Positions 1 to 64,000 of a stretch of 64,000 bases of DNA are shown one piece after another. This stretch comes from an uncultured archaeon (GTDB taxonomy: Archaea; Iainarchaeota; Iainarchaeia; Iainarchaeales; VGJJ01), in NCBI GenBank assembly GCA_964557045.1, contig CAZKYB010000002.1, positions 1,212-65,211 of the forward strand, written 5' to 3'. The notes below the pieces were generated by a model that worked only from the letters and a program-made list of their open reading frames with translations, made no database searches and had not been told where the DNA came from. The position numbers were made by a program, and so were the translations under genes. Positions within the stretch are counted from its first letter, which is position 1; each line of letters opens with the position of its first letter.

Positions 1-1046
1 TTTTCCACATCAATCAACAATACACACGCGTCTTTTCCATTCGTCCACTCAAAATGCCGGCGAATCGAGAAGTCGTGCTCCTCCAAGGTATTCACAAACT
101 TGGAATTGACACGATACAACTGTCCCCAGACCACGTCTTCCAATTCTTCCTTTGGATAGGCGAACTGTAGCCCTACGATTTCTTCTTTCTGCAGGAGAGA
201 TTTGATTTTTTGGAGAGGAAGCCCCTTTTCCTGATGCGCGAAAAAGAATGACTCCTTGGGCTTCTTCAAAAAGGAACGCGCCGCGGCAATCATCCGCGCG
301 AACTGGTTGTGGGAGAGTGCCCCGGCCACGTTGCGCGTGGAGTCCGTGGGATCCACCACCACTAAGAATGATTTAGGAAAGCGATGCCACACGGCCGGGG
401 AATTGGCATAATACTTTTCTAGGTCGATTACGGTGGGATCTCTCCACGTGGACATTCCTTCGAGGGCTTTCTCGAAGGTCCCATACTGAAGGATGAGAAT
501 CTCAACCAAGTATCCCGGAACTCCTTGCATCTTGACATCGGCTCCATACGCAGATATCCCCTTGAGGAATTGCTTGAGCAGGCGGACTTCCCCTTTTTGT
601 TTCTCAGAAAGTTTCTTCTGCATGTACGCCGCGTGAAAGGGCGTGCGATCCACCGCGGAGAGTTTCTCGTGGGCCTTTTCCACTTTGTATGTGGGAACAA
701 TCTCCACCTTGTATCCGTCAATGACCCCGCGCACGTAGGGGTGTTCACTGTAGGCTTCCTCGTGGAAGTTTTTACCAAAGATTAAATGACCTAACTTCAA
801 CCCGGCAGACTGAAACTTATCTCGCGAGAGAGTAGGGGAGTAGAATACGAAAATATCCAAGTCGCGATCCCCCTTCAAGTGGGTTTCACGTGCGATGGAA
901 CCGGCCAACACCGCCCCCACGTGGGGACCCTTGGAGGATTTGATCTTCTTCAAGAGCGAACGCACCATTTTTTCTTCCCCTTTCCGATCCGAAGGAGAGG
1001 GAGTAATCTTGCGCAATACTCCATTCAGCAACGCACGGGGAACCAT
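1..1046 (-). CDS. cca: CCA-adding enzyme (archaeal class I tRNA nucleotidyltransferase). C-terminus is cut off by the window start.
   Basis: My own minus-strand translation (not in the ORF track because the stop lies outside the window) reads MVPRALLNGVLRKITPSPSDRKGEEKMVRSLLKKI...GSIARETHLKGDRDLDIFVFY...GVPGYLVEILILQYG. These are the nucleotidyltransferase G[S]xxR...D.D signature and the archaeal CCA GxxGYxxEILI motif. The ATG is at 1046-1044. Confidence 0.8.
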   Translation of the reverse strand, partial: MVPRALLNGVLRKITPSPSDRKGEEKMVRSLLKKIKSSKGPHVGAVLAGSIARETHLKGDRDLDIFVFYSPTLSRDKFQSAGLKLGHLIFGKNFHEEAYSEHPYVRGVIDGYKVEIVPTYKVEKAHEKLSAVDRTPFHAAYMQKKLSEKQKGEVRLLKQFLKGISAYGADVKMQGVPGYLVEILILQYGTFEKALEGMSTWRDPTVIDLEKYYANSPAVWHRFPKSFLVVVDPTDSTRNVAGALSHNQFARMIAAARSFLKKPKESFFFAHQEKGLPLQKIKSLLQKEEIVGLQFAYPKEELEDVVWGQLYRVNSKFVNTLEEHDFSIRRHFEWTNGKDACVLLIDVE

Positions 1047-1067
1047 ACCGCGAAACCACCACTCGGC

Positions 1068-1077
1068 TTAATATAAT
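1068..1077 (+). promoter_or_regulatory. Putative archaeal TATA box (ttaatataat) about 20-28 nt upstream of the ATG at 1097. The transcript is likely leaderless.
   Basis: An A/T-rich TTAATATAAT element sits in a 50-nt intergenic gap directly upstream of the ATPase start. No SD-like sequence is present. Confidence 0.3.
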
Positions 1078-1096
1078 CCGACGCTTTACTCGCGAA

Positions 1097-2662
1097 ATGA
1101 ATCCCACGAACAACCCCGTTGAAGGCGTCGTACTGGGACGCGGGCCCCATGCCATTATTCGAGAGGGATTCCCGTACAACCTCTATGATATCCACCGCGA
1201 CGAATTGAGCGAGGATGAGAAAAAACTCGCCCTCGCCCTCTCCTCCGCCCTCAACCGAAGCGCGCACACGGATGAATGGACCCAACTCATCCCCCCTAGT
1301 TTCCCCCGCACATTCCCGGGAGCATTCAAGACCCGTATTCTTTCCCTTTCAGATTCCATGGAGTTGGTTGAGAAACTTCCCGCAGACGAAGACTATGCGA
1401 TGCTCGCACGCAAGCTGAAGGAAATACTAGAAGAATACAAGGCCCCCGTGAAAAACATGGATGCCTTCATCACCCGCGTCTTGGATGACGGAATCGGATA
1501 CGGATACTTAGGCGAGCCCATGCGCGACCCCGACTTGGAAGAAGTCATGGTGAATGGCGCCACGCGCAACGTGTTCGTGTATCATCGGAAACACGGAATG
1601 TGTAAGACCGATATTCCCGTGGTCCCCCACGACGCCAGCATCCTTCGCATTGTATCCAAAGCGGCGAAGTTTGCAGGGAGAGGATTCGGGGATCGAGAAC
1701 CCCTGTTGGATGCACGCTTGCCCGATGGATCTCGACTGAATGCGACCTTTGAAACCGTCACTCCCTTTGGTCACTCCCTCACGATACGAAAATACACCTC
1801 GGAAAATCTCTCGATGGTGGAACTGATTGCTAAAGGAACCCTCTCAACGGAGCTCGCCGCGTTCCTCTGGATCATGGTGGAGGGAATGAATGTTCAACCC
1901 ATGAATTTGATTGTTACCGGTGGAAGCGGGTGCGGAAAAACGACCCTCTTGAATGCCCTCTCCACCGTTATCCGCTACCGGGAACGAATCATCTCCATCG
2001 AAGACACGACGGAGTTACAATTCAAGGGACGAGAAAATTGGGTGGCGATGGAGTCTCGCCCATCCATTGGAACGACGCAGGGAGTGAGCATGAATGATTT
2101 GCTCAAGAACTCCATGCGCATGCGACCCGACCGAATCATTGTGGGAGAAGTGCGCGGAGAGGAAGCCCAAACACTTTTCGTGGCCATGGACACCGGACAC
2201 CAAGGATGCTTGGGAACATTACACTCCAACACCGCCCGAGAGATGCTCGTCCGACTCACGACGGAACCCATGAATGTCCCTCAAACACTGGTGCACTTGC
2301 TCAACCTCATCGTGGTCCTGCAGAAAGTCTACGACCCCAAGGAAGGGATGAAACGCCGAGTCATGCAGGTCGCGGAAGTCACGCATTTGGATCAGAACGT
2401 GCTATTGTCCAATCTCTTCGAAAGAAACCCCGACACGGACGTTATCCTCCGCACGGACACCCCGTCGCACACCATGCAGGAGTTGGCCGACATTTCCGGG
2501 AAGAGCAAGACGAGAGTCATCCAGGAATTGGAAGTCCGAGAGAAGATTCTAGAATGGATGCTCAAACATAACATTCGCTCGGCGGTGGACGTGGAGAAGG
2601 TCATCCAGCAATACTATTTCGACCCCCAATCCGTACTTGAGCTTGTCAATCAGGACCTCTGA
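1097..2662 (+). CDS. Type IV pilus/archaellum-family secretion ATPase (FlaI/PilB/GspE-like), 521 aa.
   Basis: Walker A LIVTGGSGCGKTT, Asp box, His box (RIIVGEVRGEEAQTLFVAMDTGHQGCLGTLH), and the GspE/FlaI N2 domain motif VMVNGATRNVFVYHRKHGMCKTDI. No archaellin or FlaJ genes are adjacent. Confidence 0.85.
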   Translation: MNPTNNPVEGVVLGRGPHAIIREGFPYNLYDIHRDELSEDEKKLALALSSALNRSAHTDEWTQLIPPSFPRTFPGAFKTRILSLSDSMELVEKLPADEDYAMLARKLKEILEEYKAPVKNMDAFITRVLDDGIGYGYLGEPMRDPDLEEVMVNGATRNVFVYHRKHGMCKTDIPVVPHDASILRIVSKAAKFAGRGFGDREPLLDARLPDGSRLNATFETVTPFGHSLTIRKYTSENLSMVELIAKGTLSTELAAFLWIMVEGMNVQPMNLIVTGGSGCGKTTLLNALSTVIRYRERIISIEDTTELQFKGRENWVAMESRPSIGTTQGVSMNDLLKNSMRMRPDRIIVGEVRGEEAQTLFVAMDTGHQGCLGTLHSNTAREMLVRLTTEPMNVPQTLVHLLNLIVVLQKVYDPKEGMKRRVMQVAEVTHLDQNVLLSNLFERNPDTDVILRTDTPSHTMQELADISGKSKTRVIQELEVREKILEWMLKHNIRSAVDVEKVIQQYYFDPQSVLELVNQDL

Positions 2663-2702
2663 AAACGGTGGATTTTTAACGAGTAAAAGCCTACTTGAGG
2701 AA

Positions 2703-3509
2703 ATGAAATCCCCTATTCTCTTGGCGTGTTTTTTGGTCCTAGTATCATTCGGAATGCTTGTCCATGCAGACGCGTCATTGGTTGATCCGGTCGTGGAGAA
2801 GGCCAAGCCCAATGGAATATTGGACGCCGGAAGCATCTCCCCCGGAGAAAAAGTCGAACTCATCTTTTCACGCAACTCAGGATATGGGAAAGACGTCCTG
2901 TGGAACCAAGCCATCCTCTCCCTCAATGGAAACGCCAATGGGATTCAAACCTTTGATTCCGAAGAGGGAAGCGAATCCCTCATCACGCGAATTCAAACCA
3001 GCCCCCTCACGCGAGAAGGGGATTACACCTTCAACGTGCAGCTCGTCGGAGAAGAAGGCGTGCTCGAAAATGAAATGTACACGGTCAAGTTGAGCGTGAA
3101 AAAAGGATTATTGAAAGGAAGCCTCTCCGCGGAAAACGTGCAGGGGCGAGTCAACCAACCGTTGAGTTTTACCGTATTATTAGTGAACGATTCCTCCGCC
3201 CCCGTGAACGTATTGGTGCAACCGGCCCTCCCCACGGTTTGGAGCGAGGCACAAACCATTGCCATGAAGCCCCATTCTTTTGTTACCGTGCCCATTGTGG
3301 TGGTTCCTCGATTTGCGGGACCCAAGACGTTTGACATTACCCTTGTGCGCACGGATAATCGCGCGACGGTGGACACACTCCACGCCACATTAGTAGCCAA
3401 CCCCACATTGAAAGACCGGTATTCGGCGGGACTGTATGGGTTTCCCTTCTTCGCCGTGTCGTTGGTTTCCCACTACCTGGCGAATGCATTCTTCAGCTTC
3501 TTGCTCTGA
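2703..3509 (+). CDS. Secreted or surface protein with an N-terminal Sec-type signal peptide, two beta-rich Ig-like regions and a C-terminal hydrophobic anchor. Function unknown.
   Basis: MKSPILLACFLVLVSFGMLVHADA signal peptide (start moved from the ORF-track 2637 to the ATG at 2703). The C-terminus GLYGFPFFAVSLVSHYLANAFFSFLL is hydrophobic. It lies immediately downstream of the pilus ATPase. Confidence 0.5.
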   Translation: MKSPILLACFLVLVSFGMLVHADASLVDPVVEKAKPNGILDAGSISPGEKVELIFSRNSGYGKDVLWNQAILSLNGNANGIQTFDSEEGSESLITRIQTSPLTREGDYTFNVQLVGEEGVLENEMYTVKLSVKKGLLKGSLSAENVQGRVNQPLSFTVLLVNDSSAPVNVLVQPALPTVWSEAQTIAMKPHSFVTVPIVVVPRFAGPKTFDITLVRTDNRATVDTLHATLVANPTLKDRYSAGLYGFPFFAVSLVSHYLANAFFSFLL

Positions 3510-3552
3510 AAACAGGGGCTGTTTTTTAGCCCTTCCGGGAGCCATTCATTGA

Positions 3553-5154
3553 ATGACCAACCCGACGGATACCCCTGCCAAGACTGCCCAGCTGGCTCGG
3601 CGCATCCACGAAGAGATGACGAAGGGGAAAATTAACACCGTCGCCCAGCTCAACCAGAAGAAAAGAGAACTCGCGGATGGGTTAAACCTCAAACACCTCC
3701 CAACGAATCCGGACCTACTCCCTATAATCCAAACCATTGCACCCCTTAAGCAAGAACAAATGGAAATGTTCGCCATCAAACCCGTCCGAAACATCTCCGG
3801 GGTTGCTGTGCTCGCAGCGATGGTCAAACCTCACATTTGTCCACATGGGACGTGTACGTATTGCCCGAAAGGACTCCATCACCCGGCCCCTCCCGCCTAC
3901 ACCGGAGACGAACCGGCTGCGCAGCGAGGGTACCGGAATGACTTCGACCCATTCAAGCAAGTTTACTCGCGCATCGACCAGCTCCAACGCACGGGACAGA
4001 GCACCGACAAGTGTGAGCTCATCATCATGGGGGGAACCTTCCTCTCCATGCCGGAAGAATACCAGTATTATTTCATGCGCGGCTGTTTAGATGGAATATC
4101 CGGAACGCCGCATGACTCTCTTGTCGAGAGTGTAAAGGCCTGCGAGACATCCCCCAATCGAGTGATAGGAATCACCATGGAAACCCGACCGGATGTGGCC
4201 AAGATGAGTGATATCACCCGCATGCTCGAATGGGGCACCACACGCGTGGAGATGGGAGTGCAGTCCGTGTATGATGACGTGCTGCAAACCCTCAACCGGC
4301 AGCACACCATCCAAACCACCATTGATTCGACGCAACGACTGAAGGATTCCTGCTTGAAGGTGGGATATCACATGATGAGCAAGCTCCCGGGATCCACCCT
4401 CGAACGCGACCTGCAAGCCCATTTGGAAGTGTTTCAAAACCCCAACTTCAAACCGGACATGATTAAATTGTACCCCCTGGCCGTCGTGGAGAACACCGCG
4501 CTGTATCCGAAGATGATGCGAGGAGAATACACCCCGATTACGGAAGAGGAAGCCATCACATTCTACTCGAAAGTCAAGGCCGCCGCTCCGGAATGGATTC
4601 GTATTATGCGTGTGCAGCGAGACATTCCCTCGCAGAATATTTCGGCCGGGGTCAAGAAAACCAATTTGAGACAATTGGTGAATGAGCGCATGAAAGAAGA
4701 AGGAACCCAGTGTCGCTGTATCCGCTGCCGAGAGGTCGGATTCAAGCGCACCCGAGAAGGATTGACTCCCAAAAAGATTGAATTGGTGCGAAGAGACTAT
4801 GAAGCATCCAAGGGAAAGGAAATCTTTCTTTCCTATGAGGATGTGGAGCAGGATATTTTGATTGGATTCACCCGCCTGCGCATCCCCCATCAACCCACCC
4901 TCACTGAGTTAGAAAACTCGGCGTACATTCGCGAATTGCACGTGTATGGGCAGTCCATCCCCTTAGGAGAGCAAATCCAAAAGAGTGGACAGCACAAGGG
5001 GTTAGGAAAGAAACTCCTCGCGGAAGCCGAAAGAGTGGCCCAGGAAGAATTTGGACTCAAAACAATGAACATTATTGCTGGAATTGGCGTGCGAGAATAC
5101 TACCGCAAACTCGGCTACACACAAAACGGCTCCTTCGTGGCGAAGAACCTCTAA
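3553..5154 (+). CDS. elp3: Elp3-like radical-SAM/GNAT tRNA-modifying enzyme (elongator protein 3 homolog).
   Basis: Radical SAM CxxxCxxC (CPHGTCTYCP) plus a C-terminal GNAT acetyltransferase region. The 533-aa length is typical. Confidence 0.9.
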   Translation: MTNPTDTPAKTAQLARRIHEEMTKGKINTVAQLNQKKRELADGLNLKHLPTNPDLLPIIQTIAPLKQEQMEMFAIKPVRNISGVAVLAAMVKPHICPHGTCTYCPKGLHHPAPPAYTGDEPAAQRGYRNDFDPFKQVYSRIDQLQRTGQSTDKCELIIMGGTFLSMPEEYQYYFMRGCLDGISGTPHDSLVESVKACETSPNRVIGITMETRPDVAKMSDITRMLEWGTTRVEMGVQSVYDDVLQTLNRQHTIQTTIDSTQRLKDSCLKVGYHMMSKLPGSTLERDLQAHLEVFQNPNFKPDMIKLYPLAVVENTALYPKMMRGEYTPITEEEAITFYSKVKAAAPEWIRIMRVQRDIPSQNISAGVKKTNLRQLVNERMKEEGTQCRCIRCREVGFKRTREGLTPKKIELVRRDYEASKGKEIFLSYEDVEQDILIGFTRLRIPHQPTLTELENSAYIRELHVYGQSIPLGEQIQKSGQHKGLGKKLLAEAERVAQEEFGLKTMNIIAGIGVREYYRKLGYTQNGSFVAKNL

Positions 5155-5188
5155 AATCATTAATAAGGGACGGATTTCTCCCACTTTC

Positions 5189-5560
5189 ATGCTTGAATTT
5201 TTCATGGGACTCATCATCCTCCTCCTCGCAGGGGCGTGCTTCTTCCTCTATCGGCGCATTCAGGAGCTTTCCTCGTATGCCAACCAATTATCCTTCTCCA
5301 AGCAATCCCAATCGGTAAAGTATGGGAAGATGAGTGAGAACTGGATCCCCCTCTCGGAGAAATTCCCCTACGATAAGGAGAAGTTTCGCTTCCTGGGAAA
5401 CCCCATCGATGGAATTGCCTTCCTGGATGACAAGATCGTATTCTGCGAATTCAAGGCTAATACGTCCCGACTCTCAACGAACCAGGAAAACATCAAGGAA
5501 TTGGTGAAAAGCAAGAAAGTAGAGTGGATGGAATACCGAATTCCATCTGAAAAAGAATAG
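5189..5560 (+). CDS. Membrane-anchored PD-(D/E)xK nuclease-like protein distantly related to the Holliday junction resolvase Hjc (COG4741-like predicted secreted/membrane endonuclease).
   Basis: An N-terminal TM helix (MLEFFMGLIILLLAGACFFLY) is followed by a PD...(D/E)xK-like core GNPIDGIAFLDDKIVFCEFKAN. Start moved from the ORF-track 5075 to the ATG at 5189. Confidence 0.45.
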   Translation: MLEFFMGLIILLLAGACFFLYRRIQELSSYANQLSFSKQSQSVKYGKMSENWIPLSEKFPYDKEKFRFLGNPIDGIAFLDDKIVFCEFKANTSRLSTNQENIKELVKSKKVEWMEYRIPSEKE

Positions 5561-5571
5561 AGAAAAAACGA

Positions 5572-6621
5572 TTATTCAAATCGATACCGCAGTAGCGCAG
5601 CAATTCCACTTAGGCCTTCGAGCTGTTTTCCCGGCTCGTGCTTGACATCCAACACGTACGCTATAATTCCCGATTGGTGACAATACTCCTGCAGGGCCGA
5701 GGACTTCTCACGACTGGAATGGTCAAACGTAGAGGAGATTAACACCGTGTGAGCCGCCCCTACTTTCACCGCACGCTCAACATGAGAAAAACCATACGCA
5801 GAAAGACCGTCGTCCTTTCCCAGATGCAATAAAACTTCCTGCATCAACGAGGCCTCTTTGGCCAGGCGTGATTCCCCGAGGGCTTTGGCGATGGATTGGC
5901 TTGAAAGGGCCTCTCGCATCCCTTTCTCCCCCGTGTTGGTGGTGGCCACGGAGAGGAATTGCTTAGGATTCGTCTTGGGATTTCGCTCCTGCAAATACTT
6001 CACCAAGGATTCCCGCGTGAAACCCGGACCCGCAAGGATGATGGTGGGCAAAGGAGACGCAAAAATGATTTCTGCAAGCTTGGCAAAATACTTTTCCTCG
6101 TTGGATTCATTCTGGTATTGCTTCCCTGATTTTTGCGCATCAATCACCCCCACCTCCTTCAACCCTGAACTCGACACTTGAATGAGGCGCGCCTCTTCAT
6201 CATCCAACACCACACTAAAGTATAGCGGCTTTTGAGAATCTTTTTCGTATTGTTTGATCTTCTCAATCTCGTGCGAGAGCCACTCTTTCTTGGTGATGGA
6301 AATAGGGGTGTAGAGACCGAACACTAAGGAGTGGTGCGCATGCAACTCCACAAACTCCGCCGGGGAACCCTCCTCGATAGAACCGGAAACGCGTAAGGAG
6401 GGAGTGGACTCATCCACTTCGGTGCTGTTCACCTTGATCAACAACTTCATCGGTAAACGGAAGGCCTTTTGCCCGGCTTCCTTGGGTTTGATGGCCCGGT
6501 CGGTTTCCCCAAACACCAAATCCCCCTCCCGGATGAGGGAGGCCACAAAGGGGAAATCGTCCGAGGAATGACACTCGACTACGATTCGCTTCTCCAATGC
6601 ACTCAGACGTAAAATCCTCAT
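5572..6621 (-). CDS. pelA: Pelota (Dom34 homolog; mRNA surveillance and ribosome rescue).
   Basis: eRF1-like three-domain protein with no GGQ motif. Start moved to MRILRLSALEK (ATG at 6621-6619), giving about 349 aa. Confidence 0.8.
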   Translation of the reverse strand: MRILRLSALEKRIVVECHSSDDFPFVASLIREGDLVFGETDRAIKPKEAGQKAFRLPMKLLIKVNSTEVDESTPSLRVSGSIEEGSPAEFVELHAHHSLVFGLYTPISITKKEWLSHEIEKIKQYEKDSQKPLYFSVVLDDEEARLIQVSSSGLKEVGVIDAQKSGKQYQNESNEEKYFAKLAEIIFASPLPTIILAGPGFTRESLVKYLQERNPKTNPKQFLSVATTNTGEKGMREALSSQSIAKALGESRLAKEASLMQEVLLHLGKDDGLSAYGFSHVERAVKVGAAHTVLISSTFDHSSREKSSALQEYCHQSGIIAYVLDVKHEPGKQLEGLSGIAALLRYRFE

Positions 6622-6677
6622 TTCTAAGGCATGGGTCGAGCGTTGTTTAAAATAGCCATCCGGCCCCAAATACGTGT

Positions 6678-6875
6678 ATGCGCACCCTCTCCAAGATTGG
6701 ATGGTTCACCCTAGCCGTGGCCGCTCTCCTAGTAATGGGGGGACTGGCCCACTACGGATTGTTCACGGATGCCGGCATCGCCCTCGGAAGAGTCATCGGG
6801 ACCCTATTTTGGGGGGCCATCCTGTGGGGAGGAATCCTCCTCGCCCTCATGGCCGTACTCTTCCTCCAGGCGTGA
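6678..6875 (+). CDS. Small two-TM membrane protein (65 aa), unknown function.
   Basis: Two clear hydrophobic helices, in an intergenic gap between pelota and ABCE1. Confidence 0.3.
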   Translation: MRTLSKIGWFTLAVAALLVMGGLAHYGLFTDAGIALGRVIGTLFWGAILWGGILLALMAVLFLQA

Positions 6876-6890
6876 GGGAGCTAACTATCT

Positions 6891-8666
6891 ATGTCTCTCA
6901 AGCGAATCGCCGTCATTGACCATAACAAGTGCTACCCCGACAAGTGCGGGTGGGTCTGTCAGAAGAAGTGTCCCGTGAACCGAGCCGGACAGGACTGTAT
7001 CACGCAAGACACCGTTAAGGTAAAAGCCGTCATTTCGGAAGAACTCTGCACGGGGTGTGGGATTTGCCCCCGCGTCTGTCCGTTTGGAGCGATTACTATC
7101 ATCAACCTGGACGTGGACTTTGGGGACCCCATCCATTCGTATGGGAAAAACGCCTTCCGATTGCACCGACTTCCCCTCCCCCAGAATGGGAAGGTGGTTG
7201 GGATTGTTGGACGGAATGGAACCGGAAAAACAACCGCCATTTCCATTCTCTCTGGACAACTCACGCCCAACCTGGGAGACTACGAAGGAACCGCCTCCTA
7301 TGAGAAAGCACTAGAAAAGTTCCGAGGAAAAGAACTCCACACCCTCTTCTCCAAAATCTCCCAAAAGAAACAAGTCCTCTCGGTCAAGCCCCAGATGGTG
7401 GAAAAAATTCCCCTCGTACACAAGGGAACCGTACGCGAATTACTCCACCCCATCAACCCTGCTAAGTATGACCGCGTGATTGAAGAATTGGGATTGACCA
7501 ACGTCACGCAGCGAGAAATCAAACAACTCTCGGGAGGAGAATTACAGAAGGTGGCAATTGCGGCTGCGGCATTGAAGGATGCATCTACGTATTTTATCGA
7601 CGAACCCTCCTCGTATCTGGACATACGTGAACGATTGCGCGCCGCGGGATTCATTCGCAATTTATTGACGGATGAAAAGAGTGTCATCGCAGTGGAACAC
7701 GACCTGGTTTTGTTGGACTACCTCTCGGATAGTGTTCACCTCATGTTTGGCACCCCCGCCGTATTCGGAGTCGTATCCTCCGTCCACCCCACGCGTGAAG
7801 GAATCAACCTCTACCTGGAAGGATATGCCAAGGACGAAAACTACCGCTTTCGTGACCACCCCATCACGTTCATGGAAAAGGGAGCGCGAGACATCAAGAA
7901 GCAGCAATCCCTCCTGCACTGGCCCGCATTCAACGTGAAACAGGGAGAGTTCTCCCTGAACGTGGAGGCGGGAAGCCTCTCCACGCATCAAAGCGTCGGA
8001 ATCCTGGGACCGAATGGGATCGGAAAAACCACCTTCGTGAAAGTACTCGCAGGAATCCTCCAACCCGCCGAAGGACCCTTGCCCCAACGATTGCCGGTGG
8101 CGTACAAACCCCAGTATTTGGAAACCACCCCCCACACGACGGTGGAGGAATTCCTCCATGGGAAGCTCGCTCCGGACATGCGAGAAGCTAAACATCTCCT
8201 CATTGAGCCGTTGCATTTGCCCTCATTGTATGAGAAACAACTCGACACGCTCTCCGGAGGAGAATTGCAGCGCGTGGCAATCGCGGCGGCGCTGGGATCC
8301 GACGCTCCACTGGTGCTGTTGGACGAACCCTCCGCCATGCTGGACGTGGAACAACGATTGCAGGTGGCAAAGGTCATTCGAAACGTGGTGGATAACACCG
8401 AGCGAAGCGTCCTGACCGTGGACCACGACCTCATGTTCATGGATTACGTCTCGGACCGACTATTATTGTTCGACGGAGACCCCGGAAAGAAAGGACACGT
8501 GAGGGGGCCCCTGAGCATGGAAGAAGGAATGAATGGATTATTGTCCCAACTAGGAATCACCGTGCGACGAGACCAGAACACGAAAAGACCGCGCATCAAC
8601 AAGCTCGGAAGCGTCAAGGACACGGAACAGAAGCGCGCGAACGAATACTATTACACGAAGGCATAA
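6891..8666 (+). CDS. abce1: ABCE1 / RNase L inhibitor (ribosome recycling factor).
   Basis: N-terminal 4Fe-4S ferredoxin domain (CTGCGICPRVCPFGAI) followed by two ABC ATPase domains (GRNGTGKTT, GPNGIGKTT; LSGGELQ signature twice). 591 aa. Confidence 0.9.
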   Translation: MSLKRIAVIDHNKCYPDKCGWVCQKKCPVNRAGQDCITQDTVKVKAVISEELCTGCGICPRVCPFGAITIINLDVDFGDPIHSYGKNAFRLHRLPLPQNGKVVGIVGRNGTGKTTAISILSGQLTPNLGDYEGTASYEKALEKFRGKELHTLFSKISQKKQVLSVKPQMVEKIPLVHKGTVRELLHPINPAKYDRVIEELGLTNVTQREIKQLSGGELQKVAIAAAALKDASTYFIDEPSSYLDIRERLRAAGFIRNLLTDEKSVIAVEHDLVLLDYLSDSVHLMFGTPAVFGVVSSVHPTREGINLYLEGYAKDENYRFRDHPITFMEKGARDIKKQQSLLHWPAFNVKQGEFSLNVEAGSLSTHQSVGILGPNGIGKTTFVKVLAGILQPAEGPLPQRLPVAYKPQYLETTPHTTVEEFLHGKLAPDMREAKHLLIEPLHLPSLYEKQLDTLSGGELQRVAIAAALGSDAPLVLLDEPSAMLDVEQRLQVAKVIRNVVDNTERSVLTVDHDLMFMDYVSDRLLLFDGDPGKKGHVRGPLSMEEGMNGLLSQLGITVRRDQNTKRPRINKLGSVKDTEQKRANEYYYTKA

Positions 8667-8694
8667 TTATTAATCAATTCCACCCAATCACACC

Positions 8695-10053
8695 ATGAAT
8701 CAGATCGCCCATTTCGATCGCGCCAAACTACTCCGAGAACTCAAAAACAGCCCATTCAATCAGGAGACCGATAAAGTTATGCGGGCCCTTGACGGGCTCG
8801 CGAAGAAGTTAGAGGGGGGATACAAACTCGATGTGAACCCCGACGAAATCATCCAGAAGTTCGCCCAAAATCCCGCGGACGAAATTGAAATTCGTAAGCT
8901 GTTCGCGGTGCGACCCTTTAGGATTTTCTTCACCACATCCCTATCTCAAAATGGAGAACTCATAATTACTGCGTTCCTAGGAGCGCGCCCTGAAGAACTG
9001 GCTCAACGAAGAAAAACATTACGAAATGCCAACAAACACCTATTCCACGGATTCTTGGCATCGAACGCCAAACTCAAACGACGAAAGGGATTTGCAGAAG
9101 ATATGCTTAAACTTGCCCGAGAAACCGAACACACCGCGTATGCAAAATTCTATGTAACTCCATATAATCGCGGCAAGGGAAAAAGGGAAATTGCCATTAT
9201 TATGCACCCATTCCAGCGAGCACGACTGGTATATGACCCGTCCAGTGAAATCCAATACACCAAATTCAATCATCGCGTCAAAAGAGTAAAAGGAATGCTT
9301 ACTCACCTACTGCACTCCAATAACCCCACCCTCAACAAGGCCCGACCAACAATTCAACAACTTTTACTCGCGATACAACAAGTTGGCGACTCTGCCACTC
9401 ATGAGGGAGAAGGATTCAAGAATAGCCTATCCGTACTTGACGCCCTCATTCGAGGCGTTCGTAAATCCCCTGATCTAAAAGTCGTAACAGCCACTCGAGA
9501 AAAAATGAGCCGCCAAGACCCCGCCAAGAGTCAAGGGAAACCAACTCTCCGAGGGACCGAACACCTTCGAACAATTCTATTACGTTTCAGAGGAGATGCC
9601 ATACATGTAAGGAACATGTACAAACGCAAGGGAAACGAACACCCCTATGCCAGTGCAGGAAACATATCGGGACGAAGGAGAGAACTCGTGCTATACCTCG
9701 TATCCGGTCTCGCTCGACGGGCATTTGAGGAGGTATTCCGAATCCCAGCCTATCGATATATGCTATCGCCCAATCAGATTGGCTCCATTCGCCTAATGAA
9801 AGAAAGAGGGCAGATACGAGAAAAGATTAAGGCATTCCCAGAACAGCTCATGAAAAGGCAAAAACGAATAACCGAGCCCCTTACAATCCCATTGAACCCC
9901 GTAACACCTAGCGGCGAATCATTGGACCCTGTTCCATTTACCCTCGACATGGTTTCACTCGATCGACGCAAAATAATCATTGCCCAACGCCAGCTCGAAA
10001 AAAGAAAGAAAAAAAGAGAAATGCGAAAAAACTCACGAAAAAGAAATCGGTAG
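8695..10053 (+). CDS. Hypothetical 452-aa protein with a very basic C-terminal tail and no recognisable domain. Its AT content is locally higher than its neighbours.
   Basis: Long clean ORF with a TATA-like ttattaatc about 30 nt upstream. The C-terminus is KRKKKREMRKNSRKRNR. There is weak RelE/Gp49-like resemblance around FRIFFTT...ELIITAFLGARPEE, stated at low confidence. Confidence 0.5.
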   Translation: MNQIAHFDRAKLLRELKNSPFNQETDKVMRALDGLAKKLEGGYKLDVNPDEIIQKFAQNPADEIEIRKLFAVRPFRIFFTTSLSQNGELIITAFLGARPEELAQRRKTLRNANKHLFHGFLASNAKLKRRKGFAEDMLKLARETEHTAYAKFYVTPYNRGKGKREIAIIMHPFQRARLVYDPSSEIQYTKFNHRVKRVKGMLTHLLHSNNPTLNKARPTIQQLLLAIQQVGDSATHEGEGFKNSLSVLDALIRGVRKSPDLKVVTATREKMSRQDPAKSQGKPTLRGTEHLRTILLRFRGDAIHVRNMYKRKGNEHPYASAGNISGRRRELVLYLVSGLARRAFEEVFRIPAYRYMLSPNQIGSIRLMKERGQIREKIKAFPEQLMKRQKRITEPLTIPLNPVTPSGESLDPVPFTLDMVSLDRRKIIIAQRQLEKRKKKREMRKNSRKRNR

Positions 10054-10106
10054 AAATCGAACTCAGGCTAAAACAGACTACAAAAAGAAGAGAACGAAAT
10101 AACACC

Positions 10107-10886
10107 CTATTTGTGTCCGCGAAGACCTGCGTGCTTTCGCTTCGCGTATTCGTGACCTCTCACGAGTTCAAATCGGTTCATGTACAAGATTGTTTTCAGG
10201 ATCTCCAAGAATGGAATAACAAAGCCGAACATCAACAAAACCGAGATGTATCTTCCGGCATACACAAAGGAATCAATGAACGCCTCCACTAAGGGAAGCA
10301 ACCCCACGAGAACGGTACCCAAGACCACGACTAAGAGGAACTCAAAGAAGTTTTGGCGAATCACATACCAGTTGGTTAATACGGCCTCACGAATGGGCTT
10401 CTCATCAATCACCAAGGATTGAGGGACGAAGACGAGGGAAATAGAAACCAACAGCAAGAGGGCGTTGAGCCCAAGAATGGGAATGTGAAACATACTCCCA
10501 AGGATTACGAGTGCAATGAACACCACGGACAGCAAGACAAAGTACATGAACATGGTCACGAAGAACTTCTGCACCATCTCACGCAAGTAGTAGCGCACCT
10601 TGATGTGGGACATGTCATTGCGCACCGCAAGAATGAGCAAGGTCAAGAGAATCGAATACATGGCGATGAAAACCAATCCCGCCAACACCTCCGCCAGCAC
10701 CACTTCCCAGGCTAAAGGAAAGAAGGAGTAGTCAAAGAAGATGGTCCCGTTGAACAAGGACATATTTCCAAAGCGCAAAAAGAAGAAAACGAAAACAAGC
10801 AGGATGGCAAAGGAGAGGGAGAGCTTGAGATTCTCACGATACTGATGGTGGACCTGCTCCACCAATGAAAATTCCCCTCGAACCAT
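10107..10886 (-). CDS. Polytopic membrane protein (about 6-7 TM), unknown function. Last gene of the pilin-like operon.
   Basis: 259 aa and almost entirely hydrophobic helices. It shares strand and tight spacing with 10964..11497 and 11542..13146. Confidence 0.55.
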   Translation of the reverse strand: MVRGEFSLVEQVHHQYRENLKLSLSFAILLVFVFFFLRFGNMSLFNGTIFFDYSFFPLAWEVVLAEVLAGLVFIAMYSILLTLLILAVRNDMSHIKVRYYLREMVQKFFVTMFMYFVLLSVVFIALVILGSMFHIPILGLNALLLLVSISLVFVPQSLVIDEKPIREAVLTNWYVIRQNFFEFLLVVVLGTVLVGLLPLVEAFIDSFVYAGRYISVLLMFGFVIPFLEILKTILYMNRFELVRGHEYAKRKHAGLRGHK

Positions 10887-10963
10887 AAACTATGCAAAAG
10901 GCGAAACAGGATTATAAGCCTGCGGGAAGGAAACCCAACGCGACCCTCAACATAATGGGAGAT

Positions 10964-11497
10964 TTAGAGAAGGTGGGGGAGTTTCTCTTTCCAATAGGAA
11001 TGAATCAACACATAGGAGACCCACCCCAGAAGCGCGGACAAGACGAACAGGAAAAAGGGAGAGGGAAGCAGCTGCTCCACGAAATGACTCGAGACAAACG
11101 TCCACGTGGGACCAAACGAATAGAACCCCGGACTCGGCTTGCCCTGCACCATCGCCGTGAGAAAGGCGTTGTTCCAGAAATACCCAATCAGGGCGATGAA
11201 AAACGTCACGTAGGAAATGATCACAAAACCCAACGCAAAAGGGACCGACAAAATCTGTTCATCCTTGAAGTGGCGCAAATACCAAGAGATGGAAACCCAG
11301 GCAAACAGGAAACCAATCAGGGGAATCAACCACAGCAAGGGATCCACAAAAACATACCCGTCAAAGGGCTTTCCCGAGAAGAATGATTGACCATACCCGT
11401 CCCACTTGGGCAGAAAGGACAAGGAGGCGTAAAGAAGATAGAGAAAGACATACGACACCACTACGAGAATACCACCCTTCACGTGACGGGAATGCAT
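10964..11497 (-). CDS. Polytopic membrane protein (about 4-5 TM), unknown function. Middle gene of the pilin-like operon.
   Basis: 177 aa with hydrophobic helices. It lies 45 nt downstream of the pilin-like gene. Confidence 0.55.
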   Translation of the reverse strand: MHSRHVKGGILVVVSYVFLYLLYASLSFLPKWDGYGQSFFSGKPFDGYVFVDPLLWLIPLIGFLFAWVSISWYLRHFKDEQILSVPFALGFVIISYVTFFIALIGYFWNNAFLTAMVQGKPSPGFYSFGPTWTFVSSHFVEQLLPSPFFLFVLSALLGWVSYVLIHSYWKEKLPHLL

Positions 11498-11541
11498 ACT
11501 ACCCTACACGACTGAAGGGGATTAAAAACGGGCGGGTTCGG

Positions 11542-13146
11542 CTACGGAGAATAATAAAACGCACTCATCCCAATCGACGCGAACGTGGAAGAAAATGGCG
11601 AAACCGAGTTTAAGGTGAAGGCACTCGAAGGAGGATTGGGATACCGAATCCCCACAAACATCACATCCGGAGACGCCGGAGCGTTGAGGATGTTGTCCTT
11701 GAACTTCTGCGTGTAGAAATCGTACGGTTGACTGCAGGTGTAAAACCAATCCTCTACATCATCATCGGGATTGGGATCCAAATCCAGAAAACCCATCTTG
11801 GGGCCCCCGGGAAACGGATTCACATCCAGATTAAGCACATTAGGAGAAGCAATCGAGGCGTCCGTCATCAAGGCGCACGCCATCAGGGGATCCGCAATGG
11901 GTGCGGAGGGATTCAAGACATAAAATTCGAGATTCGCCAGCTCGGAGGTGTACCCGTTACACAAGGCCTGTCCGCAGGTCACATCGGGAGTGGTGCCGCA
12001 GGAAGACTTGTACTGAACATCGAACCCATTCACTCCCACCGAAAAAACAGGCGCGAAGTTCTGGAGAAACACCGCCCCTTTGATGGGGGCAATATCCATG
12101 CTGATGAAGGGACCCTTTTTGTTCGGCCCTGTCGAATGCGTGAAAAAGGAATCGACTCCGCTCACGTTGACACAAAACGCACTCTCGTAGGAGTCCCCCA
12201 CGCTACAAACAAACTCTCCTTCAGGCACACCCAAGGATTGACATGCCTCATCGATACTCCCTGAAATGGGACTCGTCGAAGGGGCTGGACAACTGAGCGG
12301 GGAACAATTGGGAGGAAAAATACACCCAAACTGAACATAGGGTGTGCTCGGCGCAGGATTGCCCAGATTCTCGCACTGGAATGAAGACCCGAGCAGGAAT
12401 GGACTCGTGGAGTACCAGGAAAGTTTATCGGCATCCGTGTCCCACCCTTCCTTTACCGTGGTTCCATCAGGTGCGACTTGGGAAACTTTCATAAAAATCT
12501 GAACGGAGACCAAATCCTTGTGGTTGAGATTACCCACGGAAACGATAACCACCTCTTTCTTTGGCTCGGCAGGTGACAACTGAAAGGTTGCGTCGTCAAT
12601 GAAAGAAGATGGAAGTGCATCCAAGTCAGAAAAATCGAACTCCGTGGAGCAGGGACCCGTGAGCTTGACGACGGGACCCGAACCATCATCGCTGGTCTCG
12701 GACTCGCACATGTTTAAGGGAAGCGTTACGCAATTCTCGGTAGCCGGATCACAAACCCCCCCAGCCGGTGTTACGGGAAACTCCAGCGTGATGATGGGGC
12801 CCTGCCCACCATAGAAACTACCTCCGTCACAAATCCCATTCTTGCAGAAAATTTTGAACCCAATCCCATCTAGCTGGAGGGTTCTCCAGGTCGTGTCCTC
12901 GAGAATAAACCCATTCGGCGCCGTGAGCAGACCATCATTCCAATTCAAGTGGAGACTGCACGCCGCGTTGTCGGATCCCGAACAGAGGTCGATCTTCTCA
13001 TACTCCTGAAGATTTTGATCAAACAAACCCCCGCCGTATGGACCTAGAAAAATAAGCAAGAGGAAAACAATCAACGCCACTAAGGAGCCGGCCCCGAGCA
13101 ACAAGAGATACTCGAGAGAGCCCTGCCCAGAGGAAACACGACGCAT
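11542..13146 (-). CDS. Large (534 aa) Cys-rich extracellular protein with an archaeal class III (type IV prepilin-like, DUF361-type) signal peptide. Candidate pilin or adhesin.
   Basis: The N-terminus MRRVSSGQGSLEYLLLLGAGSLVALIVFLLLIFL has G|QxSxEYLLLL with Glu at +5, like EppA/PibD substrates. The ectodomain carries about 24 Cys (CSGSDNAAC, CKNGICDGG, GGVCDPATENC, NCSPLSCP and others). Start moved from 13179 to the internal ATG at 13146. Confidence 0.7.
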   Translation of the reverse strand: MRRVSSGQGSLEYLLLLGAGSLVALIVFLLLIFLGPYGGGLFDQNLQEYEKIDLCSGSDNAACSLHLNWNDGLLTAPNGFILEDTTWRTLQLDGIGFKIFCKNGICDGGSFYGGQGPIITLEFPVTPAGGVCDPATENCVTLPLNMCESETSDDGSGPVVKLTGPCSTEFDFSDLDALPSSFIDDATFQLSPAEPKKEVVIVSVGNLNHKDLVSVQIFMKVSQVAPDGTTVKEGWDTDADKLSWYSTSPFLLGSSFQCENLGNPAPSTPYVQFGCIFPPNCSPLSCPAPSTSPISGSIDEACQSLGVPEGEFVCSVGDSYESAFCVNVSGVDSFFTHSTGPNKKGPFISMDIAPIKGAVFLQNFAPVFSVGVNGFDVQYKSSCGTTPDVTCGQALCNGYTSELANLEFYVLNPSAPIADPLMACALMTDASIASPNVLNLDVNPFPGGPKMGFLDLDPNPDDDVEDWFYTCSQPYDFYTQKFKDNILNAPASPDVMFVGIRYPNPPSSAFTLNSVSPFSSTFASIGMSAFYYSP

Positions 13147-13233
13147 GGACGCAAGCAACTCGACCGGGAATAAAAACAAGCGGGTTGGGGCTCACCCACT
13201 CCCCTAAAAAACCCGGGTGCGCATCCCTACTTC

Positions 13234-14217
13234 ATGATGGAAAACACCACCCTCAAGCTACCATGGGTTGAAAAGTACCGACCCAAGACCCTCTCCGAGG
13301 TTATTGGACAGGAACCCATCACGAAACGATTGGAAAGCTACGTCAAGACGCGTGACTTGCCCCACCTCATGTTCGCTGGACACGCTGGAATTGGAAAAAC
13401 CTCGGCGGCCGTGGCCCTCGCGAAGGAATTGTTTGGGGAGGAATACCAACGCAACTTTTTGGAATTGAACGCCTCCGATGAACGAGGAATCGACGTGGTA
13501 CGCTCTACGATTAAAGAATTTGCGCGCACCCTTGCATTCAACGCGGACTTCAAGGTTATTTTCTTGGACGAATGTGATGCACTCACCACCGATGCACAGC
13601 AAGCCCTACGCCGCACCATGGAACGATATTCCAAAACGTGCCGATTCATCCTCTCGTGCAATTATTCCTCTCGCATCATCGAACCCATCCAATCCCGCTG
13701 CGTGGTGTTTCGATTTCGACCCTTACACATCAAAGATTTGGAGAAGCAAATTCAACGCATTGCTCACGAGGAAAAACTCACCGTGGATGCGAAAGCGATT
13801 ACTGCGTTAGAATACATCGCAGAAGGAGACATGCGCAAGGCCACCAATGTCTTGCAAGCCGCTTCTGCGTTGGAAAAGAAAATCACGGAAGACATTGTGT
13901 ACACCGTAGCCAATCGGGCGAAGCCCAAAGAAATCAAGGAAATGGTCCAATTGGCCATGGAAGGAAAATTCCTCCCCGCGCGAGAAAAACTCGATGTTTT
14001 GATGCTGGAAAGCGGACTCTCGGGAGAAGACGTCATCAAGCAGATCCACAAAGAAGTCATTGATTGGGACGAAAAAGAGATTGACTCCAAGACTAAGATT
14101 CGATTAGTGGATCGGATTGGAGAATACGACTTTCGCTTGGTGGAAGGGGCCAATGAACGCATTCAAATCGAAGCCCTCCTTGCCCAAATAGGATTAGTTG
14201 CCAGCGAGAAGAAGTAA
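13234..14217 (+). CDS. rfcS: Replication factor C small subunit (clamp loader).
   Basis: N-terminal WVEKYRPKTL, Walker A GHAGIGKTS, DEAD-like DECD, SRC motif (QSRCVVFRF). 327 aa. Confidence 0.9.
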   Translation: MMENTTLKLPWVEKYRPKTLSEVIGQEPITKRLESYVKTRDLPHLMFAGHAGIGKTSAAVALAKELFGEEYQRNFLELNASDERGIDVVRSTIKEFARTLAFNADFKVIFLDECDALTTDAQQALRRTMERYSKTCRFILSCNYSSRIIEPIQSRCVVFRFRPLHIKDLEKQIQRIAHEEKLTVDAKAITALEYIAEGDMRKATNVLQAASALEKKITEDIVYTVANRAKPKEIKEMVQLAMEGKFLPAREKLDVLMLESGLSGEDVIKQIHKEVIDWDEKEIDSKTKIRLVDRIGEYDFRLVEGANERIQIEALLAQIGLVASEKK

Positions 14218-14228
14218 TTCTATCCTAC

Positions 14229-15479
14229 TCACTTGAAGAAATCCACCAATCGTCGTTGCACCGTAATCCGATCCAACACCTTTGAATTTTTCTTCCACTC
14301 TCGCATAGGAATCGTGAGTTTGGTTTCCAATCCCTTCAGTGCATCATCCAAGGATTCAAACAATTGGGGTTTTTGCTCCATGGCATTCCGCACATTCTGA
14401 CGACACTGCCAAACCCCCACGGGTTGAGCGTAGCCGGGGCCAATTTCCCTGAAAATAATCACCGCCGCCTGCCTCCTGTTTTCGGACAAATACTCTAACA
14501 CGGCCAAGCGCGTCGCATAGTATCCCCCGGCGACATTCTCCGCGTAGTTTTTTCTCCCCTCATAGAATTCGTGGTCGCAACTCATGTGGACTTCCTTCAT
14601 TTCTTGGGCCCAGAATGAACCCGGACGATAGGCTTCCATGATATCAAAGGACCACTCGCGGGGAACCAACAAGACGTAGAAATGATTATCCAGGAAATGA
14701 GACTCAAACAAACGGAAATCGTTGATTTGAGGATAGTCCTTGATCTGGTCCAACAAATCCTTCCCCACTGTGTCATCCACCGCCGTGATGGACCAGCGCG
14801 TGGGGACGAGTTTTCGATTGTCCTTCTCCCCTAACGTGCCTGCGCTCAACAATTTGTACAAGTGATGCACCGGCGTGTCCTTGTGATACAACTCCTCCAT
14901 CGCCGTGGCCGCTTTGACGTGCGTATCGGAGACCAAGTATTCCACCTTGTCGGGAATGGAGGGATTCTCCTGCAACTTGAAATCCTTCATCGGCGCCTGC
15001 GGACCCATGGGGGGAGCGTCATGGGAGAATTCGAGCTTGGAAACCGGCGATTTGGTCAATTCGACCTCCACATCCACCTTCTCAGAGGCCATGGCCACCT
15101 CTTGGATCTTCTGCAACTCCACACCCGGGTCCTTCGCTTCGTGAATGGAAACGGGAATGTTACTCCGCACGAGTTGGGAACGATACCCCACCAAATCTTC
15201 GAGACTTTTACCAAACCACCGTTCAGGGTTATCCAACAAGTCCGCCTGGTCCCCATCCAAGTAATTCGTGGGAGCCATGGGTGCAATCTTGACTTTGGGG
15301 TACCCATAATGCGAAACAAAAATGCTCGGAGGAGAGCTCCCCGCGAAGGATTTCTCCTTCATTTGGGAGAGGGACTTTTGTTTGGTCTCGTATTTCTCCA
15401 ATATCCAACACGTCGGACCGCACCACAACCGACCGCGACACTTCACGCAGGTCTCCGGGGAGGGCTTTACTGGCTCCAT
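14229..15479 (-). CDS. NreA-like protein (archaeal Nre_N/Nre_C, DUF650/651 family; DNA-repair associated).
   Basis: The N-terminal Cys cluster CVKCRGRLWCGPTCWIL is typical of the Nre N-terminus as I recall it. About 416 aa, archaeal-specific, adjacent to RFC. The family call rests on memory of the family, not a computed match. Confidence 0.5.
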   Translation of the reverse strand: MEPVKPSPETCVKCRGRLWCGPTCWILEKYETKQKSLSQMKEKSFAGSSPPSIFVSHYGYPKVKIAPMAPTNYLDGDQADLLDNPERWFGKSLEDLVGYRSQLVRSNIPVSIHEAKDPGVELQKIQEVAMASEKVDVEVELTKSPVSKLEFSHDAPPMGPQAPMKDFKLQENPSIPDKVEYLVSDTHVKAATAMEELYHKDTPVHHLYKLLSAGTLGEKDNRKLVPTRWSITAVDDTVGKDLLDQIKDYPQINDFRLFESHFLDNHFYVLLVPREWSFDIMEAYRPGSFWAQEMKEVHMSCDHEFYEGRKNYAENVAGGYYATRLAVLEYLSENRRQAAVIIFREIGPGYAQPVGVWQCRQNVRNAMEQKPQLFESLDDALKGLETKLTIPMREWKKNSKVLDRITVQRRLVDFFK

Positions 15480-15575
15480 TCAGCCTATACATCCCGGAGG
15501 CTTTTGAATCCGTATATTAGGAAGGCGCCGACTGCACACCCAGCCATTTAAACCATTCCGGGGCTATTTCCAATT

Positions 15576-17510
15576 ATGACGAGCCCCATCCACTTGACCC
15601 TCCCGGACGGGAAACAACTCCAAGTGGAGAAGGGACAAACCGTGTTAGAGGCCATCCAAAAAATAGGCGCTCGACTCGCCCAGGCAGCCATCTCGGCGTC
15701 GCTGGACGGACAACTCGTTGATCTCACTCACAAAGTGGAGAAGAACGCCGCATTCAAGGTGCATACGTTTGCCTCGAATGAGGGAAAGGAAACCTACTGG
15801 CACTCCACTTCGCATCTCATGGCGTACGCCATCCAAGAATTATTCCCGGGGGCTCAATTTACCACAGGTCCTGCGATTGAAGAGGGATTCTATTACGATA
15901 TTGATTATGAACGACCTTTCACCCCGGAAGACTTGATTAAGATTGAAGAAAAAATGCGCGAGCTCGCCAAGAAGGATTTTCCTGTCAAGCGAATTGAACT
16001 CAAACGCGAAGAGGCCATCAAGTATTTCGAGAAACAGAAAAACCACTACAAGGTGGAAATACTCAAAGAATTGGACGAGAAAATGGTCTCCTTGTATGAG
16101 GAAGGAACTTTTACGGACCTTTGCACCGGACCCCACGTCACAAGTACGGGAAAAATTGTTGCCATCAAACTATTGAAAGTTGCGGGGGCCTATTGGAGAG
16201 GCGATGCGAAAAACAAACAATTGCAACGAATTTATGGAATCAGTTTTCCCACCCAAAAAGAATTGGATGAGCATTTGAAAATACTCGAAGAACGAGAAGC
16301 ACGCGATCATCGAAAGATAGCCAAAGAGATGAAAATATTCACATTCAATGAGGACATTGGAATGGGACTCCCTCTCTGGCTGCCGAATGGAGAGAAACTT
16401 TTCCACACCCTGCAAGAATTCATGCGCGAAGAGGAAGAGCGAGCCGGCTACCAATACGTGCGCACCCCCCACATCGCCAAAGAAAATGTCTATCGCCAGA
16501 CCGGACACATCCCCTACTACAAGGACAGCATGTACGCCCCGATTGACATTGAGGGAGAAAATTATTACCTCAAACCCATGAACTGCCCGCACCATCACAA
16601 GATATTCGCGGAGATGGTTCAGAGCTACAAACAACTCCCCTTGCGATTGGCCGAAGCGGGCAACGTGTATCGATTCGAACTCTCAGGAACCATGTATGGG
16701 ATTATCCGCGCGCGAGGATTTACGCAGAATGATTCCCACAACTATTGTACCCCCTCTCAAGTCGAAGATGAAGTGGTTTCCGTGTTAGAGATGAACATGC
16801 GCCTCTACGAGAAATTTGGAGTCAAAAACTATTGGTTCCGCCTCTCCCTCCCTGACTTTGAAGGACACCCGGAGAAGTATTCCGGAGATGAACAGCGATG
16901 GAGAGACGCCGCGGACTCGCTACGAAACGCACTCAAACGAGTGGGAAAGGACGCCGTGGAAACCAAGGATGAAGCCGCATTCTACGGACCCAAAATAGAC
17001 ATCCAAACACGCAACATTAAGGGAAAAGAAGACACGATTGCAACCGTACAAGTCGACATCATGGTCCCTAAACGCATGGGACTGAGCTACATCGACGAAA
17101 ATGATAAGCCCGCAATCCCCACCTGTGTACATCGAGCGATTTTGGGAAGCTATGAACGATTCATCGCCTTCTTGCTTGAACAAACCATGGGAAAGTTCCC
17201 TTTTTGGTTGGCCCCCGTTCAAGTGAAAGTCCTCCCCCTCTCGGAGAAATTTAGGGAATACGCCCAGCACGTCCAGGATTCACTCAAACACGCAGGGGTG
17301 AGATCGGAGTTAGACTCCACCGACCAAACATTGAATTATCGCATCCGAAACGCCCAATTGGAAAAAGTACCCTACATGATTATTGTAGGAGAAAAAGAAG
17401 AAACGGCCAAAACCGTGAGCGTCCGTACGCGAGAAGGAAAGCAGGAGAACGACCTCTCTCTCACCACGTTGATCCAGCGCCTCCAGCACGAAAATACAAC
17501 CCGCACATAG
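15576..17510 (+). CDS. thrS: Threonyl-tRNA synthetase (TGS, N2 editing-like, class II catalytic and anticodon-binding domains).
   Basis: 644 aa with class II motifs (FRLSGTMYG, GFTQNDSH), the zinc-site CPHHH region and an N-terminal TGS-like domain. Confidence 0.9.
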   Translation: MTSPIHLTLPDGKQLQVEKGQTVLEAIQKIGARLAQAAISASLDGQLVDLTHKVEKNAAFKVHTFASNEGKETYWHSTSHLMAYAIQELFPGAQFTTGPAIEEGFYYDIDYERPFTPEDLIKIEEKMRELAKKDFPVKRIELKREEAIKYFEKQKNHYKVEILKELDEKMVSLYEEGTFTDLCTGPHVTSTGKIVAIKLLKVAGAYWRGDAKNKQLQRIYGISFPTQKELDEHLKILEEREARDHRKIAKEMKIFTFNEDIGMGLPLWLPNGEKLFHTLQEFMREEEERAGYQYVRTPHIAKENVYRQTGHIPYYKDSMYAPIDIEGENYYLKPMNCPHHHKIFAEMVQSYKQLPLRLAEAGNVYRFELSGTMYGIIRARGFTQNDSHNYCTPSQVEDEVVSVLEMNMRLYEKFGVKNYWFRLSLPDFEGHPEKYSGDEQRWRDAADSLRNALKRVGKDAVETKDEAAFYGPKIDIQTRNIKGKEDTIATVQVDIMVPKRMGLSYIDENDKPAIPTCVHRAILGSYERFIAFLLEQTMGKFPFWLAPVQVKVLPLSEKFREYAQHVQDSLKHAGVRSELDSTDQTLNYRIRNAQLEKVPYMIIVGEKEETAKTVSVRTREGKQENDLSLTTLIQRLQHENTTRT

Positions 17511-17622
17511 AAATTCACCTAATTCCCGTCAATCGCCAGAGTCCGAGAGGAATCGTTTATATTCCACCCCACCTTGGACCCTCTTAATGTGTCCGCCTCG
17601 GCGGAAAGGAGACGAAAAAACT

Positions 17623-17823
17623 ATGGCGAAAGACGAACATGGAGTGTGCGGAATGCACCTCTGCGGAAAGTGCAGTAAAGTATGGGCGATCTTCGGAATC
17701 TTGTTCCTGATCCTCTCATTGGGATTGTGGAGCGGAGCCCCGGCATGGTGGAACCCCTGGACTTTAATCGGACTGTTCCTCCTATTCGGCGGACTTGGAC
17801 CCATGATGATGAAGAGCATGTAA
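17623..17823 (+). CDS. Small membrane protein with an N-terminal Cys cluster (about 66 aa).
   Basis: MAKDEHGVCGMHLCGKCSK followed by two TM helices. It fills the gap between thrS and the methyltransferase. Start is uncertain. Confidence 0.3.
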   Translation: MAKDEHGVCGMHLCGKCSKVWAIFGILFLILSLGLWSGAPAWWNPWTLIGLFLLFGGLGPMMMKSM

Positions 17824-17856
17824 GGTAGAGCCGGGGCTGAATCGCCCCGTTCTCAT

Positions 17857-18960
17857 TTATTTCTCCTTTTGAATCACAAACACGCGCTCATTGGTTTTCC
17901 CTACAAAACCAGAGTGGCGCTGATACGCATCGAGGGTGCGCGCCACGATATTGTCCACGAGCTCAAATCCTAATTCTACACTCGCATCCACGAGCATCGC
18001 ATCGGAATGGACCACCCGATCGGGAAACGCCCCTCCCGCGACATTAATCACGGCCTTCCCGCCCGGAACCAGCACCCGGTGGAGCTGCTTCAATACCTGC
18101 GACATGTCCTTCATGTACGCATCCACAATGGGGAGGTCACTCCCCCCAGCAGTGTCATGAACATCCTTCCCTACGAACGAACGCAATTGTGTTTTGGGAT
18201 CTTCGAAAAATAATGCGAGCTCCAGCTTGTACGCCGAAGCATACTCAATCTTGTTCAGGTAGGGAGGAGAAGTAATTACGCTTGAAATGGTGTTTTTTCC
18301 AATCTTCTTCAGCATGCGAGCGTCATCTTCGATTACTTGAGGGGCGGGTCCAAGAATTTGCCCCTTTTGAAGATCCTTAAGCATGAATTCAAGCTTTTGG
18401 AACCAGAACTTCTTGATGGGCTTGTACCCCTTGCTTGAGGAACGACGCAAACTCGCGCCCATCCGTTCCACATTCGACGCACGCAGGGTGGAATCAATCA
18501 ACGCAAGGAGGGCCAAATCATGTAAAGGAGACATTTTGTATTCATGATCGAGGAATTTCTTCACTGTCAACAATTCACGAAATGTTTGGTTGTGAAACCG
18601 CTTCGCCACCCAACTATCCACTCGCCCTTCGCGTGGAAAATTAAATTCTGTTTTTTTTAGCTGAGCAAACTCTTCCTTCAGCTCGTTCACATCATAGTCT
18701 CTCGTTTTGGTTTCCGAAACAAATCGTGCGAGGGGAGACACGTCACATCCAATCGAGTCTAGTCCATTTTCCTTGCACGCAAGTAAGGTGGTGCCCACCC
18801 CGCAGAAGGGATCCAAAACGGGACCCTCCAGCGAATAGTTTTGAATCGCCCACTCCACGAAGGGCTTGGAATATCCTTCTCGGTAGTAGAACCAGCGATG
18901 AATGGGAATGTTCTTGTTCGGAGAAAACGTCACCAATTCGGAAAGGGGATGGGCCGCCAT
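17857..18960 (-). CDS. DNA methyltransferase (N6-adenine/N4-cytosine family, ParB-like N-terminal region), apparently orphan.
   Basis: SAM-binding DPFCGVGTT and catalytic SPPY (ITSPPYLNK). No restriction endonuclease candidate is adjacent. Confidence 0.8.
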   Translation of the reverse strand: MAAHPLSELVTFSPNKNIPIHRWFYYREGYSKPFVEWAIQNYSLEGPVLDPFCGVGTTLLACKENGLDSIGCDVSPLARFVSETKTRDYDVNELKEEFAQLKKTEFNFPREGRVDSWVAKRFHNQTFRELLTVKKFLDHEYKMSPLHDLALLALIDSTLRASNVERMGASLRRSSSKGYKPIKKFWFQKLEFMLKDLQKGQILGPAPQVIEDDARMLKKIGKNTISSVITSPPYLNKIEYASAYKLELALFFEDPKTQLRSFVGKDVHDTAGGSDLPIVDAYMKDMSQVLKQLHRVLVPGGKAVINVAGGAFPDRVVHSDAMLVDASVELGFELVDNIVARTLDAYQRHSGFVGKTNERVFVIQKEK

Positions 18961-18990
18961 ACCCTGCTCTTGGAAGGCGGGCTTTTAACC

Positions 18991-19009
18991 CTATTTTGAG
19001 GCAAAATAG
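18991..19009. promoter_or_regulatory. Perfect 8-bp inverted repeat (ctattttg agg caaaatag), A/T-rich, between the divergent methyltransferase and tRNA-Val. Candidate bidirectional TATA or operator element.
   Basis: Read directly. CTATTTTG and its reverse complement CAAAATAG flank a 3-nt spacer and sit 12 nt upstream of tRNA-Val. Confidence 0.3.
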
Positions 19010-19020
19010 TGCGACGGTTG

Positions 19021-19092
19021 GCCCCGTGGTCTAACGGCTAGGATAGTTCCTTTACATGGATCGGGCGGCAGTTCGACTCTGCCCGGGGCCAC
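19021..19092 (+). tRNA. tRNA-Val (anticodon TAC).
   Basis: Manual fold: acceptor GGCCCCG/CGGGGCC, anticodon loop TTTACAT, T-arm GGCAG-TTCGACT-CTGCC, discriminator A. There is one T-T mismatch in the anticodon stem, and the variable loop is only 4 nt. Confidence 0.6.
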
Positions 19093-19130
19093 TCGAAAAT
19101 GATATAAGTGAACAATCCCTCTGGGAAAGA

Positions 19131-19826
19131 ATGACCTTCTCCTGGAACCCCTACCTGTCTAACTTGAGACAGGCACTCTACCTCATCGAATCCGCGCGAA
19201 AGCCCATTCAAGGATTGCCTACTCCAAAAAAATTGGCTGATAGTCTCCCCACGATTGAAGAGGTAAGAAACGAGGCAACGAAGCAAGGAATCCCAATACC
19301 TGATCCAATCATTCAACCTTTGCTTTCTGCCACACGATCGCAATTATTAGATCCGCATCACATCGCGCGAGAAGCATACCCTGGGACTGTTGCACAACTC
19401 ATCGAACGGACGGTAAAAAATATCCGTGAAAGAAAAAAACCAAAGCTGTACCTCGCATTCTCACGGAAAGCCGAGGGATCCCCTCCAAAGCCCGCTCCAA
19501 AATCCAAAACCAATGCGTGGAAAACACTACGTGAATTCCTGATTCAACCGGAAAACTCCAAATTCAAAACATTGCCCGGAACTCTTTCCCGACTCATGAG
19601 CGGACATTCCCCTCGCACTCCACTCGAGGTTGAATATCAAAAACTCCTCCAACGAAAACAAATCCTCGCACTTGTGAAACATCGCATACAAGTACGCGAG
19701 GAATGGGCTGCTGCTTCCATGAAACGAGCCCGGGCCATCCAAGCCAACACATTCATTCCGCCCGGAGGAAAAGAAACCCCCGTGCCGCCCAAACCGCCCC
19801 TTTTTCGACGCAAGAGGGGAAAGTAA
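19131..19826 (+). CDS. Hypothetical Pro/Lys-rich protein (about 231 aa) immediately 3' of tRNA-Val.
   Basis: ORF-track 19056 start overlaps the tRNA, so start is moved to the ATG at 19131 (MTFSWNPYL...). No recognisable domain. The C-terminus is basic. Confidence 0.4.
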   Translation: MTFSWNPYLSNLRQALYLIESARKPIQGLPTPKKLADSLPTIEEVRNEATKQGIPIPDPIIQPLLSATRSQLLDPHHIAREAYPGTVAQLIERTVKNIRERKKPKLYLAFSRKAEGSPPKPAPKSKTNAWKTLREFLIQPENSKFKTLPGTLSRLMSGHSPRTPLEVEYQKLLQRKQILALVKHRIQVREEWAAASMKRARAIQANTFIPPGGKETPVPPKPPLFRRKRGK

Positions 19827-19858
19827 TCCCATATTAATCCGAGAACGCTTCCACTCTC

Positions 19859-20080
19859 ATGGAAAGCGAAAGCCCCAAGAAAGACAAGCCCGTCACGATT
19901 GAAGTACTGATGGAAGGGCCGAATGGGGAGCTCTACTTCCAACCCATCGAAGCCACTCCTGAACATTTGGAAGAATTAATCAAAGCAACTACCAACTCCA
20001 TGATCAAACACAACCTCCAGAAACAGCTTGAAAAGCTCCAAAAAGAGAGGGAATCCGAATCGGGCGATAACACCCATTAA
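19859..20080 (+). CDS. Small acidic hypothetical protein (73 aa).
   Basis: MESESPKKDKPVTIEVLMEGPNGELYFQPIEATPEHLEELIK.... The composition looks coding. No domain recognised. Confidence 0.35.
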   Translation: MESESPKKDKPVTIEVLMEGPNGELYFQPIEATPEHLEELIKATTNSMIKHNLQKQLEKLQKERESESGDNTH

Positions 20081-20108
20081 AAACCATCACCGGGGATTTT
20101 CGTACAGT

Positions 20109-20180
20109 GCGAGAGTCGTCTAGTGGTTAGGATCGAACCTTGCCAAGGTTTGGGCCCGGGTTCAAATCCCGGCTCTCGCA
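20109..20180 (+). tRNA. tRNA-Gly (anticodon GCC).
   Basis: Acceptor GCGAGAG/CTCTCGC, D-arm GTCT/GGAT with AGTGGTTAG loop, anticodon stem GAACC/GGTTT with loop TTGCCAA, T-arm CCGGG-TTCAAAT-CCCGG, discriminator A. Confidence 0.85.
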
Positions 20181-20188
20181 TTCTTTTC

Positions 20189-20260
20189 GCAGCGATAGTC
20201 TAGTGGTTAGGATGGAGCCTTCCCAAGGCTCCGACCCGGGTTCAAATCCCGGTCGCTGCA
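20189..20260 (+). tRNA. tRNA-Gly (anticodon CCC).
   Basis: Acceptor GCAGCGA/TCGCTGC, anticodon stem GAGCC/GGCTC with loop TTCCCAA, T-arm CCGGG-TTCAAAT-CCCGG, discriminator A. Confidence 0.85.
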
Positions 20261-20324
20261 TGGGATTTCTTTCTTCTTGAAGGGGCTTTTATAATCATTA
20301 TTGCGCGGGAACTCTAGTACGACC

Positions 20325-20396
20325 GCAGCCATAGTACAGTGGTCAGTATAGGGGCTTTCCAAGCCCTTGACGTGGGTTCGAATCCCACTGGCTGCA
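20325..20396 (+). tRNA. tRNA-Gly (anticodon TCC).
   Basis: Acceptor GCAGCCA/TGGCTGC, anticodon stem GGGGC/GCCCT with loop TTTCCAA, T-arm GTGGG-TTCGAAT-CCCAC, discriminator A. Confidence 0.85.
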
Positions 20397-20449
20397 CTTT
20401 CAACTTGTTTTTTCCAAACCGTTTTATGGTCCAACTCAACCATTAAACC

Positions 20450-20773
20450 ATGGCCTCCGAGAAACGACAAGTACGCCCACTCACAGGCATTCAAAAAATC
20501 GCCATTGAAAGAATGTGGCGATTAGATGAACTGGCGGCGGAGAACGTCCACGAACACCCCACTCGTGCACGAAAATATGTCCAGCTCATCCGCGGACTCT
20601 CCACGCGTTTCCGCGTGCCCATCCCTATGCAAATTCGCAACCGCTTCTGCAAAACCTGCGAAAACTACTGGATGGACGGCGTGAATGTCACGCGACGCAT
20701 AACGAATCACACGATGAACATGAACTGCATGATATGCAATACCCTCACACGAAGGAGAGTGAAGCCCCAATGA
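20450..20773 (+). CDS. rnp4: RNase P protein subunit Rpp21/Rnp4 (zinc-ribbon).
   Basis: IAIERMWRLDELAAE...ARKYVQLIRGLSTRFRVPIPMQIRNRFCKTCENYW...CMICN matches the Rpr2/Rpp21 pattern with its C-terminal Cys4 ribbon. It sits next to the tRNA cluster. A TATA-like ttttatgg lies about 22 nt upstream. Confidence 0.75.
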   Translation: MASEKRQVRPLTGIQKIAIERMWRLDELAAENVHEHPTRARKYVQLIRGLSTRFRVPIPMQIRNRFCKTCENYWMDGVNVTRRITNHTMNMNCMICNTLTRRRVKPQ

Positions 20774-21039
20774 AAAAAGACGCTCAACAAGTTTGGTTCA
20801 AGGCCAAACAATATGGATGGGGCTGGACCCCCATTACGTGGGAAGGGTGGGTGGTGACACTCGTGTTTGTTTTTGTGATTGTGGGAATCACCCAAACCTA
20901 CTCCTTATCCAAACCTGGAAACGTGATCCCCTTCACGATTGGAATGCTCCTCGCCATCGGACTATTGATGTTTATTGCCTCCACGAAGGGGGAAAAACCC
21001 TCCTGGAGATGGGGCGGGAAACCCGTGTTCAAGAAATAG
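20770..21039 (+). CDS. Small two-TM membrane protein (about 89 aa), unknown function.
   Basis: MKKDAQQVWFKAKQYGWGWTPITWEGWVVTLVFVFVIVG.... Start chosen at the ATG at 20770. Confidence 0.35.
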   Translation: MKKDAQQVWFKAKQYGWGWTPITWEGWVVTLVFVFVIVGITQTYSLSKPGNVIPFTIGMLLAIGLLMFIASTKGEKPSWRWGGKPVFKK

Positions 21040-21141
21040 CCCCTATCGAGAAAAAAGAGGCCCAATCCGGCCGTTTCTTTATAAACCCTCTTTAGTGGTT
21101 TAGGGTTAGAACGACTCATTTTTGAGTTGTTGAACGAAAAC

Positions 21142-21155
21142 GCACCGAAAGGTGC
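21142..21155 (+). promoter_or_regulatory. GNRA-tetraloop hairpin (GCACC-GAAA-GGTGC) in the leader of the S19e operon, downstream of a TTTATAAA TATA box (about 21078) and upstream of a GGAGATGA SD-like sequence.
   Basis: Read directly from sequence. A perfect 5-bp stem closes a GAAA loop 20 nt upstream of the S19e ATG at 21177. Confidence 0.3.
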
Positions 21156-21176
21156 AACCCACGGAGATGATTGAAC

Positions 21177-21749
21177 ATGGGCGTATTCGACGTTCCAACC
21201 CCCTTCCTGTTAGCGGCTACGGCTAAAGACCTGAAGGAACACAAGAAAGTACAGTCCCCCGCATTTGCGGAATATGTCAAGACCGGTGCCCACGCCGAGC
21301 GTGCACCGAATGACCCGGAGTGGTACTACACCCGATGCGCGAGCATCCTGTACCGCGTCTTCAAAGACGGACCGGTCGGAACCGAAAGCTTGCGATCCTA
21401 CTACGGTGGACGAAAAGCTCGCGGAGTAAAACCGCACATTCACTACAAAGCCGGTGGAAAGATTATCCGATTAGGATTACAGCAATTACAGAAAGCCGGA
21501 CTCATCAAGATGGGTGAGAAGGGCGGACGAACGATTACTCCCGCAGGACAGAAGTATCTCAATGAGATGTCCAAACTCGCCGCGGAAATGGCCAAGAACT
21601 ACGTCAAGAAGAAGCGCGTGTTCAAGAAAGGAACCAAGACTGACTCCGATGTTCGAGATGCCTTGAAGAAGGGCGGAAAGAAGGAAGGAGACAAGGACGC
21701 TAAGCGCGACGACGTCAAGGCCAAGAAGAAGGAGGGAAGTGAGGAATAA
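21177..21749 (+). CDS. rps19e: Ribosomal protein S19e, with a Lys/Glu-rich C-terminal extension.
   Basis: MGVFDVPTPFLLAATAKDLKEHKKVQSPAFAEYVKTGAHAE...YYTRCASILYRV is the S19e pattern. The first ATG is at 21177; the ORF track began at a TTG at 21171. Confidence 0.85.
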   Translation: MGVFDVPTPFLLAATAKDLKEHKKVQSPAFAEYVKTGAHAERAPNDPEWYYTRCASILYRVFKDGPVGTESLRSYYGGRKARGVKPHIHYKAGGKIIRLGLQQLQKAGLIKMGEKGGRTITPAGQKYLNEMSKLAAEMAKNYVKKKRVFKKGTKTDSDVRDALKKGGKKEGDKDAKRDDVKAKKKEGSEE

Positions 21750-22066
21750 TGAATGAGGAACAATGGAGAGCCCAACGCGAACAGGAACTGCGCGCCAAGC
21801 CCGACGACCAACCAAATGTCGCCGAGCAACGAATGAAGATGGCCCAGCAACTCGACGCGGTACTCTCTAGGATTCTCACCCCCGAAGCCAAACAACGACT
21901 GGCCAATGTGCGACTCATCAATGAGGAAAAATACCTCACGGTGGCGCAGGGCCTGTTAGGTTTGGTCCAGCAGGGACGAATCCAAGGGAAAGTCACCGAC
22001 GAACAAGTGAAATCCCTCCTCGGACAACTCACCCCCAAGAAAAACATGACAATCACTCGGAAATGA
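21749..22066 (+). CDS. PDCD5/TFAR19-like dsDNA-binding protein (the conserved archaeal neighbour of S19e).
   Basis: About 105 aa, helical, acidic or basic, in the conserved S19e-DNAbp-L39e-L31e-eIF6 order. Confidence 0.7.
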   Translation: MNEEQWRAQREQELRAKPDDQPNVAEQRMKMAQQLDAVLSRILTPEAKQRLANVRLINEEKYLTVAQGLLGLVQQGRIQGKVTDEQVKSLLGQLTPKKNMTITRK

Positions 22067-22383
22067 GCGTGAAAAAAACTATGAGCAGCCACAAAACAAA
22101 GGAAATGAAGAAATTCATCATCTCAACCCGAAAGAAAATAACCCCGGGATTGACGAATGCGCCCGTCTTCGCCATGCAGAAGAAACGCAAACGAATTTAC
22201 AACACGAAGGGAAAGAGACACTGGAGAAGTATCGACTTGGGCAAGATGCACAAGAAGGCCACCCAGCAGATCGGACGCAATATCCGCGGAACCAAGCGCA
22301 ACGTGGGAAAGGGAAACCCGAACACGCACCGCATGCACAAGAAGAAATTCAAGCGCGCGCACAAACAAGTGAGAGGCGATTAA
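22063..22383 (+). CDS. rpl39e: Ribosomal protein L39e, annotated as a single 106-aa ORF with an unusual 50-aa basic C-terminal extension.
   Basis: The N-terminal half resembles L39e (...RIYNTKGKRHWRSIDL, compare RHWRRTKL). The C-terminal MHKKATQQIGRNIRGTKRNVGKGNPNTHRMHKKKFKRAHKQVRGD has no stop before it. Confidence 0.6.
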   Translation: MSVKKTMSSHKTKEMKKFIISTRKKITPGLTNAPVFAMQKKRKRIYNTKGKRHWRSIDLGKMHKKATQQIGRNIRGTKRNVGKGNPNTHRMHKKKFKRAHKQVRGD

Positions 22384-22384
22384 G

Positions 22385-22810
22385 ATGGCTGAAAAAGAAT
22401 ACGTAATCCGATACAACGATGCGGTGCGCATCCCCCGAACACGGTTCGCCAACAAAGTGCTGCAGGCGACCCGCGCGTTCGTGAAGAAGCATACGCACGC
22501 CGACAACGCAAACATCCGAATCTCCGCCGACGTGAACGCGGCCATCTGGGCGCGAGGGATGAATCACAAGCTCAACAAGCTGAACGTGGTCATCCGGAAG
22601 AAGGACGGAAATGTATGGGTCTTCATCCCGGAAGGAAATGACCTGAAAACCTTCGAAAAAGCCGCGGCTCCCCCCAAGAAGAAGGAAACCAAGGCATCGG
22701 CGAAGACGGAAACAACCACTGAAAAAGTGGAAGCGGCCATCACGAAGACCGAAACGAAGGAAGCCAAGCCCGCGAAGACCACTTCCAAAGCTAAGGCGAA
22801 GAGCGAGTAG
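22385..22810 (+). CDS. rpl31e: Ribosomal protein L31e with a K/T/E-rich low-complexity tail.
   Basis: EYVIRYNDAVRIPRTRFANKVLQATRAFVKKH...IWARGMNHKLNKLNVVI is the L31e core. Confidence 0.8.
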   Translation: MAEKEYVIRYNDAVRIPRTRFANKVLQATRAFVKKHTHADNANIRISADVNAAIWARGMNHKLNKLNVVIRKKDGNVWVFIPEGNDLKTFEKAAAPPKKKETKASAKTETTTEKVEAAITKTETKEAKPAKTTSKAKAKSE

Positions 22811-22819
22811 TAGGATTGT

Positions 22820-23494
22820 ATGAGCATCAAGACGATCTCTCTGCACGGCTCCCCCTACGTGGGGATTTTCTGCTCCGTGACGGACGAGATCGCCTTGATT
22901 CCTAGTTTTTTGAACAGCAAAGACGTGAAACGAATTGAGGACACGTTGAACGTGGAAGCCATTCCTACGACCATCGCTAATTCTCATTTGATTGGCGCAT
23001 TATCGCGCGGACTCAAGAAGAAATTCGCGGTATCCTACACGATTGATAAGAGTGAGAAGGACCACTTGGAAAAAATAGGACTAAACATCCACCCCGTTCG
23101 CGGAATTACGGCGGTGGGAAACCTCCTGTGTATGCAATCCAATGCTGGAATTGCATCTCCTTTGATTCACCCGTTAGAGTTGGCCAACTTGGAGAAGTTC
23201 TTCAACGTCAAACTTCATGCCAAGAATATTGCCGGTAGCGAACTCGCTGGCTCCTGCGTCCTTGCAACGGACAAAGGATTCTTAGCCCACCCTAAAACAG
23301 AACCCCACGAAATGGAATGGCTGGAAAGCGTATTCCGCGTGCCCGGAATGACCACCACGGCCAATTATGGAGACCCCTTCATTGCCAACTCCATCCTAGC
23401 CAACGCCCACGGAAGTATTGTGGGGGAGCGAACGAGTGGACCCGAGCTTTCCCGAATCGACGAGGGATTGCACCCGGGGCTGCTCAACGAGTAG
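22820..23494 (+). CDS. eif6: Translation initiation factor 6 (aIF6).
   Basis: 224 aa with a pentein-repeat pattern (GSPYVGIFCSVTDEIALIP and others) and the conserved position after L31e. Confidence 0.9.
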   Translation: MSIKTISLHGSPYVGIFCSVTDEIALIPSFLNSKDVKRIEDTLNVEAIPTTIANSHLIGALSRGLKKKFAVSYTIDKSEKDHLEKIGLNIHPVRGITAVGNLLCMQSNAGIASPLIHPLELANLEKFFNVKLHAKNIAGSELAGSCVLATDKGFLAHPKTEPHEMEWLESVFRVPGMTTTANYGDPFIANSILANAHGSIVGERTSGPELSRIDEGLHPGLLNE

Positions 23495-23532
23495 GTTTAA
23501 TTGCATTATCGGACTAAAACAAGTAGGAAGGA

Positions 23533-24000
23533 ATGAACATGGTAACCATGAAAGAAATGGCCAAACCCGGCGAGAAACGACTCAACCTCAAACAGGTCCT
23601 CCAATTACGAATGGTGGAACGACGCAAGGTCAAGCAGCTCATCCGACAGCGACGCTCAACCGAGCGCATCATGCTGGAACACTTGAACGTGCGCGCCACG
23701 CTGAAAGAATTGGGAGAGAAAGGAAAAGTCGAAAGTTTGATCCCCTTAGGAGGAGGAATCCTCATTGAAGGGACCGTTACTTCCACCGCATTCAAGCGAA
23801 CCCTCCCTGGAAATGTGATTGTGAACGCCACCAAGAAGCAGGTTGAATCGGACCTGGATGAGCGACAGAAGATCATTGAGGACGAGATGAAATACCTCGA
23901 TTCCCGCATCCAGGACGCGAGCATCAACCTCCAAAGCCTAGACGCCATGGTTGAGATGGCCAAAGAGGCCCGCGTGCAAAAGAAACAGAAGAAGAAATAA
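23533..24000 (+). CDS. pfdA: Prefoldin alpha subunit.
   Basis: Coiled coil, beta hairpin (GGGILIEGTV), coiled coil. About 150 aa, in the conserved position before ftsY. Confidence 0.7.
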   Translation: MNMVTMKEMAKPGEKRLNLKQVLQLRMVERRKVKQLIRQRRSTERIMLEHLNVRATLKELGEKGKVESLIPLGGGILIEGTVTSTAFKRTLPGNVIVNATKKQVESDLDERQKIIEDEMKYLDSRIQDASINLQSLDAMVEMAKEARVQKKQKKK

Positions 24001-24012
24001 GGAGAACAAATC

Positions 24013-25230
24013 ATGTTCGACCTGCTCAAGAAAAAAATTGCAGGGTTCACGGAAAAGATTCTCGGACACACGACTGAACAGACCTCACCGGTGGCTCCGG
24101 CACCCGCCCCCACACCAACTCCTCAAGCAGCCACTCCCCCCGTAGTGGAAGAAAAGAAAATCGAAACCCCCACTCCAATCGTGAAAACCCAAAAGGTCGA
24201 ACGCACTTCCTCTCCCATAGTGGAGAAAAAAGAACTCCCAACTACGCCCATTCCTCCCGTGGCGGAGAAACCGGCCCTCGAACCATTGACTCCCACTTCC
24301 CTTCCAGAGATACAGCAACGAGACGAAAGGGAAATCAAGGCCAAAATAGGAGTGACGCAAAAAGTCACCAGCCTCCTCACGGGAACCGTTACCCTCAAAC
24401 CCGAGACCGTTCAATCATTCCTAGAAGAGTTTGAACTCTCATTGTTAGAAGCAGATGTTGAATTGGAAACCGCCCAAGCGCTCATCACTCAACTGGAGAA
24501 GCGACTGAGCGGGAAAACCATCTCTTCGCGAGACGATCCCAACACGATTATCCTTTCTGAGATCAAAGCGGCGTTGTATGAGATACTCCCTCCTTCGGAA
24601 TTAGATTTCGATCGACGCATAGAGACGCAAAAACCATTCGTCATTCTCATCCTTGGTCCGAATGGGGCGGGAAAAACCACGACTATCGCCAAACTTACCA
24701 ACTATTTGAAAAAGAAAGGAAAAAGTGTGGTGTTGGCGAGCGCGGACACCTTCCGTGCGGGAAGCATTGAACAGTTGGGGGTGCATGCGGAAAAACTCGG
24801 CGTGCGATTAATCAAACACCAATATGGTGCCGATCCCGCGGCCGTGGCATTTGACACGGTGAAAGCAGCGCAGGCCGAGAACGCCGACGTGGTCATCATC
24901 GACACGGCGGGACGACAAGACACCAACAAGAACTTGCTCGAAGAATTGAAAAAAATCCAGCGCGTGATCCAGCCTCATTTGAAAATATACATCGGAGAGA
25001 GTTACACGGGACAAGCCATCCTCGGACAAGTGGAAACATTTGACCAAACCATTGGAATTGATGGATTCATCCTCACCAAGTTGGATACGGACTCCAAAGG
25101 GGGAGGAGTGTTGACTATCCTTCATCGAATCAAGAGGCCCATTCTCTTCTTTGGTGTGGGGCAAGGATACGAGGATTTGACCCCCTTTTCCTTAGACGCC
25201 TTCCTCGACCGACTCATCCCCACGGCATAA
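24013..25230 (+). CDS. ftsY: Signal recognition particle receptor FtsY.
   Basis: Pro/Thr/Glu-rich N-terminus followed by an NG domain (GPNGAGKTTTIAKL, DTAGR, TKLD). Confidence 0.9.
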   Translation: MFDLLKKKIAGFTEKILGHTTEQTSPVAPAPAPTPTPQAATPPVVEEKKIETPTPIVKTQKVERTSSPIVEKKELPTTPIPPVAEKPALEPLTPTSLPEIQQRDEREIKAKIGVTQKVTSLLTGTVTLKPETVQSFLEEFELSLLEADVELETAQALITQLEKRLSGKTISSRDDPNTIILSEIKAALYEILPPSELDFDRRIETQKPFVILILGPNGAGKTTTIAKLTNYLKKKGKSVVLASADTFRAGSIEQLGVHAEKLGVRLIKHQYGADPAAVAFDTVKAAQAENADVVIIDTAGRQDTNKNLLEELKKIQRVIQPHLKIYIGESYTGQAILGQVETFDQTIGIDGFILTKLDTDSKGGGVLTILHRIKRPILFFGVGQGYEDLTPFSLDAFLDRLIPTA

Positions 25231-25255
25231 TACCCATACCACGGCACCCGCCGAA

Positions 25256-25723
25256 ATGGCTTATGCGCGTGTTTTAAGCATTTCCACGACTAAATTATGT
25301 ATGCTTTTTGAGGAAAATGTGGCTTTGCTCCTGAGCGCCCTGAGCGTCATCGTCACGCTCGGAATTGCCTGGCTGGTAGTCTTGGAAAAAGGAATCTCCA
25401 AGAGAGTCAACCTCCTACTCCTACTGGTCGTTTTCTATCTCATTGGAGTAGTTGGAAAAAATGGAATTAGTGACATCTTCTTCCTCCCCCCCATGACTCT
25501 TGAATTCAGTCTCATGGTGACGTTGATTGTATTTACTCTTTTGGGATTCCCCATGTCTTTCACCCCCCTAACTATTTTCCTTGCGGCTTTTGCATATATG
25601 ATTCTCTTTCCCTTTCACGCGCTTGCTGCCAATCTCATCATGTTGGCCATTTTCCTATTATTCTTCATACCATTTATCGTAACCACCGTGGATACCACCT
25701 ACAAGCAGTTCGTGCAGAAATAA
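25256..25723 (+). CDS. Membrane protein (about 4 TM), unknown function.
   Basis: Hydrophobic helices throughout. First gene of a small membrane-protein cluster. Confidence 0.45.
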   Translation: MAYARVLSISTTKLCMLFEENVALLLSALSVIVTLGIAWLVVLEKGISKRVNLLLLLVVFYLIGVVGKNGISDIFFLPPMTLEFSLMVTLIVFTLLGFPMSFTPLTIFLAAFAYMILFPFHALAANLIMLAIFLLFFIPFIVTTVDTTYKQFVQK

Positions 25724-25732
25724 TTCCACCAA

Positions 25733-25984
25733 CTAAATTCGCATCGCAACATCGCGGAAGAAAAAACTCCAGAGGGCATTTACTAGGTTCAGCGCCCCTC
25801 CCTCGAGGAGAAATTGAATGAACAACCACACGGCCACCAATAACAACACCAGTCGTAAAAACTTCGCCAAAGAATAATCTGGACGATACACATACAGCAA
25901 GAAGAAGAGAATGAGTCCCAGAAAGAGGATGGACTGCTGATAGGTCTCCCAGAACTCCATACCACTCCTGATTCCCTCACCCAT
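25733..25984 (-). CDS. Small two-TM membrane protein (83 aa).
   Basis: Two hydrophobic helices. It is convergent with its neighbours. Confidence 0.35.
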   Translation of the reverse strand: MGEGIRSGMEFWETYQQSILFLGLILFFLLYVYRPDYSLAKFLRLVLLLVAVWLFIQFLLEGGALNLVNALWSFFFRDVAMRI

Positions 25985-26010
25985 TTAAAGATTGCCCGCA
26001 CTCATACGAA

Positions 26011-26298
26011 ATGATGAAGTGGATTCTCATTGGATTAATCCTATTGGTTTCCCTAAACGGGATGCTCGCCCACGAAGTGGTGACGGGGGATCCGGTGCAT
26101 GATCAGAATGAAGAGCATCAGGCCGTCGGATCTCCCACCAACAGCCCCGGAATCGCTCAGTATACCGCCCAAAAAGAAGTGTCGAGTTGGGAGGACGCGT
26201 GGCCGTATGTGTTACTATTATTCCTCGGGCTTGGAGGTTTTGCCTTCGCCATGGGCATGGTACTTCACCCCACTGGAAACGGCAAGCGACGACGATAG
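26011..26298 (+). CDS. Small membrane protein with a His/acidic-rich extracytoplasmic segment (95 aa).
   Basis: An N-terminal TM, then HEVVTGDPVHDQNEEHQAVGSP, then a C-terminal TM. Confidence 0.4.
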   Translation: MMKWILIGLILLVSLNGMLAHEVVTGDPVHDQNEEHQAVGSPTNSPGIAQYTAQKEVSSWEDAWPYVLLLFLGLGGFAFAMGMVLHPTGNGKRRR

Positions 26299-26328
26299 AA
26301 ACAGGATTATAAACCCCTAAAAGTCAGT

Positions 26329-27165
26329 TTGGGAATGAAATACACGCACGCACTTCTCCTTGCGCTGGTCCTCCTGACGGGGTCCTCGGTCGTATTTGCC
26401 CAAATGGACGGAGGGACTGTCAATTCTTCCATTCTCCTTGCGAATACCCTCCGAGACAATGCCTACAATGTGGTCCTAGTCTCGGCCGCCGCCCTCATCC
26501 TGCTAGTGGTATATTCCATCAAGACCAAGCCCCGCAAGGAGAAAATGAAAAAACTCTTGTTTTGGTCGATTGTGTTTTTCGCCGTGGGAAGCAACCTCTA
26601 TCTCGCAGGGGCTACGCTTTACACCAACCACGTGTCTCCGACCGGGGGACCGGTGCACTGGCACACGGATTTTGAATTATGGAACTGCGGACAATTCCTC
26701 GATGTGGTAGACCCTACCGGCTGGGACAATCGCGTGGGAACGTGGGAAGTCCACGAGCACAATGACAACCGGATGCACATTGAGGGAACCATCCTCGATA
26801 TGGACCAGGCATCCTTCCATCACTTCTTCGAAATTATTGGCGGAACCGTGGATAGAAGCGGGATGAACATCCCCACGATCAATGGAAACGTCAACCTCCC
26901 GGCGCAGGGAATGTGCGGTGGAAAGCGGGCCGAACTGCAAGTGTTCCGATTGTACATCACCAACCCCGAAAGCGCGAAGAATTGGACCTACGTCCAGGAA
27001 AAGCTCGAATTCCCTGAGGGATTGGAGAAGATTATGGCGCCCTATGCCAACGTCCCTCCTGGAGACTGCTTGATTATTGAATATGACACCCCCAAGTCGA
27101 AGACCGCCCATTCTTGCGCGTCCTATCGATCGGCGATGAATCGAGGTGAACTGCATGGCCGTTGA
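26329..27165 (+). CDS. Membrane-anchored exported protein with a His-rich and Cys-containing domain. Possible metal-binding or redox substrate.
   Basis: Signal-like N-terminus plus two further TM helices. The domain carries HWHTDFELWNCGQF, HEHNDNRMHIEG, GMCGG, GDCLII and HSCASY. Its stop overlaps the start of the CcdA-like gene. Confidence 0.5.
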   Translation: MGMKYTHALLLALVLLTGSSVVFAQMDGGTVNSSILLANTLRDNAYNVVLVSAAALILLVVYSIKTKPRKEKMKKLLFWSIVFFAVGSNLYLAGATLYTNHVSPTGGPVHWHTDFELWNCGQFLDVVDPTGWDNRVGTWEVHEHNDNRMHIEGTILDMDQASFHHFFEIIGGTVDRSGMNIPTINGNVNLPAQGMCGGKRAELQVFRLYITNPESAKNWTYVQEKLEFPEGLEKIMAPYANVPPGDCLIIEYDTPKSKTAHSCASYRSAMNRGELHGR

Positions 27166-27865
27166 AGCCTATCTCCCCACACTTGGAACCGTTATCGTGA
27201 CCGCGTTGATTGATTCGATTAATCCCTGCGCGATTGGCGTACTCATCCTCATGATTACGGTGTTGCTCGGGAAAAAGAAAAGCACGCGCGACATGCTGCT
27301 GTTCGGCGGACTCTACATCACGGCGGTCGCCACCACGTATTTCCTCGCGGGATTGGGGTTGATCTATTTCCTCTCCGTTATTCCCTTGTATGTGTCCGAA
27401 TACATCTCCATCGCAGTAGGGTTATTCATCGTCTTCGCGGGATTGTTAGAAGTGAAGGACTTTTTCTGGTACGGAAAAGGATTCTCGCTCCAAATCCCCT
27501 ATGAGTACGCCCAGAAAATCAACAAGTACGCCGAAAATGTCACCGTCCCCGGGGTCATTTTCCTCGGAGCGTTTGTGGCAGCCGTTGAACTCCCCTGCAC
27601 GGGCGCCCCCTACTTGGCCATCATCACGCTGCTCTCTCAATACTTCGACTTCACGGCCTTGTTGTTGCTGATCCTCTACAACATTATCTTCGTATCCCCC
27701 CTCATTGTCATCCTGTTGGCAGTGGCAGCTGGACGAAAAGTCGCGGACTTCAAGAAATTCAAGGAAGAGAACAAGGGATACATGCGCCTCCTGATTGGAC
27801 TATTACTCATCTCCATGGGCTGGCTCCTCATCCTTATCTCGAATGGAACCATCAACTTCGGGTGA
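27155..27865 (+). CDS. ccdA: CcdA/DsbD-family membrane thiol-disulfide electron transporter.
   Basis: Conserved Cys in TM1 (SINPCAIGVL) and TM4 (ELPCTGAPY). About 6 TM. Start at ATG 27155. Confidence 0.7.
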   Translation: MAVEAYLPTLGTVIVTALIDSINPCAIGVLILMITVLLGKKKSTRDMLLFGGLYITAVATTYFLAGLGLIYFLSVIPLYVSEYISIAVGLFIVFAGLLEVKDFFWYGKGFSLQIPYEYAQKINKYAENVTVPGVIFLGAFVAAVELPCTGAPYLAIITLLSQYFDFTALLLLILYNIIFVSPLIVILLAVAAGRKVADFKKFKEENKGYMRLLIGLLLISMGWLLILISNGTINFG

Positions 27866-27872
27866 CACTCAC

Positions 27873-28190
27873 ATGAAAACAAAAACCACCAAAACCAAAG
27901 GGAAAACCAAAAACTTTACCTCCCGCATGGTTGTAAAACGACGCGGACACACGGAGAAGTTCGACGAGCGAAAAATATACGCCTCCGTGTATGAAGCCTG
28001 TCACGTGGACGGGATGAAGACGGAAAAAGCGGAAAAGATTGCGTCCGCGGTAACAAATGCCATCAAGAAGAAACTCGAGAAGCTTGACACCGTGTCCTCA
28101 CACGCCCTCCACGCCCAAGTGGTGAAGGAACTCAAGAAGCACCACGCAGATGTGGCCTTCATGTACGAGCACCACAAGAATATCTGCTGA
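27873..28190 (+). CDS. Standalone ATP-cone domain protein (about 105 aa).
   Basis: MVVKRRGHTEKFDERKIYASVYEACHVDGMKTEKAEKIASAVTNAIKK matches the ATP-cone (NrdR/RNR N-terminal) pattern VxKRdG..E.Fd..KI. A K/T-rich N-terminal tail precedes it. Confidence 0.6.
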   Translation: MKTKTTKTKGKTKNFTSRMVVKRRGHTEKFDERKIYASVYEACHVDGMKTEKAEKIASAVTNAIKKKLEKLDTVSSHALHAQVVKELKKHHADVAFMYEHHKNIC

Positions 28191-28877
28191 TTAGTCTGCC
28201 ACTCGTTTCGCGAAATGATGAATCGCCCGGGAGAGATAGAGATATTGCCGGCGCGAGAAATCATCCAATGGACCCTCCACCCGACCGTCGTCCGTCTTGC
28301 GGAACGTGCGGGGGTGGCGATCCAAACTTACCAACAGACTCTCGGCCACATTCGCGGAAGAATAACTTAGGAGGTCCTGCCACACTACGACACGCGACTC
28401 AGGATTCATGCGCTGGATGGCCTTTGTCAGCGTGGCGAGGGTCCCTCCCAAATACTGATAATCCACCACCACATACCGCACGGGACGAGCCCCCACCACG
28501 CGCTGGGCACGAAGGGCGTGGACCATCATCCCCACGTTCTGCTCAACCGTGGGGTCGGGCTGACTGGGACTTATGAAATAATGGACCTTCCGGCGCGAAC
28601 GAGGGGAAGCCGGATAGAGCGCAGCATAGGCCTCAAACGCAGGACGCATTCCCCGACCGACGAAAATGAGGTGGTCCGAAGGCACCGTCATGGACCGAAC
28701 TCCCCGAGCTACCCGGATGGCGTTGCGGGCAATCCGCAACAAGGCCTTTCGGGACTCCGGAGCCATCCTAAAAATAGCAGCCCGACGCGCCACGGAAACC
28801 TTACGGAAACGCTTTTTGGACGAGGATCCACGGCGACGCCACATTCTAGGGAGGAGGCGACACTCTATTATAATCAT
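28191..28877 (-). CDS. Hypothetical protein, member of a local three-paralog family (Arg-rich N-terminus, RGxxPxF and RYVxxD motifs).
   Basis: 228 aa filling the gap between the ATP-cone gene and SRP54. The opposite strand in this gap gives only Pro/Arg-rich junk. It shares motifs with 59781..60221 and 42137..42724. Confidence 0.5.
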   Translation of the reverse strand: MIIIECRLLPRMWRRRGSSSKKRFRKVSVARRAAIFRMAPESRKALLRIARNAIRVARGVRSMTVPSDHLIFVGRGMRPAFEAYAALYPASPRSRRKVHYFISPSQPDPTVEQNVGMMVHALRAQRVVGARPVRYVVVDYQYLGGTLATLTKAIQRMNPESRVVVWQDLLSYSSANVAESLLVSLDRHPRTFRKTDDGRVEGPLDDFSRRQYLYLSRAIHHFAKRVAD

Positions 28878-28898
28878 TCAGGACGGGAAATAGTCCAT

Positions 28899-30251
28899 AT
28901 GGGATTCGGCGACAGCTTACGGAAGGCCTTCGACTCATTCAACGCATTGAGGGTGGTCGACAAGGATAGTGTCAAGACCCTTGTGAAGGAACTCCAGAGA
29001 GCCCTGATATCCGCCGATGTGGATATTGAGACAGTATTGAGCCTCTCCAAGCAGCTCGAGGCTGCCGCCCTATCTGAAAATATTCCCAAGGGATTGAACC
29101 GAAAAGAACACCTCATCTCCCTCACGTACGATGCTCTTGTTGATTTGATTGGGGGAAAAGAAAACAAGATCCCCGAGAAACCCCACAGCATCTTGTTGGT
29201 TGGATTGTTTGGATCTGGAAAAACAACCTCAGCCGCTAAACTGGCTCATTATTACATGAAGAGGGGATTGCGCGTAGGAATCATTGCCGCCGACACCTTC
29301 CGACCGGCGGCGATTGATCAATTGGAACAGCTCACGAAAAAACTCCCCGGGGTTTTGTTCTACTCCAACCGCAATGAGAAAGAAGCCAGCATCGTAGTCA
29401 AGCAAGGAATTGTGGACCTGCTCAGTAAGGGAGCCCACACCATTATTGTGGATTCCGCCGGACGAAGCGCGCTCGACCCGGAATTGGTCGATGAAGTAAA
29501 GCGCATCCACGCCGTATTGAAGCCCGAACACACGTGGTTGGTGTTAGGTGGCGACGTGGGACAGCAGGCGAAAAAGCAAGCCAAGGCGTTCCATGAAACA
29601 GTCGGAGTGAACGGCGTCATCCTCACGCGAATGGACGGAAGTGCCAAGGGAGGAGGCGCATTATCCGCATGCCGCGCCACGAACGCACCCGTACACTTCA
29701 TTGGGGTGGGAGAAAAGATACAGGATTTGGAAGCGTTTGATGCCCCGCGCTATTTGTCACGCGTCATGGGATACGGCGATTTGAAGGGACTATTAGAAAA
29801 GATGGAAGACCTGAAAGTGGAAAGCGCCTCGGCCGCTAATCCCCTTGAGGGACCCTTTACCCTCCAAACATTCTACGCGCAACTCGAATCCACTCGCAAG
29901 TTAGGGCCGTTGTCCAAAGTTGCGGAAATGCTAGGAATGGGAAACCATATTCCCAAGCAAGACTTGGAAGTCGGAGAAGGAAAATTGGATGCCTACAAGG
30001 CCATGATGGACAGCATGACGCGACAGGAGAAGCACGATCCTGAAACCATCACTTCATCTCGCATCGCCCGCATTGCAAAAGGAAGCGGAAAAGGGGAGAA
30101 TGACGTGCGAGAATTATTGAAACACTACCGCCAACTCAAGAAAATGGTCTCGCAATTCAAGCACCTCGACGAGGACGCGCTCAAGAACCCCAAGGACATG
30201 CAGAAGATGATGAAGAAATTCCAGAAACCCAAGAAGATTAAACTCCGATAA
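28899..30251 (+). CDS. srp54: Signal recognition particle protein SRP54.
   Basis: N domain MGFGDSLRKAFDSF, G domain (GLFGSGKTTSAAKL, DSAGR, TRMD) and a Met-rich M domain. The ORF-track start at 28518 is read-through; the true ATG is at 28899. Confidence 0.9.
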   Translation: MGFGDSLRKAFDSFNALRVVDKDSVKTLVKELQRALISADVDIETVLSLSKQLEAAALSENIPKGLNRKEHLISLTYDALVDLIGGKENKIPEKPHSILLVGLFGSGKTTSAAKLAHYYMKRGLRVGIIAADTFRPAAIDQLEQLTKKLPGVLFYSNRNEKEASIVVKQGIVDLLSKGAHTIIVDSAGRSALDPELVDEVKRIHAVLKPEHTWLVLGGDVGQQAKKQAKAFHETVGVNGVILTRMDGSAKGGGALSACRATNAPVHFIGVGEKIQDLEAFDAPRYLSRVMGYGDLKGLLEKMEDLKVESASAANPLEGPFTLQTFYAQLESTRKLGPLSKVAEMLGMGNHIPKQDLEVGEGKLDAYKAMMDSMTRQEKHDPETITSSRIARIAKGSGKGENDVRELLKHYRQLKKMVSQFKHLDEDALKNPKDMQKMMKKFQKPKKIKLR

Positions 30252-30262
30252 AGGAACAAACA

Positions 30263-31081
30263 ATGATCCCCCAGCTTGCATTCTTCGTGAACGTGGTAGT
30301 CGGGGCCATCAGTGCCTACACGGACATCAAAACAGGATACATCTACGACTGGATCACGTATCCCCTCATCGCCATTGGAATCATCCTCACCATTATCACC
30401 CAGCAGTGGATTGGACTTTTACTCGCGGGGTTGATTTATGGGGTTGGATGGTTGGCGTATCGCTCAGGCAAAATGGGCGGAGGAGACATCAAGCTCCTCG
30501 CCGGAATGGCCCTTGTACAACCCACCTATGAGGGGATGATTTTCCCCCTCGCCGTACTGCTGATTGGCGCCCTGAGCGCATGTATGGTGTTTTGCCTGTA
30601 TTACGTGGGAGGATTTCTCCTCAGCAAGCCCAAAATCCACTGGAACACCCCTCGGAAGAAAGGAGCGGGAATTCTCCTTGTGGTTTTTGTTGCATTGTTC
30701 CTGTACATGAACGCCCAACTCCCCGCGGGGGGGATTACACTCCTCTTGCTGGAAATCGCATTGATAATAGGATTGATTTTCTACGCCTTTGAAGAGGAAG
30801 TGAAAAAACACGCCTTCCTCAAACGAATTCCACTCAATGAATTAGACGAAGACGAAGTCTTAGCCATTGAACACCTCACGAAAGAAGAAAAAGAAAAATG
30901 GGGGACCAAAATAAGCGATTTGATTTCGCGAGAAGACATTCCCGCGCTCAAGCACAAGGGACTCTCTACCATTCCCGTGTATCGCAACCTCCCCAAGTTC
31001 GCCCCGTTCTTACTTGTGGGGATACTCGCGACGTATCTCTTCCCGGAATGGATCTCCCAAATCGTGCCAAGCTTTTTATAA
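30263..31081 (+). CDS. Type IV prepilin/preflagellin peptidase (A24 family, PibD/FlaK/EppA-like).
   Basis: Polytopic membrane protein with two catalytic Asp contexts (YTDIKTGYIYDW; GGGDIKLLAG). Confidence 0.8.
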   Translation: MIPQLAFFVNVVVGAISAYTDIKTGYIYDWITYPLIAIGIILTIITQQWIGLLLAGLIYGVGWLAYRSGKMGGGDIKLLAGMALVQPTYEGMIFPLAVLLIGALSACMVFCLYYVGGFLLSKPKIHWNTPRKKGAGILLVVFVALFLYMNAQLPAGGITLLLLEIALIIGLIFYAFEEEVKKHAFLKRIPLNELDEDEVLAIEHLTKEEKEKWGTKISDLISREDIPALKHKGLSTIPVYRNLPKFAPFLLVGILATYLFPEWISQIVPSFL

Positions 31082-31103
31082 CCACCAAAACAAGGGAATT
31101 GGA

Positions 31104-32015
31104 ATGAAGATCCTCATCACTGGAAGCACCGGAATGATTGGCTCCCGACTCGTGGAGAAGCTCAAAACCAAACACACGATTGTGGAGTTTTCCCGACGCA
31201 AGGGGATGGATATCACCAAATTGGAGGATGTAGAGAAAGCCATCCATGGCGTGGACATTGTGATTCATGCCGCCGCAGAATTGGAAGAAACCAAAGGAGA
31301 AACTGAAATGTTCCGCACAAATGTAGAGGGGACGCGCAATCTCCTCACGGCGGCCGAAGAGGAAGGAATCGAACAATTCATTCACCTCAGCACGGTTGGA
31401 ATATATGGAGACACCCAAGGAAAAATACGCGAAGACAGCGAAACCAACCCTCACACGGCCTATGAGCGAAGCAAGAAGGAGGCCGAAACCCTCGTGTGGA
31501 ATATGCAGGAAGTGTTCCCCGTCACGATTGTACGACCGGCCATCGTGGTGGGACCCAATAAGTACTGGGCATCCATCTTCAAGACCATCAAGAAAGGATT
31601 CCCCCTCATCGGAAAAGGAACCAACGCCTGGCAAATGATTCAGGTGGACGATTTAGTCGATTTTATCGCGATGTGCGTGGGAAACGACGACACGTACAAC
31701 GAGGCCTACCTCGTCGCCGAGCAGGAAGCCCACACGCTTAGGGAGATTGTCGACATGATGGCCGACATCCTAAAAGTCAAACGACCGGGAAGCATTCCCA
31801 TTGTATTAGGAATGGCCGTCTCCTACTTCTTTGGAATCCAAGGAAAACTACTGGGAAAAAAACCCCTCTTGACCCCGCCGCATGTGAAACGCATGCTGAA
31901 GCATCGCGAATACGATATTAGCAAGGCCCTCAAAACCAAATGGAAACCCAAACACTCCACTCGACAAGCCCTGGAAGACACCTACGTGCAATTAGTGCAA
32001 GGTAAATGGATCTGA
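31104..32015 (+). CDS. NAD-dependent epimerase/dehydratase family protein.
   Basis: Rossmann GxxGxxG (MKILITGSTGMIGS) and the YxxxK region. Start moved to the ATG at 31104. Confidence 0.8.
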   Translation: MKILITGSTGMIGSRLVEKLKTKHTIVEFSRRKGMDITKLEDVEKAIHGVDIVIHAAAELEETKGETEMFRTNVEGTRNLLTAAEEEGIEQFIHLSTVGIYGDTQGKIREDSETNPHTAYERSKKEAETLVWNMQEVFPVTIVRPAIVVGPNKYWASIFKTIKKGFPLIGKGTNAWQMIQVDDLVDFIAMCVGNDDTYNEAYLVAEQEAHTLREIVDMMADILKVKRPGSIPIVLGMAVSYFFGIQGKLLGKKPLLTPPHVKRMLKHREYDISKALKTKWKPKHSTRQALEDTYVQLVQGKWI

Positions 32016-32018
32016 GAA

Positions 32019-32474
32019 TTAATCTTCTTCATCCGCCTTGGGATCACCTAAAGGAAACTCATCGTGCCACTGGGAAATACGATTAATCATCTTGGACATG
32101 GGATCATTGAAAGGCAATCGGGCGATAGCATCCTGAATCACATTCCACGCAAACACGCCCAGGGGATGAAATTCGTGCTCGAGGGAGAGCATCGAGAGAA
32201 AAATAGAGAGGTCGAGTGCTTCACACTCCTCCTGGGACTTTCCCACAAACAATGCGCAGGACGCATTCAGAATACGCACACCCTCCGCAGGGGCGTCGGT
32301 CTCAAAACCAAAATCAGATACTTTTCCACGCTCAACTTTTGCATCCAGCGTCACCTTGAATGGGGTGCTGCCGGCAAACGAGGAGCGAATGGTCGAATGC
32401 GCATCCTTAAGGCGCTTTGCAAAAGAACGAACCGTGGATTTAGGAGCCATATGGAGGTCGAGCAACCAAGACAT
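32019..32474 (-). CDS. Hypothetical protein (151 aa).
   Basis: Clean ORF with coding-like composition. No domain recognised. Confidence 0.4.
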   Translation of the reverse strand: MSWLLDLHMAPKSTVRSFAKRLKDAHSTIRSSFAGSTPFKVTLDAKVERGKVSDFGFETDAPAEGVRILNASCALFVGKSQEECEALDLSIFLSMLSLEHEFHPLGVFAWNVIQDAIARLPFNDPMSKMINRISQWHDEFPLGDPKADEED

Positions 32475-32502
32475 TAAGTATCTTTTCTACGTCTGAAACA
32501 GA

Positions 32503-33339
32503 ATGACCCACAAATTATCCATCGGACCCTCCGGAATACCCCTCGCGGCAGAGGGAAAGGGCATTGTGAAGGGCATCGAGATGATTAAAACACTCGGACT
32601 TGAGGCGATGGAACTAGCCTTTGTTCAAAGCGTATACATCAAGGACGAAGACAAGGCCAAAGAGGTCAATAAGGCCCAAGAAAAAGCCGGAATCCGACTC
32701 AGCGTCCACGCCCCCTACTACATCAACCTGAATTCCCAAAAAAAAGAAACCCTCGACGCAAGTATTGAACGCCTCTACCTCGCGTGCAAGATGGGAGGAT
32801 TGTGCGGCGCGGAAAGCGTGGCCGTGCACGCCGCCTTCCGACACGCGGACGATTCCAAAACCATCCAAAAAAAAATCGAGGAAGCCTGCCAGCAAATCTA
32901 TGAACGATTGGACGCCGATAAAATAAAGATTAAAATTGCCCCCGAATTCGCCGGAAAATTATCCCAGTGGGGCACACTCGAAGAAGTGATGGAGATTGCA
33001 CAAGAAAATAGAATCTCATGGTGCATGGACTTCGGACACGCCCACGCCACCAGCAAGGGAAGCCTCACTACCAAAGAAAAATTTGATGCCATATTAGAAA
33101 AAATAGAAAAGTTTGATTCATCCTATCTCAAAGACCTCCACATACAGTGCTGCGGGATTACTTTCTCGGATAAGGGAGAGAAGTATCACACTTCATTCGA
33201 TTCCCCAGAGAGCACCGTCAACTGGAAAGCCATGGCCGAGAGCTTTAAGGAATACAACGTCGGTGGAATCTGCATCACGGAATGCCCGGGACAAGAAAAG
33301 GATGCGTTGCTGCTGAAAAATTATTACCAATCTCTCTGA
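32503..33339 (+). CDS. Endonuclease IV / xylose-isomerase-like TIM-barrel protein (AP endonuclease family 2-like).
   Basis: His/Glu metal-site contexts HAPYYINLNS, AVHAAFRH, MDFGHAH. About 278 aa. Confidence 0.55.
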   Translation: MTHKLSIGPSGIPLAAEGKGIVKGIEMIKTLGLEAMELAFVQSVYIKDEDKAKEVNKAQEKAGIRLSVHAPYYINLNSQKKETLDASIERLYLACKMGGLCGAESVAVHAAFRHADDSKTIQKKIEEACQQIYERLDADKIKIKIAPEFAGKLSQWGTLEEVMEIAQENRISWCMDFGHAHATSKGSLTTKEKFDAILEKIEKFDSSYLKDLHIQCCGITFSDKGEKYHTSFDSPESTVNWKAMAESFKEYNVGGICITECPGQEKDALLLKNYYQSL

Positions 33340-33340
33340 A

Positions 33341-34192
33341 TCAGCGCGCTTTTCCCGCTTTCTTGGCCGCATCCACCAATTCTTTCATCAATTTCTCGGC
33401 CTTCTTGATATCACCTTCGGCGGCCTTCGCAATACTCGTTCCCACGTGAACAATATCGGCCCCGGCGGAAATACACCGATACACATCCTCGGGTGTACGA
33501 ACGCCCCCCGCGACCACAATGGGCAAATGAACCATCTTACGCACCGCCCCAATACACTCAGGAGGGACACAGGTCGGGGCGCCGGAACCGGATTCTAAAA
33601 TAACTAGTTGCATTCCCAGCATCTGCGCCGCCAATGCATTCACGGCACCCAAATAGGGGATGTTCCGCGGCAACAACTTGGCACTCCCCACCCACCCCAC
33701 CGCTTGGCCAGGCTCATACACTAAATACGCGGTCCCAATCGTTTCCAATTTCATCTTCGCCACCGGATACGCGGCCGCCACTTGGGCTCCCGAAATATAG
33801 TACGGATCCGAGGAGTTGAATAGGCTCATAAAATAGACCGCATCCGCCTGCGGAGACAATGTGGCAATGTTTCCAGGAAACAAAATCACGGGCTTCTCGG
33901 AAACCGACTTGATGGCGGCAATACAATCATCTAAAATTTTACCTTGCGCCCCCAAACTTCCACCCACGGAGAATGCCGTGACTCCGGCGCGATCCGCGGC
34001 CTTGGCGATTTCCTTCACTTGTTCGGGCGTATGATCGGGAGGATCAATGACCACAAACACGTGACCGGGATTCTTCTTGGCATCCTCCAGCAAGCCCGCA
34101 TACACGGGGCCAAATGTCGGACCAATGGAATGAGAATGCGACACGTTATTCGTCTTCTTCTCACCTTTCACTTTAGGATGCGTATGCAGCAT
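33341..34192 (-). CDS. Geranylgeranylglyceryl phosphate synthase (GGGPS/PcrB family).
   Basis: Motifs VGGS, PVILFPG, ADAVYFMSLFNSSDPYYI, LESGSGAP, VAGGVRTPED match the GGGPS TIM-barrel family well. Confidence 0.8.
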   Translation of the reverse strand: MLHTHPKVKGEKKTNNVSHSHSIGPTFGPVYAGLLEDAKKNPGHVFVVIDPPDHTPEQVKEIAKAADRAGVTAFSVGGSLGAQGKILDDCIAAIKSVSEKPVILFPGNIATLSPQADAVYFMSLFNSSDPYYISGAQVAAAYPVAKMKLETIGTAYLVYEPGQAVGWVGSAKLLPRNIPYLGAVNALAAQMLGMQLVILESGSGAPTCVPPECIGAVRKMVHLPIVVAGGVRTPEDVYRCISAGADIVHVGTSIAKAAEGDIKKAEKLMKELVDAAKKAGKAR

Positions 34193-34312
34193 GGGGGATC
34201 CCTCACACTCTCAACTAAGGAAATTCAGCTTAAAAACACCCATTTTCGACAAACACACGGAAGTAAAACGGGAGATTGACGAAAACACGAGGGGGAGGAA
34301 GAAGGTATTGTG

Positions 34313-35074
34313 CTAGTAGAACGCTTCCGGGACTTCCTCAACCATGAGTCGCTCCAATTGTCTCGAGATGGATGCGCTTCCCCTCGCCTTGATGGGAAGA
34401 CCATGACCCGGGAGAATCATTTTTGGACTTGAAAACAAAATCTTGCGCGCCGAAGAAATCACCTGTTGTTTATTCCCGCTCGTTAAATCCCATCGTCCTA
34501 ATCCGGTGGAAAATAGTGCATCCCCGCAAAACAACCAACGCTTATTCTGCTCCATGAAGGAAACACTTCCTTTTGTATGTCCGGGAGTGAAAATAACCTG
34601 CACGGAAAAATTACCCAAGTCGAATACCTGCTTATCCACGAAGGTGTGGGCGACATTCGGCCATTTCACGGCAGGAACATTCAATCCATTGATGACTGAG
34701 AACACGGGATCCTTCGCGTTCACATACATGGCATCTGCCGGGTGCATCCATACTTCGGATTTAGGGAACAAATAATCCAATGCGAAATTATCCGCATGAC
34801 CATGTGTGTGAAGAATAATGTTCACGTCGCGTGGAGTCAAGCCAATCGAAGAAAGACCCTCTTTCAACTGACGGGAACTGCCCCCAAGACCGGAATCGAT
34901 CAGCACGACCTTCTTTCCGACTAAAACGTAGGAGTGGCTGGCGCTCTCGGTGCCAAACGACGCGTAAATGTTATCCCCAATCTGTTCCCACATTCGACCA
35001 GTACCACAGCTTGTACAAATAAAAAGGATGGCGTTTAACTCGCGCGACAAAAACCAACCTATAAGAGGGTGCAA
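34313..35074 (-). CDS. MBL-fold metallo-hydrolase.
   Basis: HxHxDH motif (ILHTHGHADN) and downstream His/Asp ligands. Confidence 0.75.
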   Translation of the reverse strand: MHPLIGWFLSRELNAILFICTSCGTGRMWEQIGDNIYASFGTESASHSYVLVGKKVVLIDSGLGGSSRQLKEGLSSIGLTPRDVNIILHTHGHADNFALDYLFPKSEVWMHPADAMYVNAKDPVFSVINGLNVPAVKWPNVAHTFVDKQVFDLGNFSVQVIFTPGHTKGSVSFMEQNKRWLFCGDALFSTGLGRWDLTSGNKQQVISSARKILFSSPKMILPGHGLPIKARGSASISRQLERLMVEEVPEAFY

Positions 35075-35088
35075 AACGTACTGATAGG

Positions 35089-36057
35089 ATGACCGCCCTC
35101 ACCTTCGACGTGAACACGACACTCCAACGCATGTCGGAAGAATCGGGAATCGAACAGGCGATTATTCGTCAAAAGATGGACGAGAAAATCGCCAAGTTCG
35201 CCGGACTATTGACCGAACAAGGCGCATTGGTTCTCCTCAGCAAAGAAATGAACATCCGCACTCCATTGGTAGAAAGGAATGCCACGCAGATGAAAATGGG
35301 CGAATTGAAACCCGGGATGAACAACGTGGACGTACGTGCGCAAATCAAGCGAGCCGACCCCCTGAAAACATTCAACAAGAATGGAAAGGAAGGAAAATAC
35401 GTGAGCCTACGACTCATGGATGAAACCGGAGAAGCGCTCTTTACGTTTTGGAACGAACAGGCCGATGAAGTCATCCAAAAAGGAATCAAAATTGGAGACA
35501 CACTCAACTTGCACAATGCCCGCGTGGGCGTGTTCAACGGACAGACCCAACTTTCATTGGGATACAATGGATCCTACTCCCTCGAAAAAGGAAATGAAAC
35601 ACTCACAACTACACCCGCCGAAAAAATTCCTTTTTCCGCCTTGAAAGAAAACGACTTTTTCGAAGGAAACGTGCACGTGGTGGATGTGTTTCCAGGAAAA
35701 GGATACTATGTGCGATGCACCGCCTGCGCGGCCAAACTTCAATACCGAGACACCATCTGCTCCCAATGCGGAAAGGAAGGAAGTGTAGAAACACGCTTGC
35801 TGGTATCCTTGCTACTCGACGACGGCACCGCCTCATTGCGAGGAGTGGCATTCGAGAATGAAGCGATTTCATTGATAGGAAAGACCAAAGAAGAGATTCT
35901 CACCGCCATGGACGATGAAAAACTCAAAATGGCCCTCTGGCAAGACATGAGGGGGAAAACCATCATCATTAAGGGGAGAGGAAAGAAAGGAATGGACGCC
36001 ACATCGGTAGAACTCATCCTCCAACGAATCCAACCCCGATTGTTCCAGAACGCATAA
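35089..36057 (+). CDS. RPA-like ssDNA-binding protein (OB folds plus a C4 zinc ribbon).
   Basis: OB-fold-like segments and CTACAAKLQYRDTICSQCG. Confidence 0.5.
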   Translation: MTALTFDVNTTLQRMSEESGIEQAIIRQKMDEKIAKFAGLLTEQGALVLLSKEMNIRTPLVERNATQMKMGELKPGMNNVDVRAQIKRADPLKTFNKNGKEGKYVSLRLMDETGEALFTFWNEQADEVIQKGIKIGDTLNLHNARVGVFNGQTQLSLGYNGSYSLEKGNETLTTTPAEKIPFSALKENDFFEGNVHVVDVFPGKGYYVRCTACAAKLQYRDTICSQCGKEGSVETRLLVSLLLDDGTASLRGVAFENEAISLIGKTKEEILTAMDDEKLKMALWQDMRGKTIIIKGRGKKGMDATSVELILQRIQPRLFQNA

Positions 36058-36088
36058 ATAGCGATAAAACGTAAGCACATGGAGGAGG

Positions 36089-38032
36089 GTGCGTCCCATG
36101 CCCCAAAATTTAGCTCAAAAGATACTCCACCAACACCTCGTCGAAGGGGAAATGATCCCAGGGAAAGAAATAGGGATCAAAATCGACCAAACCCTCACCC
36201 AAGATGCCACGGGCACGATGGCCTACCTCCAGTTTGAAGCCATGGGATTGAAACAGGTCAAGACGGAACTCTCTGTTTCGTATGTCGACCACAACATGCT
36301 CCAAACCTCATTCGAAAACCCGGACGACCACCAATACCTGCAGAGTGTCGCAGCAAAATATGGAATATTATTCTCTAAGCCCGGAAATGGAATCTGTCAT
36401 CAAGTACACTTAGAACGATTTGGAAAGCCGGGAAAAACCCTCCTAGGGAGCGACTCGCACACCCCCACGAGTGGTGGGTTAGGAATGCTCGCCATGGGAG
36501 CCGGAGGGCTGGATGTTGCGGTGGCCATGGGAGGAGGCGCGTTCTACTTGAATATGCCCCGCGTCATCGGAGTCAAACTGACCGGAAAATTAAACGATTG
36601 GGTGTCCGCGAAAGACATTATTTTAGAAATGCTCCGACGATTGACCGTGAAAGGCGGCGTGGGAAAGATTGTCGAATATTATGGGGATGGAGTGAAAACA
36701 CTCAGCGTCCCTGAACGCGCCACCATCACCAACATGGGAGCCGAATTAGGAGCCACAACAAGCGTGTTTCCCTCGGACGAAATCACCAAGAAATACCTGC
36801 ACATGCAAGGACGAGAAAACGATTGGCACGAAATGAAAGCCGACGAAAACGCGACCTACGACGAACATGTCGAGATTAACCTTTCGGAATTGGAACCCAT
36901 GATTGCGTGCCCTTCTTCTCCTGACAATGTAAAGAAAGTTAGTGAAGTAGAAGGAATCGTAGTGAGTCAAGTATTAGTGGGAAGCTGCACCAATTCTTCG
37001 TACCGCGATTTGAGTATCATTTCATCCGTCATGGATGGGAAAACCGTACATGAGAATGTGTCCATGAGCGTGAACCCCGGATCCAAGCAAGTGTTGGAGA
37101 ATGTTACCTCCTCGGGAAAATTACTCTCCTTCATATCCTCCGGCGTACGCATCAATGAGTCCGGGTGCGGTGGATGCATTGGAATGGGACAAGCCCCCCC
37201 TTCCGGAAGCGTGTCCGTGCGAACATTCAACCGAAACTTCCCCGGACGAAGCGGAACGCCTGATGATAAGGTGTATTTGTGCTCCCCCGAAACGGCGGCC
37301 GCCACCGCACTGTATGGGAAGATTACTGATCCCCGCAAGTTAGGAGAATACCCCCCCATCGCGTGGCCAGAAAAGTTCCTCATCGATGATCGAATGATCG
37401 TCCTTCCCTCCTTACACCCGGAAGAAGTCACCGTGGTGCGCGGACCCAACATTGCCCCGCTACCCTTAGCCGGGACGCTGCAGGACAAAATTGAGAAGAA
37501 AGTTTTGTTGAAAGTCGGCGACAATATCTCCACGGACGGAATCATGCCCGCGGGAGCGAAAATTCTCCCCTTGCGGAGCAACATTCCCAAAATTTCCGAG
37601 TATGTCTTTTCTCCCATCGATCCTAACTTCGCCAAGAACGCGAAAGAAAATCATGGAGGAATCGTCATCGGAGGCGACAACTATGGTCAAGGCTCATCAC
37701 GTGAACACGCGGCGCTCGCGCCCATGTATTTGGGAATCAAAGCGGTTATTACGAAGACATTTGCCCGGATCCACAAAGCCAATCTGATTAATTTTGGCAT
37801 CCTTCCATTGGAGTTTGTGAATGCCAGCGACTATGAAAAAATCAGTGCCGGGGACGTGCTAGTGTTAGACGGACTCCACACCCACCTGCAGGGGAACAGT
37901 CATCAATTGGTATTGACGAACACCACGAAGGGAGTGGAAATCCCATTGAAAGAAGACTATACTCCCCGACAACGAGAAATCCTGCGCGCCGGCGGACTAC
38001 TGAATTTCACCCGCCAGCACGCGGCCAAGTAG
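36089..38032 (+). CDS. acn: Aconitate hydratase (aconitase, mitochondrial/AcnA-like).
   Basis: Fe-S ligands and signature motifs (GSCTNSSYRDL, CGGCIGMGQ). 647 aa. Confidence 0.9.
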   Translation: MRPMPQNLAQKILHQHLVEGEMIPGKEIGIKIDQTLTQDATGTMAYLQFEAMGLKQVKTELSVSYVDHNMLQTSFENPDDHQYLQSVAAKYGILFSKPGNGICHQVHLERFGKPGKTLLGSDSHTPTSGGLGMLAMGAGGLDVAVAMGGGAFYLNMPRVIGVKLTGKLNDWVSAKDIILEMLRRLTVKGGVGKIVEYYGDGVKTLSVPERATITNMGAELGATTSVFPSDEITKKYLHMQGRENDWHEMKADENATYDEHVEINLSELEPMIACPSSPDNVKKVSEVEGIVVSQVLVGSCTNSSYRDLSIISSVMDGKTVHENVSMSVNPGSKQVLENVTSSGKLLSFISSGVRINESGCGGCIGMGQAPPSGSVSVRTFNRNFPGRSGTPDDKVYLCSPETAAATALYGKITDPRKLGEYPPIAWPEKFLIDDRMIVLPSLHPEEVTVVRGPNIAPLPLAGTLQDKIEKKVLLKVGDNISTDGIMPAGAKILPLRSNIPKISEYVFSPIDPNFAKNAKENHGGIVIGGDNYGQGSSREHAALAPMYLGIKAVITKTFARIHKANLINFGILPLEFVNASDYEKISAGDVLVLDGLHTHLQGNSHQLVLTNTTKGVEIPLKEDYTPRQREILRAGGLLNFTRQHAAK

Positions 38033-38125
38033 AACTCATTCATACACCCCTCGAAAGGGGAGCAACCCATAAATATCCCCAGAAGGGTTATTCCTCTAAC
38101 CACATAGAGAGGGGTTGGATTTCAC

Positions 38126-39244
38126 ATGGCACATGACGTAACATTAATCCTAGGCGACGGAACCGGACCGGAACTGGCACGCGCAACCAGAAAGGTCCTG
38201 GACGCCACCGGAGTGAAATTCAACTGGGTCGAGCAAGAGGCCGGCATCGATGTATACGAGAAGACCGGAGACCCCTTCCCCGACACCCTCATTGACACCA
38301 TTAAACGCACGAAGACCGCGCTAAAGGCCCCTATTACCACCCCCGTAGCCACGGGATTTCGCTCGGTGAATGTGAAGCTCCGGAAGGACCTAGACCTCTA
38401 CATTAACCTCCGCCCCGCCAAGTCCTACGAAGGCGTGCGTTCACGGTATGAAAACTTAGATTTGGTCATCTTCCGAGAAAACACCGACGATGTGTATGTG
38501 GGAATTGAATTTGAGCAAGGAAAACCTGAAACTAAACAACTCATCCAGATGCTCAACCAGACCCATCCTAAAGAAAAGATCCCTGAGGACATTGGAATAT
38601 CCATCAAACCCATTTCAGAATACAAAAGTGAACGAATCGTGAAGGCCGCATTTGAATATGCAGTCAAACATCATCGAAAAAAAGTCACCTGCGTGCATAA
38701 AGCCAACATCATGAAACACACGGACGGATTATTCTTGAATATTGCACGCAGGGTTGCCGCCAACTATCCTCAAATTCAATTCGAAGACGTGATTGTGGAT
38801 AACATGTGCATGCAGCTCGTGCAAAAGCCCGAAGTGTATGACGTGTTAGTATTGCCCAACTTGTATGGAGACATTGTCTCCGATTTGTGCGCAGGATTGG
38901 TGGGAGGATTGGGCGTCGCCCCTGGTGCCAACATCGGAAACGAACTCGCCATCTTTGAAGCGGTGCACGGAAGCGCACCCAAGTACAAGGGGATGAACAA
39001 AGTCAACCCCACCGCGATGATCCTATCTGGAGTCATGATGCTGCGTCATTTGAATGAAATCGACGCCGCCGACAAACTTGAGCGTGCGGTGGCCCACGTC
39101 ATCAAGGAAAACAAGCACGTCACGTACGACTTGAAGCCCAAGGGACAAGAAGACCAGGCCGTCGGAACCAATGAGATGGCGGAGGCCGTTATTGCCGCCT
39201 ACCATGCGATGGGAACAAAGCCCAAGGCCCATGCCGACCTCTAG
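38126..39244 (+). CDS. icd: Isocitrate/isopropylmalate dehydrogenase family enzyme. Probably isocitrate dehydrogenase, given the adjacent aconitase.
   Basis: NLYGDIVSD signature. 372 aa. Confidence 0.75.
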
Positions 39245-39307
39245 GAAAAACCTCCTCGAAACCCGGAGCTCAACTTCTAAAAAGAAGTTGAGACGGGAAA
39301 AAAATAA

Positions 39308-40390
39308 TTATTCGGCCGTGAACGTGAACTCGTCGGAGTCCACGATCTCTAATACATCGAGTTCTTTACACACACATTTAGCTGTAAGCCACTCCGCCAG
39401 AGAAGGCTTGCTTCTCCCTTCATCCCCGGAGATAAATTCCTTGATGTAACACCCCGCGGAGGCGTGCAATTCCACGTCAATATGAAACGGGTCGATTTGC
39501 GTGATCTTTTCTAAGGTAATCCAGTGGGGCCGTTCCTTCATCACCCTCCGTTTTTCCACCCGAATGGGAGTGGTTTGCAGGACATCCATCTTTTGGTTCA
39601 AAAAAGACGATAATTTTTCCACGCTTATTTTTTCAGTGGACTCCACCAGCGCTCGATAACGCTTGGTATGGTAGTTTCGCGTGATAAACACCACGTCCGC
39701 GGGAATACCGATTGACAAATCGAACAATTCAACCTTTCCCTTCAGCGCGGAATTGATTTGCGACTGGAGTTTGCCCATATCGGCCACACGAAGGGTTGGA
39801 TTTTCGAGGGTCAAAGCAAACGGGCGGCCCCTCCCCAGCATACGCACATCCACATCTTCTCTCCCTGCGCCGTGAAACAAGACTTCGTCGCATTGAAACG
39901 CATCTTTGATGAAGGGAGTGACCAATTCCTGCACGCTTTCCTTCGTTAGGATCTTTTCACCCTTACACACGTTACATACATTTCCATGCGAACGACCGGT
40001 GCCTTTACATTCGTAACAATAGTGGCGTGTTTGGGCAATCGTGCGCACGAGTTTAGTATAATTCCCCTTGAGAATGACGGGAAGAAATTGCAGCGTGACT
40101 TTCTTTTCGACCTCGTCAAACACAATCTCTACGTCCGGGTGTTCTAATCCAATCATTTTTCCTTGAAACAATGAATGATTAGCCACTCGATTCTTGACGG
40201 CCTTGGAAATCAACTCTTTTTGGAGAGGGTCGCGGATACGCACCCCAATGGAATAGGTGGTCCACTCCCGAGACGAGAGAAGCTCGTCCAGCTTAGCAAA
40301 CGGAAGATCCGGGAGGGTGGTTTCCAGTGGAATCCGAAGAATGGTCACCATACCCATTCCCCCGGCTGAACCCTTATAATTAACCAACAC
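39308..40390 (-). CDS. pus10: tRNA pseudouridine synthase Pus10.
   Basis: FHGAGREDVDVRMLGRGRPFALTL matches the Pus10 catalytic motif, with a Cys4 zinc site (CYECKG...CNVCKG). About 360 aa. Confidence 0.65.
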   Translation of the reverse strand: MLVNYKGSAGGMGMVTILRIPLETTLPDLPFAKLDELLSSREWTTYSIGVRIRDPLQKELISKAVKNRVANHSLFQGKMIGLEHPDVEIVFDEVEKKVTLQFLPVILKGNYTKLVRTIAQTRHYCYECKGTGRSHGNVCNVCKGEKILTKESVQELVTPFIKDAFQCDEVLFHGAGREDVDVRMLGRGRPFALTLENPTLRVADMGKLQSQINSALKGKVELFDLSIGIPADVVFITRNYHTKRYRALVESTEKISVEKLSSFLNQKMDVLQTTPIRVEKRRVMKERPHWITLEKITQIDPFHIDVELHASAGCYIKEFISGDEGRSKPSLAEWLTAKCVCKELDVLEIVDSDEFTFTAE

Positions 40391-40516
40391 GGAACACGGC
40401 GGAAAGCTCGCCCAACCTTTTTAAGTCGAAAGACGAATGGCTAGTGCGTTCTCCGGTGCAAGGGGAGGGCCTTCACAAAGCCGCTCCTCAGACGTGCCGT
40501 TGCGAGAACAGGAAAC

Positions 40517-41485
40517 GTGAACACTATGGCCGCTAAAGCCGAAATCAAAGAAGTTAAGGATCTCCCTGGAATCGGACCCCAGGCTGCAGAAAAACTATTT
40601 TCCGCCGGATACAAAAGCCTCGAAAGCGTGGCCGTGGCCTCCCCCATGGAGCTGATTGAAGCCTCAGGGTTGGGAGAAGGAACCGCCGAAAAAGCCATCA
40701 AAGCCGCCCGCGACGCATTAGAAATGGGATATGAGAGCGCGGATATTCTTGCCGAGCGACGAAAACTCGTCGGACGCATTTCTACCGGATCCAAGGAATT
40801 GGACAATCTAATCGGAGGGGGAATTGAAACCCAATCCATCACGGAGATTTATGGAAAATTTGCCTCCGGAAAGACCCAGTGGTGCTTTCAAACCGCAGTA
40901 ACGGTGCAGAAACCCGTGGGAGAGGGAGGATTGGGGGGAAATTGTCTCTACATTGACTCCGAAAACTCTTTCCGACCTGAACGCGTCATCTCCATCGCGG
41001 AAGCGAATGGAATGAATTCGGAAGACGTGTTGAAGAACATCTTTGTCGCCCGCGCGTACAACGCCGACCACCAAATGCTGTTGGCAGAAAAGGCCGCGGA
41101 GCTCATCAACGAGAAAAACATCAAACTCGTGATTGTGGACTCGCTCACCGCGCAATTCCGAAGTGAATTCATCGGACGCGGACAGCTCGCGGATCGACAG
41201 CAGCGATTAAACAAGCACATGCGCGTGCTACAGCGATTGGCGGAGATGAGCAACGTCGCCGTACTGGTAACGAATCAAGTCATGGAGCGACCCGACATCA
41301 TGTTTGGAGATCCCACCGCCCCGGTCGGAGGAAACGTGGTTGGACACGCCTCGAAAACACGATTGTATCTGCGCAAAGGAAAGGAGAACAAGCGAATCGC
41401 CAAGCTGGTGGATAGCCCCTCCTTGCCGGACGGAGAAGCCGTGTACGCGGTCACCGAAAAGGGAATCGAAGACATCGACGAATAA
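40517..41485 (+). CDS. radA: DNA repair and recombination protein RadA.
   Basis: N-terminal HhH domain followed by a RecA fold (GKFASGKTQ Walker A, LVIVDS). Confidence 0.9.
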   Translation: MNTMAAKAEIKEVKDLPGIGPQAAEKLFSAGYKSLESVAVASPMELIEASGLGEGTAEKAIKAARDALEMGYESADILAERRKLVGRISTGSKELDNLIGGGIETQSITEIYGKFASGKTQWCFQTAVTVQKPVGEGGLGGNCLYIDSENSFRPERVISIAEANGMNSEDVLKNIFVARAYNADHQMLLAEKAAELINEKNIKLVIVDSLTAQFRSEFIGRGQLADRQQRLNKHMRVLQRLAEMSNVAVLVTNQVMERPDIMFGDPTAPVGGNVVGHASKTRLYLRKGKENKRIAKLVDSPSLPDGEAVYAVTEKGIEDIDE

Positions 41486-41531
41486 TGATTCAATCAAAAA
41501 TACACGGAGGAGGGAGAAAATCCCTTCTCCT

Positions 41532-41765
41532 TCACTCTTTTTTCGGCACCATTTTCTCTTGATAGACGATGATGTGTAAGGCCCCAAACATGATCCCAAA
41601 GGCCAGTAAGTACAAAAACCACTGGCGAAATACGATGGCCTGAAACTGACCCCAATAGGCGACTAATACGGAGAGAATGGCCAATCCCAAGGGGAGGAGA
41701 AAATTAGCCAGGGTGTGATGGACATGCACCGGACGAGACATGCGAGGCTTGGATGAACGTTTCAT
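41532..41765 (-). CDS. Small two-TM membrane protein (77 aa).
   Basis: Hydrophobic helices with a basic N-terminus. Confidence 0.35.
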   Translation of the reverse strand: MKRSSKPRMSRPVHVHHTLANFLLPLGLAILSVLVAYWGQFQAIVFRQWFLYLLAFGIMFGALHIIVYQEKMVPKKE

Positions 41766-41841
41766 TCTGGATGGACTTTTTCCCCATATTTAATACGAGA
41801 GCATTAAAAACGAAAAAACACTCCCCTAGGATGGTGAATCG

Positions 41842-42162
41842 ATGACCGATCTCTTCTACGACGAATACTTGAAAGCCAGCGAGAAATTCAAACAAAACGC
41901 AGGGGCCGCCAACGAAGCCTATCAAGCGTGGAAGAATACCGCCATGGCTGCTGGAGCATTGGACAAAAAAACGAAAGAACTCATGGCATTGGCCGCCGCG
42001 TGTGCCATCCAGTGTGAATACTGCATCGACTCTCACTCGCAAAAGGCTAAAGCCTATGGCGCCACTGAACAAGAAGTCGCGGAAACCATCCAGGTGGCTA
42101 CCGTCGTCAAAGCCGGTGCGACTGTCTCCTATGGAATTAAGGCGTTCGAACACTTTCTTTGA
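41842..42162 (+). CDS. Carboxymuconolactone decarboxylase / AhpD-like family protein.
   Basis: AhpD core CxxCxxxH (CAIQCEYCIDSH). Confidence 0.7.
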   Translation: MTDLFYDEYLKASEKFKQNAGAANEAYQAWKNTAMAAGALDKKTKELMALAAACAIQCEYCIDSHSQKAKAYGATEQEVAETIQVATVVKAGATVSYGIKAFEHFL

Positions 42163-42724
42163 AGGGCATCTCCCGAGTATTCATGGACGATAATCGCAAA
42201 TAAAGCTGGGAGGCCACACTACTGTACGCATGGGAAAATTGAACAACCTCTTTTTCAGGCAAAATTGAACGTAATTTATTTTCCAGGTATCGCTCCGAAG
42301 AAGAAACAGCATCCAAATCAAAACTCTCACATAGTTTATGGATTTTTTTCCGTAAGGAACGGTGCGCGGCAGTGTTTAGAATTCCGATACGAAACATTGC
42401 CCGCTGAAATGCCATTTCTTGAATCTCTGGTTGAATCGCCAGTCTCCACCGGGACAATGCATTCCTGAATCGGTCCATTTCCCCAATAAATGCGGGTGAC
42501 GTGCCCCTCCGCATCACCGCGGAATACCTCTGAACATTCGCCGCACAACGAATGAGATCACCCCGTATGGCCGAGAGGGTGGGGTCATTGCTCTCATAGA
42601 TGCGAGTGGCCATCCTGTCAAACATGGGTGAATTCGAAAATAAACGCCCGCGGCGAAGAATACGAAAACGACGATAGGGCGCCGTAAAATGACGAACAAA
42701 CCGCCTCACCGGTCGGGAATGCAT
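42137..42724 (-). CDS. Hypothetical protein, second member of the Arg-rich paralog family.
   Basis: N-terminus MHSRPVRRFVRHFTAPYRRFRILRRGRLF, then ...RGTSPAF, aligning with RRAAIFRMAP...RGMRPAF of 28191..28877. Confidence 0.45.
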   Translation of the reverse strand: MHSRPVRRFVRHFTAPYRRFRILRRGRLFSNSPMFDRMATRIYESNDPTLSAIRGDLIRCAANVQRYSAVMRRGTSPAFIGEMDRFRNALSRWRLAIQPEIQEMAFQRAMFRIGILNTAAHRSLRKKIHKLCESFDLDAVSSSERYLENKLRSILPEKEVVQFSHAYSSVASQLYLRLSSMNTREMPFKESVRTP

Positions 42725-42755
42725 CCAAACTCCGAGACGAGGGACAATAAAAGAG

Positions 42756-43142
42756 CTACTTGTACTTCAACACTTCAACCGTGCCCTTGGTGGAATCCTT
42801 TAATTCCGCCGAGGCGAGAGGGTAAATCTCAATGATGGGCTCTTCGTACGGATGAATGGATCGCAGGAGTTTCACCATGTGATCCGCATGAGACGCTTGA
42901 CACGTGGTCTCAATCTTCACTTCCTGCACCATCTCGCGCTTATTCAATCGACCCTTGAAGGGCTTGCTTCCCTTCAATGCAATCCAGGTTCCATGACCGA
43001 ATGTCAAAAAGGCACACCCTTCGTATTTCTTATCCCCAAACGAACCGCACCCTTGTGTATGCATCAAATCCAGCATGGCATCCATGTGTGTCTTGGGTGC
43101 ATACACCACCAGCTTGACCAGAGAAAGTTTCGAGGGCGCCAT
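42756..43142 (-). CDS. CutA1-like / PII-fold small protein.
   Basis: The C-terminal HPYEEPIIEIYPL resembles the CutA HPYEVPEII motif. 128 aa. Confidence 0.4.
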   Translation of the reverse strand: MAPSKLSLVKLVVYAPKTHMDAMLDLMHTQGCGSFGDKKYEGCAFLTFGHGTWIALKGSKPFKGRLNKREMVQEVKIETTCQASHADHMVKLLRSIHPYEEPIIEIYPLASAELKDSTKGTVEVLKYK

Positions 43143-43149
43143 TGTGTGT

Positions 43150-43884
43150 TCACCACTTCTCGATAATGACGTTTTCCGCCGGGAACTTCACATCATCAAT
43201 GCAAAACTTCACTAGGTGTTCGGCAATCTCAGGCTTTCCGCAAATGTACACTTTCGCATGGTCCTTGTGCGAAGAGGAATACGACTTCAGGGAGTCCTGC
43301 ACGTATCCTTTGGCATGCGTCCAATGATCATCCGGGCGCGACGCGGTGATGTGAATCTTGAAGTTAGGGTGGGTTTTGGCTAAGTGCTCCAACTCCTCCT
43401 TGTACATATACTGCGAAGGAAAGCGGAAACCAAAATACAATGAAATGGGAACCTTCGAGCCGTTGTGCAACAGCGTGCGAATCATTGAGATGAGAGGAGC
43501 GATGCCCGTTCCCGTGGCGAGGAAAACATACTCAGGAGCAGTCTCATCCAGCAAGAACTTACCAAACGCCCCACGCACGGAAATTTCATCCCCTACGTTC
43601 AGGCTCATCAGCTTGTGAGAAACACCCGTGGGAGAACCATCTCCGATGCAAAATTCCAATAGCCCCTTTTGAGTGGGAGATGAAGAAATAGAATACGAGG
43701 CCCATTTTACGGCATTGGGATTTGCCAATAATTTAACGTCCGGATGAGAGATCATCGCGAACTGACCCGAAATGTAGGGCATGGAAACAGAATGGGGAAG
43801 CTCGCACTCAAATACGCGCGTGGCCGAGCCCTCATGAACGGGAAAATCAATGATTTTGGTTATGTGGGATTTGAAATCAACCAT
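43150..43884 (-). CDS. Ferredoxin-NADP reductase-like FAD/NAD(P)-binding oxidoreductase.
   Basis: FAD RxYS-type motif (KWASYSISS) and NAD GTGIAP motif. Confidence 0.7.
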   Translation of the reverse strand: MVDFKSHITKIIDFPVHEGSATRVFECELPHSVSMPYISGQFAMISHPDVKLLANPNAVKWASYSISSSPTQKGLLEFCIGDGSPTGVSHKLMSLNVGDEISVRGAFGKFLLDETAPEYVFLATGTGIAPLISMIRTLLHNGSKVPISLYFGFRFPSQYMYKEELEHLAKTHPNFKIHITASRPDDHWTHAKGYVQDSLKSYSSSHKDHAKVYICGKPEIAEHLVKFCIDDVKFPAENVIIEKW

Positions 43885-43923
43885 GTAAAAGTTTCGAGGT
43901 AGAACCCTTAAAAAGCGGGGCCC

Positions 43924-45093
43924 TTAGGCCCGCCTTTTGGAGGATTTACCCGACTTATAGGCCTTCTCAACCTCGGCCTCCAGAGCCTCACAAGCCTGCT
44001 TTACCGCCAATCGAACCTTCCATTCGGAAGCCGACGCATTGAATCGGCGACCCGCCCCTTCAACGGTCAATTTGACTTCCGTCTTTGCCCGCAAACCCGT
44101 CTTATTCGATTGCTTGAACACCGCATGCATGGAATGCTCCCCCTTCAGGATGCGCTCGATTTTCCCATACGTCCGATCGAATAATTTTTGAACGAAAACA
44201 GTATCCACTTCGTCCAAGTCCGGCATATGAGAGATTTGGACCGGCGACACCACCACGGCGGATTCGGAAGAAGCCCCGTTCAAATAGGCATCAAAGATGG
44301 ACTGCGTCGAAATAATCCCCGACAACCCATTTCCTGAAACCAACACAACCGGGTTTGCCTGCTTCGCCATTATCTGGACAATCTTTTTCCCTTTTTCAGT
44401 TGAGGAAACAATCGGAACGTCGACATCCATGACGGACTTCACATTCAACCGGAGTCCTGGTTTACGTGAAACCGATTGGCGACCGGAACCCATCTTGAAT
44501 GACTCACGGGAGGAACGATCCAACCCCAACAACACATCCGTGGCTACATCCTCGATGCGAATAACCCCAACTGGTTTTTGCTTCGTATCTACAACCGGAA
44601 GCTTTCGTACGTTTCCCCCGCGCATCTGCTGGACCGCCTTACCTAAATCGGCCGAATCGGAAATAACCAACGGATTGAACGTCGCCAAGGACTTGGCATC
44701 CGCGTTCGAAAAACCCTCATGGGACTGCAAACGAGAAATGACCTCCTGGGCAGTCACCACGCCCAGCATTTTCCCCTTCTCCATCACGGGAAGAGTGCGC
44801 ACATCCGAGTCGCGCATCAAGCGAACCACCGTATTGAATGAGTCCGTGGAACTCACGGAAGGAGCGGAGCGCATCACCGAGGAAACCTTGGTGGTGGTCA
44901 AATCCACGTTTCGAAGCAAACCCGACTCGGACAAGAGACCAGCGACCTTTTTCCCATCCATCACCACCGCCTCAGCGGCCGACCCTTTCTTGAGGGCGGC
45001 AAATGCCTTGGAAAGAGGACTCGTGGACTCAATCTGAACAAAATTAGACGTCATCAGGTCGCGCGCGACCAGGTTGGAAACGGATTCGGACAT
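43924..45093 (-). CDS. CBS-domain protein (four CBS repeats).
   Basis: Repeated CBS-like beta-alpha-beta segments (VMRSAPSVSSTDS, VTAQEV and others). Confidence 0.7.
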   Translation of the reverse strand: MSESVSNLVARDLMTSNFVQIESTSPLSKAFAALKKGSAAEAVVMDGKKVAGLLSESGLLRNVDLTTTKVSSVMRSAPSVSSTDSFNTVVRLMRDSDVRTLPVMEKGKMLGVVTAQEVISRLQSHEGFSNADAKSLATFNPLVISDSADLGKAVQQMRGGNVRKLPVVDTKQKPVGVIRIEDVATDVLLGLDRSSRESFKMGSGRQSVSRKPGLRLNVKSVMDVDVPIVSSTEKGKKIVQIMAKQANPVVLVSGNGLSGIISTQSIFDAYLNGASSESAVVVSPVQISHMPDLDEVDTVFVQKLFDRTYGKIERILKGEHSMHAVFKQSNKTGLRAKTEVKLTVEGAGRRFNASASEWKVRLAVKQACEALEAEVEKAYKSGKSSKRRA

Positions 45094-45157
45094 AGGAAAA
45101 CAAACCCCCAGGATTCGTTAACCAAAATGGGATTTCAGATTAATAAGGGACCCGGTA

Positions 45158-46273
45158 TCACCTGGAATACTTCTTCAAAAAGTCCCGAGAAAACGACTTG
45201 AACTCGTTTTCCCGAATTGCCGTACGCGCACCCTCCATGGTTTTCGCCATAAAATGGAGATTATGATGAGATAGGAAACGGAAACCCGATTCCTCACTGT
45301 TTTTTGCCAAATGATGAACCAGACCCGCGGAATAATTCTCGCACACCATACAATCACATTCCTTATCTAACGGATTGAAATCATGCGCGTATTGGTTGTT
45401 CTTGATGGACACCCTCCCCTGAGAGGTCAACGCCAACCCATGACGCGCGGTGCGCGTGGGAAACACACTATCGAAGATGTCCGCGCCCCACCCAATCGCT
45501 TGAACGATATCCTCGGGTGTTCCTAACCCCATCACATACAAAGGGGTTTCCTCCCCAATCGTTTTCCGGGCCATGGCGATAATCTTGTGCATGGTGGGCT
45601 TGGGTTCCCCAATGGCCAATCCTCCCAGCGCAATCCCGTCAAAGCCCATTTGGGAGAGGGACTTGATTCCTTTCTCCCTTAAATCAAGGAAAGTTCCGCC
45701 TTGAGAAATGCCAAACAACAATTGTTTTTTTGATGTGTGAGCAACCCTACAACGCTTCGCCCAATCCAGCGTGCGTTGCAATGTTTGCGCATAGAAGGGT
45801 TTCCCTTGCTCCTCCCCAAAACGAGGAACATCATCCAATACCATCGCCACGTCCGAATTCAAGGACTGCTGGACCTGCATGCACTTTTCAGGAGTAAACA
45901 ACTCTTGCTTCTTCGTGAAGGGATTATTCAACACCACCCCTTCATCCTTGCGCGCCACGAGAAATGTTTCATCCAATATCTGGAATCCACCAGAATCGGT
46001 AAACAATCCGTGCTTCCAATTCATGAATTTGTGAATGCCCCCTGCTTTCTTGATGGTGTTGAGACCCGGACGCAAATAGAAAATGAACGCGTTGGATATC
46101 ATGCACCGATAACCCATGTCGGATACTTCATTCAGCGTGAGATGCTTCACGCTTCCCTTCGTTGCTACCGGCATGTAAAACGGAGTCTCTATTTTCCCAT
46201 GCGCCAGACTCAAATGGCCGGAACGCGCACCCGTGCCTTTGTCTATTTTAGACAGGGAGAAAGGAGAAGACAT
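45158..46273 (-). CDS. tgt: tRNA-guanine transglycosylase (queuine/archaeosine TGT family, catalytic domain only).
   Basis: Zinc site CDCMVCENY...H and N-terminal GARSGHLSLAHGKIETPFYMPVAT. Start moved to the internal ATG at 46273, removing the overlap with the upstream gene. Confidence 0.8.
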   Translation of the reverse strand: MSSPFSLSKIDKGTGARSGHLSLAHGKIETPFYMPVATKGSVKHLTLNEVSDMGYRCMISNAFIFYLRPGLNTIKKAGGIHKFMNWKHGLFTDSGGFQILDETFLVARKDEGVVLNNPFTKKQELFTPEKCMQVQQSLNSDVAMVLDDVPRFGEEQGKPFYAQTLQRTLDWAKRCRVAHTSKKQLLFGISQGGTFLDLREKGIKSLSQMGFDGIALGGLAIGEPKPTMHKIIAMARKTIGEETPLYVMGLGTPEDIVQAIGWGADIFDSVFPTRTARHGLALTSQGRVSIKNNQYAHDFNPLDKECDCMVCENYSAGLVHHLAKNSEESGFRFLSHHNLHFMAKTMEGARTAIRENEFKSFSRDFLKKYSR

Positions 46274-46323
46274 ACGAAAAACAAAAGGAGAGAAAATATA
46301 ATGGAAATGGAGAGGGGAAGGCC

Positions 46324-47451
46324 TTACGCCTTCGGCCCATTCCACTTACCACTCTTCACGCGTTCTATCGCAATGCGCATGGCCGCATCGCGAGGGGATA
46401 ATTTAGCCCGATCCATCTCCGCAAACATGGCCTTTACGTTCTTGTGGATCTTTCCTTCCACCATCTTGAACATCTGATTGGGAGTACCCCCAATGTGTTC
46501 CACGTAGGAGGAAATAACTCCCCCGGCATTGGCTACAAAATCAGGAACAATCAAGGTGCCCTTACCCCACAAACGAGACTCTACGCCCGTGGACATGGAG
46601 ATGTTGCTTCCTTGCACCACTAACTTGTGCTTGACCTGATTCACATTACTCATGGTCACCAAATCCGGAATCGCCGCCGTCACCAAGACATTCGCGGGGG
46701 CCGTGAGAATGTTGCTTCCTTTCTTGGCATACTTCCCACGATACGCCGTCACGTGACCGTGCTCGGATTTGACGTTCATCAAGCGCTCATAATCCAAACC
46801 CTTCTTGTCCTGAATAACCCCTGAAGAATCGGAGACCGCCGTCACGGGAACCCCCCACTCGGACAAATACTTGTGGACGAAGGTCCCCACGTTCCCATAT
46901 CCCTCAATAGCCACTCGTGCGTCGGAGGGATTCATCCCCATGTATTTCAACGCGAGCAGGGTGGAATGCGCTACTCCAAAACCGGTGCTGCCTAACTCAT
47001 GCGGGATTCCACCCATCTTGGAAGGCTTTCCCGTACACACTTTTCTATTTCCAGCCGCAATTGCAATCTGACCCATTTCCTTTTCAGTCGTGTTGATGTC
47101 CGGCCCTGCAACATACAAGGAAGGGGCGATTCCCTTCAGCGCGCGACCAAAGGCCTCAATCATCTGCTTCTTCTTTTGAGGCGTCAGTTGTTTAGGATCG
47201 GCAAAAATTCCCGACTTGGCCCCACCAAAGGGAAGGTCGGCCATGGCATTCTTCCACGTCATGGTTCGTGCAAGTCTACGCACTTCATTTTCACTCACAC
47301 TTCCAGTCATGCGGATGCCGCCCTTACCTAATCCTCGACGCGTATTATCAATCACAATCACGCCGCGCATGCCTGACTTTGCATCATACACGTGAATGAC
47401 TTTCTCTGGACCAAATTCATCGTAGTTTGCCATAAAACCAACCACCTGCAT
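46324..47451 (-). CDS. gdh: Glu/Leu/Phe/Val dehydrogenase family (short glutamate dehydrogenase-like).
   Basis: GLGKGGIRM and FGGAKSGI motifs. 375 aa. Confidence 0.75.
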   Translation of the reverse strand: MQVVGFMANYDEFGPEKVIHVYDAKSGMRGVIVIDNTRRGLGKGGIRMTGSVSENEVRRLARTMTWKNAMADLPFGGAKSGIFADPKQLTPQKKKQMIEAFGRALKGIAPSLYVAGPDINTTEKEMGQIAIAAGNRKVCTGKPSKMGGIPHELGSTGFGVAHSTLLALKYMGMNPSDARVAIEGYGNVGTFVHKYLSEWGVPVTAVSDSSGVIQDKKGLDYERLMNVKSEHGHVTAYRGKYAKKGSNILTAPANVLVTAAIPDLVTMSNVNQVKHKLVVQGSNISMSTGVESRLWGKGTLIVPDFVANAGGVISSYVEHIGGTPNQMFKMVEGKIHKNVKAMFAEMDRAKLSPRDAAMRIAIERVKSGKWNGPKA

Positions 47452-47501
47452 GCAGGGAAAACTTGGACTTTAAAAAAACAGGAGAATCAAAACCAAAACG
47501 G

Positions 47502-48440
47502 TCAGTATTTCCCTTCGGCCTGGAGCTTTTCCAGATACCATTCGGCTTCCAATGCCGCCTGGCAACCGGTTCCAGCCGAAGTAATGGCTTGCTTGTAGCG
47601 AGGATCCATCACATCCCCGGCGGCATAAATCCCGGGAACACTCGTACGGACACCATTTCCTTTGATGAAACCCTCTTCGGTCAACTCAATCAATCCCTTC
47701 AAGAAACCCGTGTTGGGAATGTGACCAATCGCGAGAAAAACCCCGTCGGTGGCCAGCGTGGATTCTTTTCCCGAATTCACATCCTTAATTTTCAACCCCT
47801 TCACCAATTTTTCCCCCGTGACCTCAACAGGGACCGTGTTCCACAGCACGGAAATCTTATCCTTCAGACCTAACACCCGATCCTGCATGATTTGAGAGGC
47901 TTTGAACTCGTCGCGGCGGTGGACAATGTACACTTTGCTCGCAAACTTGTACAGGGCCATACTTTCTTCCATCGCCGAGTCGCCGCCCCCAATCACCACG
48001 GCGGTTTTACCCCGATATAAGGCCGCATCACACACCGCGCACGTACTTACCCCCCGACCAAAAAATTGCTTTTCACCCGGAATGCCTGTTTTACGCGCGG
48101 AGGCGCCCGTGCAAATGATTAAGGTGCGCGACTGGAATTTTTCATCCTCACTTGTAACAATCTCAAACCCGCCGGCCATCTTTTTGACACTTGTAACTTG
48201 AGCGTTCTTGTATTCGGCCCCAAAACGCTGCGCCTGTTTCTTGGCATTCTCAATCAAATCCGGACCATTAATCCCTTCAGGAAACCCGGGAAAATTCTCC
48301 ACAATCGTGGTCAAACTCAACTGATCCGGCTCATCCCCCGAAAGAACGAGTGGAGAAAGAGACGCACGTGCCGTGTATATCGCGGCCGTGTGAGCGGAAA
48401 TACCCCCGCCGATAATAATTACATCACGCATGGACGACAT
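47502..48440 (-). CDS. trxB: Thioredoxin reductase.
   Basis: FAD GGGISA, redox-active CAVCDA and NAD GGGDSA motifs. Confidence 0.9.
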   Translation of the reverse strand: MSSMRDVIIIGGGISAHTAAIYTARASLSPLVLSGDEPDQLSLTTIVENFPGFPEGINGPDLIENAKKQAQRFGAEYKNAQVTSVKKMAGGFEIVTSEDEKFQSRTLIICTGASARKTGIPGEKQFFGRGVSTCAVCDAALYRGKTAVVIGGGDSAMEESMALYKFASKVYIVHRRDEFKASQIMQDRVLGLKDKISVLWNTVPVEVTGEKLVKGLKIKDVNSGKESTLATDGVFLAIGHIPNTGFLKGLIELTEEGFIKGNGVRTSVPGIYAAGDVMDPRYKQAITSAGTGCQAALEAEWYLEKLQAEGKY

Positions 48441-48481
48441 GTAGGAAATAGGACAGGAAAGGGATTAAATAACAAACCCAA

Positions 48482-49168
48482 TCACGACGACAAAACGTCA
48501 GAGACGAGAGATCGATAGGCCGAATAGTATGCCGGAAGATCCGCAAGAAGCACCGAAACGGCCTCCTTGGAAGAACGCACGCATGCACCCAAGTCCACTG
48601 AGGAAGGACAAGACTCGAGTAGACGCGCCGCCTGGTCCGATTTATCCTGGAGATTCGCAAACTGCGATTTCAAGGCCGCGTAACGAACCGCATATTCCGA
48701 CACCCCCCCGCGTTGATCGTGAAGGATATCCAACCGCAAGAGAGAGGTTTCCATTTTCGAAATTACTAAATCAACACGCTGATAGATCACAGAAAGGCGA
48801 TTGAGAATGGCCATCAACACCCGCTGACGCTGCAATGAAAGGGAATTGCGCAAAGAGGATTGTTCCGCAGAAGAAGCATCCTGAAGACGCGCACGAATGA
48901 GTTGGTACTGCGCACGCTCAACTTGCAGCACATCCTGCGTAGATTTTTCAATCGTGGAAATCCCCGAAAGTGTTTGAACCGCGGACGCGCGCACCGAGAC
49001 CGGCACGATGGGAACCGAAGAAACCGCCACCGTGGAATCGGCAACCCCCGTCACGAGACCGGTGGGGGAACGCAAAGAGGAAGGAGGGGAATCCAGTTCC
49101 CGCGCCTCCACCAGCGAGAGACATCCCCCAAAAAGAACCAGCAAGGCGAAAACGTGAATGACGCGCAT
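48482..49168 (-). CDS. Secreted coiled-coil protein with a possible lipobox (LFGGC). Unknown function.
   Basis: Signal peptide MRVIHVFALLVLFGGCLSLVEA followed by long helical heptad-like segments. Confidence 0.5.
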   Translation of the reverse strand: MRVIHVFALLVLFGGCLSLVEARELDSPPSSLRSPTGLVTGVADSTVAVSSVPIVPVSVRASAVQTLSGISTIEKSTQDVLQVERAQYQLIRARLQDASSAEQSSLRNSLSLQRQRVLMAILNRLSVIYQRVDLVISKMETSLLRLDILHDQRGGVSEYAVRYAALKSQFANLQDKSDQAARLLESCPSSVDLGACVRSSKEAVSVLLADLPAYYSAYRSLVSDVLSS

Positions 49169-49323
49169 ATCTCAAAACAATCCATCCCCGCGTTTAAAAC
49201 CATACTTTATGGAATGGAAATGGACCGATGGACGAGCGAAAAATGCTTTATACGCCCCCCATTTGAGCCAAACCCCGGGCATAAAGCCTCGTTCTTTTAA
49301 GGAAAACACGGCCCATACCTAGA

Positions 49324-50130
49324 ATGAAGACCACCCTACTGATGATAGGGGTGTTGCTTGCCCTCTCCCCGTTGACGCATGCCGCCATAATTACTGGAAC
49401 CACGTATGACGGACTCACCCTGGACGTGCTACCTAACACCATCGTCACCATCAACACGACCCCCGCCCAAACCAAACTCGTGAAGGACGGAATGTACTCC
49501 TTTGATGTGCCGGTGGGAAAATACACCCTTAAGGGGACGTATCTCGAACAAGGAATTGTCGTCCAAGAAGCCCTCCACTCATTGAATGTGGAGAAAGAAG
49601 GCACCTACACGGTGGATCTGATTCTTCTCCCGGATTTAGGAGACATTCCGAATGATCCCCTGCCGGACGACGAGCCCCTCACCTGGGTGGATCAATTGAC
49701 GCAGGGAATACTACCCTGGCTCATCCTCTTAGCCATTGTCATGGGAGGTGCGGCGTATGCTATTCACCAAACGCGGAAGAATACCCACGCACGCTATGCC
49801 GAACATCCCGAATCCAAAAAGGAAGAGAAGGAAAATGAAAAAATAAAAACAGACGAAATCCAACTCGATCGATACGCGTTAGAGGTATTGAATGATCTCA
49901 AGCGCGGAGGAAACCGGCTCACTCAAAAAGAGCTTCGATCCATGATCAACATCGGAGAGGCGAAAGTGTCACTGGTCGTCTCGGAAATGGAAACATACGG
50001 ACTCATCAAAAAAATAAAAAAAGGAAGAGGAAATATCCTCATCCTTACAGAAAAGGGACGCGAAGAATTAGAGAAACAACCCCCCGCGCACCCGATAGAA
50101 GAAAAAAAAGAACCCGAAACGCCATTGTGA
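49324..50130 (+). CDS. Membrane-tethered one-component transcription regulator: exported beta-sandwich sensor-like domain, one TM helix and a cytoplasmic winged-HTH.
   Basis: Signal peptide, then a roughly 150-aa ectodomain (YSFDVPVGKYTLKGTY looks like a CarboxypepD_reg-like beta sandwich), then the TM helix ILPWLILLAIVMGGAAYAI, then the wHTH LTQKELRSMINIGEAKVSLVVSEMETYGLIKK. Confidence 0.6.
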   Translation: MKTTLLMIGVLLALSPLTHAAIITGTTYDGLTLDVLPNTIVTINTTPAQTKLVKDGMYSFDVPVGKYTLKGTYLEQGIVVQEALHSLNVEKEGTYTVDLILLPDLGDIPNDPLPDDEPLTWVDQLTQGILPWLILLAIVMGGAAYAIHQTRKNTHARYAEHPESKKEEKENEKIKTDEIQLDRYALEVLNDLKRGGNRLTQKELRSMINIGEAKVSLVVSEMETYGLIKKIKKGRGNILILTEKGREELEKQPPAHPIEEKKEPETPL

Positions 50131-50137
50131 AAACCCA

Positions 50138-51361
50138 TCACGCGTGACGGGAAACGTTTTCCTTCTTCGCTTGATCCATCACAGCCTTCGCCACCACCTT
50201 GGCCACGCTCGCATCCTGCAGGGGAGGAAGAATACGATCCGCAGTCGGAGACTTGACCATCCCTGCCAATGCTAATGCCGCCGCCATATTCATCCCTTCG
50301 GTAATCCGTGTGGCGCGCGCATCCATGGCTCCGCGGAAAATCCCTGGGAAAGCCAATGCATTATTCGCCTGATTCGGAAAATCTGAACGACCTGTGGCCA
50401 CGACTTTCGCCCCAGCCCTCTTCGCTTCGTCCGGCATGATTTCAGGAATGGGATTCGCCAGGCCAAAAATAATAGGATTCTTTCCCATATGCTTGATCCA
50501 TTCCGGCTTCAATGCCCCTGCCACGGACACACCTATGAAGACATCCATCCCCTTCAAGGCGTCCTTCAATTCGCCCTTCACATGCGAGGGATTCGAAAAC
50601 GACAACAATTCTCGCTTCGCCGGATCCAAATCCTTGCGCGAGCGTTCGACCACTCCCTTCGAGTCGCAGAGGATAATTTCTTTCACGGAAGGAAAGCCCT
50701 TGGGAACCCCCACTCCTTTCAGCATCTTCGCAATCGCATTACCCGCCGCGCCCGCTCCATTGATGCACACACGCAAGGAGGAAAAGTCCTTCTTCACCAC
50801 CTTTGAAGCATTCCATAATCCTGCATACACGACCACGGCCGTGCCGTGCTGGTCATCATGAAAGACAGGAATTCCCAAATCCTGCAACGCCGCCTCAATC
50901 TCAAAACACTTGGGGGCAACAAAATCCTCTAAATTAATCGCCCCGAAAACAGGGGCAATGTTTCGGATAATCGAAATGATTTCCTTCGTGTCTTGCGTCA
51001 CGAGACAAATGGGAAATGCGTCAATGCCCCCTAATTCCTTGAACAAGACCGCCTTTCCTTCCATCACCGGAATGGCCCCATACGCACCGAGGTTTCCCAA
51101 TCCTAAGACCTTGGACCCATCACTAATAACACCCAAGGAATTCTTTTTCAGCGTCAAATCAAACGCACGCTCAACGTTATCGGCCACGACTTGGGAGACT
51201 TTTCCCACGCCGGGAGTGTAGGCAATTGAAAGATCATGAGAGGTCTTCACGGGAACCTTGCTGTAGGTCCCTAACTTCCCCCCTAAGCGATGATGCACCG
51301 CCACGGATTCAGAACCAATGTCCATCTTCTTCGTATTGGGAGTCTTTTTCATCACGATCAC
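50138..51361 (-). CDS. maeA: NAD(P)-dependent malic enzyme.
   Basis: Malic enzyme N-domain and NAD-binding domain (GAGAAG), in the short prokaryotic form of 407 aa. Confidence 0.85.
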   Translation of the reverse strand: MIVMKKTPNTKKMDIGSESVAVHHRLGGKLGTYSKVPVKTSHDLSIAYTPGVGKVSQVVADNVERAFDLTLKKNSLGVISDGSKVLGLGNLGAYGAIPVMEGKAVLFKELGGIDAFPICLVTQDTKEIISIIRNIAPVFGAINLEDFVAPKCFEIEAALQDLGIPVFHDDQHGTAVVVYAGLWNASKVVKKDFSSLRVCINGAGAAGNAIAKMLKGVGVPKGFPSVKEIILCDSKGVVERSRKDLDPAKRELLSFSNPSHVKGELKDALKGMDVFIGVSVAGALKPEWIKHMGKNPIIFGLANPIPEIMPDEAKRAGAKVVATGRSDFPNQANNALAFPGIFRGAMDARATRITEGMNMAAALALAGMVKSPTADRILPPLQDASVAKVVAKAVMDQAKKENVSRHA

Positions 51362-51549
51362 GCTCGCAGAATGAGATTATTCGAAGGAGAGGAGGTGGAT
51401 AAGGATTAAAAATGCGCGATTCCTCCCTGAATCAGTCAATTGACGGAGGAACTCCCCACATGCCCGGAAAAAAAGACACCAAGAAAAAAGAAACCAAGAA
51501 AGAAAGCCACCAATGCGAGTTCTGCTAACACCCGCGAAGGGATTCCTGC

Positions 51550-52485
51550 GTGATTGAATACCTCCTTTTTCTCGGATCCCTTCTTGTGATGGTCAAGGCG
51601 AGCCGATGGACCATCGACTCGTCGATTCGACTCTCAGACCACTACGGGATATCCCGCCTCGCATTTGGATTCGTCGTCATCGCCGTGTTTGTTTCCCTCC
51701 CCGACCTCACCATCGCCAGCATCGCCTCCCAACTAGGAGATGCCCCCCTGGGGGTGGGGGATGCACTGGGAAGCACCGTGGCCAACATATGCCTCGTCAT
51801 CGGAACCGCCACGGTCTTCAGACGAATCAAAATTGCCCGCTCCCACGTCGTGGATTCGGCGGAGATGCTCCTCATTATCTCACTCATCCCACTCATTCTA
51901 CTGATGAATGGATTCGGACACGTCATGGAAGGAATGGTACTGGTAACCGTATTCCTCTTCTACATCTTCCTGATGATGAAAGAGAAAATTTCTCTCCCCA
52001 CCATCAAAGTCACCAAGAAGAAGGAGATGTCCAGCGTCATTGGACTTTTCCTCGCCGGAGTACTCCTGACGGTTGTCAGCGGACACTTCCTCGTGGATGC
52101 GGCACGAATCATAGCCATAGACTGGGGAATCCCCTCCGCGGTCGTGGGATTAACCATCGTGTCATTTGGAACGACCATCCCTGAACTCATCATTAACTTC
52201 CGCGCCGTCAGAAAAGGAGAAATTGCCCTGGCCATAGGAGAAATACTCGGAAGTAGCGTGGTCAATCTTACCCTCGTGCTAGGGAGCGCATTCATCTGGT
52301 CCCCCACCCCCATCGACTTTACCTACTTTACCTTACCCGTCACGTTCATCGTGGTGGCCAACTCCTTGTTGGCGTCCTACTTCATCAAACACGAAGCCGT
52401 AGGGCGCGCGCAAGGAGCATTATTCCTGGGAATGTACGGAGTATTCCTTTTCGCCCAGGTCGCGGGAATACTCCTCATCACGTAG
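51550..52485 (+). CDS. Na+/Ca2+ exchanger (CaCA family) membrane transporter.
   Basis: Two alpha-repeat motifs (GSTVANI; GTTIPEL) in a polytopic protein. Confidence 0.8.
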   Translation: MIEYLLFLGSLLVMVKASRWTIDSSIRLSDHYGISRLAFGFVVIAVFVSLPDLTIASIASQLGDAPLGVGDALGSTVANICLVIGTATVFRRIKIARSHVVDSAEMLLIISLIPLILLMNGFGHVMEGMVLVTVFLFYIFLMMKEKISLPTIKVTKKKEMSSVIGLFLAGVLLTVVSGHFLVDAARIIAIDWGIPSAVVGLTIVSFGTTIPELIINFRAVRKGEIALAIGEILGSSVVNLTLVLGSAFIWSPTPIDFTYFTLPVTFIVVANSLLASYFIKHEAVGRAQGALFLGMYGVFLFAQVAGILLIT

Positions 52486-52497
52486 ATTTGGAACCAG

Positions 52498-52803
52498 TTA
52501 GAGAAGACCCATCATGCCCTTCAACTCGTCTGAAGGCTGCCACAAGGGTTCAAAGGTCAACACCACTTCCACGTGCTCCACGTGAGGAATTTTTCGCACG
52601 GCTGACTTGACCAATTCAAGCAGGAACGGACCATATGGACACCCCGGGGAAGTCAGCGTCATCGTGACCTGGACCGTTCCCCCCTCAATCCTAATTCCGT
52701 AAACTAATTCGAGCGTGATAATGTCCATGTGCAACTCGGGATCCTCCACTCCCTTCAGGGCCTCTCGAACCTGAACCTCGGTAATCAAACTCTCGGATGT
52801 CAT
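52498..52803 (-). CDS. DUF59 / SufT-like Fe-S assembly protein (MIP18 family).
   Basis: About 100 aa with an SPGCP-type motif (TSPGCPYG). It sits at the 3' end of the SUF operon. Confidence 0.65.
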   Translation of the reverse strand: MTSESLITEVQVREALKGVEDPELHMDIITLELVYGIRIEGGTVQVTMTLTSPGCPYGPFLLELVKSAVRKIPHVEHVEVVLTFEPLWQPSDELKGMMGLL

Positions 52804-53549
52804 GCCTTCACCTCCGCCCGAATGGAATCAAACCCGTCCTTCTCAATATGCTGGGCCAACTCCATCCCGCCACTCTTGACTATTTTCCCATCCATCAACA
52901 CATACACCTTGCTCGGCTTCACATAGTGGAGAATACGATTGTAGTGCGTGATGAGCAGCACCCCCATCTTATTCTGATGCGAAACGGCCGTAATTCCTTC
53001 CCCTAAAACCTTCAACGCATCCACATCCGTACCGGAATCCGTTTCATCTAAAATGGCAATACGAGGCTCGAGCATGGCTAACTGCAAAATCTCATTCCGC
53101 TTCTTTTCTCCGCCCGAAAAGCCCTCATTGAGGTAGCGATTAACCAGCTTAGAATCCATCTTCAACAACGACATCTTTTCCTTTAGCTTTGTGATGAAAT
53201 CCGAAACCTTCATCGGAGTAGTTGAGCGTGCGTTGATGGCCGTGCGCAAAAAATTCGACACGGTGACACCGGAAACCTCGGCAGGGTATTGAAACGAAAG
53301 AAACAAACCCGCCTTGGAACGCTCATGGGGTTTCATCGCTAAAACATCCTTCCCGTGGAAGTGAATACTCCCCTTCGTCACGCGATATTTGGGATGACCC
53401 ACCAACACGTATGCCAACGTGGACTTCCCACTCCCATTCGGACCCATCAACGCGACGATTTCCCCCTCATTGAGTGAGAGATCAATTCCCGAGAGGATTT
53501 CCTTATCCCCCACCGAGACGTGCAATCCTTTAATCTCTAAATCAGCCAT
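52800..53549 (-). CDS. sufC: SufC, the Fe-S assembly ATPase.
   Basis: ABC ATPase with Walker A GPNGSGKST, FSGGEKKR signature and ILDETDSG. Start moved to MADLEIKGL. Confidence 0.85.
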   Translation of the reverse strand: MADLEIKGLHVSVGDKEILSGIDLSLNEGEIVALMGPNGSGKSTLAYVLVGHPKYRVTKGSIHFHGKDVLAMKPHERSKAGLFLSFQYPAEVSGVTVSNFLRTAINARSTTPMKVSDFITKLKEKMSLLKMDSKLVNRYLNEGFSGGEKKRNEILQLAMLEPRIAILDETDSGTDVDALKVLGEGITAVSHQNKMGVLLITHYNRILHYVKPSKVYVLMDGKIVKSGGMELAQHIEKDGFDSIRAEVKA

Positions 53550-53550
53550 C

Positions 53551-53973
53551 CTATTTTCCCCCTTTCCCATACTTCTGATTAATCTTGAAGGCATTCTGAA
53601 TCGTATCCAGCGGAAGCATTGCACACTTCAGACGCGTGGGACCTAACTCGATCCCTAGTAACCCCAACACATCGGAACGGGACATCTTGGCCACCTGCGC
53701 CGCAGTTTTTCCCTTGATTTCTTCAGATAAAAGGGACGCGGAGGCCGTGGAAATTACGCATAAGGAGCCCGTAAAACGAACCTCCTCGATTTTCCCATTC
53801 GGACCTAATTTCAACTGAAAGGAAACATCATCTCCACACGAAAGATTCTTCTCGCGATGCTCTACATCTGGATGAGACAGCTTCCCGTGATTCTGGGGAT
53901 GCTGGTAGTGATCCATGATAAACTCACGATAAATTCCTTCACCGGCAAAATCACGCGACTTCGACTCACTCAT
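53551..53973 (-). CDS. sufU: SufU/IscU-like Fe-S scaffold.
   Basis: NifU-like N domain (NPSCGDDV-type, here LSCGDDV) with conserved Cys. Confidence 0.7.
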   Translation of the reverse strand: MSESKSRDFAGEGIYREFIMDHYQHPQNHGKLSHPDVEHREKNLSCGDDVSFQLKLGPNGKIEEVRFTGSLCVISTASASLLSEEIKGKTAAQVAKMSRSDVLGLLGIELGPTRLKCAMLPLDTIQNAFKINQKYGKGGK

Positions 53974-55213
53974 GGGATTTTCCCCCGAATACACGCTGTG
54001 CACGAATGAGACTCTCAACTAAGACATCAATCTCTTCCTTCGTGTTGTAAACTCCCACACTCAAGCGTGCAGAGGATGGAATCCCAAGCAGCTTGGACAA
54101 GGGCATCGCGCAATGATGTCCGGCACGGATTGCGACCCCGTCCTCGTTCAACCACGCCGCCACATCATGAGGGTGAATACCTTTCACGTTGAACGCAATG
54201 ACACCTGAACGATCCGAAACAGACGAAGGGCCGTACAAGGAAACCCCCTTCATGGAAGAAAGGCGTTTGAATGCGTGAGTCAAGAGTGTTTTCTCATGCG
54301 CACGGATGGAATCCATCCCTACTTTACGCAAAAAGTCTACTGCCGCACTCAGGCCAATACCTTCCGCAATGGGAGGAGTGCCCGATTCGAACTTCCATGG
54401 AAGATCATTCCAAGAAGCATCCGTGAAAGAGACCTCCCGCACCATCTCTCCACCAAAGGAAACCGGTTCGAGTTCACGCAGGAGGGATTCTTTTCCGTAC
54501 AACACCCCAATCCCGGTTGGACCATACATCTTGTGACCCGAAAAACACGCGAAATCGACCCCTAACTTGGTCACATCCAACGACAAATGAGGAATCGACT
54601 GGGCAGCATCCAACACGACCCATGCACTCACGGCATGCGCACGTGAAACAATGTCTTTCACGGGAATAATAGTCCCTAACACATTTGAAACATGGGGAAT
54701 CGCAACTATTTTCGTCCGGCGAGTAATCGAACGACCCAGAGAAGAGAGGTTCAACAGACCCGTTTTTGGATTAACAGGAATGAAACGCAACTTCGCACCC
54801 TTTGAACGAGCCAGCTGCTGCCAGGGAACCAGATTGGAATGATGTTCCATTTGGGTGACAAGAATCTCATCCCCTTTCTTCACCGAAGGAGCGAGCATCC
54901 GAGCGAGCATGTTCAAGGAATCCGTGGTGCCTCGCGTGAAGACAATCTCTTTCATCGAAGAGGCATGAATGAAATCCGCCACATTTTGGTGCGCGTGCTC
55001 ATACGCAAGAGTGGCCTCCTCGGCCAAGCGGTGAATCCCGCGGTGAACATTCGCATTACTTCTACGGTAATAGGAATCCATCGCACGCAAAACTGACAAG
55101 GGCTTCTGCGTCGTGGCGGCATTATCCAAATATACCAAGGGTTTTTTCCCCACCTTCCGAGAGAGAATGGGAAATTCCTTTCGAATTCGAGCAGTATGAA
55201 CCATCCGAGTCAT
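53966..55213 (-). CDS. sufS: Cysteine desulfurase SufS (class V aminotransferase).
   Basis: PLP-Lys context SGHKMYGPTGIGVLY and the active-site Cys region. 415 aa. Confidence 0.9.
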   Translation of the reverse strand: MTRMVHTARIRKEFPILSRKVGKKPLVYLDNAATTQKPLSVLRAMDSYYRRSNANVHRGIHRLAEEATLAYEHAHQNVADFIHASSMKEIVFTRGTTDSLNMLARMLAPSVKKGDEILVTQMEHHSNLVPWQQLARSKGAKLRFIPVNPKTGLLNLSSLGRSITRRTKIVAIPHVSNVLGTIIPVKDIVSRAHAVSAWVVLDAAQSIPHLSLDVTKLGVDFACFSGHKMYGPTGIGVLYGKESLLRELEPVSFGGEMVREVSFTDASWNDLPWKFESGTPPIAEGIGLSAAVDFLRKVGMDSIRAHEKTLLTHAFKRLSSMKGVSLYGPSSVSDRSGVIAFNVKGIHPHDVAAWLNEDGVAIRAGHHCAMPLSKLLGIPSSARLSVGVYNTKEEIDVLVESLIRAQRVFGGKSHE

Positions 55214-56385
55214 GCAACCAACTCCTCGTGCAAAGCCAGGGAATCCGCGTGAGAAGATAAATCCAGCGATTGGGCCAGGCAGGAACGAATCGTGGTCATG
55301 GAATCATGCAGAGGGAACTGATGTAGGACGTGCTCCAAGAACCCCTGAATATACAACGCCCGCGCCACATCCTCTGGAAGACCTCGAGAGGAGAGATAGA
55401 AAAGCTTCTCCTTATCCAAACGACCCACGGTCGCCGCATGAGCACAGCGAACGTCCGACCCTTCAATCTCCAACGCGGGAACGGGATCCGCCTCGGATTT
55501 CGGTGACAACAACAAAAAGTCCGCGCGCTGATTCCCCACGCTCCCCTTGGCTTCCTTTGTCATTTTCAACAAGCCCGAATACACACACTTTGCAGAATCA
55601 TCCAATACGCCGCGCACAACCAAACGACTCTTGCTCAAAGGAGACAAGTGAACGGCCGATTGAGATATATCAAAGATTTGTTCACCGGAGGCGGCAAGAA
55701 CCCCTAGATTTTGCGAAGAGGCATTCTCTCCAACTAAATCGGAAGAAACTTCCAGCTTGGTGAACGCGGAACCATGCTCGACCCAAAACCAATCCACGGA
55801 CGCATGATCGTCTACATGAGCGCGCTTGAATGAGGAATGAACACACGAAGGAGAGAGGGTTTGCTGGGAGACGATTGACACGTTGGAATGAGACGAGGCG
55901 AAAACCTCCACCACCGAACTCTGGAACGACGCATGAGGAACGGCTGACTCGGGAAGAATTAACGTAACGGAAGAATGAGGCTCTGCTACCACGAGGATGT
56001 GCGAATATACTAACGGCAACGATGGAAGAACCATCGGCGACGTGCTTCGCGTGTGAGCGGGAATATACACCAACAACCCATTTTGAATTTTGGAAAGGTG
56101 CAACTGCGCAAGAGGTGAATCTCCCTTCAGCAAGGACCCCACTTTCGAAAGAATGGAAGGATACTCCGAGAAAGCACGAGCGAAATCCGAAACTAAAACA
56201 CCGGATTCGTGAATGTGATGATGGGAAAATCCCTTGTTCGATTCATGAGTGGAACGGATCTTCAACCAATCCCATGAAGCAGGAGCAGATTGAATGTCTA
56301 ACCCATACTTGAATGCGGGAGAGGGAAGCGAAGACAACGTGTGAAGGGCGTTCGAGCGAATCGAAGAAAGAAAATCAGCCGACAT
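55210..56385 (-). CDS. sufD: SufD-like Fe-S assembly protein.
   Basis: SufB/D beta-helix family with a divergent N-terminus, between sufB and sufS. Confidence 0.7.
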   Translation of the reverse strand: MSADFLSSIRSNALHTLSSLPSPAFKYGLDIQSAPASWDWLKIRSTHESNKGFSHHHIHESGVLVSDFARAFSEYPSILSKVGSLLKGDSPLAQLHLSKIQNGLLVYIPAHTRSTSPMVLPSLPLVYSHILVVAEPHSSVTLILPESAVPHASFQSSVVEVFASSHSNVSIVSQQTLSPSCVHSSFKRAHVDDHASVDWFWVEHGSAFTKLEVSSDLVGENASSQNLGVLAASGEQIFDISQSAVHLSPLSKSRLVVRGVLDDSAKCVYSGLLKMTKEAKGSVGNQRADFLLLSPKSEADPVPALEIEGSDVRCAHAATVGRLDKEKLFYLSSRGLPEDVARALYIQGFLEHVLHQFPLHDSMTTIRSCLAQSLDLSSHADSLALHEELVA

Positions 56386-56391
56386 GGTGTT

Positions 56392-57831
56392 TCACTCCCC
56401 GTGCGACTCCATTTCCATTGCGATGAGACGATTCAACTCAACTGCATATTCCAAAGGAAGCTCCTTCACCACATTCTCGATGAAACCTTGAACAATGAGC
56501 TGCATGGCCTGCTCCTCATTCAGCCCGCGAGACATCAAATAGAACAATTGCTCGCCGTCTATCCTACCCACAGTGGCCTCATGCGCCACATCCACGGAGG
56601 GATTCATGATTTTCATGAAGGGAAACGTGTTGGAAATCGACTCATCATCCATCTGCAAGGCGTCACACTTCACGGAGACTTTACACTCCTCGGCATTCTT
56701 GTTCACCTTCACGTGACCACGGAACGTATTGATTCCACCCCCCTTGGAAATGGACTTGGCTCGAATAATGGAATGCGTTCTAGGGGCTACGTGATAGACC
56801 TTTGCCCCCGTGTCCTGGTGCTGATTCTTTGACGCTACAGCGATTGAAATGTGATCGGCCTTCGCCCCTTCACCCGTGAGAACGGAACAGGGATACAACA
56901 TGGTGACTCCGCTCCCCGTTTGAGCGGATACCCACTCCATCAGCGCGTCTTTACCCACCATCGCACGCTTCGTGTTCAGGTTGTATGTGTTGCGCGACCA
57001 GTTTTCCACACTGGAATATCGCATTCGAGCACCATTCTTGACAAAAATCTCCACACACCCTGCGTGCAAGGAATTCGCCGCATATTGCGGAGCCGAACAC
57101 CCTTCAATATAGTGGCATTCCGCCCCTTCATCGATGATGATCAGCGTGTGCTCAAACTGTCCGCCACGCTTGGCATTCATGCGAAAGTATGCTTGCAAGG
57201 GCATGTCCACCTTCACACCCTTCGGAACGTAAATGAATGTTCCCCCGCTCCACACCGCGGCGTGCAGCATGATAAACTTGTGATCGGTGACCGGAATACA
57301 CTTCGTCATGAAATATTCCTTCACCAATTCAGGGTATTTGTGCAGCGCCACATCCATGTCCTCAAACACGACCCCTTTCTTCTGCAAATCATCGCGAATC
57401 TTGTGATAGACCACATCACTATCGTATTGCGCTCCCACCCCTGCGAGGTATTTCTGCTCCGCTTGGGGAATGCCGAGGCGATCGAAGGTCTTCTTGATCT
57501 CCTGAGGGACCTCCTCCCATTTCTCGCTTCCATTCTTGGCATCCGGACGCGCGTAATAAATAATTTCGTCAAACTTCAACTTGGACAAATCGGGGCCCCA
57601 CGTCGGAGTGGGTGTTTCAAGAAATGCCTTCAGTCCGCGCAAACGAATATCCAACATCCACGAGGGCTCGTTTTTCTGCTTGGAAATTTCACGCACTAAC
57701 TCTTCGCTTACACCCGGCTTCGCCTTGTACGTGTGTGATTCCGTGTCCGCATGATCAAACACATCACGGTCGAGCTCAACCAGAGGAACGGCCTGCTCCT
57801 TTTCCGAAACAAGTGGGGCGTCCGTGCGCAT
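56392..57831 (-). CDS. sufB: SufB Fe-S cluster assembly protein.
   Basis: 479 aa SufB pattern (GGTFIYVPKGVKVDMPLQAYFRMN). Confidence 0.9.
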   Translation of the reverse strand: MRTDAPLVSEKEQAVPLVELDRDVFDHADTESHTYKAKPGVSEELVREISKQKNEPSWMLDIRLRGLKAFLETPTPTWGPDLSKLKFDEIIYYARPDAKNGSEKWEEVPQEIKKTFDRLGIPQAEQKYLAGVGAQYDSDVVYHKIRDDLQKKGVVFEDMDVALHKYPELVKEYFMTKCIPVTDHKFIMLHAAVWSGGTFIYVPKGVKVDMPLQAYFRMNAKRGGQFEHTLIIIDEGAECHYIEGCSAPQYAANSLHAGCVEIFVKNGARMRYSSVENWSRNTYNLNTKRAMVGKDALMEWVSAQTGSGVTMLYPCSVLTGEGAKADHISIAVASKNQHQDTGAKVYHVAPRTHSIIRAKSISKGGGINTFRGHVKVNKNAEECKVSVKCDALQMDDESISNTFPFMKIMNPSVDVAHEATVGRIDGEQLFYLMSRGLNEEQAMQLIVQGFIENVVKELPLEYAVELNRLIAMEMESHGE

Positions 57832-57833
57832 GA

Positions 57834-58208
57834 TTATCCCTTCCTCTCAAGAGTGGGAAGACCCAACCGTTCTTTGTCATGCAAAAAGTGCGCGCAGCCG
57901 GAACAATGATACTTTGTGTAAATCCCATCAAACGTTTCAATGAACTCGTGAGCAAGCTTGTCTAACAACTTCTGTCCTTCGGGAGTTAGCACGTACGCTT
58001 TCTTTTCCCGCTCCCCCGTGGAAGAGACGGCAATAAGCCCCTGCTTCTCAAAACGCGACAAGAGAGGGTAAACCGTGCCCGGCGTGAGGGGAGACGATCG
58101 GTGCTTGGATAAATCCTGAATCAGACCATACCCGTGACCCTCCTTTTGGGAAAGGAGCCAGAGGACTTGCAGCTCAAGCATACTTACCTTCGATATATCG
58201 ACAACCAT
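57834..58208 (-). CDS. PadR-family transcriptional regulator (winged HTH), first gene of the suf operon.
   Basis: HGYGLIQDLSK...PGTVYPLLSRFEKQGLI. Confidence 0.8.
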   Translation of the reverse strand: MVVDISKVSMLELQVLWLLSQKEGHGYGLIQDLSKHRSSPLTPGTVYPLLSRFEKQGLIAVSSTGEREKKAYVLTPEGQKLLDKLAHEFIETFDGIYTKYHCSGCAHFLHDKERLGLPTLERKG

Positions 58209-58314
58209 ACTATACCCTCGTAAAACCCTGTTTAAAAGGGTTTAGGGGCGATTGGCGAAGAATTGACCAAAAAGTGGAAATAAGCCTTTATAGGGCAAAA
58301 GCCTCCCTCCGAGC

Positions 58315-59772
58315 ATGGAGACCCACCCCCACTACATTGGAGGAAAATGGACCCGCTCATCGAGTGGAAGGAGTTTTCATTCCCTCAACCCCGCCACGGG
58401 AAAAACAATCGGAACATTTTCTTCTGGAACCAAGAAGGATGTCGAGAAGGCCATTGAGGCCGCCGAGAACGCCCTACCGAATTGGAGCGAAACACCCGCC
58501 CCTAAACGAGGAGACTACTTGTTTGAGATATCGAGACTCTTGAAAAAAAACAAAGAGAAACTCGCAACAAGAATGACCGAAGAAATGGGAAAAGTATTGA
58601 AAGAAGCCCGCGGAGACGTCCAAGAAGCCATTGATGTATTCGAATACATGGGAGGAGAAGGACGACGATTATTTGGACAAACTACTCCATCCGAACTAAA
58701 ACAAAAAATGGCCTACACGATGCGCAAACCCATTGGAGTGGTGGGCATCATCACACCTTGGAACTTTCCACTGGCCATTCCTGCGTGGAAAATATCCGCC
58801 GCATTAATTGGAGGAAACACCATTGTGTTCAAACCCTCCTCGGACACCCCGCGCTGCGCCTATGACTTGATGAAAATCATTGAGGAAGCTGGCATTCCTA
58901 AGGGAGTCGTCAACATGGTCACCGGAAACGCGGCCGAAGTGGGAAATCCCATCGTTACCAGTTCACGCATTCGAGGATTATCCTTCACGGGAAGCCGAGA
59001 AACCGGTAAATGGATCACCCAGCACGCAGGAATCAAAAAAATAGGACTGGAATTAGGAGGGAAAAACCCCATCATCGTCATGGACGACGCCGATTTGGAT
59101 CTCGCCGTGGATGGAATTCTCTGGGGCGCCTTCGGAACGACCGGACAACGATGCACCGCGGCTTCACGCGTCATCGCGCACCAAAAAATACTCAAACAGC
59201 TAGAAGAGAAACTCGTCAAGCGCACAACCCAACTCAAACTTGGAAACGGCCTCGACAAAAAAACGGATGTGGGTCCTCTCATCAACGAGAAAGCCGTGGA
59301 AAAAAGCATCTACTATTCGGGAATTGGACGCAAAGAAGGAAAATTAATATGCGGAGGAAAACCCCTCGACACCCCTGGATTCTTCTTCGAACCCACTATT
59401 TTTACGAACGTCAAACCCTCCGCGCGCATTGCACAGGAGGAAATATTCGGACCCATTGTTGCCATTATTTCCGTGAAAAACCTTCCCGAGGCCATCCGCG
59501 TGTGCAACCACACGGAGTATGGACTCAGCAGCAGTATTTACACCCGCAACGTGAATCAGGCCATGCAGGCCATCGAGAAGATCGAGGCCGGCATCACCTA
59601 CGTAAATGCCTCCACCATCGGAGCGGAAGTCCACCTCCCCTTTGGAGGAATCAAACAAACGGGAAATGGAACCCGAGAGGCCGGCATCGAGGGCATCCAC
59701 GAATTCACAGAAACCAAAACCGTGTACATCGACTATTCAGGAAAACTCCAGAAGGCCCAGGGAATCGACTAG
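58315..59772 (+). CDS. NAD(P)-dependent aldehyde dehydrogenase.
   Basis: ALDH signatures ELGGKNP and the catalytic Cys context (GQRCTAASR). Confidence 0.9.
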   Translation: METHPHYIGGKWTRSSSGRSFHSLNPATGKTIGTFSSGTKKDVEKAIEAAENALPNWSETPAPKRGDYLFEISRLLKKNKEKLATRMTEEMGKVLKEARGDVQEAIDVFEYMGGEGRRLFGQTTPSELKQKMAYTMRKPIGVVGIITPWNFPLAIPAWKISAALIGGNTIVFKPSSDTPRCAYDLMKIIEEAGIPKGVVNMVTGNAAEVGNPIVTSSRIRGLSFTGSRETGKWITQHAGIKKIGLELGGKNPIIVMDDADLDLAVDGILWGAFGTTGQRCTAASRVIAHQKILKQLEEKLVKRTTQLKLGNGLDKKTDVGPLINEKAVEKSIYYSGIGRKEGKLICGGKPLDTPGFFFEPTIFTNVKPSARIAQEEIFGPIVAIISVKNLPEAIRVCNHTEYGLSSSIYTRNVNQAMQAIEKIEAGITYVNASTIGAEVHLPFGGIKQTGNGTREAGIEGIHEFTETKTVYIDYSGKLQKAQGID

Positions 59773-59780
59773 ATGAAAAA

Positions 59781-60221
59781 TTAGAGATGATTCACGAGCC
59801 ATCGAATATCTTCCGTCGCAATCCGTGCGCGACGAATGCCAGGGAAGCCTTTGAAATTGGCTCCGGTGAGATGTCCTCGGCCATCAATCAAAACATACCT
59901 GTTATTTTTTAGAAACTCGAACAAATCACCATTCTCTTTAGCGGTTATTGCAATCTGACCCGCCACGCTTTTTCTAACCTTACTCAAATAATCCGAAAAA
60001 TGAGGGTCATTTTTAGAAAGATTTCGAAGGGCATGGAGATTGATCCCCCCAGTAAGATAACGGCGATGACCCCCCGCCGACAGGCCCTCCTCCCGACGAG
60101 CCAATGAATATTCAGACACGACATGCTGGAGATTCAGCGGAAGATCCAACACGCGTGGACGACGAAACAACATGCGCGGAGTTACGCGTATCTGACGAGG
60201 AGGGCGAGGCATGGTGTACAA
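59781..60221 (-). CDS. Hypothetical protein, third member of the Arg-rich paralog family.
   Basis: MPRPPRQIRVTPRMLFRRPRVLDLP..., NDPHFSDY and NRYVLIDGRGHLTG align with RPAFEAY and VRYVVVDYQYLGGT of 28191..28877. Confidence 0.45.
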   Translation of the reverse strand: MYTMPRPPRQIRVTPRMLFRRPRVLDLPLNLQHVVSEYSLARREEGLSAGGHRRYLTGGINLHALRNLSKNDPHFSDYLSKVRKSVAGQIAITAKENGDLFEFLKNNRYVLIDGRGHLTGANFKGFPGIRRARIATEDIRWLVNHL

Positions 60222-60310
60222 TTGAAAGCCACTAATAAAAAGACACCCGATAGACCAGCCATGTTACTGAAAATGGAATGATTTAAGTAGCCCGAATCAC
60301 TCCTCCGACC

Positions 60311-61549
60311 ATGAAAGTTAACCTACGAACCAAAATACCGGGACCCAAATCCGCCTCAATCCTGAAGAAGATGCAACAAAAGAACGGCGCCTTCAACATT
60401 GATCATTGGTACGTCCACTCAGGGGAAGGAAAGGGATCCCACTTCATGGATGTGGATGGAAACACGTACCTTGATTTTGCCGCGCAGATTGCCAGCAATC
60501 CCCTCGGATACAACAATGCAACCTTGCTGAAAGTATTGCAGAAATACGCCACGCACACCCCCATCAAATACGGCGGACAAGACTTCATCATCCCTCAACA
60601 CTTGGAACTCCTCGAAGAATTGCTCACGATTGTTCCCAAGTCCATGAATGCCGCATTCTTGATCAACTCAGGGGCGGAAGCCAATGAGAATGCATTGAAA
60701 ATTGCCTGCCACAAACGACCCACGGCGAAAATGGGAATATCCTTCTACAATGGATGGCACGGACGCACCACCGGAGCACTCAGTCTCACGAATTCACGCA
60801 GCGTGCAAGTGAGACACTTCCTCCGATTGCCCATGCGACACATCTCGTACAATGAGAATGGACCCGTGGAACTCGAAGAACTTATCAAACGAGAATTTGC
60901 CGCCGATGAAATAGGATTTGTCATCATGGAAGGCGTCCAAGGAGAAGGAGGATACATTCCCGCCTCCACCCCCCTCGTGAAGGGCATCCGAAAAGTCACG
61001 AAGACGTATGGAATACCCCTCATCTTCGACGAAGTACAAGCGGGAATGGGACGAACGGGAAAGTGGTGGACGTACCAGCACCACGGCATCGAACCCGACA
61101 TCCAAACCAGTGCTAAAATGCTCCAAGTGGCCGCCACGATTGCCAATAAGAAATGGTTTCCGCCCGAGAAAAGTGCCATATCTTCCACGTGGGGAGGCGG
61201 ACAACTATTGGATTTAGCCATGGGATCGGCGATTATTCGTGAAATCAAGAAGAAAAAACTCCTCAAGAATGCCACACGCATGGGGAAGCACATCCATGAA
61301 CGACTCGTCGAAATTCACGTGACCACCAACAAGATTCACCTCCCCCGAGGATTAGGATTGATGCAGGCCTTCGACATGGAAGACCCCAAGCAGCGCAACC
61401 ATCTGCAGCAAAAACTATTCCAGAAAGGACTCATCATGCTGGGGTGCGGATGGCAAGGAATGAGAATATCCCCCTCCCTGAACATCACCAACGAAGAAGT
61501 CGACGAAGGAATGGACATCATCGAGGAAACCGTACGAGGAATGAGGTGA
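60311..61549 (+). CDS. Class III (omega) aminotransferase.
   Basis: PLP-Lys region IFDEVQAGMGRTGKWW. 412 aa. Confidence 0.85.
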   Translation: MKVNLRTKIPGPKSASILKKMQQKNGAFNIDHWYVHSGEGKGSHFMDVDGNTYLDFAAQIASNPLGYNNATLLKVLQKYATHTPIKYGGQDFIIPQHLELLEELLTIVPKSMNAAFLINSGAEANENALKIACHKRPTAKMGISFYNGWHGRTTGALSLTNSRSVQVRHFLRLPMRHISYNENGPVELEELIKREFAADEIGFVIMEGVQGEGGYIPASTPLVKGIRKVTKTYGIPLIFDEVQAGMGRTGKWWTYQHHGIEPDIQTSAKMLQVAATIANKKWFPPEKSAISSTWGGGQLLDLAMGSAIIREIKKKKLLKNATRMGKHIHERLVEIHVTTNKIHLPRGLGLMQAFDMEDPKQRNHLQQKLFQKGLIMLGCGWQGMRISPSLNITNEEVDEGMDIIEETVRGMR

Positions 61550-61556
61550 ACGGATC

Positions 61557-62591
61557 ATGGCCAAAAAAATCGAATTCAAACCCTTGCATGAACTCATCGA
61601 CATCGAAGCGGTGTCCGGGAACGAAGGACCGGTGCGGAAATACATCCTGGAAAAGATCAAACCGTTCGTGGACGTCACGAGCGTGGACAAACTGGGAGAC
61701 CTCATTTGCCACCAGAAAGGAAAGAAACCCTCCATCATGCTGGCCGCCCACATGGACGAAATAGGACTCATGGTTAAACGCATAGAGAAGAGTGGACGCA
61801 TCTACGTGAGCGCACTGGGAGGAATTAACACCCTCAACATTATCGGACAAACCGTAGAGGTATTAGGAAGCCAGCCCCCCGTCAAAGGAATCATCACCAC
61901 GAAAGAAATTAACAACGACTATGAAATCACGGAAGTACCGGACATCAACCAAGTATTCGTAGACACGGGAATGACCCCGGCTCAATTAGAAAAACGGGGC
62001 GTGGAAATAGGATCCTACCTGAGCCTAGAGCGCATCGACCATGAAATTGGAAACCCGGACTTCATCACAGGAAAAGCACTCGATGATCGAATCGGATGCT
62101 TTATTCTGCTGGAATTGGCCAAACGCCTGAGAAAATCGGGAAGAGACATCTACTACGTGTTCACCGTCCAAGAAGAAGTCGGACTGTATGGAGCCAAAGT
62201 ATCCACGTACCAAATTGACCCCGACTTAGCCGTGGCTATTGATGTGAGCAATGCCAATGATACGAATGATGAACCCACTAAAATCATTGGAGAAGGACCC
62301 GTGGTCACCATGAAAGACGATGAAATGATTGGAAACGCGTGCCTCAACCAACACCTGAGACAATTGGGGAAAAAAATGAAGATACCAATTCAATTGGAAG
62401 TCAGCAACTTCGGAACCACCGATGCATTGACCATTTCACTATCCAAGGGAGGAGTCCCCGCCACCTCATTAGGGGTCGCGGTGAGAAACATTCACACCAC
62501 CCATTCTATTGCATCCAAGACCGACATTGCGCAATGCATCGACCTATTGGAAGCATTCTGCGAAAAACCCCCCGCACACTGCATGAAGTAG
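61557..62591 (+). CDS. M42-family aminopeptidase (FrvX/TET-like).
   Basis: M42 metal-ligand contexts (AAHMDEIG, DDRIGC, EEVGLYGA). 344 aa. Confidence 0.85.
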   Translation: MAKKIEFKPLHELIDIEAVSGNEGPVRKYILEKIKPFVDVTSVDKLGDLICHQKGKKPSIMLAAHMDEIGLMVKRIEKSGRIYVSALGGINTLNIIGQTVEVLGSQPPVKGIITTKEINNDYEITEVPDINQVFVDTGMTPAQLEKRGVEIGSYLSLERIDHEIGNPDFITGKALDDRIGCFILLELAKRLRKSGRDIYYVFTVQEEVGLYGAKVSTYQIDPDLAVAIDVSNANDTNDEPTKIIGEGPVVTMKDDEMIGNACLNQHLRQLGKKMKIPIQLEVSNFGTTDALTISLSKGGVPATSLGVAVRNIHTTHSIASKTDIAQCIDLLEAFCEKPPAHCMK

Positions 62592-62608
62592 GGAAAAAAA
62601 AGAGAGAT

Positions 62609-62914
62609 TCAATCCAGAATTATACGGTTTGAAAAACGACCCCGCGACCTCGCCTTGATTAATTGCTGACGAAGCAAGGAGGCACGATCTATCTTCTCAA
62701 AGGAACAAATCGCATCAATCACTTCCAAAATATCCCCCAATTCTTCGGAAGACCCGGAATCGAGAAACTCATGCACTTCTTCCAAAAGCTTCGCCCGCAA
62801 CGCCGACGCATATTCAGCCTCCGACGCCACATGGGTAGAAAGATGCTCGCCCTTCTCTCGGGCAATCTCTGGAATCCGATCCCGAATGAGCTTAGACGTA
62901 AAACACAACCTCAC
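62609..62914 (-). CDS. MazG-like all-alpha nucleotide pyrophosphohydrolase.
   Basis: KLIRDRIPEI...LLEEVHEF...EELGDILEVIDAI matches the MazG/HisE-like pattern. Confidence 0.55.
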   Translation of the reverse strand: MRLCFTSKLIRDRIPEIAREKGEHLSTHVASEAEYASALRAKLLEEVHEFLDSGSSEELGDILEVIDAICSFEKIDRASLLRQQLIKARSRGRFSNRIILD

Positions 62915-63153
62915 GGAATATTCAACAACTTCTTCAACGCGGGCTTATCAAAACCTACGACCACCTTGTTGTCAACCAACGTCACGGGAACACCGGACTG
63001 GCCGGACTTCATAATCATCTCTTGCGCCGCCTGCGTATCCTCGGCGACATTCACTTCCGTGAAAGCAAACTTATGCTCCTTGAGAAAATCCTTCTCCAAC
63101 CGACAGTAGGGACACGTGGGAGTGGAATAGATGGTGATTTTAGGAGCAGCCAT
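62911..63153 (-). CDS. Glutaredoxin-like protein (CPYC).
   Basis: KITIYSTPTCPYCR...GVPVTLVD. Start moved to MAAPKITIY. Confidence 0.75.
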   Translation of the reverse strand: MAAPKITIYSTPTCPYCRLEKDFLKEHKFAFTEVNVAEDTQAAQEMIMKSGQSGVPVTLVDNKVVVGFDKPALKKLLNIP

Positions 63154-63230
63154 GAGTGGAAACCTCGATACTAGGAATGGAATCCAGGATATTATAAAGG
63201 ATTCCCAAAATGTGGAAAATGAAGACCCCA

Positions 63231-63749
63231 CTACCCAGATGAATTGACTTCCACCAGAAGCTTCTCAATCACAGCCTTGAACTCGGCCGCTTCCGCATCC
63301 AAATCATCCTGCGTCTCATACGCATTCCCCACCCTCCAATACTTACACCCAAACAAATACGTGGGAACACTCTGCTGGGGATTCGTGGACGTGAACAAGT
63401 CTACTTCGGCCTTCGGAACCGCTGTTTCCTTTGCCGCTGTATACTGATTATTCCCAATGTCCAAATCCCAATGATACGCGGCAATCAGACCTTTGGCCTT
63501 GTACTCATCCATCACCCCATTAAACGTGGCATTCACCCAACGACAATGCGGACAGACCGTGGTCGAATACAATCGAATGATGGGCTTTCCATCCTCCGTA
63601 CAAATAGTGGCATTCGGAAGGGTCTGGAACGTGGTAATCGACGAAGGAGCGATTCCAGAAGTATCGGTCGACTCATACTTGGACGAGACGCACCCGGAGA
63701 GAAAAAGCAATACAAGAGCGGAAATCAAGAGAATCAGTTTCGTGTTCAT
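63231..63749 (-). CDS. Thioredoxin-fold lipoprotein (CxxC), extracytoplasmic.
   Basis: Lipobox MNTKLILLISALVLLFLSGC and a TTVCPHCRW redox motif. Confidence 0.7.
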   Translation of the reverse strand: MNTKLILLISALVLLFLSGCVSSKYESTDTSGIAPSSITTFQTLPNATICTEDGKPIIRLYSTTVCPHCRWVNATFNGVMDEYKAKGLIAAYHWDLDIGNNQYTAAKETAVPKAEVDLFTSTNPQQSVPTYLFGCKYWRVGNAYETQDDLDAEAAEFKAVIEKLLVEVNSSG

Positions 63750-63809
63750 CACGCAGAAAGAGTCATTGAAAATAAAAAGGAGTGGGGGAATTTCCCCCCA
63801 CCCCAACTA

Positions 63810-64000
63810 AACCTATCCGAGCAACGAATTCAACGCAGCCTCGAATGTGGAATAGGGCTGTGCACCCACCACTAACTGACCCGTTTCATTACGCAACCCG
63901 ATGACGAAGGAAGGAGTTCCCCCCACGCCCACTGTCTGACCCTCGGCCATATTCGCCGCGACGGCCGACGCATACTTGTTGTCGTCCACACACGCGTTGA
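63810..64000 (-). CDS. DsbA-like thiol-disulfide oxidoreductase, C-terminal part only. The gene continues beyond the window end.
   Basis: My own minus-strand translation of the window end gives ...VGGTPSFVIGLRNETGQLVVGAQPYSTFEAALNSLLG*. This is the DsbA-family C-terminal GTPtFvINGr...GAqpy pattern. Confidence 0.55.

Follow-up and report, generated by a model that had tools for sequence, protein, structure and literature searches.

A putative modular pilin-like adhesin adjoining a conserved membrane protein pair in a small-genome archaeon (Candidatus Iainarchaeum/Diapherotrites)

Archaeal type IV pilins of the DUF361/Class_IIIsignal type, e.g. the EppA-processed Epd pilins of Methanococcus maripaludis (PMC3875500, PMC4390842), are typically short proteins of ~60-150 aa. 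Modular type IV pilins with grafted domains, such as the bimodular PilB, have been described in Streptococcus sanguinis (PMC8179133), and class-III-signal binding proteins, including the substrate-binding proteins of the Sulfolobales bindosome, are widespread in archaea (bioRxiv 10.64898/2026.04.22.720090).

The 64-kb stretch of DNA analysed here (the window) carries three genes on the minus strand: A (534 aa from its ATG, 11542..13146), B (177-aa membrane protein, 10964..11497) and C (259-aa membrane protein, 10107..10886), separated by 44 nt (A to B) and 77 nt (B to C). They face a convergent plus-strand ORFan encoding a basic 452-aa protein (8695..10053). All four ORFs were found as given in a preliminary description of the sequence, which interpreted A, B and C as one module. 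On balance, and with moderate confidence for the explanation as a whole, we favour a locus made of two functionally separate things and one insertion: A would be a modular pilin-like adhesin, B-C an independent membrane unit and the 452-aa ORF the insertion.

Like the DUF361/Class_IIIsignal pilins, A has a hydrophobic helix of ~25 residues behind a short basic leader that ends in Gly, with Gln at +1 and Glu at +5; a FlaI/TadA-like ATPase and an A24 peptidase are encoded in the same genome, and PF04021 matches occur across the A family. Unlike those pilins, it carries a multi-domain ectodomain with probably 10 disulfides and lies outside a pilus gene cluster, with no platform gene or other pilins adjacent. 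The likeness to S. sanguinis PilB lies in the fusion of a pilin N-terminal module to a large, presumably binding module and in the proposed role of a minor pilin giving the filament its adhesiveness; unlike PilB, to which it shows no sequence similarity, A is archaeal, Cys-rich and multi-domain with a carbohydrate-binding-module (CBM)-like jelly-roll. With the bindosome proteins it shares the class III signal, large size, a presumed extracytoplasmic location and a gene distant from pilus machinery, but its ectodomain is hypervariable, it does not have the fold of solute-binding proteins and its neighbours include no ABC transporter, the adjacent ABCE1 being a ribosome-recycling factor.

The class III signal and ectodomain of A

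The prepilin-type signal noticed in the preliminary description was confirmed: the N-terminus is MRRVSSG followed by QGSLEY (leader, then QGSLEYLLLLGAG), with Glu at +5, and it is kept in all full-length homologs. The predicted 7-residue class III leader MRRVSSG (13126..13146, minus strand), delimited by sequence, alignment and a PF04021 match at residues 7-27, is expected to be cleaved before Gln8. PF04021 matches 12 of the 13 members of the A family, the copy in the window scoring 12.9 bits, under the Pfam gathering threshold of 23.7. By hydropathy the mature protein starts with a hydrophobic helix at residues 8-36 (13039..13125, minus strand) resembling the alpha1 stem of pilins, and the AF2 model shows an N-terminal helix at 8-34 followed by beta domains. 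The helix is kept even between divergent alleles, the DNA being 98% identical over 13042-13161 to that of the closest relative (L001). In metagenomes the same N-terminal module also forms the start of many short pilins arranged in tandem. Taken together, A is convincingly a class-III-signal (type IV pilin-like) protein. Neither another class-III-signal candidate, in all six frames, nor a short major pilin was found in the 64-kb window. Translation from the TTG at 13179 instead, which would give 545 aa, is unlikely; a TATA-like box, TTTTTATT (13169..13176, minus strand), conserved in relatives as CTTTTATTCC, is located ~30 nt upstream of the ATG.

The ectodomain is beta-rich with the CBM-like jelly-roll, and A as a whole is acidic (pI 4.05) with 2 N-glycosylation sequons. 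A contains 20 Cys, not about 24 as counted previously, and all 20 are conserved across homologs sharing only ~30% identity. We picture an acidic ectodomain of ~490 aa on a fixed scaffold of 20 Cys, probably forming 10 disulfides, which includes the jelly-roll and so would most likely bind glycan or another surface ligand. A would be made with its class III leader, which the A24 peptidase (30263-31081) is predicted to cut off, and mature A would retain the hydrophobic helix either as a membrane anchor or for incorporation into a filament, where it would be a tip or minor subunit. The genes for the platform and for the short major pilins of that filament would then lie elsewhere in the genome.

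Allelic variation of the A ectodomain

In Neisseria (pilE/pilS) and in the Pseudomonas pilA allele groups a conserved N-terminal helix region flanks a variable C-terminal region, which is exchanged by homologous recombination. A resembles these systems in that its conserved helix-coding end flanks a variable region and conserved Cys frame the variable parts. The hypervariable cassette is an allele of divergent sequence that starts and stops abruptly within gene A; it occupies 11572..13041 (minus strand) and was delimited by DNA identity, pS and the comparison of allele with genome relatedness. Identity to L001 is 95-100% on both flanks and 40-88% inside 11572-13041, falling off sharply at ~13041 and ~11572; pS inside A is 0.70 versus a flank dS of 0.09-0.29. 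ABCE1 (99%), RFC (100%), C (99%) and B (98%) are nearly the same as in the closest relative, whereas A is only 69% identical. The similarity of A alleles is at odds with genome relatedness, the L001 allele sharing 78% identity with the allele of a genome less closely related, and 72% with that of the window.

Divergent ectodomains between flanks of 95-100% identity point to recombination-driven surface variation. Only 11572-13041 would be exchanged between lineages, by homologous recombination through the two conserved ends of the gene, the 5' one of which codes for the helix. Unlike in Neisseria, no silent cassettes of A were found in the 64-kb window or the related loci, and the variation is between genomes, not within one genome, so that the exchange would generate surface variation at the population level without silent cassettes. 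What is new here is that the outer part of A is swapped between near-identical strains, with only the ectodomain affected.

The variability could also reflect virus escape if A were a membrane-anchored envelope (S-layer-like) or virus-receptor protein whose helix served only as a signal-anchor, with no filament and with B and C as unrelated neighbours. Strain-level allele replacement would be typical of virus-targeted envelope proteins, A is large and acidic, and the window encodes no platform or major pilin. However, the N-terminus of A is the exact DUF361 pilin module common to short tandem pilins, the window also encodes a FlaI-like ATPase and an A24 peptidase, two sequons are few for an archaeal S-layer glycoprotein, and the loss of A in some lineages would hardly be expected of a sole envelope protein. 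We consider this explanation unlikely and retain the pilin-like adhesin as the preferred one.

The membrane proteins B and C

B and C, with ~4 and ~6 predicted TM helices, respectively, contain no Cys and are therefore not sortase-like. Neither gives a Pfam or NCBIfam match, in agreement with the preliminary description, which had recognised no family for them. With dN/dS of 0.11 (B) and 0.02 (C) both are under strong purifying selection and evolve like housekeeping genes.

The two genes are adjacent in 13 of 13 GTDB loci that include the upstream sequence. Of 12 informative Iainarchaeum species representatives, 8 carry A, and the 4 that lack it all keep B-C; the pair also occurs without A in the separately fetched L009 and L011 and in the more distant L013, with a B homolog beside C (HMM E 5e-13), and L014, with a B-like protein in the position of B. 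Since L011 branches between A-carrying lineages, A has been lost there. Wherever A exists it lies directly upstream of B on the same strand, the order A-B-C being conserved, so that A may still have some functional tie to the pair.

Each of the three genes has a separate conserved TATA box at ~-30, where leaderless promoters of this genome have theirs; genes inside operons of the window have none there. The box of B, TTTTTAAT (11521..11528, minus strand), lies 31 nt upstream of its ATG within the A-B spacer and is conserved in L001, L004, L006, L007 and L009; that of C, TTATAAT (10911..10917, minus strand), is also 31 nt upstream of the ATG, within the B-C spacer, and was found at the same position in 10 of 11 related loci checked. 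Judged by these consensus motifs, A, B and C each appear to have their own promoter.

The preliminary description proposed the trio as a candidate for a so far undescribed module dedicated to surface filaments or adhesion, in which B and C could serve as a minimal non-canonical platform or as sorting or anchoring machinery for a giant pilin. In every A-carrying genome the order, strand and short gaps are indeed the same, B and C have no assigned family, no T2SSF platform adjoins the ATPase here or in the four relatives whose loci reach it, and type IV pilus components of DPANN are known to diverge beyond recognition (PMC6393860). The conserved order stands, but a role of B and C dedicated to the pilin is not supported, as B-C is kept where A is absent or lost and each gene has its own TATA box. 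Furthermore, the evolutionary rates of A and B-C are completely uncoupled, neither membrane protein has Cys or the helical cytoplasmic domain that platform proteins have, C shows nothing FlaJ/TadC-like or sortase-like, and B and C were not found beside pilin clusters in metagenome loci. A role of B-C in pilin assembly is thus unlikely, and the module as a whole has a small chance of being right. Since the fold of C is transporter-like and B-C is not consistently accompanied by the class-III protein, the findings come close to the outcome that the preliminary description itself had named as refuting its proposal.

The model of C, of medium confidence (pLDDT 67), has a CysZ/choline-transporter-like (CTL) fold and is not that of a FlaJ/TadC platform. 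Identity to CysZ (3tx3), CTL1/SLC44A1 (7wwb) and yeast PNS1 (9f63) is only 9-10%, and unlike these C has ~6 TM helices and no Pfam match to their families. The motifs that are best conserved in C are predicted to lie on the cytoplasmic side. In haloarchaea a DUF7847/DUF7544-like domain is fused to SpoIIM (PF01944; arCOG01994), a putative membrane-remodelling component (PMC5898192). A profile of C matched the N-terminal domain of such SpoIIM fusion proteins among 1.84 billion proteins with E down to 2e-8 (hhalign 98.2%) and shares with them the motifs FxPQxxVxD/E and E/D-(I/L/M)-x-K-T-x-L-Y; unlike them, C is stand-alone and has no direct DUF7847 Pfam match. By these profile comparisons C is a remote homolog of that domain. 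B does not resemble SpoIIM (hhalign probability 0.1%).

In the dctPQM and tctCBA operons a binding protein is followed by a small and a large subunit. The order A-B-C (large extracytoplasmic, 4-TM and larger polytopic protein) mirrors this TRAP/TTT arrangement, so that A might be a class-III-helix-anchored extracytoplasmic glycan receptor, comparable to the Sulfolobus bindosome, feeding B-C. The fold of C, the CBM-like domain of A and the archaeal spread of class-III-signal binding proteins (bioRxiv 10.64898/2026.04.22.720090) are in line with such an uptake system. Against it, no periplasmic-binding-protein fold was found in A, its ligand-facing part is hypervariable, unlike that of substrate-binding proteins, B-C occurs without A in a third of species, three separate promoters are predicted, and transport activity has been disputed even for CTL proteins (PMC13160678). 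We give it a very slim chance. In the favoured explanation B-C would be a membrane unit of two proteins, deeply conserved in Iainarchaeum/Diapherotrites, with its own promoters and not dependent on A, whose job is most likely housekeeping, for example small-molecule or ion transport, or membrane homeostasis and remodelling.

The 452-aa ORFan and candidate pilus machinery in the window

The low GC, polybasic tail and lack of a domain ascribed earlier to the 452-aa gene were all borne out: its GC3 of 0.459 is the lowest of the 53 window genes (mean 0.601, z = -2.6), the protein has a pI of 10.7, and no match was obtained in Pfam, NCBIfam, PHROGs, PADLOC, PDB sequences, phage records or GTDB, metagenome and IMG/VR scans. 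The sole other copy, an identical one, is on a 1.9-kb contig. The ORF represents an insertion of ~1.4 kb in the convergent spacer between ABCE1 and C, a slot empty of it in all relatives; neither terminal inverted repeats nor target-site duplications were found at the insertion. It is a recently inserted, strain-specific ORFan at a recurrent insertion site, and the recent acquisition proposed before is upheld.

The only secretion ATPase found in the window (T2SSE; 1097..2662, plus strand; PF00437, E 3.5e-40), as reported earlier, is FlaI/TadA/BasE-like and a possible assembly ATPase; its best NCBIfam matches, FlaI, TadA and BasE, are each below their cut-offs. The gene after it encodes a conserved, bitopic and beta-rich protein of 268 aa (2703-3509), recognised from its sequence, a TM scan and synteny. 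None of the polytopic ORFs of the window resembles T2SSF, which agrees with the FlaJ/TadC-like gene having been reported missing. A Peptidase_A24 domain (30263..31081, plus strand; PF01478, E 7e-14; 52.6 bits versus a gathering score of 26.5) marks a class III signal peptidase of the PibD/FlaK/EppA type, which is the candidate for processing A; this prepilin peptidase had been overlooked in the preliminary description.

Conservation and predicted transcription of the locus

The source of the window is an archaeon of the DPANN group, lineage Iainarchaeum/Diapherotrites. Three genes on its minus strand, A (11542-13146, encoding a 534-aa class-III-signal pilin-like protein), B (10964-11497, a 177-aa membrane protein) and C (10107-10886, a 259-aa membrane protein), face a convergent plus-strand ORF of 452 aa (8695-10053), and in this respect the preliminary description of the sequence was accurate. 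The gaps between the three genes, put there at 45-77 nt, were measured at 44 nt between A and B and 77 nt between B and C. Housekeeping genes surround the group. Pelota and ABCE1 (a translation factor with Fer4_RLI and two ABC_tran domains) lie on one side, together with a 65-aa membrane ORF, and on the opposite side stand the RFC small subunit, Nre and ThrRS. The 65-aa ORF (6678-6875) contains two TM helices and has an unusually high GC content (0.61; GC3 0.74). The ORF upstream of ABCE1 stays exactly 65 aa long in nearly all relatives and has no family match.

Synteny upheld the grouping of A, B and C only in part. The order RFC / A / B / C / ABCE1 was constant in all six relatives fetched via A homologs, but B and C occurred without A when loci were fetched via C homologs. 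L011, one of the related loci, has the order RFC / B / C / ABCE1 with no A, L009 has RFC / B / an unrelated 286-aa insert / C / ABCE1, and L010 carries a divergent A of 558 aa. A census of GTDB species representatives yielded 15 loci. B and C were adjacent in 13/13 loci with upstream sequence. A was present in 8 loci and absent in 4, the other 3 being truncated, so that the pair stands without A in 4 of 12 species. In a tree of ABCE1 and Pelota the A-less L011 branches between A-bearing lineages, which shows that A has been lost at least once. Two much more distant C relatives also have a B-type gene close by and no A: L013 encodes a B homolog (HMM E 5e-13), a MiaB-like gene and then C, and L014 has the order RFC / a 4-TM B-like protein in the slot of B / C. 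Since B and C are kept without A in relatives as remote as these, they constitute a conserved pair, upstream of which A sits as an accessory gene. The 286-aa insert of L009 (5952-6812) indicates that the spacer between B and C tolerates insertion; judged from its GIWHGHPHMGNFII motif, the encoded protein is a candidate small kinase of the RIO/Kdo type.

The predicted promoters point in the same direction. In about half of the genes in the window a TATA-like box begins 28-32 nt ahead of the ATG (for example the ATGs at 2703, 3553, 6678, 15576, 43884 and 48440), which is a signature of leaderless transcripts, implying that leaderless mRNAs may be widespread in this genome. Operon-internal genes, such as those of the SUF cluster (53966-57831) and the gene at 61557, do not have such a box, and several of them show purine-rich GGAG/GGTGA-like stretches before the start codon. 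For each of A, B, C and the 452-aa ORF a TATA-like box lies at -30 or -31. Of the 11 related loci checked, 10 have the box of C at an unchanged position, and those of A and B are conserved in most. Separate conserved boxes suggest that A, B and C are probably separate transcription units, although some read-through across the three may occur.

Architecture and probable allele exchange of protein A

Only 12 homologs of A were found among 5.8 billion proteins searched, with identities of 31-69 %. The class III motif MRRVSSG|QGSLEYLLLLGAGSLVALIVFLLLIFLG is kept in all 12 full-length homologs, and the alignment shows an invariant G-Q-x-x-L-E-Y core following the short basic leader, a hydrophobic helix and then a conserved EYEKIDLC segment. 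The features taken to define a class III N-terminus were a short basic leader with Gly or Ala as its last residue, Gln at +1, Glu at +5 and an uncharged hydrophobic helix of at least about 20 residues. A has all these features, hydropathy and a FlaFind-like scan being concordant with the alignment, which substantiates the DUF361-type prepilin signal with Glu at +5 first noticed in the sequence. The Pfam profile PF04021 (Class_IIIsignal) matched the window protein at 12.9 bits (E 0.11), below the gathering score of 23.7, and matched 12/13 members of the A family at E <= 1, the best at E 2.7e-7. An alternative TTG start is overlapped by a TATA-like box lying 30 nt upstream of the ATG at 13146, which favours the 534-aa form with its 7-residue leader.

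The AlphaFold2 model of A, built on a 13-sequence alignment (pLDDT 77.8, pTM 0.71), comprises an N-terminal helix at residues 8-34, extending to about 50, and a beta-rich multi-domain ectodomain. The ectodomain appears in the model to include a lectin-like domain, for which a DNRLRE-type CBM beta jelly-roll was considered. A search of PDB sequences with the A profile gave no match. The protein contains 20 Cys residues, not about 24 as initially counted, and all 20 are conserved across the family, implying a fixed disulfide scaffold. It is acidic (pI 4.05), has only two N-glycosylation sequons and ends in ...SAFYYSP, with neither a C-terminal TM segment nor a PGF motif. Elsewhere in the window, the region 26329-27865 encodes a 278-aa membrane protein of no known family and, after it, one that is DsbD/CcdA-like (27146-27865; PF02683 and PF11139); this pair is a candidate for extracytoplasmic thiol-disulfide machinery and may be relevant to a surface protein with 20 conserved Cys.

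The comparison with the closest relative, L001, set A apart from its neighbours. Protein identity was 99 % for ABCE1, 100 % for RFC, 99 % for C and 98 % for B, but 69 % for A. By the Nei-Gojobori method the flanking genes had dS values of 0.09-0.29, whereas pS of A was 0.70 (saturated); dN/dS was 0.02 for C, 0.11 for B and 0.11 for A. In a 60-nt sliding comparison of the DNA, identity fell to 40-88 % within 11572-13041 and was 95-100 % on either side, so the divergent segment begins at codon 36, where the hydrophobic helix ends, and extends to within about 9 codons of the stop. Since the synonymous sites of this segment have diverged as much as the rest, the segment represents an imported or anciently diverged allele and not local acceleration. 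The similarity of A alleles is, moreover, discordant with genome relatedness: L001 and the window have B proteins that are 98 % identical and A alleles that are 72 % identical, whereas between L001 and another genome identity is only 79 % for B but 78 % for the A allele.

No silent pilS-like cassettes of A were found in the window or in the related loci. On the simplest reading, homologous recombination at the conserved ends of A would shuffle ectodomain alleles within the population. Allele shuffling of this kind is typical of surface proteins under frequency-dependent selection, and the exchange pattern of A marks strong selection of this type, with hosts, viruses or surfaces as candidate agents.

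The sequence features are those of a protein predicted to work like a modular type IV pilin or class-III-signal surface protein. A has a canonical DUF361 handle, which recurs on many short tandem pilins of aquifer metagenomes, and onto it a putative binding domain is grafted. A comparable plan, a pilin handle with a grafted module, is seen in the modular pilins of Streptococcus sanguinis (PMC8179133), and the analogy with bindosome binding proteins is looser. What distinguishes A is its size, its predicted 10-disulfide scaffold, its site outside any pilus cluster and the cassette-like exchange of its ectodomain. No new mechanism is involved. Iainarchaeum (Diapherotrites) and DPANN archaea like it have not been cultured, and we know of no account of what they attach to or by what means. 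A provides a concrete candidate for an attachment or recognition determinant in such a lineage, with a clear population-genetic signature: a pilin handle, a rigid 20-Cys scaffold and a lectin-like domain suggested by the model are combined with an ectodomain swapped wholesale between otherwise 95-100 % identical genomes. This swap is a clear target for population genomics.

The search of metagenomes with the N-terminus of the A family returned mostly generic DUF361 pilins. In aquifer and sediment metagenomes (L034 2627-3932; L103 3236-4777; L041, L054, L061 and L107), DUF361 pilins as short as 60-150 aa stand in tandem clusters, with an N-terminus (RGQGALEYLLLIGGAVL) almost identical to that of A. 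They are possibly the major pilins of related organisms.

Predicted pilus components and the B-C pair

A full type IV filament system would combine an ATPase, a T2SSF platform (FlaJ/TadC/PilC), a filament-forming pilin and a peptidase. The type IV filament parts found in the window are an ATPase, a prepilin peptidase and one class III protein. The ATPase (1097-2662) is of the T2SSE type according to Pfam and FlaI/TadA/BasE-like by NCBIfam matches that stay below their cut-offs. It lies about 8 kb from B and C (put at 9 kb in the preliminary description), with housekeeping genes between. The peptidase (30263-31081), not mentioned in the preliminary description, matched Peptidase_A24 (PF01478, E 7e-14; 52.6 bits, gathering score 26.5) and is the candidate cognate class III signal peptidase for A. 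A is the only class-III-signal candidate in the six frames of the window, where short pilins were not found. A TM scan combined with Pfam revealed no T2SSF platform among the polytopic ORFs of the 64-kb window, confirming the reported lack of a FlaJ/TadC-like gene there; none stands beside the ATPase either. Downstream of the ATPase gene (region 1097-3509) a conserved protein of 268 aa is encoded, its beta-rich body set between an N-terminal signal or TM segment and a TM segment at the C-terminus. An ORF of 266-269 aa occupies the same slot in several relatives and directly adjoins the T2SSE ATPase in L004, L005 and L010. The ORF upstream of the ATPase was read from its translation as putatively CCA-adding-enzyme-like. 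The Peptidase_A24 gene is located directly downstream of SRP54 (28518-30251), and FtsY is encoded at 24013-25230.

Close homologs numbered 28 for C (57-92 % identity) and 21 for B (47-98 %). As the preliminary description had it, B and C belong to no recognisable family: neither they nor the 452-aa protein matched Pfam or NCBIfam, and when PHROGs and PADLOC were added the four proteins gave only the sub-threshold PF04021 match of A and a meaningless PADLOC match of C (E 0.01). Searches of PDB sequences with the B and C profiles returned no genuine match, the PsbK matches to B reflecting TM-helix composition. B has four TM segments with conserved aromatic-rich outer loops and no detectable relatives outside the lineage.

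An exhaustive C-profile search of 1.84 billion representatives matched 136 clusters. All the named matches looked up were from Diapherotrites except for one Halobacteriales fusion protein. The most remote matches examined were longer proteins with a C-like domain fused to SpoIIM (PF01944), the source-named one being that from Halobacteriales. Among the matches P0151, P0158, P0188, P0194 and P0172 (E 2e-8 to 6e-4), the first four carry SpoIIM, and P0151 and P0172 have sub-threshold matches to DUF7847 or DUF7544. Alignment of C with the remote fusion domain by hhalign gave a probability of 98.2 % (E 3e-14, 117 columns), and the motifs FVPQxxVxDE and E(I/L)xKTxLY are common to C and the remote proteins. 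C thus has detectable homology to a DUF7847/DUF7544-like domain, with no direct Pfam match of its own. The positive-inside rule, together with two sequons conserved in loop 1, predicts that the most conserved motifs of C (RNDxSH, PQSLVIDEKPI and NRFELVRGHEYA) face the cytoplasm. The model of C suggests the CysZ / choline-transporter-like (CTL) membrane fold; by sequence C stands outside the CysZ/EI24 and choline-transporter Pfam families. C would connect this fold class with the haloarchaeal SpoIIM-fused domain. B itself is not SpoIIM-like (hhalign probability 0.1 %), so the pair is not a split version of the haloarchaeal fusion.

B and C had been proposed as a novel platform or sorting machine for A. 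Their tight linkage to A in the relatives fetched via A speaks for such a role, which is nevertheless unlikely. A T2SSF platform would show PF00482 and cytoplasmic helical bundles between the TM segments, and B and C show neither; the ATPase is distant, the pair persists in species without A, and it is absent from the metagenome pilin clusters. Archaeosortases and exosortases are polytopic proteins with a catalytic Cys together with Arg and His, acting on substrates with a C-terminal sorting signal such as PGF-CTERM. B and C contain no Cys and have no Pfam match, and A has no such signal. The trio is unlikely to be a binding-protein-dependent transporter (bindosome/ABC, TRAP or TTT) either, since no solute-binding-protein fold appeared among the structural matches of A, no ABC permease or ABC ATPase of a transporter was found (ABCE1 being the translation factor), and B-C again occurs without A.

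A further reading, to which we assign very little weight, is that B-C forms an unrecognised non-T2SSF platform or anchor for Iainarchaeum class-III-signal proteins, kept without A through other pilin-like clients encoded elsewhere; A would then be the most conspicuous of these clients, diversified by recombination and determining the recognition of hosts or surfaces. For this to hold, Iainarchaeum genomes would have to lack a canonical FlaJ/TadC gene. Most probably, B-C is a housekeeping membrane unit with a role in transport or membrane homeostasis. Being lineage-wide and of housekeeping grade, the pair merits its own study and should not carry a pilus-machinery annotation.

Insertions at the locus and elsewhere in the window

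ABCE1 and C converge, and in most relatives checked the spacer that separates them measures 2-87 nt. In the window it is occupied (8667-10106) by the 1.36-kb ORF of 452 aa with its own TATA-like box. This ORF has the lowest GC3 of the window (0.459, z -2.6) but normal GC1 and GC2, which is in keeping with a genuine gene, foreign or young in origin. The suggestion of a recent acquisition is supported, while a functional tie of the ORF to A, B and C is not. Its product is strongly basic (pI 10.7) and has the polybasic tail and the lack of a recognisable domain described before. No relatives were found in phage records, GTDB genomes, JGI metagenomes or IMG/VR, nor any match among PDB sequences; the only other copy found is identical and lies on a 1.9-kb contig. 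The ORF has no terminal repeats, target-site duplications or other transposon hallmarks, is unlike the other variable basic ORFs of the relatives, and stays an ORFan.

The same spacer carries other insertions, namely ORFs of 196 aa and 88 aa in L006/L018 (L006 11078-12111) and about 0.9 kb in L024 (1300-2186). Together with the 452-aa ORF they identify the ABCE1-C spacer as a recurrent insertion site. The 88-aa protein is a candidate HicB/UPF0150-like protein.

On the other side of the trio, the RFC small-subunit gene carries inteins in several relatives (L006 5591-7903, L008 794-4990 and L009 2332-5184, with products of 770, 1398 and 950 aa), some with LAGLIDADG, and in L004 (6257-6918) RFC has an HNH endonuclease and a 441-aa ORF inserted next to it. 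The RFC gene of the window has no intein.

Two further basic ORFs of the window with no family match, of 256 aa (19056-19826) and 195 aa (42137-42724), have GC3 values of 0.463 and 0.474 (z -2.6 and -2.3), as low as that of the 452-aa ORFan. The 256-aa ORF starts inside or next to tRNA-Val (19020-19092), tRNA genes being classic integration sites, and has no more than a 29-residue stretch in common with its relative in L005. Three tRNA-Gly genes (GCC, CCC and UCC) are tightly clustered at 20108-20397.

Follow-up and report, generated by a model that had tools for sequence, protein, structure and literature searches.

A putative pilin-like class III signal protein with a cysteine-rich, variable ectodomain in an Iainarchaeota archaeon

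Described class III signal proteins and the gene in its locus

In modular type IV pilins, such as PilB and PilC of Streptococcus sanguinis, CofB of ETEC, and GspK of the T2SS, a class III signal and a helix with Glu at position +5 are joined to a bulky module. Pilins of this modular kind that carry adhesion modules occur widely; the added module, which mediates adhesion, is displayed by the filament, probably at the tip (PMC8179133). In archaea, class III signal proteins functionalize type IV filaments, and "System 1" Epd-like machineries have been reported in DPANN (bioRxiv 10.64898/2026.04.22.720090). [quoted passage not shown]

We examined one such gene in a window of 64,000 nucleotides, by which we mean the whole stretch of DNA that was analyzed. 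The host is a tiny DPANN archaeon of the Iainarchaeota. Like the modular pilins, the target protein combines a class III signal, a Glu+5 helix, and a bulky module and, as in CofB, the extra part is predicted to be beta-rich and has no database domain match. It differs from them in being archaeal, with Q at +1 (the PF04021/DUF361 type rather than the bacterial IPR012902 type), in having no separable canonical pilin head that we could detect, in its ten predicted disulfides, and in the lack of a surrounding pilus operon. With the PF04021 Epd pilins of Methanococcus maripaludis, which are processed by EppA-type peptidases, it has in common the QxSxExxxL motif, Q at +1, and an A24 peptidase in the genome (PMC6098224). 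Epd pilins are small, whereas the target has 534 residues and a PF04021 score below the gathering threshold, and the Epd-type operon of an ATPase, two platform genes, and pilins was not seen in its window. The gene and its immediate surroundings comprise the following features.

11542..13146, minus strand: target coding sequence, a 534-aa class III signal peptide protein (ORF list and translation)
13169..13176, minus strand: TATA-like promoter box TTTTTATT, read from the sequence, 23-30 nt upstream of the ATG
10964..11497, minus strand: 177-aa Cys-free protein predicted to have four TM segments, co-oriented and downstream of the target
10107..10886, minus strand: 259-aa multi-TM protein, highly conserved, co-oriented downstream gene (synteny)

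The open reading frame, counted as 534 aa from its ATG in the ORF list and translation and ending in a TAG stop codon at 11542..11544, is real: it lies on the minus strand, and the same product was called independently on a contig of another assembly (locus L012), in agreement with the earlier note. The TTTTTATT box was kept at an equal distance in related loci L001, L003, L004, L005, L011, L013, and L014, and the box and its distance to the ATG were conserved across eight related loci. An alternative upstream start, TTG at 13179, overlaps the box, and the next Met after Met1 is residue 146. The ATG is supported because the conserved box lies 23-30 nt upstream of it and because the N-terminal 54 residues are more conserved than any other part of the family alignment; the class III motif is thus upheld against a start-codon error. 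This spacing would also imply a leaderless or very short-leader mRNA.

The target is flanked by RFC, the two TM proteins, and RLI, and every related genome carried one copy of it, always in the same place between housekeeping genes. The 177-aa gene begins 44 nt past the target stop codon, adjoins the target in all related loci, and ranks second in the block for speed of evolution; its protein is probably an operon partner of the target. Its family comprised 21 clusters, 9 of which had a longest contig equal in length to that of a target-family cluster, and searches of Pfam, NCBIfam, and PDB returned no match. The 259-aa protein was 63-99% identical in locus comparisons where the target was 23-69% identical, and it had no match in Pfam or PDB. 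We found no support for the two downstream TM proteins being a pilus platform or members of known families, and matches to PsbK were TM-helix noise.

Class III signal, N-terminal helix, and candidate machinery

The features that bear on membrane insertion, processing, and assembly are as follows.

13126..13146, minus strand: leader peptide MRRVSSG, basic and ending in Gly, with predicted prepilin-peptidase cleavage at G7/Q8
13042..13125, minus strand: mature N-terminus QGSLEYLLLLGAGSLVALIVFLLLIFLG, with the QxSxExxxL motif and the only hydrophobic helix (hydropathy, AF2)
30263..31081, plus strand: type IV prepilin (class III signal) peptidase, A24 (Pfam Peptidase_A24, 52.6 bits; cutoff, 26.5)
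1097..2662, plus strand: FlaI/PilB-type secretion ATPase, T2SSE (Pfam T2SSE, E value 3.5e-40)

The target N-terminus, MRRVSSG followed by QGSLEYLLLLGAGSLVALIVFLLLIFLG, is an exact match to QxSxExxxL, with Q at +1 after the basic, Gly-ending leader, where the Pfam description of PF04021 also places it. The Glu at +5 is nearly invariant across the family. Hydropathy analysis identified a single hydrophobic segment in the protein (residues 14-32), and AF2 predicted a helix at residues 8-34. The target itself scored 12.9 bits against Class_IIIsignal PF04021, under the gathering threshold of 23.7; matches at an E value of ≤1 were found in 12 of the 13 family sequences scanned, the target among them (best, 2.7e-7), and two target homologues carried a precomputed PF04021 match. 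Together with homology to small pilin-like proteins, the exact motif and the single hydrophobic segment bear out the prepilin-like N-terminus (QxSxEYLLLL, DUF361) that had been proposed.

The family profile retrieved ∼156 proteins through their first ∼50 residues only. The 136 of these among the 150 matches listed ranged from 54 to 1100 aa, many of them being pilin sized (54-150 aa); 25 of the 136 had at least 300 aa, and many of these contained 2-6% Cys in even numbers. The premise that archaeal pilins are small and Cys poor therefore fails in this clade, and because the N-terminal relatives often include large class III proteins with Cys, the size and Cys content of the target are not atypical. 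We infer from its sequence that the target is a pilin-like class III signal surface protein, cleaved before Q8.

The A24 peptidase, which contains the aspartate motifs YTDIKTG and GGGDIKLL, is a candidate processing enzyme for the target. The T2SSE ATPase, whose best NCBIfam match was FlaI-like (270 bits, under the equivalog cutoff), is a candidate filament-assembly motor. It lies ∼8-10 kb from the target and was syntenic with it in all long loci; the two genes do not share an operon, and since ∼9 kb and housekeeping genes intervene, this synteny may mean only that gene order is stable. Searches of the 64-kb window for another class III signal ORF or a major pilin gene were negative, and the window ORFs tested, among them the two downstream genes, yielded no T2SSF-type platform protein.

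This genomic setting could also fit a structural envelope protein, S-layer-like or part of a wall, in which the helix is a mere anchor and variability results from pressure by viruses or predators on the coat. Such a protein might well be single copy in every related genome at a housekeeping locus outside any pilus operon, as the target is; the lack of pilin or platform genes nearby and the two conserved membrane proteins downstream are likewise in keeping with it. On the other hand, a mere anchor would have no need of the conserved Glu+5 and N-terminal helix with their homology to small pilins. Weighing this with the ectodomain data given below, we consider an envelope protein unlikely.

Our preferred reading, held with moderate confidence, is that the target is a pilin-like surface protein with a class III anchor and a variable ectodomain of ten disulfides, likely a filament-borne adhesin or recognition protein. 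The preprotein would be inserted into the membrane through Sec, and MRRVSSG would be removed by the A24 prepilin peptidase encoded at 30263..31081. The helix from Q8 to ∼G35, with its Glu at +5, would retain the protein in the membrane and most likely also allow it to enter a type IV filament, where, like a modular pilin, it would be a bulky subunit, either a minor one or one at the tip.

Cysteines, redox genes, and fold of the ectodomain

The remainder of the protein forms one feature, delimited by Cys positions, alignment, and nucleotide comparison.

11573..13041, minus strand: acidic ectodomain, approximately residues 36-524, with 20 conserved Cys and the hypervariable block

The sequence contains 20 Cys, not the ∼24 of the earlier note. 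Enrichment was clear: the target is the most Cys-rich ORF of the window, with 3.75% Cys compared with 0.93% in the 54 other window ORFs (4-fold; binomial P, about 3e-7), which makes the ectodomain Cys rich, if not "extremely" so. The clustered CxC pattern that had been described was absent. The shortest spacing is Cx4C, Cx4-7C accounts for 8 of the 19 gaps, and no CxC, CxxC, or CxxCxxC was found when the target sequence was read.

We aligned 19 family sequences, 2 of which were fragments, with a mean column identity of 44%. Each of the 20 Cys was present in 17-19 of these 19 sequences, and all 20 were retained down to ∼30% identity. Total Cys counts in the family were 18, 20, 22, or 24, and gains and losses always occurred in pairs. 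For instance, extra Cys co-occurred at alignment columns 161 and 176 and at residues 454 and 464, and P0018 lost exactly four Cys (281, 302, 314, and 325). From the sequence data, Cys 275 and 286 are predicted to bond with each other, and the four Cys 281, 302, 314, and 325 to form two pairs. The target has only 3 His, none of them conserved. Given the conservation and pairwise turnover of the Cys, the absence of CxxC, and the scarcity of His, ten disulfides rather than metal sites probably hold the ectodomain together, bond formation being deduced from these sequence patterns.

The many, strictly conserved Cys might instead suggest an intracellular or membrane-associated zinc or Fe-S protein, the class III motif being an artifact of a wrong start; conservation alone fits metal ligands too. 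We give this reading almost no credence. Metal motifs and conserved His are missing and a signal peptide is present, strictly pairwise turnover of Cys is not what metal sites would lead one to expect, no Fe-S or Zn family was matched in Pfam or NCBIfam, and the start is set by the TATA-like box, the conserved N-terminal 54 residues, and the distance to Met146. The core of the original proposal, a class III signal joined to a large disulfide-rich outer domain, stands on the motif, the A24 peptidase, the paired conserved Cys, and the lack of metal motifs.

Several genes for thiol-disulfide chemistry are present in the window.

27146..27865, plus strand: CcdA/DsbD-type membrane thiol-disulfide electron-transfer protein, with two "PC" motifs inside TM segments
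63231..63806, minus strand: lipobox (LSGC) thioredoxin-like protein with CPHC; likely start, ATG at 63749 (sequence)
62914..63153, minus strand: cytoplasmic glutaredoxin with CPYC (Pfam Glutaredoxin, 60.2 bits)
47502..48440: thioredoxin reductase

The CcdA-like protein matched Pfam DsbD_TM at 26.3 bits (cutoff, 27.1), SfLAP at 37.2 bits (cutoff, 35), and NCBIfam DsbD with an E value of 1.6e-5. The CPHC lipoprotein, a candidate extracytoplasmic oxidoreductase, had weak matches to the DsbA structures 4pwo and 4pwp (E value, about 0.002) and a subthreshold match to Pfam Thioredoxin. Of the redox context described earlier, the CcdA protein, the thioredoxin-like lipoprotein, and the glutaredoxin were recovered; no DsbA-like gene apart from the CPHC lipoprotein was found in the window. 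These redox genes lie 14-50 kb from the target, and nothing links them to it. CcdA normally supplies reducing rather than oxidizing power. Thioredoxin-fold and CcdA-type proteins may form or repair the target disulfides on the outside of the cell. That many-disulfide extracellular proteins would be routine in these archaea raises the question of which enzyme oxidizes them, for which the CPHC lipoprotein and the CcdA-like protein are the candidates in the window.

The ectodomain family was represented by 14 sequences among 1.84 billion proteins, all from Iainarchaeota-like MAGs at one syntenic locus. Full or partial homologues of the target numbered 12, closer alignment to genome contigs gave 4 related loci, and a second profile search of a 5.8-billion-protein set yielded no further family members. 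Scans of viral contigs and JGI metagenome contigs found no relatives, and profile searches of the ectodomain against Pfam, NCBIfam, and PDB gave no match. The AF2 model of the target, built from 13 sequences, had a moderate pLDDT of 77.8 and placed four strands at residues 80-145, after the helix. Confidence fell when a subdomain was cut out and modeled, which suggests one integrated globular unit. Foldseek searches against PDB gave a best E value of 0.015 (TM, ≤0.45) for the full model and 0.013 (TM, ≤0.37) for subdomain 56-330, and a search of the full model against BFVD viral structures gave a single match (E value, 4e-4; TM, 0.11). No pilin structure was matched for the region beyond the helix. 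The suggested search for lectin or adhesin folds thus produced no convincing match (best E value, about 0.01; TM, ≤0.45). Generic beta-sandwich resemblances (CBM96/CBM32, discoidin, ApaG, and Eph LBD) were not counted as evidence.

The fold results bear on two alternatives. Among archaea, class III signals are widely found on large binding proteins that are not pilins (bioRxiv 10.64898/2026.04.22.720090), so the target might be a substrate-binding protein of the bindosome type, and the best NCBIfam matches of the window ATPase include the bindosome ATPase BasE (151 bits, far under the cutoff). Unlike GlcS, AraS, and TreS of the Sulfolobales bindosome, however, the target has a Cys-rich, hypervariable ectodomain with no solute-binding fold. 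It matched no solute-binding-protein family in Pfam or NCBIfam and no such PDB sequence or fold, and no ABC transporter permease or ATPase adjoins it, the nearby ABC protein being the ribosome-recycling factor RLI/ABCE1. Fast ectodomain turnover would also be unexpected in a nutrient receptor, and we regard this alternative as very improbable. For the envelope protein, the evidence is divided: the predicted pI of about 4.1, the S/T/G/N/D-rich composition, and the suggestion of a single globular unit speak for it, while 534 aa with 2 N-glycosylation sequons is modest for an archaeal S-layer protein and no S-layer family or fold was matched. The composition is also P rich and K/R poor. In the reading that we prefer, the acidic ectodomain of ∼490 residues would be a lineage-specific, beta-rich fold locked by its ten disulfides.

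Ectodomain divergence among related genomes

In the Pseudomonas pilA allele groups and in Neisseria pilE, the N-terminal coding part is conserved, the exposed part is divergent, and alleles are exchanged by recombination. The target resembles these genes in all three respects, as far as its allele exchange is indicated by the comparisons below, and differs from their loci in that its 64-kb window contained no silent donor cassettes (and no target paralogues) and that the variation is seen between genomes.

The target was 69% identical to the L001 allele, while the flanking proteins were 94-100% identical. Values for the target against L001 were a pN of 0.185 and a pS of 0.70; for the flanks, pN ranged from 0 to 0.03 and pS from 0.08 to 0.46 (medians, 0.010 and 0.19). 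The N-terminal coding part was as conserved as the flanks at the DNA level (pS, 0.09; first 40 codons). Nucleotide identity to L001 was 97-100% as far as ∼13042, only 40-80% from there to 11573, and higher again beyond, so that the divergent, sharp-edged block coincides exactly with the ectodomain; this sharp boundary rests on one genome pair, the window and L001, and the drop between L010 and L011 was softer. Both alleles were confirmed on independent assemblies (L002 and L012). Across up to 12 genes, the target was the most diverged in 7 of 7 locus comparisons. Such sharp divergence of the ectodomain is what one would expect of a protein for contact or recognition.

The allele tree and the flank tree conflicted: target alleles of L001 and L010 were more similar (77%) than those of the window and L001 (71%), whose flanks were the closest. 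Synonymous sites are saturated inside the block, which also indicates allele exchange. The overall dN/dS of the target was 0.11, and there is therefore no direct signal of positive selection. A DGR-type mechanism was set aside because the divergence is not confined to a short variable repeat but extends over the entire ectodomain (1.47 kb). The ectodomain would be swapped between lineages as a cassette, recombination being anchored in the conserved sequence for the signal and helix and in the 3' end.

Strong strain-to-strain variation would also be expected of an envelope protein under attack. Taking the N-terminal evidence into account, we think that the target most likely serves as a variable protein for adhesion or recognition. 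Its ectodomain, which diverges far faster than any neighboring gene, would be the outward-facing part that contacts partners, and it would likely serve to attach the cell to another cell or surface, or to recognize one; such a role would also make it a likely virus target. More tentatively, the ectodomain could be a novel disulfide-knotted fold that determines partner specificity in the Iainarchaeota, possibly with the covarying 177-aa membrane protein, divergent alleles being kept in populations and moved between lineages as a precise cassette through the helix-coding region and the 3' end. We see this extension as possible rather than probable.

Most DPANN archaea have not been cultured, and the contacts between their cells and others are little understood. 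With its pilin-type anchor, its lineage-specific, probably disulfide-locked outer domain, and its cassette-like allele turnover, the target, conserved and single copy, is a good candidate for the molecule through which this lineage makes contacts or recognizes partners, and also for its virus receptor. If true, the partner-specificity reading would provide a testable handle on how an uncultured DPANN lineage selects or retains its partners or evades its viruses.

Two smaller points concern the variation itself. Three alleles from SRR31968662 were considered as strains of one population and rejected as such, their flanks being only 77-80% identical to the window. The sharply bounded hypervariable ectodomain had been overlooked in the earlier note.

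The gene and its class III signal

The genes discussed here lie at these window positions:
11542..13146, minus strand: the target gene, 534 aa counted from the ATG
10964..11497, minus strand: the next gene after the target, encoding a 177-aa membrane protein
1097..2662: FlaI/PilB-type ATPase (T2SSE)
30263..31081: A24 prepilin peptidase (Pfam, 52.6 bits)
27146..27865: CcdA/DsbD_TM-like protein
47502..48440: thioredoxin reductase
62914..63153: glutaredoxin
63231..63806: lipobox thioredoxin-like protein with CPHC, weakly similar to DsbA structures

The ORF and its prepilin-like N-terminus were as the earlier note had described them; the gene is on the minus strand, and a separate gene call, made on a different assembly (locus L012), gave an identical 534-aa product. 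A TATA-like box (TTTTTATT, 13169..13176) lies 23 to 30 nt upstream of the ATG, with a spacing kept in eight related loci. A longer reading from a TTG at 13179 is unlikely because this codon overlaps the conserved box, and the ATG keeps the class III motif. The protein begins MRRVSSG followed by QGSLEYLLLLGAGSLVALIVFLLLIFLG: a short, basic leader with a terminal Gly precedes Q-x-S-x-E-x-x-x-L, after which comes the protein's single hydrophobic segment (residues 14 to 32).

The target alone scored 12.9 bits against PF04021 (Pfam Class_IIIsignal), below the 23.7-bit threshold; across the family, 12 of 13 sequences scanned, target included, matched (best E, 2.7e-7), and Glu at +5 was nearly invariant in the alignment. 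We infer cleavage by a prepilin peptidase, and the archaeal enzymes PibD and EppA have an established action on class III signal substrates (PMC6098224). No other class III signal ORF was found within the 64-kb window, nor was a recognisable platform protein.

An exhaustive search of 1.84 billion representative proteins with the family profile recovered 14 full-length relatives and another ∼156 proteins (136 among the 150 listed) that align through their first ∼50 residues only. Among the matches listed, the latter start ...GQGALEYLLLIGGAVL...; their median length is ∼138 aa, and they are thus ordinary small pilin-like proteins. The size and Cys content of the target had been considered atypical; however, 25 of these 136 N-terminus-only relatives are at least 300 aa long, many with even Cys counts (2 to 6% Cys, among the matches listed), so neither property is exceptional for its clade.

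Cysteines and structure of the ectodomain

The target contains 20 Cys, not ∼24, and the CxC clusters previously reported are absent, as is CxxC; the shortest spacing is Cx4C. Its Cys content (3.75%) is the highest of the window's ORFs, the other 54 averaging 0.93% (P ∼3e-7). When 19 family sequences (2 of which are fragments) were aligned, every one of the 20 Cys appeared in 17 to 19 sequences, while mean column identity was only 44%. Cys totals were always even (18, 20, 22, or 24). One subclade has a co-occurring extra pair (alignment columns 161 and 176), family member P0015 an additional pair (residues 454 and 464), and member P0018 has lost exactly four (281, 302, 314, and 325). These even totals, paired gains, and the loss of four Cys together favor disulfides. 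The ectodomain is also acidic (pI ∼4.1), rich in S/G/P/D/N, and poor in K/R, and the overall pattern is that of structural disulfides, formed between paired Cys, in a domain outside the cytoplasm. An intracellular metalloprotein, which would use the Cys to bind metal, is poorly supported given the lack of CxxC and the presence of only three His, none conserved. The earlier suggestion of many extracellular disulfides thus holds as a sequence-based prediction.

The redox genes proposed as its context, among them the CcdA-like, thioredoxin-like, and glutaredoxin genes, are largely present but lie 14 to 50 kb from the target, and their connection to it is a plausible inference. The CcdA-like gene start is overlapped by 20 nt by the 3' end of a gene (26329..27165, plus strand) whose 278-aa product, either secreted or in the membrane, has 4 Cys and His-rich motifs (HWHTDFELWNCG and HEHNDNRMH). 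This product matched no Pfam or NCBIfam family and could be a CcdA partner with a metal or redox link.

The ectodomain had no family match in Pfam or NCBIfam and no sequence relative in PDB. An AF2 model of moderate confidence (pLDDT, 77.8; pTM, 0.71) has a long helix at the N terminus and, after it, an ectodomain that is mainly beta and best defined in its C-terminal 200 residues. The family formed only 12 clusters in a set of 5.8 billion proteins, one named Candidatus Diapherotrites; a genome scan match was named Candidatus Iainarchaeum, and no relatives on viral contigs were found in the scan. The ectodomain family is undescribed and restricted to one DPANN lineage. The contig L007 (JAGVNS010000025.1) bears the label "Thaumarchaeota archaeon" but has this locus as well, with a target relative and the 177-aa, 259-aa, and RLI genes; it probably comes from a DPANN archaeon and was binned or labelled wrongly.

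Divergence of the ectodomain among related loci

Comparison of the window with L001 (GCA_964427715.1) set the target gene apart from nine flanking genes.

Table. Divergence between the window and L001.
Measure; nine flanking genes; target
Protein identity; 94-100%; 69%
pN; 0.000-0.032 (median 0.010); 0.185
pS; 0.08-0.46 (median 0.19); 0.70 (saturated)

The first 40 target codons resemble the flanks (pS, 0.09). In 60-nt windows, nucleotide identity is 97 to 100% down to ∼13043, falls to 40 to 80% from ∼13042 to ∼11573, and returns to 97% over the last nine codons and beyond. Both alleles are joined to their flanks in independent assemblies (L002 and L012). Saturated synonymous sites within such sharp boundaries indicate that the divergent ectodomain is an old allele brought in by recombination, for which the conserved signal/helix region and the 3' end of the gene would serve as anchors. 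Relaxed or positive selection alone does not account for this, since pairwise dN/dS was 0.11. Allele and flank relationships conflict: allele identity is 77% between L001 and L010, compared with 71% between the window and L001, yet the backbones of the latter two are closest.

In each of the seven locus comparisons, covering up to twelve genes, divergence was greatest in the target; L010 and L011 showed a similar but softer drop in identity. The 177-aa gene ranked second in six of the seven, its protein being 77 to 85% identical where RFC and the 259-aa protein were 97 to 100% identical, and it may co-evolve with the ectodomain. No silent donor copies were found in the window.

One metagenome (SRR31968662) contains three alleles (L012, L013, and L014) on short contigs of 2.2 to 2.7 kb terminating in conserved flanks. 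Strains of one population were rejected: the L013 and L014 flanks share only 77 to 80% identity with the window, which makes these related populations that co-exist.

Locus context and interpretation

In every locus fetched, the target is divergent from the RFC small-subunit gene and is followed by two co-oriented membrane-protein genes (177 and ∼260 aa), then RLI/ABCE1. The T2SSE ATPase and the gene for a secreted Ig-like protein lie ∼8 kb farther along. The main rival reading is a structural coat protein using the helix only as an anchor. The housekeeping-like setting, the acidity of the protein, and the absence of pilus genes nearby speak for it; the conserved Glu+5 and the homology of the helix to that of pilins speak against it. 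A bindosome-type solute receptor is poorly supported. The evidence best supports a surface protein held by a pilin-like anchor, with an exposed, disulfide-locked domain; because that domain meets the outside world, it would turn over quickly between lineages. It probably serves in adhesion or recognition, as a subunit displayed on a type IV filament or next to one. Such a role agrees both with modular pilins, where a bulky functional module is grafted onto a pilin and displayed, probably at the filament tip (PMC8179133), and with the recently described class III signal proteins functionalising archaeal type IV filaments (bioRxiv 10.64898/2026.04.22.720090). The cassette-like variability of the ectodomain is a concrete, testable lead.

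The 177-aa and 259-aa proteins matched no known family in Pfam, NCBIfam, or PDB. In 9 of the 21 clusters of the 177-aa family, the longest contig equals in size that of a target-family cluster; the two families thus largely co-occur. Right after the T2SSE ATPase, in place of a platform protein, is the ∼268-aa protein (2637..3509, plus strand). It has a signal peptide and, at its C terminus, a TM segment, and its Ig-like match (Transglut_C) is weak; the ATPase and this protein stay paired in every long related locus. Between RLI/ABCE1 and the 259-aa gene, a K/R-rich, Cys-free 452-aa ORF (8695..10053, plus strand) had no Pfam or NCBIfam match and no tblastn match in any syntenic locus fetched, and looks like a strain-specific insertion. 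In L005 (6618..8930, the same region as L008), from a Candidatus Iainarchaeum MAG, the RFC small-subunit gene beside the target contains an intein (770 aa, Intein_splicing). In L011 (6865..8918), HNH endonuclease genes and a 441-aa ORF are inserted between Nre and RFC, which again points to mobile elements being active close to the target locus.
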